Below, one piece after another: positions 1-64,000 of a DNA stretch of 64,000 bases (position 1 is the first letter of the stretch; each line of letters starts with the position of its first letter). The stretch is from Lingula anatina (taxonomy: Eukaryota > Animalia > Brachiopoda). A program made the translations under genes and the position numbers. The stretch covers positions 21,824,001-21,888,000 of the forward strand of contig CM120646.1 of NCBI GenBank assembly GCA_051362555.1, written 5' to 3'. The notes below the pieces were generated by a model, which ran no database searches, had not been told where the DNA came from, and saw nothing but the letters and a program-made list of their open reading frames with translations.

Positions 1-555
1 CACAAGTGATCTTACACAATCTTCATCATTACAGCAGTAGTCTTAAAATGGACTGAATCTGCTTTTAAGATCGAAAATGATCTAACATCTACTTAAGTGG
101 TCAAGCAGTTTCCTCCCCTCACAGTGGGGGATACCTCCCCTCACAATAGAGGACACCTCTGCTCATAATAGGAGAATGTGTTAGGGGAGACAGCTTAATT
201 GGCTGTCAGACTAGAAATAGTCTTACTCATGTTTTAAGTGATAGATACAATACGAGTCGCCGAACTGTACGTGAAATATTACGAGTGTATTGGCGAGCCG
301 CAGGCGAGAAATATTACGAGTATATTTTCATGTACAGCTCGGCAACGAGTGTTATATCTGGCTTAAACACGGCCACTGATTGGCTACTACACTAGTAGTG
401 GAACAGACGGTGGAACGCACTCGTACATGACGTGCTTGTCTGTCGAATACAGCATGGCCGAGTCTTTTGTTCTACGTGCTAGCCGTGGTTTAAGATCATG
501 TAAGACTATTTGTGTTCTTAAATTGCACTTTAAGACTAAATTAAACCCACTAGTG
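1..555 (+). mobile_element. CACTA-type MITE (left end outside window), interrupted by a Crypton-like insert
   Basis: Ends ...aaacccactagtg at 555. The body aligns with the complete copies at 20735-21700 (same strand) and 17930-19775 (opposite strand). Confidence 0.75.
234..493. mobile_element. Crypton-like non-autonomous element
   Basis: Two abutting inverted-repeat pairs share a central TTAA: ttaagtgatagatac..ctgtacgtgaaatat / atattttcatgtacag..tatctggcttaa, and ttaaacacggc / gccgtggtttaa. Central gcgagccgcaggcgag. The segment is absent from the other CACTA MITE copies. Confidence 0.5.
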
Positions 556-1000
556 CTTGGCACTGTTAAAGTCACAAAAATTATCTGTAGAATTATATAT
601 TCCAAATGTAATATAATTATTGTGAAAATGGTATCCAGAGTAAGTAGATGAATGTGTGTATTTTTCAGTATTGCTTATTACATTCTAACAAATCTGTAAC
701 AAGCGTGACAGATACAAAAGAAGGTATGAAATCTTAGAAATCATCATATTCAGTCTATAACCAAAAATATATACCTTGTCTTATGCTGTGATTTATGAGA
801 CTGACCACATATTATATAATATTGAAATGTAATATGGCTTACTGATTTGAACATTCAGAAAATGATTATGTGCATGAGTACAGTAAGTGTAAGATATAGT
901 TTAGTCTTGGGTGTCTTTCATGATAATTTTTATGTACAGACACATGTGTCTGTACATAAAGCTGTTACCTGCGTCTGCTGACACCTTGCACTTTCACCAA

Positions 1001-1417
1001 CATGGGCGTAACTAGGCATACGCACGGATGCACTGTGCGTACAATTTTTTGGCCAACCATGATATTATTTTATATAAATTTATTGTATTTTTCACGGAAT
1101 ATAAAAGAAAAGCCTCTGCTTATTAAAGTCACCTGTATGTACAAATCCTCTGTATCAATTGTATAGGCACAATTGTTCTGACTCCCCCCCCCCCCCCCCC
1201 CCCCGCCCCCCCCGTTCTGGGTAATAAGAATATTGGAACTTTTTTAACTGCGAGAATATTTCTGACTAAATGATGATTTTATTAATGGAAATTAAGCTGC
1301 GATGTGTGGTACATATGCTGTAATTACGCTGTCCTTCATCTCTTGCGTTAGTCTACATTTTGCTGGGAATTTTAAAAATCTGTGCGTACAATTTTTAAAG
1401 GTCTGGTTACGCCCCTG
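1001..1417. mobile_element. hAT-like MITE
   Basis: Termini catgggcgtaactag / ctggttacgcccctg with an internal poly-C run. It interrupts the Helentron core (ctttcaccaa|...|accaataacac; partial TSD ACCAA). Confidence 0.6.
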
Positions 1418-2509
1418 ACCAATAACACAATTAGTGGAAAACCATTTTACCTTTTGGCTTTAAACTAACAGGACTGATAAATATTCATTATATGCAGGCC
1501 AAGCTCGAAAATCAGCATGATCAGGCCATTTTTATGGAAGTTATGCTGTTTTTTCACTTTTTTAGCATATGTGCAAAACCCATAACACGATAAGTGAAAA
1601 ACTGTTTTACCTTTTGGCTTGAAACTTATAGTACAGAACTGATGAGTATTCATAATACGCAGGTCAAGTTCGAAAGTTTTGGTGAAGATATGCCTTTTTT
1701 TTTTTTTTTTTTTTTTTGTAAAAGTTTTTTTTTCCTCAGATTTAATTCTAAGGCATGTTAACAATCTCACTTTTGAACTAATTAGATATATAAAGGTATT
1801 CTTTTGACATTTTCTGCATCATAACAATATTGTAAGTTGATTATATAAAAATGATTAGTAAACCTGTTATTGTATATTTTGTAATAAAGTGTCAAAATGG
1901 AAATAAACTCATATCTTTACAGTTTGTCAGATGTTCAGAATCTCAGAATGGAGCAAATTGGACATTTAAAATTGTTCTATTGATATTTTTCCTATGTCAA
2001 CAATTTTGTTAGTTGAGCATTTAAAAATTACAATAAATTGATTATTTTATTTTATTGAAAAAATGTTGAAAATGGAAAGAAAATCATTTCACTACAGTTA
2101 TTTCTTGTTTACATTTTGGCATTTTGAAGGTGTGACTGAAATTCCATGGCCTTGAAGACCTTGCCATGTCACATTTTCTGAATATCCATGATACTTTTAT
2201 TTTATTTTTAAAAATTGATGGTCATTATGCTGTTAAGCATTATGTAATATTGCATCAAAATTGAAGACAACCCTATTTTGGGCACTGCCTCCATAGTGAT
2301 CATTAAAGGAAAACCATGTCACTTACTTTTCTCAAACTTATAGAAAAGTAGCATAGGACTTATAAATAGCTTCAGTAGGAAAATCTGTCTAATCGGTTAA
2401 CTTTTCTGGAAATATTATAGTTTATTATAAGAATTATAATTTTCACATATCGACATTTTCAAGGTGTGACTTTGAACTTCTACTGTCTTGAAGACTTTTA
2501 CTTTATTAT

Positions 2510-3210
2510 TTCAGTCACAATAAATCTTTATTTTGGCCAGAAATTGGATTTTCCTGGAGTAAATGGCAATTTTCCCCTACTTACCAATGGTCAACGACCC
2601 CATTCCTGATTTATAGTTAGTCCGGGGTATTTTTTTCCTAAAAGTTTGTTATTTTTTTCCTTTTTTATTTTTGTTAAAATCTCTTAAGAGTCTTTAACAG
2701 ACAGAGCCCTCTCTGACACTGCATAGTCATGTGATATCGAGCAAGATTTTCTGGTATCCTACTTCAATCTGCTGGAAAAGCAGACAACAACAACATTATG
2801 TAACAATAATATAAGATTCATAAGATATATTCGTCTTATTGCTCAAAATGCATTTATATCTGCAACATGTGCAGTTCTGGGCTTTTCGTTATCCAACGCT
2901 CTGTACAAAAACTTGCAACTTGTGTCTGAGGATTGCATCACACGTCTGCCTTCTTATGCCGCCTTGTGTTATTTTGGTCTCGAATGAACTTGAGAATCCG
3001 CATGACACCCCAACGTCATTGGCTACGGATGCCTTGACGGCTGGGAAGAAAGACATTGAAAGCCTTATTATATATTGACAAGCACAGATTATAGTTTTAC
3101 TACAATAACAGCTGTTTTAGTGGTAATATGCAATTTAATATATTTCCATGCATTGTTTACAATGTATTTCTTGAGAAATTTTGAATCTCAAAAGAAGAGT
3201 TATTATTGCT
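2510..3210. mobile_element. Kolobok-like non-autonomous element (left end degraded)
   Basis: Right end gaagagttattattgct-TTAA. The body (ttttggccagaaa..., aaaatctcttaagag) is shared with 12528-12740, 43217-44494 and 62980-63200. Confidence 0.5.
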
Positions 3211-3306
3211 TTAAAAATTGGTCATTATGCTGTTAAGCATAATGTTATATTGCATAAAAGTTGAAGAAAAACCTATTTTGGACACTGCTGCCAGGATGAC
3301 CATTAA

Positions 3307-3517
3307 AACCCCCTTTACACTGGACTGCGTCCTTTGTGCGATCATGAAATCGGCATTGCTGTGGTTGTAAAAAGGAGGCACAAGCATCACTTTGGTTGCA
3401 GAATGAATGCTCAATGATCGGCCAGTTGTCAGCACATAATATATTATTATTTTTAACTCTTAAAGCGGGTCCGCACTACGGGACGCAGAAAGGACGCCAT
3501 CCAGTGTAAAGGGGGCT
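3307..3517. mobile_element. PIF/Harbinger-type MITE
   Basis: TIR aaccccctttacactgga..gcgtcc / ggacgc..tccagtgtaaagggggct with TAA TSD. It interrupts the host motif gaccattaagggaaaacc. Confidence 0.75.
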
Positions 3518-4142
3518 TAAGGGAAAACCATGTTACTTATGATACTTAAACTTACTGAAAAGTTTCATAGGACTGAAGTGCAGCTTGTTGGAAAATCAAT
3601 GCAATTGTTTTCTGTTTTGGAAGCAGTGCAGTTCTATAGAGTGCTATATGGGGCTACTGTAGATGGATGGTGGTCAGTATGTAATTGTCCCTTGGGTAAT
3701 CACTAGCTAGATTAAGGGCTATTATGTCACTTGCCTTATTAACTTTCAAGTGGCCACTAAATGAGATTACATAAAACACACATTGAGATTTCCCTGGAAA
3801 GTCACATAGGTTTAGCTTTCTTAACTGTGTCACATAATTAGGAATCGGTGATAATTATTCAGGTAAATGTTGTTTAATATTGCAAACAAGTTTACAAAAG
3901 AAAAAAAAATTGTGTAACACCAACATTAATGCTATAGATGAATAACAGTGCCTTATTATTCTCAAACTCAATGGGGTTATTTGTATGTTAATTCAGCTAG
4001 ATTAAAAGTTTGAATAGCAGCTTTATTGGAATTCTTTGTTATGTTTTATTTTTTATTTTTTATGTACAGACACAGATGTGTCTGTACATATAGCAATCAT
4101 CTGCGTCTGTCGTCGCCGTCGTCGCCGTCGCCGTGCACTTTT

Positions 4143-5180
4143 ACCGATAACACGATAAGTGGAAAACCATTTTACCTTTTGACTTGAAACTTGCAGAACT
4201 GATGAATATTCATAATACGCAGGTCAAGTTTGAAAATCAGCATGATCGGGTCACTTTTAGGGAATTTATGCAGTTTTTTCACTTTTTTCAGCATATATGC
4301 AGCACCGATAACACGATAAGTAGAAAACCATTTTACCTTTTGACTTGAAACTTACAGAACTGATGAATATTCATAATACGCAGGTTAAGTTCGAAAATCA
4401 GCATGATCAGGTCACTTTTAGGGAATTTATGCTGTTTTTATGTACAGACACAGATGTGTCTGTACATATAGCCGTCATCTGCATCTGTCGTCGCCGTCGC
4501 CGTCGTTGCCGTCGTCGCCGTGCACTTTTACCGATAACACGATAAGTGGAAAACTGTTTTTTCTTTTTGTTTGAAACTTACAGAAATGATGAATATTCAT
4601 AATACGCAGGTCGAGTTCGAAAATCAGCATGATCGGGTCACTTATATGGAATTTATGCTGTTTTTTCACTTTTTTCAGCATATATGCAGCACCGATAACA
4701 CGATAAGTGGAAAACCATTTTACCTTTTGGCTTGAAACTTACAGAACTGATGAATATACATAATACGGAGATCAAGTTCGAAAATCAGCGTGATTGGGTC
4801 ATTTTTAGTGAATTTAGGCTATTTTTTCTCGTCTTTCAGCATATGTGCAGCACCGATAACACGATAAGTGGAAAACCATTTTACCTTTTGGCTTGAAACT
4901 TACAGAACTGATAAATATTTATAATACGCAGGTCAAGTTCGAAAATCAGCACGATCGGGTCACTTATAGGGAATTTATGCTGTTTTTTCACTTTTTTCAG
5001 TATATTTGCAACACTGATAACACAATATAAGAAAAACAGATTGGCCAATTGTCATTATACTCACAGGAGGGGCCAATCTTACTAAAACGCAGGTTGAGTT
5101 TGAAAATCAGCATAATCAGTTCATTATTTTAGAAGTTATGCTGTTTTTTCACATTTCCTCACATTCAATTCTTAGGCATG
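4143..5180 (+). repeat. ~161-bp Helentron core tandem repeat
   Basis: accgataacacgataagt recurs at 4143, 4304, 4530, 4691 and 4852. Further arrays at ~7870-8340, ~10300-10900, ~45880-46800, ~50045-50500, ~53165-53460 and ~60200-60660. Confidence 0.85.
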
Positions 5181-7047
5181 TTAACAGTCTCATTATTGAA
5201 CTAATAAGATACGTTAAAGTGTTTGTTTGACATTTCCTGCATCTTTACAACATTGTTAGTTGATTTTTTAAAAATGATGGTAAACTTGTTATCATGTATT
5301 GTGTAATAAAGTGTCAAAAATGGAAATAAACTCATATCATTGCAGTTTGTCAGATGCATTCATCCACTATGTTCAGAATCTCAGAATGGAGGAAGTTGGA
5401 CATTTAACACTGTTCTATTGATACTTTTCCCATCTCATCAATTTTCTTCATTGGTCATATAAAAATGGCAGTAAACTGTTTATTTTGTTTTATGTTAAAA
5501 AAGTGTTAAAAATGGAAATAAACCCATTTCAGAACAGTGCTGTCTTGTTTACATTTTGGCATTTTCAATATGTGACTTTGAAGTTCCATGGGCCTGAAGA
5601 CTTTTGCTTGTCACATTTTCTGAATAACCATGATACTAATATTTTATAATTACAAATTGATGGTCATTATGCTGTAAAACATTATGTAATATTCTATCAA
5701 AATTTGAAGAAACCCCTATTTTGGGCACTGCTCCCATGATGACCATTTAAGGAAAATCATGTCACTTACTGTTCTCAAACTTACAGGAAAGAAACATGGG
5801 ACTAAAATACAGCTTCAGTAGGCAATGCAGTCTGTTTGGTAAATTTTTCTGGCAATTAAACAGTTTTTTGTGAAAATTTAATTTTTCACATATTGGCATT
5901 TCCAAGGTGTGAATTAGAACCTCCACGGGCTTGAAGACCCATGCTAGTCACATTTTGTGAAAATTCATGACACTTATATTTTATTAATAAAAATCGATGG
6001 TCATTATGCTGTTAAGCATTATGTAATGTTGCATCAAAATAGAAGAAAACACAATTTTTGGTGCTGCTGCCTTGATGACCATTATGGGAAAACCGTGTTA
6101 CTTATGACTGTCAAACTTTCAAAAAAGAAACACAGGACTAAAATGCAGCCTGAGTTAGAAAAACAGTCTAATTGGCTTCTTTTTCTGGAAGTTATACATT
6201 TTAGTGTAATATTCATTATCTTTTTGGCATATTCATTGTGGGACTCGGAGCTCCCATGGACATGAAGCCAAATGGTAATCATATTTTCTACATGTCCATC
6301 CTATTTATATTCAATAAACAAAAATTGGTGATAATTATTCTCTAATTTATTATGTAATGTTACATCAAAATTGACAACAATCTTTTTGCACTGCTACTGC
6401 AAACATTATGAAAAGAAAACTGTGCCACTTATTATAATTTTAACCTTACAAGTACGATTTTTAGGATTGGCCTTCAGCTCATGAGAAAACCAGCTCTATT
6501 GGATTATCATGTTTATTGTATTTATGCATTTTTTGTGAAATTTTCATTTTTCTCATTCTGGCACTTTCTAAGTATAAACTTGAACTCTGATGGGCCTGGA
6601 GCCTTATGCTTTTACTTTCGTCTGTGTGACCTGTTGTGCATAAGTTGATGTTGACTGTGCAGTTAAACATAATGTATTATTGCATCAGGATTGGTAGTCT
6701 CCTATTTTGGGCATTATGGTTTTGTGCTTTTCTTAAGGTGTGACTTATGGGCCTGAAGACCTTTGAGTGGGTCAGTCTGTAAATTACCCTTGGGTATCAC
6801 TAGATTAATTTCAGAGTTATAAAGTCATTTGCTTTAATAGGCCATTAAATGAGATTACGTAAAGCACACTCGTTGATATTTCCCTGTAAACTCCCAAAGG
6901 TAAAGCTCTCTGCTAGATTAATAATAAGGAAGCAGTGATAATTATGCAGGTAAATTTTGTTTAATATTGCAAATAAGTTTTAAATATATATATATATATC
7001 AAACTGGAAGATTAAAAGTTTGAATAGCATCTTCATTGGAATTATAT

Positions 7048-7284
7048 TTACCTCAAGCTCTGCCAAGGAGGTTATATTTTCACCCCTGTTTGTCTGTCAT
7101 CCACATAACACAAAAAAGTTATGGACCGATTTTGCAGAAATTTTCAGGAACTGTCGGAAGTGGGCCAAAGAGGACAATGATTAATTTTTGGTGGTGGTCC
7201 GGATCAATAATCAATCAATTATCAATAATAATCAACAATTGCTGCCTTGGCAGAGGTCTGCACTCTCAAAGTGCTTTTCTAGTT
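7048..7284 (+). mobile_element. Second, short HINE-type (Helentron) family
   Basis: ttacctc..tgccaaggaggttat ... gccttggcagaggt + ctgcactctcaaagtgc hairpin + ttttctagtt. A second copy sits at ~49411-49596 in the same host position. Confidence 0.65.
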
Positions 7285-7515
7285 TTGTTGTTTTCCTTTA
7301 TAATTTTTTCTCAAACACTTGCATTTGTGACTTTTAACTCTCATCTGCCTGGGGCTCTGCACATTTTCTGTATTTCTACATAAGCAGTTGTATTGTTTTT
7401 TATGTCTTTAAACATTATGTAATATTATTTTATGCACTGTCATCATTTTTCAAATATTGAGACTTTCATAATGTGAATTTGAACTCTTATGGTCCTGAAA
7501 CTGTAATCTTATTGA

Positions 7516-7681
7516 AGGGGTGGATTGAGACCATCTTCTGGGTCTTCCGGAAGACAGTCAGGTTATTAAGTTTATATTGACTGGTATCTATTTTTTTCTG
7601 TTGGAAGACCATCAAAATGGAGGATGGATCAACATAGATACTTTGTAATACTGTCAGAAAATATCTCTGGGTCTGCTCCTG
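7516..7681. mobile_element. Degenerate hAT-like MITE
   Basis: aggggtggatt ... gggtctgctcctg flanked by TTATTGA(C) direct repeats. Uninterrupted host copies read aatcttattgaccatg. Confidence 0.55.
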
Positions 7682-8718
7682 TTATTGACCATGTTACCTG
7701 TTGTGCAAGATTAAAATTCAGTGTTGACTGACAGTGCTATTATAAGCATTATTTATTATTGCATCAAAATTGACAAAATGACCTTTTTTGCATCTTTATT
7801 TTCTGTTTTTTGTCTGTACATTTGACAGCTTTGCTGCCTTGTTTCACTTTTTTCAGCATATATGCAGCACTGATAACACGATAAGTGGAAAACCATTTTA
7901 CCTTTTGACTTGAAACTTACAGAACTGATGAATATTCATAATACGCAGGTCAAGTTCGAAAATCAGCATGATCGGGTCACTTTTAGGGAATTTATGCTGT
8001 TTTTTTTCACTTTTTTCAGCATATATGCAGCACCGATAACACGATAAGTGGAAAACCATTTTACCTTTTGACTTGAAACTTACAGAACTGATGAATATTT
8101 ATAATCTGCAGGTCAAGTTCGAAAATCAGCATGATTGGGCTATTTTGAGGGAATTTATGCTGTTTTTTCACTATTTTCAATATAAATGCAACACTGATAA
8201 CACAATATAAGAAAAATGGATTGGCCAATTGTAATTATACTCACAGGAGTGGTCAATCTTACTAAAACGCAGGTTGAGTTCGAAAATCAGCATAATCGGG
8301 CCATTATTTTAGAAGTTATGCTGTTTTTTTCACATTTCCTCAGATTCAATTCTTAAGCATGTTAACAGTCTCATTATTTAACTAATAAGATGCCTAAATG
8401 CCTATTTCCTGCATCTTTACAACATTGTTAGTTGATTATGTAAAAAAACATGGTAAACTTGTTATCGTGTATTGTGTAATATAGTGTCAAAAATGGAAAT
8501 AAACTCATATCATTGCATGTTCAGAATCTCAGAATGGAGGAAATTGGACATTTAACACTGTTCTATTGATATTTTTCCCATCTCATCAATTTTCTTAGTT
8601 GGTCATATAAAAATGGCAACAAACTGTTTATTTTGTTTTATGTTAAAAAATGTTAAAAATGGAAATAAACCCATTTCAGAACAGTGCTGTCTTGTTTACA
8701 TTTTGGCATTTTTAAGAT

Positions 8719-10060
8719 GTGACTTTGAAGTTCCATGAGCCTGCAGACCTTTGCTAGTCACGTTTTCTGAATATCCATGATACTAATATTTTATTATTAA
8801 AAATTGATGGTCATTATGCTGTTAAACATTATGTAATATTGCGTCAAAATTTGAAGAAACCCCTATTTTGGGCACTGCTCTCATGATGACCATTTAAGAA
8901 AAACCATGTCACTTACTGTTTTCAAACTTATAGGAAAGACATGGGGCTAAAATACAGCTTCAGTAGGCAATGCAGTCTGTTTGGTAATTTTTTCTGGCAG
9001 TTAAACAGTTTTTTGTGAAAATTTAATTTTTCACATATTGGCATTTTCAAGGTGTGACTTTGAAGTTCCATGAGCCTGCAGACCTTTGCTAGTCACGTTT
9101 TCTGAATATCCATGATACTAATATTTTATTATTAAAAATTGATGGTCATTATGCTGTTAAACATTATGTAATATTGCGTCAAAATTTGAAGAAACCCCTA
9201 TTTTGGGCACTGCTCTCATGATGACCATTTAAGAAAAACCATGTCACTTACTGTTTTCAAACTTATAGGAAAGACACATGGGGCTAAAATACAGATTCAG
9301 TAGGAAATGCAGTCTGTTTGGTAATTTTGTCTGGCAGTTAAACAGTTTTTTGTGAAAATTTAATTTTTCACATATTGGCATTTTCAAGGTGTGACTTTGA
9401 AGTTCCATGAGCCTGCAGACCTTTGCTAGTCATGTTTTCTGAATGTTCATGTGACTAATATTCCATTATTAAAAATTGATGGTCATTATGCTGTTAAACA
9501 TTATGTAATATTGCATCAAAATTTGAAGAAACCCCTATTTTGGGCATTGCTCTCATGATGACCATTTAACAAAAATCATGTCAATTACTGTTCTCAAACT
9601 TACAGGAGAGAAACATGGGTCTAAAATACAGCTTCAGTAGGCAATGCTGTCTGTTTGTTAATTTTTTCTGGCAGTTAAACAGTTATTTGTGAAAATTTAA
9701 TTTTTCACTTATTGGCATTTTCAAGGTGTGACTTTGAAGTTCCAAGATCCTGAAGACCTTTGCTTGTCACGTTTTCTGAATGTCCATGTTACTAATATTC
9801 TATTATTAAAAATTGATGGTCATTATACTGTTAAGCATTATGTAATGTTGCATCAAAATAGAAGAAAACACAATTTTTGGTGCTGCTGCCATGATGACCA
9901 TTATGGGAAAACCTTGTTATGACTGTCAAACCTTTAAAGAAGAAACACAGGACTAAAATGCAGAATGAGTTGGAAAAGCAGTCTAATTGGCTTCTTTCTA
10001 TGGAAGTTATACATTTGAGTGAAATATTCATTATCTTTTTGGCATATTCATTGTGGGACT
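8719..10060 (+). repeat. ~336-bp tandem repeat x4 within the Helentron body
   Basis: gtgactttgaagttcca starts at 8719, 9054, 9391 and 9728. Confidence 0.85.
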
Positions 10061-12939
10061 CGGAGCTCCCATGGACATGAAGCCGAATGGTGATCAAATT
10101 TTCTACATGTCCATGCTATTTATTGTCAATAATCAAAAATTGGTGATAATTATTCTATAATTTATTATGTAATGTTACATCAAAATTGACAACAATATTT
10201 TTGCATTGCTACTGCAAACATTATGAAAAGAAAACTGTGTTACTTATTATTATTTTTAACTTACAAGTATGATTTTTATGTACAGACGCCGTGCACTTTT
10301 ACCGATAACACGATAAGTGGAAAACCATTTTGCCTTTTGATTTGAAACTTGCAGTACTGATGAATATTCATAATACGCAGGTCAAGTTCGAAAATCAGCA
10401 TGATCGGGTCACTCTTAGGGAATTTATGCTGTTTTTTCACTTTTTTCAACATAACTGATCAATATTGTTCATAGCACCGATAACACGATAAGTGGAAAAC
10501 CATTGTACCTTTTGACTTGAAACTTACAGAACTGATGAATATTCATAATATGCAGGTCAAGTTTGAAAATCAGCAAGATCGGGCAATTTTTATGGAAGTT
10601 ATCCTGTTTTTTTTTTTTTTTTTTTTTTTTTCAATTTTTTCAGCACTTTTGTAACACCGATAACTTGATAAGTGTAAAAATGTTTTTCCTTTTGGATTGA
10701 AATTTACAGAACTGGTGAATATTTATAATACGCAGGTCAAGTTTGAAAATTGGCGTGATTGGACTATTTTAACAAAAGTAATGCTGTTTTTTTCCTTTAT
10801 TCAGCATACATGCAACACTGATAACGCATTTTAAGGAAAACCAATCAGCCTTTTGTCTTGCAACTCACAGGAGTGATCAATCTGACCAGTATACAGATCA
10901 AGTTTGAAAATAAGCTTGATCAGTTAAGTTTTGATGAAGTTATTAGCCTTTTTGTATATAAGTGGTTTTTTCTTCAGATTTAATTCTTAAGCATGTTAAC
11001 AGTCTCATTACGGAACTAATTGGATATGTAAAAGTGTTGTTTTAACATTTTCTGCTTCTTAACAATATTGTTAGTTGATTATATAAAAATGACGGTAAAC
11101 CTATTATAGTGCATTGTGTAATAAAGTATCAAAAATGGAAAGGAACTCATCATTGCAGTTTGTCAGATCCAATCATTCACTATGTTCAGAATCTGTGAAT
11201 GGAGCAAATTGGACATTTAAAATTGTTCTATTGATATTTTTCCTATGTGAACAATTTTCCTAGATGATCATTTAAAAATGACAGTAAATTGATTATTTTG
11301 TTTTATGTAAAAAGGTGTTGAAAATGGAAAGAAAATCATTTCAGTACAGTTATCTCTTGTTTACATTTTGGCATTTTGAATGTGTGACTCTGAACTTCCA
11401 TGGTCTTGAAGACCTTCCCAAATCACATTTTCTGAATATCCATGATACTTTTATATTTTTTTTTTATAAAAAAAATTGATGGTCATTAAGCTGTAAAGTA
11501 TTATGTTATATTGCATGAAAGTTGAAGAAACCCATATTTTGGACACTGCTGCCAGGATAGCGATTAAGGGAAAACCATGTTACTTATGATACTCAAATTT
11601 ACTGAAAAGTTCCTAAGACTGAAGTGCAGCTTGTGTTGGAAAACCATTGTGATTGTTTTCTGTTTTGGAAGCAATGCAGTAGAGTGCTATTTGGTGCAGT
11701 TCTATAGAGTGAACTATGGTGCAATAAATGTATATGGATAGTAGGCAGTTAATTCAGGGTTATAAAGTAATTTGCTTAATTGATTTTCAAGTTATTTCAG
11801 GGTTATAAAATAATTTGCTTAATTGATTTTCAAGTGGCCATTAAATGAGATTACATAAACACACATTGAGATCTCATTGTAAAGTCCCATAGGTTTAGCT
11901 CTCTTAACTGTGTCACATAATTAGGAATCGATTATTATTATGCAGGTAAATGTTATTTAATATTGAAAATAAGTTTACAAAAGAAAAATTTTGTGTAACG
12001 CTTATATTAATGCTAAAGATGAATAACAGTGCCTTATTATTCTCAAACTCAATAGGGTTATTCATATCATGTTAGTAATTGTACAGCTAGATTAAAAGTT
12101 TGAATAGCAGCTTTATTGGTATTTTTTGTTGTTTTATTTTAAATTTTCTTTTAATTTTTTTTTCAAACACTAGCATCTTCAAGATGACACTTTCAACTGT
12201 CATCCACCAGAAGCGCTGTGTATTTTGTTTTTCCACATTAGCAGTTGTGTTGGTTTTTATGTCTTTAAACATTGAGTAATATTATTTTATGCACTGTCAT
12301 CATTTTTCACATATAGGGATTTTCATTGTGTGAATTTGAACTCTCACATATGGTCCTGAAACTGAATCTTATTGACCATGTTATTCTGTTGTATATATTT
12401 TTGAAATTTTTATCTTTTACCTACTGGCATTTTCAGTGTGTGACTTATAACTCCCAAGGGTATGTAACAGTTCACTTTTATTGATACTACCTGTTGTGCA
12501 ATATTTGCAACTTGACTTTACAGTTAAAGGGATAATAACTGTTCTTTTTTGGCAAATAATTTTTTTTCTAAAAAGTTTTTTTTTTTTGTTAAAATCTCTT
12601 AAGAAATTATTACAAAGTATAGCCACCTATGGAGGTCACATGGTCTGATGACAAGTTCAGATATCAGAATAATAGCTATGACTGCCCTTTTTGTGGTAAA
12701 ACAAAATATATTATATTTCTGTGACTTGTTTACACTGTTTAAACTGAAGTTGGATGATTCATATCATGGTTATGCAGCTAGACTGAATTGAGCTTTAGTG
12801 GAATATTTTTGTAATTTTTTCTTTAATTTTTAATTTTTCAAACTGGCATTTTCAAGATGTGACTTATCACTCCCATCCACCAGGAGCCCTGTACTGTAAC
12901 TTTGTAACACTTTCTGTATTTTTTTAACTTACAAGTATG

Positions 12940-13045
<106 letters not shown>

Positions 13046-13130
13046 GAGTTTAAGCAATGAGTTTAAGAAATTTTCACTTTATCTCATTCTGGCATTTCCA
13101 AAGTTTAACTCTTATCACCCTCAAGCCTTA

Positions 13131-13350
13131 GGGACTATTTCCAGACCCTATCACGCAAACTGTGGATCAATGTATCTCCAAGGGAATTCTCGCTAAATTG
13201 CAATCAATGTAAGTGGCTTAGCTGTCTGTCACGCCTACTGAAACTGGCATGCCAGAATCCTAAGCCGCTTAAACTGAAAGCAATTTAGTGAGAAACCCCT
13301 TGGAGTTGGATTGATCCTGTTAGATTGATCTAGGTATGGGAACTCAGTCT
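13131..13350. mobile_element. Harbinger-like MITE
   Basis: gggactatttccaga ... tatgggaactcagtc flanked by TTA/TAA. A related copy lies at ~28131-28409. Confidence 0.5.
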
Positions 13351-13970
13351 AATGCTTGTTACACATTTTACTTTCGTCCTAATTCAATGTTATGCAGAAT
13401 TAGAATTTGATGTTGGCTATGCAGTTACAGTAAGCATAATACATTAATGCATCAAAATTGACAGTATCCTATTTCCTGCGCTTTTTTTCTGTTTTTTGTC
13501 TGTACATTTGACAGCTTTGCTGCCTTGTTTTCATTATTTTTTCAAACGCTAGCATCTTCAAGATGTGACTTTTAACTCCCATTCACCAGAAGTTCTGTGC
13601 ATTTTCTGTATTTCCACATGAGCAGTTGTATTGGTTTTTATGTCTTTAAACATTATGTAATATTATTTTATGCACTGTCATCATTTTTCACATATTGGGA
13701 TTTTCTTTATGTGAATTTGAACTCTCATATATGGTCCTGAAACTGTAATCTTATTGACCATGTTACCTGTTGTGCATGATTAAATTTTAGTGTTGACTGT
13801 GCTGATATAAGCATTATTTATTATTGTATCAAAATTGACAGAATGACCTATTTTCTGCATCTTCATTTTCTGCTTTTTGTCTGTACATTTGACAGCTTTG
13901 CTGCCTTGTTTTTCATTGCATTGACAATGCCATTTTGAAGTAAAGATTAGGATCTGCATTATTAATATAG

Positions 13971-14219
13971 GTTATGCAGCAATAGATGAGATTTCAAATG
14001 ATACCCAGTTGCAAGTAGGAGATGCCTTTACATTGGTCTGCAATGTATCCGGGAATCCTACACCAAATGTGACGTGGGTGAAGGATGGCACTGTAAAGTC
14101 TACCACATATCAACTTCAACTACTGCATGTTACTGAGCAAGATGAAGGTTGCTATATGTGCATAACAACTATTGATAGTGCAGTCACTGCAAATAGAACA
14201 GTGTGTATACATGTTCAAG
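13971..14219 (+). CDS. Gene A exon: membrane-proximal extracellular Ig (I/C2-set) domain
   Basis: tag|GT...CAAG|gtaaa, 249 nt, phase 1-1. Translation includes FTLVCNVSGNPTPNVTWVKDG...DEGCYMC (canonical C-W-C) and several N-x-S/T sequons. Confidence 0.9.
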
Positions 14220-15246
14220 GTAAAATAAAAGACGTTGATGGATGCAACTTACGTTACAACTAAATAAGTATACTAACCTAGCAAGTCTCTGTCTCTCTTT
14301 TGAGTTAATTTTATGTAACTCTGTAACTTCAAACTACTTGTTTTAGACACATGCTCTTAGTATCAGTGCCTTTATGTTTATCTGAATATTGATAGCTTCT
14401 AGGTCAAAATCATTATATAGTTTATAAACTATAACTTGCTTATTTCATTGCTGCAGTTGTCTTGACCAATCAAACTTTTCGTCCCATTTTGTGATCTGGC
14501 TTTCATTTTTCTCTTATTCTCCTTGAATATTTTTGTCACTTGATTGCACTGCAGTGACTTTGCACTCACTATGTTTTGTTCATTTGTATTTCCTTCTTCA
14601 CCTCCTACTAAGGAAGTCATAGATTAACATTTTTGTGGTGGTATGAGTTTATTGTACAGTGATAAATTCATTGGAATACATAGCCTAGCCAATAAAATGG
14701 GGAAGTGTTACTACCTGTTGTCCTAGATCATGACATTCAGGAAAAGAATAGTTCAAATAATATCTACATGTCTTATCTCAGCAGCAATGTGTTATGCTTC
14801 CTGCTAGGAGTCTGTGTATTCCATTTCTTTTGGCTTACATATTCTCAGCTCTTTCTAGGTTTCTCTTACGTTTGTTTTAAAAACATAATTTTTGAAAAAT
14901 CATATTAAAGTTGGATTCAGTACTTTTAAAATTGTTTAGGTTGTTTTAATTTGTATCGGAGAGATCTGAAGCAACTCAATATTGCAATTGGCAACTGTGA
15001 TTCACAACAACATGCAGTTATATTGTGACTTTTTTTACTGTTAACTGAAGTTGCCTAAGTCATCACATATTTCAACAATAACAATTCATGTTGTTGGAAA
15101 GATAAAAATTTAAATTTTTCACATAGACTGTTTCTCTTGAATATATATACTGTGATACTGATACAGGATAAATTGTATATTAAGATTTTGATTATTAATG
15201 AAGCTTATAGAAAATCACCAAACTTGCAATGTTCCTTTCTTTTCAG

Positions 15247-15357
15247 GTGTGATAGATGGTCTGACTACAGGACAGATTGTGGGAATAGTAATCGCAGTTA
15301 TTGTAGTAGCTGTTATTGGTATTGTTATTGTTGCCATCGTCATATATAAGAAACCTA
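15247..15357 (+). CDS. Gene A exon: transmembrane helix
   Basis: ttttcag|GT...CCTA|gtaagt, 111 nt, phase 1-1. GLTTGQIVGIVIAVIVVAVIGIVIVAIVIYKKP, with positive charges C-terminal to the helix. Confidence 0.9.
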
Positions 15358-15974
15358 GTAAGTTGTTAAAAGGTAAAGTTGAACACTTAATTAATGGTGC
15401 AAAAAGCACTTAACCATTTTAGTTAACGTCATTGTGCATTTTGTTATATTTGTTATGTCTGGATAAAAAAAAATACTAGGCAAGGGAAAGTTCTGATAAA
15501 AATGCTTTTTGAATAAATTAACTTTAATTTGTAATACTAAAAGTAGCATGTTGATCAGATTAAATATTCTAAAAACAGACATATCACACTTTAATGTAAT
15601 TTGTATTTGATTATATTATTATATATAAGCAAAATATATGCAGTGTTACTCATTATTAAATTGCAAATCATCTGTTTACAAATAAGGCATTACATCCTAT
15701 TTTACCAACACTAAGACATTTATTACACATAGATAAACTAAGTTTATTTCTGCTTAAATACCGATTGCATCTATTGGCAGCACACAGTGCAGTTTTAAAT
15801 GTTGCTTATTTCATGATCGATGCCAAATTAATATGGAATGATAATGTATAAATATGTCTAAATCTTTCAAAAATAGCAGTGCGAATAGCTGACTATGAAT
15901 TTTTGTATGAAACTTGTGTTGCTCTGTTGCTTCAAAAGGCCTTTCCTGTTAACTTATTTTTTCAGTTCCCTCAG

Positions 15975-16152
15975 GTCATAGATCCTGCCCCTCTAGTGAA
16001 ACCGTTATTCTTGAACCAACCGAAAAAGAAATAGAGAAAAATGTTGGTGACTTTTTGAAGGTGATTGCTAATGTGAAAGACAAAACAGCCAACCAGCAAA
16101 TGGAGGTCTCCTGGTTTGATCCCAATGAAAGAAAAATTAACTCTGATTCAAG
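15975..16152 (+). CDS. Gene A exon: post-TM Ig-like domain 1, first half
   Basis: ctcag|GT...TCAAG|gtaca, phase 1-2 (an in-frame alternative acceptor lies 9 nt upstream). SETVILEPTEKEIEKNVGDFLKVIANVKDKTANQQMEVSWFDPNERKINSDS. Confidence 0.8.
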
Positions 16153-16450
16153 GTACAGTGTAAAAATAAGAACAAATGCATAAGCTTCTTTAAATAAATT
16201 GATACATACGGTAGAACTGATAACTATGTAATATGGTGTGTGTGTGGGGGGGGGGGGGGGCAGTTGTCTGAGCTGTGATTCACCTGGGTGTCATTATTAA
16301 GTTAGATTTGTTGATCCAGACTTTTTTGTTTAATTGATAGGACTGTAAGAAGGTATTCATGACCAAGCATTTTATTATAACAGAAACATAAACTTTATAA
16401 GCTATGCCATTGTTAGTTTTGTCAAAACATGATGTGTTGCGATCTTTCAG

Positions 16451-16593
16451 TAAATCAGGTATATCTGGAGAGGATGGCTGTTTGACTATCCAAACCATCA
16501 AGAAGGAGCTTGGAGGGAAATATATTTGTAGATGGAAGAGATGTGTGGAGGATCCAAGTGGAGAAATGTCTTTTGTTTTAAAGGTTGCCTCTG
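16451..16593 (+). CDS. Gene A exon: post-TM Ig-like domain 1, second half
   Basis: ctttcag|T...TCTG|gtatgt, phase 2-1. KSGISGEDGCLTIQTIKKELGGKYICRWKRCVEDPSGEMSFVLKVAS. Confidence 0.8.
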
Positions 16594-17098
16594 GTATGTA
16601 ATTCTCTCAAACTTTCTCTTTATGTAAGAGATAATGTTAACGTACAACCTTATGATTATCAGTGGAATTATTTTTCAATAAAAACTTAAGTGCGAGACAC
16701 CCTGTGCGATACAGGAGCAGTGATATCATATTGTTAAGTAGTTATGTTATGGTCCTTTGACTCCCTGACAAGGTCCATTGTTAGTACCTTTAATTTATGT
16801 TGAAACTAGCCAAAGCAGTAAATTTTAAATACTGGTTATTTTGTGACAATCTAAAAAAAAAACAAACTAGCAGTGCAAATAGCTAATTATAAATTTTATT
16901 TAATGTTGAATGTCACAGTGTGTTTCATTTTAAGTAGATAATCTCTGAAACTTCACAAGTGCAAGGATGAGTTATTTTTTAGGAGTGCACAAAATGAATT
17001 AATCTTTCAACACCACTTGGTTATATGAAACTTGTTTTGCTCTGTTGCTTCCTGACACAGCGGTCTTTTCTGTTAACTTCTTTTTTACATTATCCCAG

Positions 17099-17276
17099 GT
17101 AATCGATCTTGCCCCTGTAGTGAAACCCTTATTCTTCAACCAAGCGGAAAAGAAATAGAGAAAGATGTTGGTGACACTTTGAAGGTGATTGCAACTGTGA
17201 AAGACAAAACAACCAACCAGCAAATGGAGGTCTCCTGGTTTGATCCCAGAGGAAGGGCAATAAACTCTGATTCAAG
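17099..17276 (+). CDS. Gene A exon: post-TM Ig-like domain 2, first half
   Basis: Paralog of 15975-16152 with the same length (178 nt), an open frame and intact AG/GT. Confidence 0.78.
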
Positions 17277-17552
17277 GTAAATTGTGAAAAAAAGAATAAA
17301 TGCATGAGCTTCTTAAAATAAATTGATACATTGAACTGATAACTATGTACATATGCTAGGGGGGGTACAGTTGTTTGTGATTTACCTGGATACCATTAGT
17401 AAGATATGTTGAACCAGATTTTTTTGTTTAATAGATAGGACTGTTATTGAGTTATTCATCACCAAGCATATTATTATAACAGAAACATCATTAACTTTAT
17501 AAGCTATGCCATTTTAGTTTTGCCTAAACATTGATGTGCTGTGATCTTTCAG

Positions 17553-17695
17553 TAAATCAGGTATATCTGGAGAGGATGGCTGTTTGACTATCCAAACCAT
17601 CAAGAAAGAGCATGGAGGGAAATATATTTGTAGATGGATGAGATGTGTGGAGGATCCAAGAGGAGAAATGTCTTTTGATTTAAAGGTTGCCTCTG
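17553..17695 (+). CDS. Gene A exon: post-TM Ig-like domain 2, second half
   Basis: Paralog of 16451-16593 (143 nt) with an open frame and intact AG/GT. Confidence 0.78.
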
Positions 17696-17929
17696 GTATG
17701 TAATTCTCTTTATGTAAGAGGTAGTGTGTACCTATAACCTTATGATTATCTATTCAGTGGAATTATTTTCCAATAAAAATTAAAGTGCAGGAAACCCAGT
17801 TCAATATAAGAGCAGGAATATAATATTATTATAAAATAGTATGTTAAATAACAGTGATTTAGAAGTACCACTTTTTTGCTACATAGAAATGGGTTTTTTG
17901 ATAAAAGTTCCTTACATGGCATTAGTCTT

Positions 17930-19775
17930 CACTAGTGGGCTTGATTTGATCTTAAAGTGCAATTTAAGATTCCAAATAGTCTTATGTGATCTTAAACCAT
18001 GAGTAAGACCATTTCTGCACTGACAGCCAATTAAGCTGTCTCGCCTTACACATTCTTCTATAGTGAGCAGAGGTGTCCTCTTTTGTGAGGAGAGGCATCC
18101 CCCATTGTGAGGGGAGGAAACTGCTTGACCACTTAAGGGGTCTAGGATATTAACGAAAAAGTCCAAAACTAATGCAGCTAATTAAATTTCCTATTAACTA
18201 AAGGATGTGGTCTAGCAAGCAAAACAATTTTCCAAAGTTTGTAGTCACAGTGTAACACGAGTGACGTAATATCAGCATTTTGGGGCTAAAGTTGTCATTT
18301 TTTTAATCAAGATTTTCTCTTAAACAAAAAGCCCTATAAATATGATTGAAATAGCTATCTAAAGGTTAGCACAAAAACCAGTAAACTTAGTCAGGATTTT
18401 CTCTTATTATCTTTACTTTTGATTTTATTTTGATAAAACGTGAATTTTACGAAATATATATGGACCTTCCACTTTCAGTTTTAATAACTTCAAAAATAAA
18501 AGGTCAATCAAAAATTCAAGACTCTGTTGACTAGATATTATACTGAAACACAGACACATCAAATTTCATGTCAATCTGATGGTTAAAGAATGAGATATGG
18601 GGATTGAAATTTAGACTATGTTATCAATCTTCAAAGCTGAGAAATCGCTCATAAACCATTTGTCTCAGGTAATTGGGCTAATTTAGCAAATTAATTGCAC
18701 CTCCACCTGTTATCATCTTATTGATCGGGAAGGTCTATACACCATTATGTGGGTTGTTTGTTTCTATCTAGATGCCAGAAAATCTTACTTTTGTACGCAA
18801 ACTTATTCACACCATGAAAGCCGCTCTTCCCTGAGAAATGATTGACAGCTGAGTAGGCCTACCTACTCTCGTTTCACTGACGTAATTAATCATAATTGTG
18901 CCTGACGCAGTAGAAGTCTGTGCACTGTCTAGGAAGTGTCTAAGGAAGGGCTAACAAACAAAAAGAAAATTACTTGAGGTGCAAGCAGAGGACAATGCCA
19001 CCCGTCGTGCGTGGACGCCACTCTACACACCAAGACATGAAAATGGAGAAAGCAAAGAAAGAATTACTCCAAGAAATGGCCAAATGTGGGTACGTATCAG
19101 CCACGATGCCAGAGAGTGCCAAGACCATAATATGCAAGTTTGAAAATGTTTTGGGTGGCAATATTATTCATAAACTTGATTGCTGTTACAATTTTTTTGT
19201 GAATAAAATGATTGCCTAACGATTTTTTCTGACAACCCCAGACGTTGTACGAATTCTCAGCAGCTCAAGTGTGATCTCAAATCTTTACCTAGATGTGATT
19301 GAGATGCTAAGGGAGAAAATTTAATATATTGTTAACAATGTAATGGAAACAATATAATCTCAGTTTAGCTGACATAAGACTTATTAGCTGCCAGTGCACG
19401 CGTAACAGCTTAAGACAAGTTAGACAACCATTCTTGCCCCGCCCCCCATAGTAACGGTGCTTGACAACGGAGGCCGAGCCTAGAGGCCATGGACAGGTAG
19501 AAAAACTCGTTCAAATATATATTTTTAGTCCGTGTTGCAAAAATATAACTTAATTGAGTATTAGATTCAATATTGATTATTTCTAACGTATAAAAAACTA
19601 AAAATCGAGTTTTAGACGTATTTGTAATATCCTTGACCCCTTAAGTAGATGTTAGATCATTTGTGATCTTAAAAGCAGATACAGCATTTTAAGACTACTG
19701 CTATTATGATTAAGACCGTGTTAGATTATTTGTGATCTTAAATTGCACTTTAAGATCAAATCCAGCCCACTAGTG
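17930..19775 (-). mobile_element. CACTA-type MITE with a nested Kolobok-like element
   Basis: cactagtgggc ... gcccactagtg termini with a 3-bp TSD CTT. Confidence 0.85.
18137..19640. mobile_element. TTAA-specific DNA transposon, Kolobok-like, non-autonomous
   Basis: TTAA|ggggtctaggatattaacgaaaaagtccaaaact ... agttttagacgtatttgtaatatccttgacccc|TTAA. Removing it restores the CACTA MITE. Confidence 0.75.
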
Positions 19776-20734
19776 CTTATAAGGTCAAATTTGGTAAATT
19801 GTCAATTCAAAATGCCAATGAGCTTGCTATAATCTATTTTTCACAACCTGCAGCTTTTTAAATGTGTGAGGTGTGGTTATATTCATTTTGAATACAACAA
19901 AATACCCTGGTTTAGGTGTGAATTAATTAGCACATTTTTTCAGGTTTGTCATATTTAACATGTTCCAATAGAAGGCTTAACATGTTATATTTTCTCATTT
20001 GCCTGGTGTTGTTTAAGCATAAAAAAAAACGAAATAGATTTTGTATTCAGTCTCATATGTTGATGCACCTCTCTCAGTTTTGGTCAGAAATATTTTTTAA
20101 GTAAAATAAGAAAATGGTTAAAAAATTGTCATTTTTGTCTTCATTGTGTGCTACTTACTCATACTTGATTGATTCAATGTCTTTCTAAACTCTTTCTTTC
20201 TTTGATCAAATTCTACATTCCTACTGGTACCATATCTGCTCATAGCACAGTTACATCTAAACTAACAACTACTAGTAAGTACATCATGCACCCATTGTAC
20301 ATACTTGAGTTGCATGGCCAGTATGAGCTTTGAGGTGGAAATGGCAAATAGGCTCATGATGATGATGAAAATTAATGCATTAAATAGCCAAAATTTAAGA
20401 TGGCTACAGTGAATTTATTTAATCAAGATGAAAAACATGTAGACAAGATTATCAAATGTATTAATGGTATGATTTTAATTTTCACTTATTGTAGAATTAT
20501 ATGGGCAACATACATGCACTACATGTGTATTACTCTGTCAGCATTTTAAATCTATATACAAGGCTTTGGACTCAAAGTTTTTAGTCATATGTATGTACGA
20601 AATGAGCAAAAGTAAATTATGGTCATCTTGTATTGTGGCTGTTTCCATAGCTTTATTTAGATATGCCTGTCCATTTGTCTATATAGTTAAATAAACAGGT
20701 ATCAGGAATATCCCCCCCCCCCCCAGCTCCCCCG

Positions 20735-21700
20735 CACTAGTGGGCTGGATATGGTCTTAAAGTGCAATTTAAGATAACTAGTTATCTTATGCGATCTTAA
20801 TCATTATAGCAGTAGTCTTAAAATGGACTGAATCTGCTTTTAAGTTCAAAAATGGTCAAACATCTACTTAAGTGGTCAAGCAGTTTCTTCCCCTCATAAT
20901 GGGGGACACCTCCTCTCACAATAGAGGACACCTCTGCTCTCAATAGGAGAATGTGTAAGGGGAGACAACTAAATTGGCTGTTAGACTAGAAATGGTCTTA
21001 GACCCCATTTCCAGAGATTAGATCTCTGGGTGTTCACGCTAAATAGCTGTCAGCCGAGCGGACACGAAAGTTAATTACTCCCTTACAGCTTGTAGTAGGC
21101 GGGACGGACAAGCCAAGCCAACGAGTATAAGTGTTCTACTTATTCATCCAACATGGATCCAGAGTCCTTCATCACTTTGGAAAATGAATGTTTGAAGATA
21201 GTTATTACAGCTCATTTTACCTTACAGATGTGTTTGATCCATTTCATGCCTTGTAGTTTTATGTAAATATTTGATTATATGTTAGACCCACAAATTATTC
21301 CTGAATTTAGAGTGAGAAACATAGATATTTGATTCTTAGATTGTTACATACAGGGAAGGCAATGCATTGGAACTTTAGATATTATATATTGAGAGACGTT
21401 GCAGGAGGACTGCAAATGTCCTCTTTACTTCTTATCTAATGTTGACTTAATTTGCATAACACAAAATTTGTCAGTGCTACAAAAGAAACCAAGATACTTT
21501 CTGTAATGTTGCATACTTTTATATTTAATGGGACTAAGCTTGAAAAAAGCCGGATTATCTGACAGTAATCTAGTGAGACTCCCCGTGGGGATAGACCGAT
21601 CTAAAAGCTCTGGGAATACAGCCTTGCTCGTGGTTTAAGTTCATGTAAGACAATCTGTGATCTTAAATTGCACTTTAAGATCAAATCAAGCCCACTAGTG
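20735..21700 (+). mobile_element. CACTA-type MITE with a nested Harbinger-like MITE (21001-21623)
   Basis: cactagtgggc/gcccactagtg termini with TSD CCG. The inner element reads gaccccatttccagag ... ctctgggaatacagcc. Confidence 0.8.
21115..21550 (+). repeat. 436-bp local duplicate of 24387-24822
   Basis: Aligns by eye with about 6 substitutions. AAGC(C) microhomology at both junctions. Confidence 0.9.
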
Positions 21701-22720
21701 CCGGACAATGCCCCCCAGGACAATCCCCCACTCCCCAAGAATATACATTTATATACAAATATAGAGGAAGAGTAAAATATTCAATTTTTTTTTCATCTAT
21801 TTAACAAATATTTTTTAGTGTGATCATGCAACTCGTTTGTTTAATGATGAAGTAGTATTATCACACTAGAAATATTAATAAATTGGATGATATGTTTTAA
21901 ACTTACACTAGTATTTACTCTATTTTTGTATCTAAATATATATTTCTTTGGGGGGTTATCTTGGAATCAAATAAACATTTCAAGTGTCAGAATTTGTCTC
22001 CAAATGAGAAAATGATTTAAAAATGTGATTCTGCACTTAAACCACAAATATGATAGGTGTATTGCATGTAAGTTTAAAGTAGGTGGTTGAAACCAGAACT
22101 TACTTTTTGAAGTGTCAGTAGTTTCCTAAAATAGCATACACTGTACATTCCATAAGACTATAGTACACCTGTCATTGAACCTTTCAACCCACCAAACAGA
22201 ATGATGTTAATTTTAAATAATGGCTTGCGATTGCACCTTGAGCTTCAGATCAGATTCAGCTTCTGGTATGGTATATGATATAATAAGTATATCCTGACCC
22301 TCATTTATTTTTATTATAACTTTTTTTTTGCCAATTAATAAAGGTTGCACAAGGCCATTGGATTGCATAGATGTTGGAAGTTGTATATGGGGGAATGATT
22401 TACTGATTATATAAATCAACTTTTAGTGGTAGCTTTAGATGGTTTTATTTACCTGAAATCACAACTGAACTGTTCATGAATTTCTCATGGTTCAATTTTG
22501 TGGGTGTTACAAACCAGTGTAGCTATGACACTTTATTAGACCCCTATTTGGTACTGTAAAGTATGAGAGTTCAAGCAGACTATAACCCCATTAACAGCAA
22601 TAAAATTTGCCTGCCAGAATCTGAAACTCAGGTAGCAACATTTGAACATTTTATAACTTACTAGGATGTAATATACAGACTTGACATTTTATATGGAACA
22701 TTTTTTCCAAATCATTTTTC

Positions 22721-22776
<56 letters not shown>

Positions 22777-22949
22777 ACTGATAACTTAAAAGAAGGATTA
22801 AAATAATGATCTCTCTGATGTTATTGTGACATCAGGTCATACCAGTGAAGCAAACAAAAATACATTGTTTATTCTAAGTCATTAAACGAGCATTAAAAAT
22901 GATACTTTGGATCTCCATATTTTCCAAATTATCATGTGTAAAAGAGTAA

Positions 22950-23750
22950 CATACCTCACAAAGGACCCTCATGTCAGTGTCTAGTCACAGCAAAGTTCAC
23001 TGTTACGCTTGGACTCATCTGGTTGCTACCAGGACTCTTAAGCAGAAAAGCATTCCTTGGGATAGGTTTTTGAGTTTAATCTGGAATAAAATTCCAGGCA
23101 TTGGTCAAAACTTGTCTAGTTTGGTTCAGTTATTTTGTGGGATATGTAGACCATTGATTTGGCGAGTACTGACCTACCCACATATTGCCTAGTACTAGTA
23201 TGTGGTTCAAATATGGCAATTTTGATGGCCTTAGTAGCGGCTCATTCACTTGGTTGATCAAAGTTATCTGTTATTAAAAGTGCTCTGTGTGAACCAGCAA
23301 TCTCATTGTGCAATGATAAATTGTTCGAAAGGTGCCTTTTATCAAATGATAGCAAATTAGTTCCCATATTATTCCTTTATTTGATGTTCATATTTTCAGA
23401 TGACTGTCATTGGTTTTTTGGCACCAATGTGAAATCCACTCCAAATGCTGATGCTTTTAATGACCCTTAGGCTAATCACTTTAGATGCGGCACATGCTTC
23501 ATTGTAGGCTTCATTAAGATGTCTGTAAACTCTGTTTTGACTAGATGGAATCTGACTTCAATAAAGAAAGCCGTGCAGTTTCAGTGTTCTACCCAGAAAC
23601 GGTGATGGCCCCCAATTCATAGGAGAAACAGCCAATGATGTTTTGCTATTTACAGTGGCTTCCTCAAATGTTATCTAAAACCAGTTTGATGTCTGCTTAG
23701 GGCCTTGAAAAATGCATTCTGATGGCGATTTACCTCATTCTGAACAAAAT
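22950..23750 (-). pseudogene. Possible ancient Academ-like transposase remnant
   Basis: Minus-strand motifs WSGFH (~23440), FDQP (~23260) and DKF..MPG in Academ-like order and spacing, with many stops and frameshifts. Confidence 0.3.
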
Positions 23751-26489
23751 CGGCTGTTTTTATTTAGTTGCAGCAGCATACCTGGAAGGACAGTGAGCCC
23801 TGGGTGTGACCTCTGTGTAGGTACATCAGTCTGGGCATAACTCTATAAAACTGTGCAGACCATTCCTTGTTACACAGTAATCTGCTTGGCAATGTCTGCA
23901 TATGTCTTTTTTGAGCCATTCTGGCACAAATTAACAATTTTATAAAACACTGCTTAACTCATTTTGAGCACTGCAAAACCAATCACTTGCATGCGAAATG
24001 TCAAATTCTTATATGCAGTAGTAGCCTACATATGGATACTTTTTTGAGAGAACCATGCTTCGCCAAAGCCAAACTTAGACCAGCCCAAAGGTGCACCAGC
24101 CATTTAAATCACTGCACAATACATAATGCAGCAGTGCAGCAGACATGGTAGTCAGTTAATTGATAGTGACCCACCTGACCACACACTTATCCATTCATAT
24201 TATATCTTATATAAGATCTGAGTTTTTTTTTTTTTTTTTATGAAGAACACATTTTACTTAGGCATACCTTTGAAACTGAACTATTCCATATTAAATGTCA
24301 AGTCTAAATATATATTAAAGAAAGACGCACTTTGAATAAATTTGGTATTATATTTAAAGTTAACATCAATGTTTTGTAGGTGGAGGAAGCCAACGAGTAT
24401 AAGTGTTCTACTTATTCATCCAACATGGATCCAGAGTCCTTCATCACTTTGGAAAATGAATGTTTGAAGATAGTTATTACAGCTCATTTTACCTTACAGA
24501 TGTGTTTGATCAATTTCATGCCTTGTAGTTTTATGTAAATATTTGATTATATGTTAGACCCACAAATTATTCCTGAATTTAGAGTGAGAAACGTAGATAT
24601 TTGATTCTTAGATTGTTACATACAGGGAAGGCAATGCATTGGAACTTTAGATATTATATATTTAGAGATGTTGCAGGAGGACTGCAAATGTCCTCTTTAC
24701 TTCTTATCTAATGTTGACTTAATTTGCATAACACAAAATTTGTCAGTGCTACAAAAGAAACCAAAATACTTTTTGTAATGTTGCATACTTTTATATTTAA
24801 TGGGACTAAGCTTGAAAAAAGCAAGTGGAACATACAAGGTATTGAAGTATGGTATATTATTCCAAGTCAGAAAGTAAAAAAGTTTTATGGCCTTTGAAGT
24901 AACTTGAGGAGCCATCTTCAAAAATAATTCAAGGTATGCAGTCAGATTATCACGTTTCCTTCCTAGTAGAAATTTTTTGAAATTGCTTAAAGACAAATAA
25001 ATTTGGTTGAAACAAATGGGTTGCTGTAGTATGGTGAATTAATACATGATGGCTATACTCTTCATACATAGTGTACATGTTACTGCAGATATATAAATTG
25101 CATTATAGCTGTATTCTAATTTGAAATTATATTAACTCATGGTTAGGCATGTTAAATTTTAGTAGAAATAGTTTGTCCATATTTTGTGTTTGATCAAACC
25201 ATATGCAGTGTTGATTTTTATGAATTGTGAATCAAAAATTTGCCAAATTGGGGGAAAAGAGTTGAAAATTAGTGTCAGTTAAATATATGGGTCATACTTT
25301 TGAGGACAAAGTAATCGACTTAGATGGTTATTTTACGTACAGGTACTATATTTTTCATTAGTTATATAATTTTATAAAACAATACTTGAAGGTGCTCTTT
25401 TTATCAATACATTTGATTGCTTTACTATTTTCTTTAAGTCTAACACATTTTCAATTGCCTAATTTCTTTGACTCAGTTCAGCTTGCTTTGTGATCTTAAC
25501 AGTAATACTAATTTTGATACGTTTTACCTGCTTTCATACTAAAAACTTACACTTTTACAATTGTATGGTTTATATTCTGTATGTCTGCCTTTGTGATTTA
25601 ATCATCTGACCCTCTTTATTTTTAAAAAATTATGGGTGTCAAAGGATTAACAAAGTGATTTATTGTTTGTTTTAAAATGCATTAGAAAGATTAGAGAAGG
25701 TGCTAAAAGCTGCCACTTGCCTGTTTGTTTGTAAAATTTTCTGATATTCTATGTGTAAATTACCTTTTTTTTCTTTCTGTGCTATAAGTTCAGGGTGAAA
25801 ATAAAGAGATGCGTTTTGAACAATGTCATTATTAATAGCTAAAGCTAATGTCTGCAGTAACTTTCATCATACTGATCACATAGTTATTAAAATAGTTGCA
25901 TCTGTGACTTTAGAATAATTGCTACTCTGTTGGCATATCTGTGCTTTAAACACTTAAATTAACATCAAGTAATTTAGAAATTGTTTTGAAGGTATTAAAC
26001 TAAATTTCAAATTGTCATATTTTGTATTAGGTATATCGTTGTAGGGATTTAATATGTTGTTTTTCTTTTTAAATGCTGTATTTATAAAATTGAATAAAGC
26101 ATTGCTAGCTAGAAAATACACTAAAATCTCACCTAGGTAGATAACCACCAATCTGCTTGGGTTAGGATGGTCAACTGTGGCATATGTATTGCTTTAATTT
26201 ATAGATATATCACATAAATGTCTCATAAAATGAAGTAAACTAGCATAGTTATCTGCTAAGATAATTATGTCTTGATAGAAGCAGGTGTGTACTTTTTTTT
26301 ACAATTTTTTCCTAATGAATGATTTAGTTTTGGTCACTCTTTATCAATACACAAATTTAACCCATGCAAATCATTTTATTCCATGTTACTTCATATTTTC
26401 GATGTCATGTAGCATATGTTAAAATGATCGAATAAAATGATTTTGTAATATTTTTAATTGTACTTCCAAATATATTTCCATTATCTTAG

Positions 26490-26550
26490 GTGGAAATGGC
26501 TGCAGTGAAATCCATCATTATGAAAACACTGTTTCGCCTGATACAGAAAA
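26490..26550 (+). CDS. Gene A exon: cytoplasmic tail with Tyr motif
   Basis: tcttag|GT...GAAAA|gtaagt, phase 1-2. GGNGCSEIHHYENTVSPDTE(K). Confidence 0.75.
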
Positions 26551-26984
26551 GTAAGTGGGGGGAAAAGTTTAATTGCATTGTGCACGGCAAACTTATTTTG
26601 AATACTTTATTTATTTATTTATTTATTTTATTATTTTTTTTTTATTTTTTTTTTATTTATTTTTTTTGACAATCAAATTTTAATCCTGTTTGAATTATAG
26701 TCGATGTGTATTGACATTTCTGTATTTTAAATTCCCCTATTGCCAAAAATATGAAGAAAATTGCTCTTATAAACATTTTTCACAGTTCATTGCTGGTTGC
26801 TTTATCTAGATATGTAATAAAGATAACTATAACATTATATATGTCAGCTTCATTTGTTTAAAGCATATATTTCATTGTCGAGCTTGCACTCCCTCTGTTT
26901 TCCCCTTGTATAGGTAAGGGAAGTGTGGCACGTGCTTTAAAATGTGTTATAAAAGCTTAGGAAGCTTCATTGTTTTATATACAG

Positions 26985-27072
26985 GCGCAAAAAGAAAAAG
27001 AAGAAGAAAGAACTAAAACCAGAAGTTCAGAGGGTAGCTGTCCCAAGGAAGCTTCCACCTTTACCAAAGTGA
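26985..27072 (+). CDS. Gene A last coding exon
   Basis: ttttatatacag|G, phase 2. RKKKKKKKELKPEVQRVAVPRKLPPLPK-stop (TGA at 27070-27072). AATAAA downstream at ~27324. Confidence 0.75.
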
Positions 27073-27477
27073 TTTTTGCATACAGAGGATTATGTGACTA
27101 TTGCATCTTTAAAATCAACCATAACTTTTATGACAGCATTGCAATAACAGTTATATTGCTGAGGTAAACAGACAATCAAATATGACTTTTCCAAATATAG
27201 ATAGGGGTTCCCTCATTTGTAATAAGAATATACAATAGCTGTCTTTTCGGATAACGAAGGAATGTCACCAAGGAGATAAGTGAATTATATACAAGAATAA
27301 CTTTGTTTACCTGAATTTCACGGAATAAAACAAATTTATTCGGTGTGATACCAAGTATGTTATGGAAGATAGTAATGTCCTATTCAAAGTACTGTTTGCA
27401 CTCTTCATTGTTTTGTTTCAGTGAACAGCTAAAGCTATTTTATTCATTTATTATTTGTCAAACAGGGCCCAGTATGG

Positions 27478-27527
<50 letters not shown>

Positions 27528-29855
27528 GTATTATATAGTTCTCATGAACAAGAGGCCTTACTTCACTTGTTTAATAATCCATGATTTTATTATTGTGATC
27601 ACCATTGTTTATTTTTTATTATTTTCTTCATTATAATTTATTAAAGTTTTTTTTATCTTTTTAATGTTTATTTATTTTTTAGTCTAGGATTCCTAGTGCA
27701 ATATAATCTTTCTTCAACTGCACAAAATTGTAATTATTTGTTTTCTGTAATTTTATCATTCTTATAATCAGTCTGCATATATTTGAAGAAAAGCTTTTGA
27801 TTTCTTGTGATATATATCTTTATATCAGATTCTGTAAGATGTCTTATTTTCTCTAATTTTTTTGTGAATTTGTTTTCTAATGTACACATGCATAGTTAAA
27901 CAACAGGATGATAACTATCAGGGTATTTTTTTCATTTCTACTTAACTGTTTTCACTGTTACTTAACAAGAGTATCTGTGAATCTGTTCTGTTTTATAGCA
28001 AGACCACCAATTAGTGAAAGATCTTATAAAGAGGTTATTCATTCAATAACTTTGGCTGTGGTATAATGGTTTGCCTGATATTATTGGAATAAAACTAGTA
28101 AGACTATTTATGAAAGGAATATTGCAGCTAAGACTGTGTTACCAGCCATAACCCTATGGTACTAGCAGGATTGATCTATATCAGCTGGTATTCTTGCTAA
28201 GGTGCAGTCATTGTAATCAGCTTAATTGTCTGGCACACCCCTTTGCAAAGCAACATCAACAACATCATAGACTACAATTTTTTCCCAATATAAGTTACGA
28301 GGGGCTGTGCCAAACATTTAAGCCTGCTTAAACTGAATGCAATTTGGGGAGAATCCCCCAGGAGTTAGATTGATCCAGCTAGTCCGATAAGGTTATGGGA
28401 AAGGTCCCTAAAATGGTCTGTCATTATTGTATATGTACAAATATACAGATGTAGATTATGACTTTTAAGCACATCAGTTACATATCAGGTGTATGCTGCA
28501 TATTGGATTTTAAATTGGATTGTCATGGAATTCTGCATAAATGTGTGCACTTTACAGCGTGGTTACTTTTAATATCAGTTATTTTTAATTTATAGAATGG
28601 AAGTGGTTTTGATATACAAAAGTCATCATAATGAAAAAGAGAACTTTTCTATCCTGATCACAGTCGGGTTCTACTGTTGGTTAGTGTAATTTATGTGTGC
28701 ATGAATTGAGAGGAGTCTCTGAGGCTAGTTTGCTGTCAGCAATTTCGTGAATTTCTTCAATTACAGCAGAATAAGTTGTTAGTTGAAAATGTCATTTTAT
28801 TGTCATTTTGATTAATACACAAATTACGAATTCAAATACATATAGTTAAATAATATCATATGAATGATACTCATGTATGGTAAATGATTTACAATTTTCA
28901 GATTAAAATTTTACGTTTCAGCAAAGATGGAGGGAAAAAAGGGCCAAAGATACAGACTATTCACTGTTAGTGTAATTTACCTCATACACAGCCATCTGGC
29001 ATTTCGTTTTTCATGTCTAGGAAATTAATAGCTTTCAACTGTAAATATTGTGCTTTACAGGCAGAATGAAAATTCATGTGAAGATGTATATGAAGTTGTA
29101 ACTGATAATAATAATACATACTGTTTTTGTCTCAAGTATTGTTTTTACACTGTTGCACTAATTACATAATACCCTCCATTTCAGATATCCAAAAACTAAC
29201 ATTTTATTCACTACTGGATTAATCACTCTTGTCTATTGTGTAATGCTTTGGTGGATATTATTTGACCAAAATTTTTGAGAGATATGGAAAAAAAATCTAA
29301 TCATTTTCTTGAGATATCCATTTCATATATGAAACTTAAGGTAACTGTCAGTGTTTGCCAAAATTTCCTTATTTACTGCCCAACATGCATTATTTTTAAT
29401 AAAAAATAAATCTTCAGATCTCAGTGAATTAATGGAAAAATCTTTCTCAAATTTCTTTACCTGAGCACTTATGAACACTGTTTCAACACCAGTTTAATGA
29501 CACTATAGGTAGTTCTTCAAAACCCTGTCATCAATTTTCATAAAATCTCTAGATTTTATTGCTGATAAAGCCAAATAATGCCTTTGCTCAATGAAAATCT
29601 GTAGTTATGGCTCATCATTCCATAATAAAAATATTTAAACCAAAATGACCCCACAAGGTTGAAGCCCATACACTTGTGGTCAAGTGTTCCAATTTTCGTA
29701 ATATTTTCTTCCAAAAAGAATGAAGTTACGTCCCATGCTGATTACTGTATCGCATCAAAACAGCTGTGTAATTGGCATTAAATGCCATGTGGCTACTTTT
29801 ATGGCAGCTAAAACATTTGACAAGAGTACCTGTTTACAGCGTTTTCAAACAACCG

Positions 29856-30510
29856 TTTTATGTACAGACACAGATGTGTATATACATAGAGTCATTGCCT
29901 GTGCCTGTCACTGTCGCCATGCACTTTATACAAATAAGATGAAAATCCTTTTATCTTTTGCCTTCAAACTTACAGAACTGATGAATATTCATTATACACA
30001 GGTGAAGTTCCAAAACCAGCCTGATCGGGCCATTTGTCCTAAAGTTATGCTGTTTTTACACTGAAATGTCTGTATATATAGCCATCACTTGCCTCTGTTG
30101 TCCTGTCGATATTTAAAATTGTTCTATTGACATTTTTCCTATGTCAACAATGTTCTTAGTTGTTCATGGAAAAAAGACAGTAATATGATTATTATGTTTT
30201 ATGTAAAAAAAGTGTTAAAATGGAAATTAATGGAAAAAATGGAAATAAACTAATTTTAATACAATTACCTCTTGTTTACATTTTGGTATTTGCAAGGTGT
30301 GACTTTGAAGTTCCATGGGCTTGAAGACCTTTACTAGTCAAATTTTCTAAATATCCATTTTACTTGCAGTGCATAATTATATAGGCCCTATTGTTGGTGA
30401 ATATTCTGTTAAGTATGTGATATTGCATCAAAATTGAAGAAAACCCTATATCAGGCACTGCCGCCCGAGTGACGGTTAAAGAAAAATCATGCCACTTATT
30501 CTTCACAAAC
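29856..30510 (+). mobile_element. Diverged, truncated Helentron (HINE) copy
   Basis: ttttatgtacagacacagatgtg head plus one core repeat and downstream modules. An opposite-strand fragment lies at ~30630-30820. Confidence 0.7.
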
Positions 30511-31851
30511 TTAGAGCCCTTTTATTTATTTTTAATAATTAAAATTATTTTAGTAACAATGAAAATTTGGAAGACTGTCAGAAAACATATCTGGATCCAC
30601 CCCTGAATTTGGCATTAATTTTCAAAATATGAGGAAAAAATGGTCCCACCAAGCTACCTTTCGAACTAGACCCCTCTGTTAAATGGATATTCATCAGTTC
30701 TATAAGTTGAAGACAAGAGGTAAAACGTTTCTTCACTAATTGTGTTTTGTCTAAAAGCGCATGGTGAAGACGACGGCAGATGTACATTGTACCGGGTAGG
30801 GGATGTCTACATGTAAAAAGTGAAAAACACTGTATTTACATTCAAAGAGGTTTGTCAAATCCAGAGTGTACGTGATTTAAAAAGCATAAAAACAACATCA
30901 AGGGTTTCCCTGCGGCCATTTTTTTCCACATATCCCACCAATACCCAATTCGTTTTTCCATTTGAAATAAGTATTGCCTCTACAGTGTAGGCCGTGCTTC
31001 CCACTCGTTGACCAATTAATCAAATCTATCTGTGAAACAATATCAGTGTGAGGCGACAGACTCCCTCATGGTAGACAGTCCGGTTCCCATTAATTTGCAT
31101 AGGCCTCGCCCTTGATTTTGACCCACTTACATCAGACTAACCCTAACCTGTATAATTAAAGAGAGATTGACTCTGTTACCTAGACTCTCAGTTTCGTGGA
31201 AATTGCATAGAGGGAGTAATGATGCTGGGGAGTATCGGTGTGGGGGAGTTACGGTGCGCGTATATAACGGCAATTTTACAGGGGATGTATCGATGCAGGG
31301 ATCTATTGGTGTGAGGTCGTATCGATGCGCATAATGCAAAAATTTACTAAGGGGAAATATCGGTGCGGGGGAGTATCGGCATGACCCCATCATATTAATA
31401 AGATTTGACAAGGACGAAGGTAAAAACACAGAAATAAAAAATAGAAATACCTGTATTGTAATAAGTACTTTGTATGTTAATCAAAGTACAAATGTCAATA
31501 AAATGACATTTTCAAATAAAAACTACATTTTTGTGCAGAGAAGGTGACATTACGGATATGGATAAACTTACGTATCGCAAATTGCACATAATTACAGGGT
31601 AAACACAATAGGACACAATGCTTAGAGTAAGTCAGCTGGGGTAAGGGAAGTTAGTTGAGTTGGCCTCGTTTAAGGTGATGAGTGACAGCCTTAATTGCCA
31701 CCTCTCCCTCTACCGATGCTGCTGAGTGACAGCTTTAATTGTCATCTCCCAAGTCCCAACCGCTTATCTGATTATCTGCCCGACTGCACACAATCATTGT
31801 TTATCTATATGTGGCACGCTTTCATCGTATTCGTCCTTCAGTTAGTATTTA

Positions 31852-32027
31852 AAGCCTAGGTCCCAAATACGTTTTCCACGCACGGTATTTTAGGTTCCTT
31901 GCGTCCGGCTAGGACGTAGCAAGATCGCACGAAGCGGCTGTTGATCATGTCGAAAAGTTAAGCTTAGGTCCCAACTACGTTTTCCACGCACGGCTTTTAG
32001 GTTCCTTGCGTCCGGCTAGGACGTAGC
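31852..32027 (+). repeat. Direct repeat (~68 bp x2) resembling a duplicated Harbinger-like left terminus
   Basis: aagc(c/t)taggtcccaa.tacgttttccacgcacgg..ttaggttccttgcgtccggctaggacgtagc at 31852 and 31960. Confidence 0.6.
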
Positions 32028-32093
32028 TAAGATCTAATATATCCGTTTATTAGATCTTAGGTAAGATGTACGTAAGATGTGAGTAAGATGTAC

Positions 32094-35000
32094 CAAGGAG
32101 TTATAACAGAAGGAGATTACACGCAAGCCTTTCTATTGTCCGATGTCTGTTACGGTGGGCGGAGCTAGCTACGGGGGGCCTCCGGTCTCAAGGTTTCGTC
32201 TGCGTCGCTCTCCTCAGCTTGGAGATAAATTTCATATGCGTTATTTCGCGTTAGAATTCGAGATCAGTAATGTCAAAGCGCCGCTGTATGCTGACGATTT
32301 TTTTCACAGGTAATTATTTGGACGATGTGCTGGAAGGGAACGATATCATAGAAAGCGATTATAAGGTGGTGACTGAGGATGGTCGCCATGAGCTTTTTTT
32401 AGTCGGTGATAGATGGCTTTTTTATGGCACAACCCGGTGAAAAATCACCAAGGAGAAGTCAAAAGAAAACGTCCCAACTGTGGTTTGTGAAAATGACATT
32501 CAAGTGAACGTCTGTCCTCACTGCCAAAGGACATAATATTAATACATTAACGTTTGGAACCTCCTGCCCTTGGGTCCCATAAACATATACATTGTGACAG
32601 TGCCTACGCTTTGTGTCTGGTTTTAAATTTCTTAAAGTATTTTTTCTCTCACTCGGTATAATTTTAATATTATAATGCATTTAAGTAAAATTTTAATCCA
32701 AGGTTGAGGCAATGCCACGACACGTCAGTTTACTGAATACTCATTATAAATTTCTTTATCTTGGAAATTTCCCTTTTTTCAGGATTATTTGACACGTACT
32801 AACACTGTTCATATTTGTCGGTAAACAAGTGCACAGTGCTATACATTAAGAAAATTTTTATTCATTCATAAATATATTTATGTACAAAATATATCAAAAA
32901 TTTTAGTATTCACTGAGCTCTTTAAAGTGAAACAAATAAAGATGAGAATATTGAATTTCAAACTATTATTTACTATATTAACTTAAAATATCTTTTAAGT
33001 CAACTCTATACTCAAGCACTCTATACTCATGAAAGTAGCATCTGTGAGTAAAACTATTTTATTATATCAATAGAAGAACAAAAACAAAAATTTTACACAT
33101 AAGCAGTAATAAATGAAGTCATAAGAATGATTAAGTTGCTACAGTTTTCCAGTTTTATGCAGTCTATGATGGCATTTTTTTCAACCGTGCAAATAGAAAT
33201 AATTATATTCTTTTTTATCTGACTTGCTGATACCAGTCTGTGCCAGATACTATTCCACTTACAGGCCAGCAAGGTCTGAGAATCTAATGGGCCGAATGAA
33301 AAAAAAAATCCTAGAAGATAAAGTGGTTAATTCTTACAAATAGGATAAAAAACATGGGATTTTCAAAAGGTTATTATAGATCAAGACAACACTTAGTAAG
33401 AACATTTATAAAATGTAACAGCTGAAAAAATTAACTGGTAAATAAGCAGAAAGTGACTGCTTTAAAGAAATTTCACTGAAACAGAAATTTCACTGGCAAT
33501 CAGGTAGACTGTTATACCATGGCACTCAACAATTTATATATAGGTTTTGAATTTTTTTCCACGTAACAGTAACATAAAATTTTTGTCCACTTTTGCAGTG
33601 TCTAGAGTCAGTTAGGTGACTGAAAATATTTTAAAATGTCATAAAGGAGCACTATTAATTTAATGCAATCTCTGTTGGCCAGTCTTATCCAGTTTCTTCT
33701 CCAAAAAGGACAACTCAAGTGAGAATTTCTTCAGGGCCTTTTCTTCTGCCTTGCTAATGCCATACCACTCAGAAAAGAGAGAAACCTGTAGGTTAGAAAA
33801 AAAAAAATAATAATAGCATTATGAACTACTAGTATCCATGTAGACATTATGGAATTACGCAGTGAAGTTTAATGTGTCTTGTTATGACTTGACTGAAATA
33901 ATGTTCACCACATAAATGAACAATTTACAACTAAATTTATATAGAACATCAAGATTCATGATCACAAGCTAATAACCCCAAGAAATTGAAAGAAATTGTA
34001 CTTATTACAAGAAATTATTTAAATCCGCCCTGGTTCCTACTCTTCTGACAGGACAAAAAGGGGATTTCAGAGAGGCTGGTTGCTAAAAGGAAAATGCCCA
34101 AGGTTGTTGTATTTTGAAAAAAAATTAAAAAGGGTACTGTTGTTAGTGAATGTTTAATGCATCTTAGGCATTATGACAAAAGTAACTTACCCCAGACACA
34201 CTGACCTCCTTTTTTCATTGACATATTTTAATTTTTTCCAGCCTGACCATAATTCATATATTCAATGCAGCCTTCTCCCATATCTATAATAGAAAAAAAA
34301 ACTTGAGTAGTGTTAAGATATGCATGTCAAATTCATTATCAATTTTGAGAGAATTTCTGTTTCAACACTACAAGATGAAATATTTAATTTCAAGTAATGA
34401 ATAAACCTTAATAGAGTTCTATTCTTTTGTAACCACCAAGGCAAAGCTTCTTTCTTAAAATGAACTGAAACATCCAAGCTTGCCACCTAACATGCCAAAG
34501 TAGTGAAGTATAATTTAAGTAGAGAAGCAAGTACCCCTTAATTATAGAGGTGTCTTACACAATAAGGTGTGTCTTACACACCTTGACTCAAAGAGAGATG
34601 TGTAGTGAGATAACAGGTAAAGTAATTGTTGGAGCCTAGGTGAACTTAAAACCTTAAGACTTTAAATTAAGAAGCACCAGGATTCATGTGTGTTCTTTTT
34701 TCAAAGGTTTAATATGAATTAAAACATATATAATTATGTAAAAAGAAGACGAAATAAGTTAAAAATAACTATACCAAAGACACTGTGAAGTCAAACTTCC
34801 TGTTAGACCGCCATGATGGAAAATGCTGGGTGGAGGCAAAATTTTCCAGTCAAAAAAACTGAGCACTTTACTTTAACAACAAAGTTACCACTCCAAAGCC
34901 ACCCACCATGGTGAGAAGAAAAATGATGACCAACTGTCATGATAAGTCTTTTTAGATTTAAACATGAAAAAGGTGAAGGCCAAAATGGTACATTTACCCA

Positions 35001-35981
35001 TAACACTAGAGTAAAAAATTGGTATTCTGAACAAATCAGGTCATTTTTTTCAAGAAATATTGGAGCAGTATCCATGCAATATATACCACGCCACGACCAA
35101 GATGTTCAAGAATCTAAACACACCAAATTTTTTTATAATCTTGCATTTGAAAAGTACAAAAAGCGGTAAGGCTTTTGGCCGTAACAAGCGTAACACTTTT
35201 TGATCGGAACTCATGAAAATTGTCAATTGTCGTATCCAAGCTAGACCACATGTAAAATCGCAAAAAAAAAAAAAAAAAAACAATACTGCTCAAGCAAGTG
35301 TGTTGCACACATAACAATTAGTTAAATTTTATGACTGTCATGTGACACAAGTTTTAAAAAGTAGGAGGAAAATGTCTTTTGGAGTAATTTTTTTTTCGAA
35401 ATATTAACAAGATGGCGGCTTAAGCATCTGCTTGTTATTCGGCTACTGAAAGTGCACCTAAGTTTTATTCTTTGCTATTGCCACAAATTACTTAACATTT
35501 GCAACTGTATAAAGACCAAACTTTCTTCATCTGATACTATATTTATAGGCACTTGTTATGAGTGGGAAATATTTTTCGTGCAATATTTATTCTCCACACA
35601 CCACCTCGCGAGATCAACGTGTAGCTGGACACTTACACAGTGAGACCCTACGACATAAAAGTTGCAATTTATCTTCATATTTCGTGTAGTTATGCATTTA
35701 AAAGCACTTACCTGTTTTTTGAAAACCTTGTCCAACGTAATATCATATAAATTATGTATTTCTCTCATTTTTTAGAAACTTGGGACTCCGTTTCTGTTTC
35801 TGTCCTCAAAAATCAACAGACGAAGGCACAGATACCAACAAACGAGATTTAAAGGAGAGTAATTAAGCGTAACAGAGATAGGCATCCATTGTTCTCTGGG
35901 TTCTATTCATTCCGACCAATGAGAGACCGTAATACGGGCTCCGCCCCCACGCGTGTAATCTCCTTCTGTTATAACTCCTTG
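32094..35981 (-). mobile_element. Non-autonomous P-superfamily DNA transposon, copy 1 (3888 bp)
   Basis: Perfect 31-bp TIR CAAGGAGTTATAACAGAAGGAGATTACACGC. 7-bp TSD GATGTAC (32087-93 and 35982-88). No transposase ORF. Confidence 0.85.
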
Positions 35982-36340
35982 GATGTACGTAAGTCGGCAT
36001 TGTCCTTTAGCCTACGGATTTTCACACAATTCTTTTGTCCTCTTAAGGGGCGTACGTAAGACAAGTTAATCGTTTTTGAAGTAAGCATATCCGTAATGGC
36101 ATCTTCTCTGCACAAAACATCACGATACTGAGTATTTGTATCTTTTTCATTCAGGTATAACATAATGCTGTCTTGCTGGGAGGAAGATCCGCGCTTTTTT
36201 GTTGTCCGCAAATTACGACGTTTTGTCTCTAGTGAAATTTGAAGAGAGACTGTAAGTGGATCTTGATCACAGACCAGACGAAAAGTGCTAAGAGACATGT
36301 TAGTTTAGTCAAGGAGTTATAACAGAAGGAGATTACACGC

Positions 36341-36380
36341 GTGGGGGCGGAGCCCGTATTACGGTCTCTCATTGGTCGGA
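36341..36380 (+). promoter_or_regulatory. GC-box plus CCAAT-box promoter candidate at the inner P end (mirrored at ~35911-35950)
   Basis: gtgggggcggagc followed by cattggt, ~150-180 nt upstream of ATG 36523. Confidence 0.4.
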
Positions 36381-36522
36381 ATGAATAGAACCCAGAGAAC
36401 AATGGATGCCTATCTCTGTTACGCTTAATTACTCTCCTTTAAATCTCGTTTGTTGGTATCTGTGCCTTCGTCTGTTGATTTTTGAGGACAGAAACAGAAA
36501 CGGAGTCCCAAGTTTCTAAAAA

Positions 36523-38627
36523 ATGAGAGAAATACATAATTTATATGATATTACGTTGGACAAGGTTTTCAAAAAACAGGTAAGTGCTTTTAAATGCATA
36601 ACTACACGAAATATGAAGATAAATTGCAACTTTTATGTCGTAGGGTCTCACTGTGTAAGTGTCCAGCTACACGTTGATCTCGCGAGGTGGTGTGTGGAGA
36701 ATAAATATTGCACGAAAAATATTTCCCACTCATAACAAGTGCCTATAAATATAGTATCAGATGAAGAAAGTTTGGTCTTTATACAGTTGCAAATGTTAAG
36801 TAATTTGTGGCAATAGCAAAGAATAAAACTTAGGTGCACTTTCAGTAGCCGAATAACAAGCAGATGCTTAAGCCGCCATCTTGTTAATATTTCGAAAAAA
36901 AAATTACTCCAAAAGACATTTTCCTCCTACTTTTTAAAACTTGTGTCACATGACAGTCATAAAATTTAACTAATTGTTATGTGTGCAACACACTTGCTTG
37001 AGCAGTATTGTTTTTTTTTTTTTTTTTTGCGATTTTACATGTGGTCTAGCTTGGATACGACAATTGACAATTTTCATGAGTTCCGATCAAAAAGTGTTAC
37101 GCTTGTTACGGCCAAAAGCCTTACCGCTTTTTGTACTTTTCAAATGCAAGATTATAAAAAAATTTGGTGTGTTTAGATTCTTGAACATCTTGGTCGTGGC
37201 GTGGTATATATTGCATGGATACTGCTCCAATATTTCTTGAAAAAAATGACCTGATTTGTTCAGAATACCAATTTTTTACTCTAGTGTTATGGGTAAATGT
37301 ACCATTTTGGCCTTCACCTTTTTCATGTTTAAATCTAAAAAGACTTATCATGACAGTTGGTCATCATTTTTCTTCTCACCATGGTGGGTGGCTTTGGAGT
37401 GGTAACTTTGTTGTTAAAGTAAAGTGCTCAGTTTTTTTGACTGGAAAATTTTGCCTCCACCCAGCATTTTCCATCATGGCGGTCTAACAGGAAGTTTGAC
37501 TTCACAGTGTCTTTGGTATAGTTATTTTTAACTTATTTCGTCTTCTTTTTACATAATTATATATGTTTTAATTCATATTAAACCTTTGAAAAAAGAACAC
37601 ACATGAATCCTGGTGCTTCTTAATTTAAAGTCTTAAGGTTTTAAGTTCACCTAGGCTCCAACAATTACTTTACCTGTTATCTCACTACACATCTCTCTTT
37701 GAGTCAAGGTGTGTAAGACACACCTTATTGTGTAAGACACCTCTATAATTAAGGGGTACTTGCTTCTCTACTTAAATTATACTTCACTACTTTGGCATGT
37801 TAGGTGGCAAGCTTGGATGTTTCAGTTCATTTTAAGAAAGAAGCTTTGCCTTGGTGGTTACAAAAGAATAGAACTCTATTAAGGTTTATTCATTACTTGA
37901 AATTAAATATTTCATCTTGTAGTGTTGAAACAGAAATTCTCTCAAAATTGATAATGAATTTGACATGCATATCTTAACACTACTCAAGTTTTTTTTTCTA
38001 TTATAGATATGGGAGAAGGCTGCATTGAATATATGAATTATGGTCAGGCTGGAAAAAATTAAAATATGTCAATGAAAAAAGGAGGTCAGTGTGTCTGGGG
38101 TAAGTTACTTTTGTCATAATGCCTAAGATGCATTAAACATTCACTAACAACAGTACCCTTTTTAATTTTTTTTCAAAATACAACAACCTTGGGCATTTTC
38201 CTTTTAGCAACCAGCCTCTCTGAAATCCCCTTTTTGTCCTGTCAGAAGAGTAGGAACCAGGGCGGATTTAAATAATTTCTTGTAATAAGTACAATTTCTT
38301 TCAATTTCTTGGGGTTATTAGCTTGTGATCATGAATCTTGATGTTCTATATAAATTTAGTTGTAAATTGTTCATTTATGTGGTGAACATTATTTCAGTCA
38401 AGTCATAACAAGACACATTAAACTTCACTGCGTAATTCCATAATGTCTACATGGATACTAGTAGTTCATAATGCTATTATTATTTTTTTTCTAACCTACA
38501 GGTTTCTCTCTTTTCTGAGTGGTATGGCATTAGCAAGGCAGAAGAAAAGGCCCTGAAGAAATTCTCACTTGAGTTGTCCTTTTTTGAGAAGAAACTGGAT
38601 AAGACTGGCCAACAGAGATTGCATTAA
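36523..38627 (+). pseudogene. Small spliced cargo gene or pseudogene inside the P element (exons 36523-36579, 38007-38099, 38502-38627)
   Basis: Strong donors CAG|gtaagt and GGG|gtaagt, polypyrimidine acceptors (ctaac branch point before exon 3), all phase 0. The middle exon has two in-frame TGA codons. Confidence 0.4.
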
Positions 38628-41239
38628 ATTAATAGTGCTCCTTTATGACATTTTAATATATTTTCAGTCACCTAACTGACTCTAGACACTGCAAAAGTGG
38701 ACAAAAATTTTATGTTACTGTTACGTGGAAAAAAATTCAAAACCTATATATAAATTGTTGAGTGCCATGGTATAACAGTCTACCTGATTGCCAGTGAAAT
38801 TTCTGTTTCAGTGAAATTTCTTTAAAGCAGTCACTTTCTGCTTATTTACCAGTTAATTTTTTCAGCTGTTACATTTTATAAATGTTCTTACTAAGTGTTA
38901 TCTTGATCTATAATAACCTTTTGAAAATCCCATGTTTTTTTATCCTATTTGTAAGAATTAACCACTTTATCTTCTAGGATTTTTTTTTTCATTCGGCCCA
39001 TTAGATTCTCAGACCTTGCTGGCCTGTAAGTGGAATAGTATCTGGCACAGACTGGTATCAGCAAGTCAGATAAAAAAGAATATAATTATTTCTATTTGCA
39101 CGGTTGAAAAAAATGCCATCATAGACTGCATAAAACTGGAAAACTGTAGCAACTTAATCATTCTTATGACTTCATTTATTACTGCTTATGTGTAAAATTT
39201 TTGTTTTTGTTCTTCTATTGATATAATAAAATAGTTTTACTCACAGATGCTACTTTCATGAGTATAGAGTGCTTGAGTATAGAGTTGACTTAAAAGATAT
39301 TTTAAGTTAATATAGTAAATAATAGTTTGAAATTCAATATTCTCATCTTTATTTGTTTCACTTTAAAGAGCTCAGTGAATACTAAAATTTCTGATATATT
39401 TTGTACATAAATATATTTATGAATGAATAAAAATTATTCTTAATGTATAGCACTGTGCACTTGTTTACCGACAAATATGAACAGTGTTAGTACGTGTCAA
39501 ATAATCCTGAAAAAAAGGGAAATTTCCAAGATAAAGAAATTTATAATGAGTATTCAGTAAACTGACGTGTCGTGGCATTGCCTCAACCTTGGATTAAAAT
39601 TTTAATTAAATGCATTATAATATTAAAATTATACCGAGTGAGAGAAAAAATACTTTAAGAAATTTAAAACCAGACACAAAGCGTAGGCACTGTCACAATG
39701 TATATGTTTATGGGACCCAAGGGCAGGAGGTTCCAAACGTTAATGTATTAATATTATGTCCTTTGGCAGTGAGGACAGACGTTCACTTGAATGTCATTTT
39801 CACAAACCACAGTTGGGACGTTTTCTTTTGACTTCTCCTTGGTGATTTTTCACCGGGTTGTGCCATAAAAAAGCCATCTATCACCGACTAAAAAAAGCTC
39901 ATGGCGACCATCCTCAGTCACCACCTTATAATCGCTTTCTATGATATCGTTCCCTTCCAGCACATCGTCCAAATAATTACCTGTGAAAAAATCGTCAGCA
40001 TACAGCGGCGCTTTGACATTACTGATCTCGAATTCTAACGCGAAATAACGCATATGAAATTTATCTCCAAGCTGAGGAGAGCGACGCAGACGAAACCTTG
40101 AGACCGGAGGCCCCCCGTAGCTAGCTCCGCCCACCGTAACAGACATCGGACAATAGAAAGGCTTGCGTGTAATCTCCTTCTGTTATAACTCCTTGGTTTA
40201 GTTTACTGTTTATTAGTCTAGATAATTTTAGATGTACCCTTCGCTGCAAGGTGAACCATGAACTCTAATCCATGTAAAGTGTTTAATTGTTTTGAAGGCG
40301 TAGGTAAGGTGTTATGAAAAGCCGTGGATGGCAAAAATCAGGTTTTTAAACCCAGAAAGTGTACCTTTAATTTCCTAGGAGTCTATCGATCGCGACGGAC
40401 GTCATTGGTCTTTCCAAATTTAAAGAAAAGAATGGCTGTAGTCTTAAATGTAATAGCCTTTAATTTGCCTGCTTAGGCTCAAACACGTTTATTGATGTAC
40501 AAGTACATGTAGTCTGTTTATTTTGATATTGTAATTAACTGTAATCACGGAGAAGTTATATTAATCAAAAGTTAAAAAATACAGGGAATGTATACAATCT
40601 GGCAAAAATACAGTCGCATTACTATGAACAGAGAAACACGATGGGATAGTATACTGTCTTAACTGGAATCGGTATCTAAAATATCTGCGTAAAAATAATA
40701 AATATACATTATAATAAGATACCAAGCTGCAAATTGACAGCTATTTGAAGTGAAATATAAGATAATGACATGATCCAAAATAATAATGATGCTTATTGAT
40801 GAATATGAAATATTAATAAAAAATTAAAGTCAATAAATGGACGAGGAATTTGCTCCTAGACTCTGCCTATAGCCTGTGATAAATATCTATCAAGTTAACC
40901 ACATGATGCAGTAAGAAGTGCAAGGTTTAAAATTATTTTCAAATTACATTGATAAACATCACGGGAAACACATCTAGAGTGCTCATACGTATAATGTCAC
41001 CTTACAACCACTTACAAATCAGCTTCCATTTCACAATCCTCTGCCTCACTGCTTTGTAACCTGTGTGGAATAAGTGAATGTGTTGACCTAAGCGCTATTT
41101 TTATACCGAGGCATACGAATGTACTATTTATCAGTGAGGTCAGGTCAATCAACGCAACAACAGCCAGGATGAGGAAGTAGGCGACACCAAAGGATTTTTA
41201 AATTACAAGAAGTTTCACGAAAGGAGTACGTCTATATAT

Positions 41240-41352
41240 GTGATATGGCGAGAATGTCAACTTCAATCAGTTCTGTTCTCGATGAATAATCAACCGACCT
41301 TAGTAGGAGAATTCATGTCCGATTTATTTTATTTGTGTCTTATTTTCAAAAG
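41240..41352 (+). other. Candidate non-coding 5' exon of gene B (start position uncertain)
   Basis: Donor AAG|gtaagg at 41352/3. The next acceptor (ttctttatttag, 42073) precedes the ATG. Confidence 0.35.
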
Positions 41353-42079
41353 GTAAGGCTTACATTACATGTACATGTACGTTCAGCTCGTTCATAAAAT
41401 ACGACATGAATATAAAAGCACAACGTCGCGTGTACGTATCAATATTTTAATATTACCATAAGCTTGTATTTGTAAATGCATGTATCCATAACTACCACCA
41501 TTTTCAACCATTTAACTCAGCATTTGGTGGGATATTGATTAAGATTTAGTAATACATTTGTACAGGTGGTGACATTCTGTATAACTATTGTAACCTTTGT
41601 ATCAGTCGTGTTTATGCCGATCGTGGGCTTCCTTCTTACGTATACCCCTTAGTTAAGTTGATTAAATTCTATAGTTTTGCCTAATGGGGGATGGTTTATT
41701 TTTATCGTGCACTTTAAAGCTGCCTTGGATATGCAACGCCCTGTGCATCTACTGTATTTCCTAACTAGGTGCGGAAAAAATTAAAAATGTAATTGCGGAA
41801 GTTTCTCCGAAGGAGGATTATGGTGTGTATTAATACATTTCAAACAGCTGAATGAAATTGTTTGTCACTATACCGGTCATAACTGTCAGATGGAAAAATG
41901 GAGAGCTATATACGTTTTGAAAATATTTGAGTTGCTTGGATTTTCTCAACACAGCAGATATCACGCTTACCAGGCAACATGCTAACAGGTACTCCAAGGC
42001 GAAGTTATTTTGATAATGGTGATTGGTGTTCGAACAATGGATTGTACACTAATACATTTTCTTCTTTATTTAGAATGAG

Positions 42080-42152
42080 ATGGCGAAGTTCTACAAATAT
42101 ATTGTAGAGAAACTAGGGGTTTTATGGATATATTACATTGCTAGCATAACAG
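42080..42152 (+). CDS. Gene B leader/signal-peptide exon
   Basis: Acceptor at 42073, then MAKFYKYIVEKLGVLWIYYIASIT and a phase-1 donor CAG|gtaaaa that matches the V exon. Confidence 0.65.
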
Positions 42153-43216
42153 GTAAAAAAGGAAAATGTAAAATTGTGTCTAAAATGTTACTCACCTATG
42201 AGAATGCATGTGTTTTATCTGAAAGTAACGTTTTATGAACGTTTTTTCCCCTTTCAAATGAGTTATACTATACTTATATGTGTATCTGCAAAAAGACACA
42301 GATTGCAGTTGGGTATAGTACACCTAATATTTAATTTTGTAGATATGTTGTAATTCATTACACTCAAACTATATAAAATATTTGTAATATAAACTCAGAC
42401 ACAGTATTAGAGGATGAAGCGATCATTTTGTTTATTTCCGTTTTTACATTGTGTATTATGGTAAAGATAATCATTAGATCGATGATGCTTTACTGGTAAA
42501 GTCGCTCCTCTTGCTTTCAATTAACAAGATTACATATTTTAAAAGCTAAAAAACACGCTTTGCTACACTGGATTAGACGAAACAGGAATAGTCATGTGTC
42601 CGTAGTACAAGTTAAGGGAGAAGAAACGTCTGAATGTCTTAGGATACAGATGACTGGTTATAACCAGTAAACTTTTATCTTAATTTATTGACACGTGTAT
42701 GTGAGGCAAAACTCCATGGGGAGAATCCTCGTGTAAGTAAAAACTTTATTGCCTCCGTCTTGGTTAACATACTGTAATCTATTACGACTTAAAAGGTCAA
42801 AACGTTCAAATTGAAATAATCAAAAATACATGACATAAACCAATACATGTATCTAAGCACTTTCTTGATTTTTTTTTAAATTTCTATCGAACCGTGATAT
42901 TTACCATATGTGTGGGATGCACTTAATTTTAGTAATTTTAGATACGTATTATTTTATCGCGCAGACTTGAATCAATATCAAAAATGTTTTCTGATAATAA
43001 CCTATAATTCTGACCAATCTGCTGGGGGAACTACATTTACTGTTAGCATGAAAGGGCCTACGTATGACTCCCAGTTACACCTACCTTATAACTTATTTGC
43101 AACGACTACTTTACTGCCAGATTACGTGACGGTAACATACTAGTAGTCTATCCGTACTGAACAGTTCAAACAAAATAAAGCAACCTATGTTTTCGTACCT
43201 AGAATAAATATATTAA

Positions 43217-44494
43217 AGGGGTAATACTCTTCATGTGAGATCTATATTTCACAATAAAAACATAGTGAACAACTCACAGGAATATTATACACTCTTGCCC
43301 AAAATGGTTGGTACACGGAAATTTTGGGATGCATATCGCCCTGTTTCTTTCATTATATTCATTATTCAGCTATATGGGAGTGCGAAGGCTCCCAGGGGAG
43401 AGGCTGTTGACTGAAAATATCCAGGAAACAATAGCTGGAGGAGGTGGTTCTGTACATGTTTGGGGTGCCATTTGCAGAAACGGTATTTGCCCATTGCTTC
43501 CTCTGGATGAAAACCTTAACGCTGCCAGATACAGAGACATTCTCCAGCAGAACCTGGAGCTGTTCGCAAGAGGGATATACAGAGACAATTTTAGATTGCA
43601 ACATGACAATGCAACTACCCATATAGCCAGCTTAATTGCAGACTATATCCGACAAAACAACATTCAGCTGATGCCACAGCCAGCAAGAAGCCCAGATGCA
43701 AACCCAATTGAGCACATGTGGGACAAACTTGGTCGTGCTATTCAGAGGAGAAACCCTCCCCCTGCAAAGCGAGATGGACTGCGAGATGCCCTTCAAGATG
43801 AATGGACCAGAATACCTCTCCAAAGAGCTGTAACTCTAATTCACAGTATGCCACGCCGTCTGACGGCCATTATTCAATCTCGGGGTGGGCATACCCGCTA
43901 TTGAAATTAGTAATGAAATCTGAAGATGTTCCTTGACAATTTCCCCTAATTTCATATTAATTATTAAGTATAAATTTATGTTTAATTTTTCACTTGGTAC
44001 TGTTATGTAAAAAAAGTACTCCTTCTGGGGGCATGAGAAAAAAAAACCTGAATAAATTACCGCTTTTTTTCACTTTTGCATCGGTTGTTTCTCCTTGACT
44101 TTACCAATCCCCCAGCTTCACATATTTAACAATATAAACGGTATTAATTTGGTAATATCAATAATAATGAAAGAAACAGGGCGATATGCATCCCAAAATT
44201 CCGTGTACCAACCATTTTGGGCAAGAGTGTATATTCTGTTGTACCACAAAAACGGCAGCGGTATCTATTATTCTGATATCTGATCTTGTCTTTAGACCAC
44301 GTGACCTCCATAGAAGGCTATTCTCTGTTAAAATCTCTTAAGAGATTATTTAAAAAAGGCAAACTTTTTAGAAAAAAAAATAGTGACTAACTTTGAATGT
44401 AAAAATGGATTTATTAACCATTGGTAAGTATGGGAAAATTTTGTTTACTCCAGGAAAATTCATTTTCTGGCCAAAACGAAGAGTTATTATCCCT
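43217..44494. mobile_element. Kolobok-like MITE hosting the Tc1 element
   Basis: TTAA|aggggtaatactcttc ... gaagagttattatccct|TTAA. Confidence 0.7.
43290..44229 (+). mobile_element. Internally deleted Tc1 (DD34E) element
   Basis: TA|cactcttgcccaaaatggttggtacacgg... with ~66-bp TIRs ...gggcaagagtg|TA. The ORF ending at 43904 has GGGSVHVWG, QHDNA-34aa-NPIEH and RGGHTRY, but lacks the HTH region and the first catalytic D. Confidence 0.92.
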
Positions 44495-44548
44495 TTAATT
44501 TCAATAGTAAAAACTACTGACCTGTATTATAGCCGTATTCTTTTCCAG

Positions 44549-44938
44549 CTTCCTTGCCAAGTTGTGATGACGCCATTAGTGTTACTCTACCCTCGTCTTA
44601 CCCTGTACGCACTGGACACAGCGTCACACTGCAGTGTACATTTACTCCTTATGCAGTGGAGTACCAAGTGAAGTGGTCGTGGAATTCAGAGGAGTATGAA
44701 CTAGTTGTAGGTAACTTAACTGGTACACCTGCAATACGTCCCAATGGGGGTGTTCTACAGCCAGCATGGAATGGAAGGTTGTCATTCCAGTCTCCAGCCT
44801 CACTTGTCATCAGTGGTGTCACTGCAGCAGATGCTGGGACCTACACATGTGGGGTGAAGATAACATTAACATACCCATCAGCATGTTCAACAGCTAACAG
44901 TCGGTATTTCACATCAGATACAACCCTCTCTATTACAG
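44549..44938 (+). CDS. Gene B exon: Ig V-set domain (copy 1)
   Basis: ttttccag|CT...ACAG|gtaaat, 390 nt, phase 1-1. VTLQC..VKWSW..GRLSF..ASLVISGVTAADAGTYTC. Confidence 0.9.
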
Positions 44939-44995
44939 GTAAATCCGGCAGTTGTAGATGTTGCAGATTCTTGTAAAATATTTAAAATTCTTGTA

Positions 44996-45096
<101 letters not shown>

Positions 45097-45291
45097 AAGA
45101 TACCTGTAAGCACAGCATGTAAATAGACCATTAAGACTGAGACTGAAAAAACATTTTGTAATAAGCAGGCTTAGTATTTAATATGACTATGTTAGTAACA
45201 TGGCCCAAGAAATGTCAGAATATTATTTTCTCGTCTACTTCAGATAAATTCTTGTCACAATCCCATTTAAAGTTCAACAGCTTTGTTTTAG

Positions 45292-45558
45292 TTCCAGTTG
45301 GGGGTGTTTCTGTGACCCGTTCCCGTGCCACAGGACATGATGTAACCAAGGGAGACACCGCATATCTGAGTTGTACGACAACATCAGGATCGACACCCAT
45401 AACATATACATGGCTCCTGAACAATACACCATTACAGCAGACTGGCAGGGAGTTGACAATCAGCAATATACAACCAAACCAAGCAGGGCAATACAGATGC
45501 AATGCTAGCAACTCCATATCATGGCATCAGTCCGGGACATTCACATTTAATGTGCTGT
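45292..45558 (+). CDS. Gene B exon: Ig I/C2-set domain
   Basis: ttttag|TT...CTGT|gtaagt, 267 nt, phase 1-1. AYLSC..PITYTWLLN..ELTISNIQPNQAGQYRCNASN. Confidence 0.9.
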
Positions 45559-45762
45559 GTAAGTGGCACTGTAACAAAATATAGTCAATTAATGGATTCC
45601 TCCTAAAGGTGAACTGTTATGATGATTTGCAGAGTATTTCTAAATAATTAGTAGTAGAAGAGGAAGAAGAAAAGTTAATGTGCTTACCAAAAGTTATATT
45701 TTGTTGTTAACTTAAGAATTAACAAATTGAAGCAAACCCATTCAGGTGTAAAATAACATAGA

Positions 45763-45798
<36 letters not shown>

Positions 45799-45803
45799 TA
45801 ACA

Positions 45804-52587
<6,784 letters not shown>

Positions 52588-52660
52588 AGTAGTTAGAGAG
52601 CCAGTAAATTTAAACCTTTTCTTTGTGCTCAAATTATTATTGTTATTATGTTATCTCCAG

Positions 52661-52972
52661 ATGCCCCAGACAACTGGCAGAACCTACCCACACTGACAGG
52701 TTACAACTCAGCAGTAGACAAACTGGTTACTGGGGAGACATCCGTGACTTTGACCTGTAGTGTACCTGGCGGGAATCCTTTAGCGTCCTTAAGTTGGACA
52801 TCAGGATGTCCAAGTGGTACAAGGAGTGACCGGTCCACCCCAGACACGTCAGTAATCAGACTTCAGTTTACAGTACAAACCAGTCACCATCAAACCACAT
52901 GTGGTTGTCGTGCTACACATGCACAGGGAACACCTACATCTAGGGAGATACAAGTCACTTTTCTTGTTATAC
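52661..52972 (+). CDS. Gene B exon: nephrin/CD80-like C2-set Ig domain
   Basis: ctccag|AT...ATAC|gtgcgt, 312 nt, phase 1-1. VTLTCSVPGGNPLASLSW...HHQTTCGCRATH. Confidence 0.88.
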
Positions 52973-53074
52973 GTGCGTTAAATTTGTCTTTGATCTTTTT
53001 TAATTGAGTTTGATTTATAAATTCTATCTTGTGCTGGTAGAAATAAATGCTGTTATATTCAATAGTTAGCAATA

Positions 53075-55127
53075 TTTTTATGTACAGACACAGATGTGTC
53101 TGTACATATTGCCATCACCTGCGTCTGTCGTCGCCATCGCTGATCATGTCGCCGTGCACTTTCAGCGTTAACACCATAAGTGGAAGACAGTTTTGCTTTT
53201 TGGCTTTATATTTACAGAGCTGATGAATATTCATAAAACACAGGTCAAGTTCGAAAATCAGCATGATCAGGCCATTATTGTAGAATTTATGCTGTTTTTT
53301 CACTTTTCAGCATATATGCAACACTGTTAACACATTTCAAGGAAAACTGATAGGCCTGTTGTCATGAAACTCACAGGAGTAATCAATCTTACTAAAATGT
53401 AGGTCAAGTTCGAAAATCAGCATAATCGGACCATTATTTTATAAGTTATGCTGTTTTTTCACATTTCCTCATATTCAATTCTTAGGCATGTTAACAGTCT
53501 CATTTTTAATTAATAAGATATGTAAAAGTGTTTGTTTGACATTTCCTGCATCTTTACAACATTATTAGTTGATTACGTAAAAATGATGGTAAACTTGTAA
53601 TCGTGTATTGTGTAATAAGGTGTCAAAAATGGAAATAAACTCATATCATTGCAGTTTGTAAGATTAAATCATTCACTATGTTTAGAAACTGAGAATGGAG
53701 GAAATTGGACATTTGACACTGTTCTATTGATATTTTTCACATCTCATCAATTTTCTTAGTTGATCATATAAAAATGGCAGTAAACTGTTAATTTTGATTT
53801 ATGTTAAAAAAGTGTTAAAAATGGAAATAAACCCATTTCAGAAAAGCGCTGTCTTGTTTCACATTTCCTCAGATTCAATTTTTAGGCATGTTAACAGTTT
53901 CATTATTTAATTAATAAGATAAGTAAAAGTGTTTGTTTGACATTTCCTGCATCTTTACAACATTGTTAGTTGATTTTGTAAAAATGATGGTAAACTTGTT
54001 ATCGTGCATTGTGAAATAAAGTTTCAAAAATGGAAATAAACTCATATCATTGCAGTTTGTAAGATTCAATCATTCACTATGTTCAGAAACTCAGAATGGA
54101 GGAAATTGGACATTAAACACTGTTCTATTGATATTTTCCCATCTCATCAATTTTCTTAGTTGATCATATATAAATGGCAGTAAATTGTTAATTTTGTTAT
54201 ATGTTAAAAAATTGTTAAAAATGGAAAAAAAACACATTTCAGGACAGTGCTGTCTTGTTTACATTTTGGCATTTTCAAGTTGTGACTTTGAAGTTCCATG
54301 GGCATGAAGACCTTTGCTAGTCACATTTTCTGAATATCCATAATACTAATATTTTATTATTAAAAATTGATGGTCATTATGCTGTTAAACGTTATGTAAT
54401 ATTGCATCAAAATTTGGAAAAAAAATATTTTGGGCACTGCTCCCATGATGACCATTTAAGAAAAATCATGTCACTTACTGTTCTCAAACTTACAGGAAAG
54501 AAACATGGGACTAAAATACAGCTTCAGTAGGCAATGCAGTCTATTTGGTAATTCTTTCTGCTAGTTAAACAGTTTTTTTTGTGAAAATTTAATTTTTCAC
54601 ATGTTGGCATTTTCAAGGTGTGACTTTGAAGTTCCATGGGCTTGAAGACCCATGCTAGTCACATTTTCTGAAAATCCATGATACGTATATTTTATTATTA
54701 AAATTGACGGTCATTATGCTGTTAACCATTATGTAATATTGCATCAGAATAAAAGAAAACACAATTTTGGGTGCTGCTGCCATGATGACCATTATGGGAA
54801 AACCATGTTACTGATGATTGCCAAACGTTCAAAAAAGAAATACAGGACTAAAATGCAGCCTGAGTTGGAAGAGCAGTCTAATTGGCTTCTTTTTCTGGAA
54901 GTTATACATTTTCAAAGTGTGAACTTGAACTGCCATGGGCCTGAAGCCTTATGCTTGTTACACATTTTACTTACATTGGTATTACCTGTTGAGCATAATT
55001 AAAATTTGATGTTGAATTTGCAGTTTAACATAATGTACTTTTGCATCAGAATTGACAGTAGCCTATATTGTGCATAGTTATTTCCTACTTTTTGTCTGTA
55101 CGTTTGACAGCTTTGCTGCCTTGTTTT
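53075..55127 (+). mobile_element. Helentron (HINE) copy with both termini
   Basis: Hairpin head at 53075 and tail gtctgtacgtttgacagctttgctgccttgtttt. Confidence 0.8.
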
Positions 55128-55698
55128 GTTAAATGTTAAGTGCCATTTCACGAGAGAATCAACCAAATCAGCCAAAAATCGGCAAGGTGGAGGTCAACAG
55201 ATTCAACCCAAATTTTCTGTGTTTGATAACTGTTACAAAAGATGTTGAAAGCACACTTTAAAAAAATTCTGAAAATTCTGGAAAAAATAGATATTGCCAT
55301 CTGAAATTTGGCGGTCCTGACTACACAAAATATCGTAACAAAAGTAGTGGAAGTTTGCTTGTAAATTCCATGAAGGATTTGACATTTCAGCCTTAACTAT
55401 TCCCTTTTTCTAAGGATCCATGCCAAGACCTTTCGGATGATATGTGACTAAATTGTCAATCACGTTGCTATAGTAACGAAATTGGCCCGTGAAAAGAGGG
55501 TACAAAATCAAGGTAAAAAATCAGCACTCGCCGATTGGCAAATTTAGCCTAACACGGCGTCAAATTTGAATAAAATAAGGCAATTTTTGAACAGTTTAGG
55601 ACTTGAGCTTTGTAATTACGCAATAAAAAATACTGCACCTCGTCAGGATACGTTGGGGTGGACGTCTAGAATGAGGGGTGTGAGCGGTGAGTTACGCG

Positions 55699-56322
55699 GT
55701 TGTTCATTTCTATGGTACTGTTGAAATACGCCTGGTTTTTATTAATCGTACTTTTTGCTTATGTTAACACAAATGACAATACTCTAAATAGTTTTCCGAA
55801 TGATTAGCGTCGTTGTAATTGGTTTCAAGACCAAGAAAATAGTTCGAAACTTACGTCCATAACTCTGCGTGCTTCCTCACAATCAACATGGCGGTAAGAT
55901 GTGGACGTCGGTGTGAGAAGTCAATATTTTTGATGCAGAAAAGGGAGCATGCGGACTTAAACCTGTCTACAAATATCAGACGAGTTGTATCTTGCTTCGG
56001 GAGTGAACCAGTTGTTCATTTCTATGGTACTGTTGAAATACGCCTGGTTTTTATTAATCGTACTTTTTGCTTATGTTAACACAAATGACAATACTCTAAA
56101 TAGTTTTCCGAATGATTAGCATCGTTGTAATTGGTTTCAAGACCAAGAAAATAGTTCGAAACTTACGTCCATAACTCTGCGTGCTTCCTCACAATCAACA
56201 TGGCGGTAAGATGTGGACGTCGGTGTGAGAAGTCAATATTTTTGATGCAGAAAAGGGAGCATGCGGACTTAAACCTGTCTACAAATATCAGACGAGTTGT
56301 ATCTTGCTTCGGGAGTGAACCA
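55699..56322 (+). repeat. 312-bp tandem duplication inside the Sola3-like element
   Basis: 55699-56010 versus 56011-56322, with one mismatch seen. Confidence 0.9.
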
Positions 56323-57649
56323 GTCATGTTGAGAATCTGAATGTGCTTCGCGTCCAGGGTCAAATCAGGGATGATAGGGAGCACATTCTTCAGACGCTCC
56401 GTGTGTGAGCTACTGAGCCTAACGGTATATTTCGACTAGGGACGGAATAGACTCAATCCAGAGAGTGCCAACACCCACTTCACACAAAGAAAGGAAAACC
56501 CTTTGCTAGCCAAGCGACTGGTGTCTAGATTTCAAAGATTTGTTTGCCCTACTCACTAGGCCTAGGGTATGAGGTAAATAAGATTCTGTGCCATGCCTTA
56601 GATTCATCATCCTTTATATGTCTTATTAGTTTTACTGAAAAAAAAAACCTTCATTGTGCTTATTATATGCGTTTCTCTTTGAAAAATATTGTTGTTTAGT
56701 ATTCCAATCAGTGTTTGTTTCAATATCATTGATGTTTGTTGTGATAATTCTAAAGCTTGAAATGTGGATTTTATCATTGCTAGATAGGACCCTGCTAATA
56801 AAAAGCCTTTCATCTGGGTAAATTTTATAGTTTCCAGAAAATTATAAGCAAGGATATATATGTAAAATTATATTTTCATTTTGTTTTTCAGATTAACTGA
56901 GTGGAGAAAGCCAGTTAGAACTGGGTTGCAGTTATATTTCTGCTAGATAAATCTGTCTGCCAGCTGAAAACTAACATGGATAGCTTTGGAGAAATATTAG
57001 TTTAGATGTTGTTGGGTACTATCACTGTGCTCCAACATTTTGTCCATAATGATACCAGCTTTATCTGAACAGACAGGCTTTTTTGTTCAGCACAAGCAGG
57101 AGAGGACAAATGTGAACAAAAATTGCTCCCCTTAAAGTCTCATAAGAAAGGATGAATAAAAAACAAAGAAGAAACTGTTAAACAAGGATGCATAACTGAG
57201 TGTTCAGCAAATCATTGGTTATTTTTCATGTTTTTAAAATCTGTTTATCTGTGGAGTTGGATCGACCTATGTGGGATAATATTTCATTGGGAACAAGCCA
57301 TATGGCTGATGCAGAATGTTATATAAGCATGCAATGTCAGCATCCCCTTTAAAAGTATACATAATGCTCCACAGTGTATCCATTGTAAACTATTACATTT
57401 TTATCTTTGGAGCAAGGTGGTACTTTTTATGTTACTTTTTATTTTTAAAAATTATTATTGAAGCACTCATTTCAGGTGCATGATACCTGTTTTTATTCAT
57501 TTCCATTTCTCATTCAAAGAAAATCAGATTGCTTAAAGATAATGATATATATTTTATTGTAATTTTGAAAATTAAAAAAAAGCACCAAAAAAATGCACTG
57601 TACAACCTTTTATTAGACTATAAACGTCTTGCACAAATATATATAAAGT

Positions 57650-59316
57650 AGCAGATTAATGTGTTTAGTTGTTCTTGAATCTGCACTTTCATAACAGGCT
57701 ATCAGTGTGTTAATGGTACTGCTTTCCTCATCTGCTTTCTGAATATCTCTCCATACAGCTTCTTCCTGACCAGGTGACAAACAATTCAGAACCAAGTTGA
57801 TGCCTTCTCTTGCTTTCTGTTTGTAATACCTTCTCGTTCTTAGGGCAGCAGTATCATAGCTAGACTTAAGTTGACCTATAGCTGGTTCAAACCCACCACG
57901 AACAAGAAAATAATTCAAATTCCCCAGATCCTGGCTTTACAGGTGTAGAGGCCCAAGAAGCTTCAAGGTCTGTCCTCCCACTACTTTGTGAGCTGCTGCT
58001 GCTGCCTGACACTGGCATGTCTAACCCTGCACGCTGAAAACAGAGGTTCTTTGGTTATTGTAACCTTAATAATGGGAGAGGTGAAAAAAGAATTGGTGTA
58101 CCTAAATAAAAGAAGCTTTTCATATCAAATCCTCAATAAACGATCTAAATGGTCACAAACCTCAAAGTCCTGATTTACAAATTAACTCGATACTTTAACA
58201 ATGTAAAAACAGACTGAGTGATTTACAAAATCTCTACTTTAATATGAGAACAGTGGAGGAATTGCTATATAGTTATATCAGTAGTGTGCACCTTTATAAT
58301 TACAGTATTGCTAAAACTATGCATGGAAATGATATTATAACTTACATCAGTTTCTTCTTGGGCTGAAGAAAGGAAAGTTTAGACATAGAAGCCACAGTTG
58401 TATGTTTAGTTGCTGTATACTTCTTATGGTGACAAGGGGACCTTCAGACTATCGAGACGTACCTGTGACGGGCAGTCTCTTTCTCTTTTCACCTTTTATA
58501 GAGCTGAAAAAAGAATGGTATCACCTTTCAAATAAGTATCAGTCAAATATACTATTTAAATTTCTACAATATTAATAAAAAGTTGTTTCATAATATACAT
58601 ATATATATATGTATGTGCACAAACAATCATTGAATACATGCAAGTGAGTTACTCTAATTTCAGGGATGCTAGTCTTCCGGTTTTTACCGGAATTCCGGTT
58701 TTTTGCGTCCAGTTATAAAATTTTCTGGTACTATATTTTGTTCCGGAATTCTCGTTTTTAACGTGGTCGCGGACTGGACGAACGATGCGTCAGAGGAACG
58801 TCGCATTTCAACCATTGCGACAGAGCTGCGTTTCAACACAATATCTAGTCACAACCGTAGCACGTGATTTATTTATGGCGCTTGATTGGTTGGAAATGTA
58901 GGCTTTAATGTCGGCACCCATGTGGAAAGTTTTGACACCGCGTGCGCGGAATTTTGAACTAAACCAAACTAAATGGATTTCGCGGAGAGGGGAACAGACG
59001 ATATTAGCCATTACCAATCTTTGAAAATGATAAATGAAAGGGATTAACGTTTAGTGACTATCATTATCATGCTGGTGATTATCAAGCTTACGTGAGGTTG
59101 GGCAAAGTCGAAATGGCCGAGCCTGAATAAGCTCCTTTAGCTTGTTTCTGGACATGAAGCACTTTCAGGTTTTTAAGTGGTTTTTAACGTCTCTGGTACA
59201 CTCCCTAAGCAAAACACACCTCCTGTGGTATTGTATGGAATGCTGAGTCCGCACGGTATACTTTCTGCACCAGGAATATTCGCTATCTCACATCTAAGTC
59301 CGCCTCCTTCCGCCAT
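57650..59316 (-). pseudogene. Decayed, intron-containing Sola3-type transposase 5' region (catalytic region not seen)
   Basis: Frameshifted exon remnants at ~59090-59316, ~58345-58503 and ~57660-57950. A hAT-like end (cagggatgctagtc..ttccgg repeats) is inserted at ~58661. Confidence 0.55.
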
Positions 59317-60102
59317 GTTGTGTACATTTTGGGGTCAATGACGCAGAGTCATAAACGAAAGTTTCGAAATATTTTCTTTATCCTCTAATCGTTACAATAA
59401 CCTTTATAATTCGGAAAAAACTTTAAAATATTTTCTATTATGTTAATATAAACAAAAAAAGTACGATTTATAAAGATGAGACGCATTTGAACGGCACTAT
59501 CGACCGGAATCACTGTATAACTCACCGCTCACACCCCTCATTCTAGACGTCCACCCCAACGTATCCTGACGAGGTACAGTATTTTTTATTGCGTAATTAC
59601 AAAGCTCAAGTCCTTAACTGTTCAAAAATTGCCTTATTTTATTCAAATTTGACGCCGTGTTAGGCTAAATTTGCCAATCGGCGAGTGCTGATTTTTTACC
59701 TTGATTTTGTACCCTCTTTTCACGGGCCAATTTCGTTACTATAGCAACGTGATTGACAATTTAGTCACATATCATCCGAAAGGTCTTGGCATGGATCCTT
59801 AGAAAAAGGGAATAGTTAAGGCTGAAATGTCAAATCCTTCATGGAATTTACAAGCAAACTTCCACTACTTTTGTTACGATATTTTGTGTAGTCAAGACCC
59901 CCAAATTTCAGATGGCAATATCTATTTTTTCCAGAATTTTCAGAATTTTTTTAAAGTGTGTTTTCAACATCTTTTGTAACAGTTATCAAACACAGAAAAT
60001 TTGGGTTGAATCTGTTGACCCCCACCTTGCCGCTATTTGGTTGATTTTCTCGTGAAATGGCACTTAACCATTTGTAATATAGTTACCTGTATTTTTTTGT
60101 TA

Positions 60103-63100
60103 TTTTTATGTACAGACACAGATGTGTCTGTACATATAGCCGTCACCTGCGTCTGTCGTCGCCGTCGCCGTTGCCGTTGCTGTTGCCGTGCACTTTCACC
60201 GTAAACACAATAAGTGGAAAACGGTTTTACCTTTTGGCTTGAAACTTACAGAACTGATGAATATTTATAATACGCAGGTCAAGTTCGAAAATCAGCGTGA
60301 TTGGGTCATTTTTACTGAATTTAGGCTATTTTTTCACTTTTATTCAGCATTTTTGCAACACCGATAACACAATAAATGAAAAGCTTTTTTACCCTTTGGC
60401 TTGAAACTTACAGAACTGATAAATATTCATAATACACAGGTCGAGTTTGAAAATCAGCATGATTGGACCACTTTTATGGAAGATAAGCTGTTTTTTTTTC
60501 ACTTTTTTCAGCATATATGCAACACTCATAACATGATAAGTGAAAAACAGATAGGCCAATTGTCATAATACTCATAGGAGTGGCCAATCTTACTTAAACG
60601 AAGGTTGAGTTGAAAAATCAGCATAATCGGTCCATTATTTTAGAAGTTATGCTGTTTTTTCACATTTCCTCACATTCAATTCTTAGGCATGTTAACAGTC
60701 TCATTATTTAACTAATAAGATACGTAAAAGTGTTTGACATTTCCTGCATCTTTACAACATTGTTAGTTGATTTTGTAAAAATGATAGTAAACCTGTTATC
60801 GTGTATTGTGTAATAAAGTGTCAAAAATGGAAATAAACACTTATCATTGCAGTTTGTCAGGTTCAATCATCCACTATGTTCAGAATCTCATAATGGAGGA
60901 AATTGGACATATAACACTGTCTTATTGATATTTTCCCATCTCATCAATTTTCTTAGTTGGTCATATAAAAATGGCAGTAAACTGTTTATTTTGTTTTATG
61001 TTTAAAAAGTCTTAAAAATGGTTATAAACCCATTTCAGAACAGTGCTGTCTTGTTTCACTTTTTTCAGCATTTATGTAGCACCGATAACACGATAAGTAA
61101 AATACCATTTTACTTTTTGGCTTGAAACTTACAGAACTGATTAATATTTATAATAGGCAGGTCAAGTTTGAAATTCAGCATGATCCAGCTAATTTTAGGG
61201 AAGTTATGATAGTTTTTTTTTTCAAAATTTTCAGCATTTTTGTAACACAGAAAACAGGATCAGTGTAAAAATGTTTTTCTTTTTGGATTGAAACTGATGA
61301 ATATTCATAATACACATTTCAAGTTTGAAAATTGGCTTGATTGGACTATATTTACAACTGTTATGCTGTTTTTTTTCCTTATTCAGCATATATGCAACAC
61401 TGATAACACATTTTAAGGAAAACCAATCAGCCTTTTGTCTTGCAACTCACAGCAGTGATTAGTCTGACTAGTATACAGGTCAAGTTTGAAAATAAGCTTG
61501 ATCAGTTAAGTTTTGATGAAGTTATTAGCCTTTTTGTATATAAGTGTTTTTTTTCTTCAGATTTAATTCTTAGGCATGTTAACAGTCTCAATATGGAACT
61601 AATTAGATATGTAAAAATGTTGTTTTGACATTTTCTGCTTCTTAACAATATTGTTAGTTGATTGTATAAAAATGATGGTAAACCTGTTATCATGCATTGT
61701 GTAATAAAGTATCAAAAATGGAAAGGAACTCATCATTGCAGTTCGTCAGATCCAATCATTCACTATGTTCAGAATCTGCAAATGGAGCAAATTGGACATT
61801 TAAAATTGTTCTATTGATATTTTTCCTATGTCGACAATTTTCCTAGATGATCATTTAAAAATGACAGTAAATTGATTATTTTGTTTTATGTAAAAAGGTG
61901 TTGAAAATGGAAAGAAAATCATTTCAGTACAGTTATCTCTTGTTTACATTTTGGCATTTTGAACTTTGAACTTTGAACTTCCATGGTCTTGAAGACCTTC
62001 CCATATTACATTTTCTGAATATCCATGATACTTTTATTTTTTTTTTATAAAAAATTGATGGTCATTATGCTGTTAAGTATTGTGTTATATTGCATGGAAG
62101 TTGAAGAAACCTGTATTTTGGACACTGCTGCCAGGATAGCGATTAAGGGAAAACCATGTTACTTATGATACTCAAATTTACTGAAAAGTTTCATAAGACT
62201 GAAGTGCAGCTTGTGTTGGAAAACCAGTGTGATTGTTTTCTGTTTTGGAAGCAATGCAGTTCTATAGAGTGAACTGTGGTGCTATAAATGTATATGGCAG
62301 TATATTAATTCAGGGTCACAAACTAATTTGCTTAATTAATTTTCAAGTGGCCATTAAATGAGATTACATAAAACACACGTTCATAAAGTAATTTGCTTAA
62401 TAATTTTTCAAGTGGCCATTAAATGAGATTACATAAAACACACGATGAGATTTCATTCTAAAGTCCCCTGGGTATATCTTTCTTAACTGTGTCACATAAT
62501 TCGGAATCAATGATTATTGTGCAGGTAAATGTTAGTCATGTTAGTAATTAGACAGCTAGATTTAAAGTTTGAATAGCAGCTTTATTGGAATTTTTTGTTT
62601 TGTTTTATTTTACATTTTCTTTTAATTATTTTTCAAACACTAGCATCTTCAAGATATCACTTTCAACTCCCATCCACCAGAAGCACTGTGCATTTTCTGT
62701 TTTTCCACATAAGGAGTTGTGTTGGTTTTTATGTCTAATTATATTATTTTATGCACTGTCATCTTTTTTCACATATTGGGATTTTCATTATGTGAATTTT
62801 GAACTCTCACATATGGTCCTGAAACTGTAATCTTATTGACCATGTTATTCTGTTGTACATTTTGTGTAATTTTATCTTTCACATACTGGAATTTTAATTG
62901 TGGGACTTAAAACTCCCAAGGACATGTAACATTTAACTTTTATTGATACTACCTGTTGTGCAATATTTGCAACTTGACTGTTCTTTTTGGCAAATAATTA
63001 ATTTTCTTTCTAAAAAGTGTTTTTTTTTTTTTTTATAATCTCTTAAGATATTATTACAAAGTATAGCCATCTATGGATGTCACATGGTCTGATGAAAAGT

Positions 63101-63200
63101 TCAGATATCAGAATAATAGCTATGACTGCCCTTTTTGTAGTAAAACAAAATATATTATATTTCTGCGAGTTGTTTACACTGTTTAAACTCAAGTTGAAAG
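60103..63200 (+). mobile_element. Helentron (HINE) composite array
   Basis: Head at 60103. The body is colinear with ~10480-12750. Confidence 0.78.
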
Positions 63201-63539
63201 ATTTTATGATCTGAGAGATTTTATGTTCCGTGAAACTTGCTAGTGTTTCAATGTCCATGTTACCTGTAGTACATATGTAAGAGGGCAAGAGTAATTATGA
63301 TGTTTTAAAGCATTATGTAACAGCTCATCAGAAATGACCAAAACATATTATGGTGCACTCTTTTCTGCATATTGTGATCACCCCAATTGATGTTGAAGTC
63401 AATACGTGAAAATGAACCCAATTTCACTCTGACATTCAACATACAAACCATAAAAAAAGCATTAAGTAAATGAATTAATTTATTAATAGACCTCATATTT
63501 GCTAGGAAAGTAGCTTGCTGTCTAATTATGTCATTCCAG

Positions 63540-63929
63540 CTTCCTTGCCAAGTTGTGATGACGCCATCAGTGTTACTCTACCCTCGTCTTACTCTGTACG
63601 CACTGGACACAGCGTCACACTGCAGTGTACATTTACTCCTTATGCAGTGGAGTACCAAGTGAAGTGGTCGTGGAATTCAGAGGAGTATGAACTAGTTATA
63701 GGTAACTTAACTGGTACACCTGCAATACGTCCCAATGGGGGTGTTCTACAGCCAGCATGGAATGGAAGGTTGTCATTCCAGTCTCCAGCCTCACTTGTCA
63801 TCAGTGGTGTCACTGCAGCAGATGCTGGGACCTACACATGTGGGGTGAAGATAACATTAACATACCCATCAACATGTTCACCAGCTAACAGTCGCTATTT
63901 TGCATCAGATACAACCCTCTCTATTACAG
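63540..63929 (+). CDS. Ig V-set exon (copy 2), near-identical to 44549-44938
   Basis: ttccag|CT...ACAG|gtgaat, 390 nt, phase 1-1. 8 nt differences counted relative to copy 1. Confidence 0.88.
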
Positions 63930-64000
63930 GTGAATCCGACAGTTGTCAATGTTGCATATTCTTGTAAAATATTGAAAATGGATATTTTATATTGCTGTAA

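What the first reader, a model, noticed from the sequence alone, without database searches (positions are those of the whole stretch)
15247..17695. Type-I Ig receptor with two Ig-like domains on the CYTOPLASMIC side of its single TM
Seen: the TM exon (ending YKKP, phase 1) is followed by four exons with perfectly chaining phases (1-2, 2-1, 1-2, 2-1). They encode two Ig folds (VILEP..VGD-LKVIA-V..VSWFDP..LTIQTI..GGKYIC..SF-LKV), which then chain in phase into a Tyr/SH3-motif tail. The B-strand Cys is Ala in both, so there is no canonical disulfide. Sequons are nearly absent (0 and 1, versus several in the extracellular Ig), and the domains are Lys-rich, all as expected for cytosolic domains. 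Established: IgSF receptors almost always keep Ig domains extracellular, and NCAM Ig domains are split over half-domain exons. The VSWFDPN motif recalls NCAM Ig1 ISWFSPN. Inference: an NCAM/Fas2-like Ig module was co-opted as an intracellular signalling or scaffold domain, giving an apparently unusual receptor architecture.
Basis: partly seen in the sequence, partly recalled or inferred. Interest (0 to 1): 0.8.

Follow-up and report, generated by a model that had tools for sequence, protein, structure and literature searches.

The report
Receptor with Ig repeats inside cell
A cell-surface receptor gene, likely from a lamp shell (Lingula), carries two recently copied antibody-like (Ig) modules after its only membrane-spanning segment, and RNA reads show them spliced, so they are predicted to sit inside the cell, which is unusual for such domains.

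Summary
The five exons are real: AG/GT ends, chained phases, one open frame. The neighbouring gene points to a lingulid brachiopod. After the only hydrophobic segment come two 106-residue modules, a recent tandem duplicate (89/106 identical). They are Ig-like by sequence and lack the B-strand Cys. RNA of the same species label shows the within-module splice (60 reads) and a module-to-module splice (71 reads, from divergent copies). The decisive TM-to-module joint is shown by only 2 reads, perhaps one molecule, from a divergent allele or paralog. It probably uses donor 15372, not 15357. Module-to-tail and skip joints could not be seen. The NCAM origin and the sequon argument are not supported. 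Modules are 4-5 times deeper than the TM exon in two runs, so longer arrays or other loci exist. One expressed copy is frameshifted, and dN/dS between the copies is about 0.9. Best reading: a shuffled, copy-variable Ig module read as a cytosolic spacer or docking array. Function is untested.

The parts
669..723 (+). candidate upstream exon (phase 0-1), possibly the end of an ectodomain module
   Evidence: AG/GT ends and in-frame chaining to 13971; no RNA laid here; weak
13971..14219 (+). membrane-proximal extracellular Ig exon, canonical Cys-Trp-Cys, 4 sequons
   Evidence: Pfam Ig_3 E 3e-13; sequons above chance, P 0.005; depth about 20 and 26 in X8 and X9
15247..15372 (+). TM exon; donor at 15357 or, more likely, 15372 (same phase)
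   Evidence: the X7 bridging letters match 15354-15372 at 12 of 19 (compared by hand); depth 15 and 28 in X8 and X9
15975..16152 (+). module 1, first half-exon (predicted strands A-C)
   Evidence: X2 depth fits a read spanning 16152>16451
16451..16593 (+). module 1, second half-exon (Ig E-F-G motif)
   Evidence: weak Pfam Ig hits; RNA joints
17099..17276 (+). module 2, first half-exon
   Evidence: joint 17276>17553 in 60 reads of 4 runs; four strands in the half-domain model
17553..17695 (+). module 2, second half-exon
   Evidence: PDB sequence hits are Ig-superfamily chains; 1-nt deletion at 17639 in 11 of 20 X9 reads
24380..26300 (+). candidate alternative last exon: stop after 7 codons, then about 1.9 kb of likely 3' UTR
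   Evidence: acceptor and frame; coverage over 24757-26307 mainly in X8 and X9, with 1- and 4-nt indels in the region; the joint itself was not seen
26490..26550 (+). tail exon 1 (phase 1-2) with a YENT motif
   Evidence: bin covered in X8 and X9
26985..27071 (+). tail exon 2: Lys run and RKLPPLP, then stop (or a weak donor at 27068 to a candidate exon at 29061)
   Evidence: depth 33 and 30 in X8 and X9, in-frame 3-nt insertion in 12 of 30 X9 reads

Best explanation
This is a single-pass Ig-superfamily receptor gene in which a two-exon Ig-like module lies after the transmembrane exon in two recent tandem copies, is spliced into mRNA, and is therefore predicted to form a cytosolic array that likely acts as a spacer and protein-docking unit ahead of the tail. 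Shown: exon structure, duplication, splicing among module exons, one TM-to-module joint in a divergent copy. Inferred: the module begins and ends in phase 1, so it could enter the phase-1 intron after the TM exon without breaking frame (exon shuffling) and then be amplified by unequal crossing-over; copy number probably varies between alleles or paralogs. The stop-transfer TM leaves it in the cytosol, where loss of the B-strand Cys costs nothing. The transcript likely ends either in a 7-residue stub (24380) or in a Tyr/Pro-motif tail (26490, 26985). Folding, topology in cells and partners are untested.
For: Open frame over all exons. No indel in 321 coding bases between the copies against 14 gap events in 485 aligned flanking and intron bases; Poisson P about 1e-4. 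Joints: 17276>17553 in 60 reads of 4 runs; the same joint onto the first copy's second exon in 60 reads of 3 runs; module-to-module in 71 reads of 3 runs. X2 depth (600 bases) fits four 150-base reads spanning 16152>16451, 16593>17099 and 17276>17553 with 5 bases of error, and X2 carries the window's letters at the 4 places listed. 2 X7 reads join the TM exon to a module in frame. Upstream Ig, TM, modules and tail rise and fall together over runs X3, X7, X8, X9. One hydrophobic segment; net charge -1 before and +2 to +5 after. No phase 1-1 exon candidate in the introns between TM and modules. Joined modules score 15.2 and 16.3 bits on a 7-domain Ig profile against a best of 8.9 among 1000 shuffles, 931 scored. 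The two half-exon peptides assemble with weak support: score 0.36, best of 3 controls 0.02, runs agreeing in at least 89% of contacts, partner pLDDT at least 64; that mark was reached by 51 of 78 solved and 2 of 108 mismatched pairs, at 0.60 or under by only 5 of the 78 and by all 4 mismatches that passed, and split halves can pass by likeness to solved folds.
Against: The TM-to-module joint rests on 2 reads that may be mates of one fragment, from a copy with many differences; it was not seen for the window's own haplotype. Module-to-tail and TM-to-tail joints were hidden: 78 joint rows and 205 bridging rows not shown. Module depth is 4-5 times TM depth in X8 and X9, so many module reads may come from other loci whose topology is unknown. 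dN/dS between copies is 0.86 on 6 synonymous and 20 nonsynonymous changes, and the first half-exon is as diverged as the intron. 11 of 20 X9 reads at 17639 carry a frameshift. The modules keep N-terminal and FG-loop Cys like the extracellular V exon of the neighbour gene, which suggests an extracellular origin. No Pfam family reaches its cut-off for any half-exon. The gene's 5' end and signal peptide lie outside the window.
Confidence: 0.6

Rival explanations
1. The modules are tolerated passengers: copies of an exon pair from another Ig gene that landed in frame after the TM exon, are included only in some transcripts and are drifting without a function.
For: dN/dS 0.86; first half-exon 88% identical, like the intron; frameshift in an expressed copy; in-frame skip possible; very low expression in 5 of 7 runs laid; no homolog found among 1.84 billion representatives.
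Against: No coding indels against 14 non-coding ones; second half-exon more conserved than the intron, P 0.004; splice sites kept in both copies; joints abundant in X8 and X9; a divergent copy also joins TM to module, so the arrangement is older than one haplotype. dN/dS near 1 on 26 changes is also seen in diversifying receptors (general knowledge).
Confidence: 0.25
2. Most module transcripts belong to another gene or start site, nested here or elsewhere, where the modules are extracellular or secreted; the TM-to-module joint is a minor by-product.
For: Module depth 4-5 times TM depth; extra Cys that could pair outside the cell; most X7-X9 reads differ from the window by 5-14%.
Against: No signal-peptide-like first exon of 13 or more codons with a hydrophobic core in 15358-15974 (the stricter filter missed the neighbour gene's real signal exon, so the unfiltered list was read); low intron coverage there; Lys-rich make-up unlike the extracellular exons; modules co-vary with TM and tail across runs.
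Confidence: 0.1
3. The protein has the opposite topology (the TM acts as a signal-anchor), so the modules are outside the cell.
For: The signal peptide was not seen, as the 5' end is outside the window; the modules carry 4-5 Cys.
Against: Basic residues follow the TM; the upstream Ig has the canonical Cys pair and 4 sequons, above chance; the Tyr and Pro motifs would end up outside.
Confidence: 0.05

Closest known systems
Integrin beta4 cytoplasmic domain (PMC4388270, passages seen)
   Same: Single-pass type I protein with folded beta-sandwich modules (four FnIII plus Calx-beta) on the cytoplasmic side, used for docking.
   Different: FnIII, not Ig-superfamily domains; old and conserved, whereas this array is recent and probably copy-variable.
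AjNLR-new of Apostichopus japonicus (PMC13133943, passages and section 4 seen)
   Same: An invertebrate membrane receptor reported to have an intracellular Ig domain that recruits Fidgetin and binds actin.
   Different: Two TM segments and a NACHT domain; topology there rests on TMHMM and indirect binding assays. Here one TM, Ig on both sides, no NACHT seen.
IGSF1 (PMC9162367, passages seen)
   Same: Ig domains on both sides of a TM segment in the primary sequence, made by duplication.
   Different: An internal signal sequence puts both Ig sets in the ER lumen; no second hydrophobic segment precedes the modules here.
Cytosolic Ig proteins (titin, MyBP-C, myotilin, palladin; named in PMC13133943 passage)
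   Same: Ig folds working in the cytosol as protein-binding units.
   Different: Soluble cytoskeletal proteins without a TM segment.
Lingula anatina XP_013390183.1 (P0003)
   Same: Close relative of the neighbouring gene (90% on the 45285-45557 exon); shows tandem near-identical Ig repeats in this lineage.
   Different: No TM in the model and no match to the post-TM modules.

Membership tests
Ig-superfamily domain (I/V-set) | Profile similarity over the whole domain | tested here: met
   15.2 and 16.3 bits against a shuffle maximum of 8.9; second half hits Ig chains in PDB, best E 4e-4; below Pfam cut-offs
Ig-superfamily domain (I/V-set) | C-strand Trp and F-strand G-x-Y-x-C | tested here: met
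   both align; the usual Asp before the motif is absent
Ig-superfamily domain (I/V-set) | B-strand Cys forming the B-F disulfide (common, not obligatory; recalled) | tested here: not met
   Ala aligns with the Cys of the upstream Ig exon
Ig-superfamily domain (I/V-set) | Two-sheet beta-sandwich fold | tested here: inconclusive
   Half-domain model has four strands but no Ig match; a true Ig exon also folded poorly alone, pLDDT 45; two-peptide assembly weak; the whole spliced domain could not be folded
Type I single-pass receptor | One TM segment with basic residues on its C-terminal side | tested here: met
Type I single-pass receptor | N-terminal signal peptide | not testable with these tools
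   5' end lies outside the window and no genome is held
NCAM/Fasciclin II | Sequence similarity of the module to NCAM Ig1 | tested here: not met
   No NCAM among 8 and 13 PDB hits up to E 10 for the first half or the 2 hits; second half hits NCAM2 only at E 0.22, rank 12 of 34
NCAM/Fasciclin II | FnIII domains next to the membrane (recalled) | tested here: not met
   The exon before the TM is an Ig domain
NCAM/Fasciclin II | Ig domains split over two exons (recalled; search found no paper) | tested here: met
   not specific, the neighbour-gene and upstream Ig domains are single exons
IGSF1-like internally cleaved proteins | Internal signal sequence between TM and the next Ig set | tested here: not met

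The most novel reading that the evidence does not exclude
Lingulid brachiopods have a polymorphic Ig receptor family whose cytoplasmic side is a copy-number-variable array of disulfide-free Ig modules, with alternative stub or Tyr/Pro tails, so that diversity is generated inside the cell as well as in the ectodomain.
Probability: 0.3. Interest if true: 0.75.

Novelty: new variant of a known kind. Interest (0 to 1): 0.52.

Why it matters
Single-pass receptors with Ig-superfamily domains on both sides of the membrane were not found in eight literature searches (open-licence papers only). If confirmed, this is a young case of an extracellular-type domain moving into the cytosol by exon shuffling. 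It would allow a direct test of how such a domain copes with loss of its disulfide, and of whether array length tunes signalling in an invertebrate receptor family.

Tried and rejected
Word-indexed protein searches with the first half-exon (0 of 21 candidates) and the upstream Ig exon (1 distant fly protein of 22): no close relative, weak evidence. Full HMMER search of 1.84 billion representatives with the two first half-exons: 2 hits, both sums over repeats (a bacterial Big_2 repeat protein and a short motif in a PAN-repeat protein), not homologs. Metagenome scan: 2 loci of 447 stretches; L002 was translated and is unrelated, L001 is a 15-residue match and was not read. Fold searches with the half-domain model: best Foldseek E 0.38, best Z 4.4, no Ig; uninformative. 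The ESM Atlas gave no answer. Earlier findings: none in three look-ups. Sequon scarcity rejected as evidence. A hydrophobic phase 1-1 candidate at 25482-25562 (1 of 5 candidates) lies after the modules, in likely UTR, has no listed splice support and would not change their side. TM read-through into the intron: coverage of the TM bin equals about 100-112 bases at the measured depth, so it is not the main form in X8 and X9 (by hand).

Full report
Setting. The window is AT-rich animal DNA full of repeats; no genome is held. The neighbouring gene (signal exon 42080-42152, V exon 44549-44938, Ig exon near 45283-45558) matches Lingula anatina XP_013390183.1 at 61% and 90%. I infer a lingulid brachiopod.

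Observation. The five exons have AG/GT ends and chain in one frame. Upstream lies a canonical Ig exon, 13971-14219, with 4 sequons, more than chance. The chain from 669 to the tail has one hydrophobic segment, 3.69 against 1.03 for the next window, with net charge -1 before it and +2 to +5 after. No phase 1-1 exon candidate was found in the introns between the TM exon and the modules or between the modules. So if the modules follow the TM in mRNA, they are predicted to be cytosolic.

Are they Ig? The second half-exon gives 34 PDB hits up to E 10, led by Dscam (E 4e-4), CD79a, contactin-2 and VEGFR2, all Ig-type by name, and weak Pfam Ig hits below cut-off. The first half-exon has no Ig hit in PDB. 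Scored whole inside a script against a profile of 7 Ig domains (4 from the window, 3 from P0001), the modules reach 15.2 and 16.3 bits; the best of 1000 shuffles is 8.9 (931 scored); the first halves alone give 2.7 and the second halves 10.5 and 13.0. Trp and G-x-Y-x-C align and Ala replaces the B-strand Cys. AlphaFold2 on the first half gave four strands (pLDDT 80) but no Ig match; a true Ig exon folded alone reached only pLDDT 45, so this is uninformative. The two halves as separate chains scored 0.36 against a best control of 0.02, which the tool calls weak; split halves can pass by likeness to solved folds. Verdict: Ig-like by sequence, fold not shown, NCAM origin unsupported.

History. 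The modules are a recent tandem duplicate: exons 88% and 96.5%, intron 88%, protein 89 of 106. dN/dS is 0.86 (6 and 20 changes). The exons have no indels, against 14 gap events in 485 non-coding bases. Frame is kept; amino-acid constraint is not shown. The unit is phase 1 at both ends, so it can be inserted, multiplied or skipped in frame; the TM exon also reads directly into 26490. No homolog of the first half-exon was found.

RNA. Seven of nine listed runs were laid. (92% likeness): X1 and X4 had no reads on the exons. X2 had 600 bases that fit four 150-base reads spanning 16152>16451, 16593>17099 and 17276>17553 (inferred from depth bins), first mate on minus, with the window's letters at the listed places. 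X7 had 2 reads joining 15353 to 17105 through 25 other letters. By hand, those letters keep the frame, hold no stop, and their first 19 match window 15354-15372 at 12 places, ending at a second same-phase donor. So a divergent allele or paralog splices TM to module, and 15372 is the likelier donor. The two reads may be mates of one fragment. (86% likeness): the within-module joint 17276>17553 in 2, 1, 19 and 38 reads (X3, X7, X8, X9); the same joint landing on the first copy's second exon in 0, 1, 20 and 39; module-to-module in 0, 1, 49 and 21. Upstream Ig, TM and tail exons have similar depth in X8 (20, 15, 33) and X9 (26, 28, 30) and are low in X3 and X7. The TM reads of X8 and X9 carry a 6-base deletion (15 of 15; 22 of 28), so they are not the window's haplotype. 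Repeat-derived rows crowded the tables: the smallest joint shown had 45 reads and 78 were hidden. TM-to-module, TM-to-tail and module-to-tail joints are therefore neither shown nor excluded there.

Further features. First half-exon depth summed over both copies is about 84 and 108, 4-5 times the TM exon: longer arrays or further loci. 11 of 20 X9 reads at 17639 lack one base, a frameshift in an expressed copy. An acceptor at 24380 opens a phase-1 exon that stops after 7 codons, and X8 and X9 cover the following 1.9 kb with frame-breaking indels, which fits a 3' UTR; retained intron is the alternative. The other tail has YENT and RKLPPLP, which match SH2 and class I SH3 ligand patterns (recalled). 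Lys content supports a cytosolic setting; sequon counts do not. The extra Cys at the N-terminus and in the FG loop resemble those of the extracellular V exon next door, hinting at an extracellular ancestor (inference).

Mechanism. Most likely an extracellular-type Ig exon pair was shuffled into the intron after the TM exon, amplified, and is now translated as a cytosolic beta-sandwich array acting as spacer and docking surface (confidence 0.6 for the cytosolic array in a main isoform; the docking role is a guess by analogy). Rivals: tolerated passenger (0.25), module transcripts mostly from another gene or start (0.1), inverted topology (0.05).

Comparison. It would work like the integrin beta4 tail (PMC4388270, passages) or the reported intracellular Ig of AjNLR-new (PMC13133943, passages and section 4). 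It is not IGSF1-like (PMC9162367, passages) and fails two NCAM tests. Passages of a 2025 review of invertebrate IgSF (PMC11999971) mention no cytosolic Ig in a receptor. Eight searches listed no single-pass Ig-TM-Ig receptor; subscription papers, including any Lingula immune-gene survey, were not searched, and no supplements were read.

Verdict. A real, expressed and unusual exon arrangement; new variant of a known kind. The key joint is thinly supported and function is open. Interest 0.52.

Noticed in passing
window 32092-35982 and 36310-40197: 3.9-kb inverted duplication at 99.7% with a 327-base spacer; each arm has 32-base terminal inverted repeats, like two head-to-head copies of a DNA transposon.
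   Followed up: no
window 21115-21550: 98.6% copy of 24387-24822 (start of the candidate last exon) sitting inside a repeat; hundreds of RNA reads of other copies join 21110 to 21547, so they lack it. Looks like a captured gene fragment.
   Followed up: partly
window 42080-52972 and 63540-63929: Second Ig gene (signal, V, Ig, C2-type exons) related to Lingula anatina XP_013390183.1, and a near-identical second V exon (97%); V exons carry extra N-terminal and FG-loop Cys.
   Followed up: partly
window 43269-43901: Open frame resembling a Tc1/mariner transposase fragment (recognised from motifs, not searched).
   Followed up: no
window 29061-29170: Candidate further tail exon with a DVYEVV motif, in phase with a weak donor at 27068; no splice evidence seen.
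   Followed up: partly
window 1418-13917 and 45800-63203: Dense arrays of one internally repetitive, non-coding element family fill the introns of both Ig genes, up to 35-fold self-coverage; they could promote unequal crossing-over.
   Followed up: no
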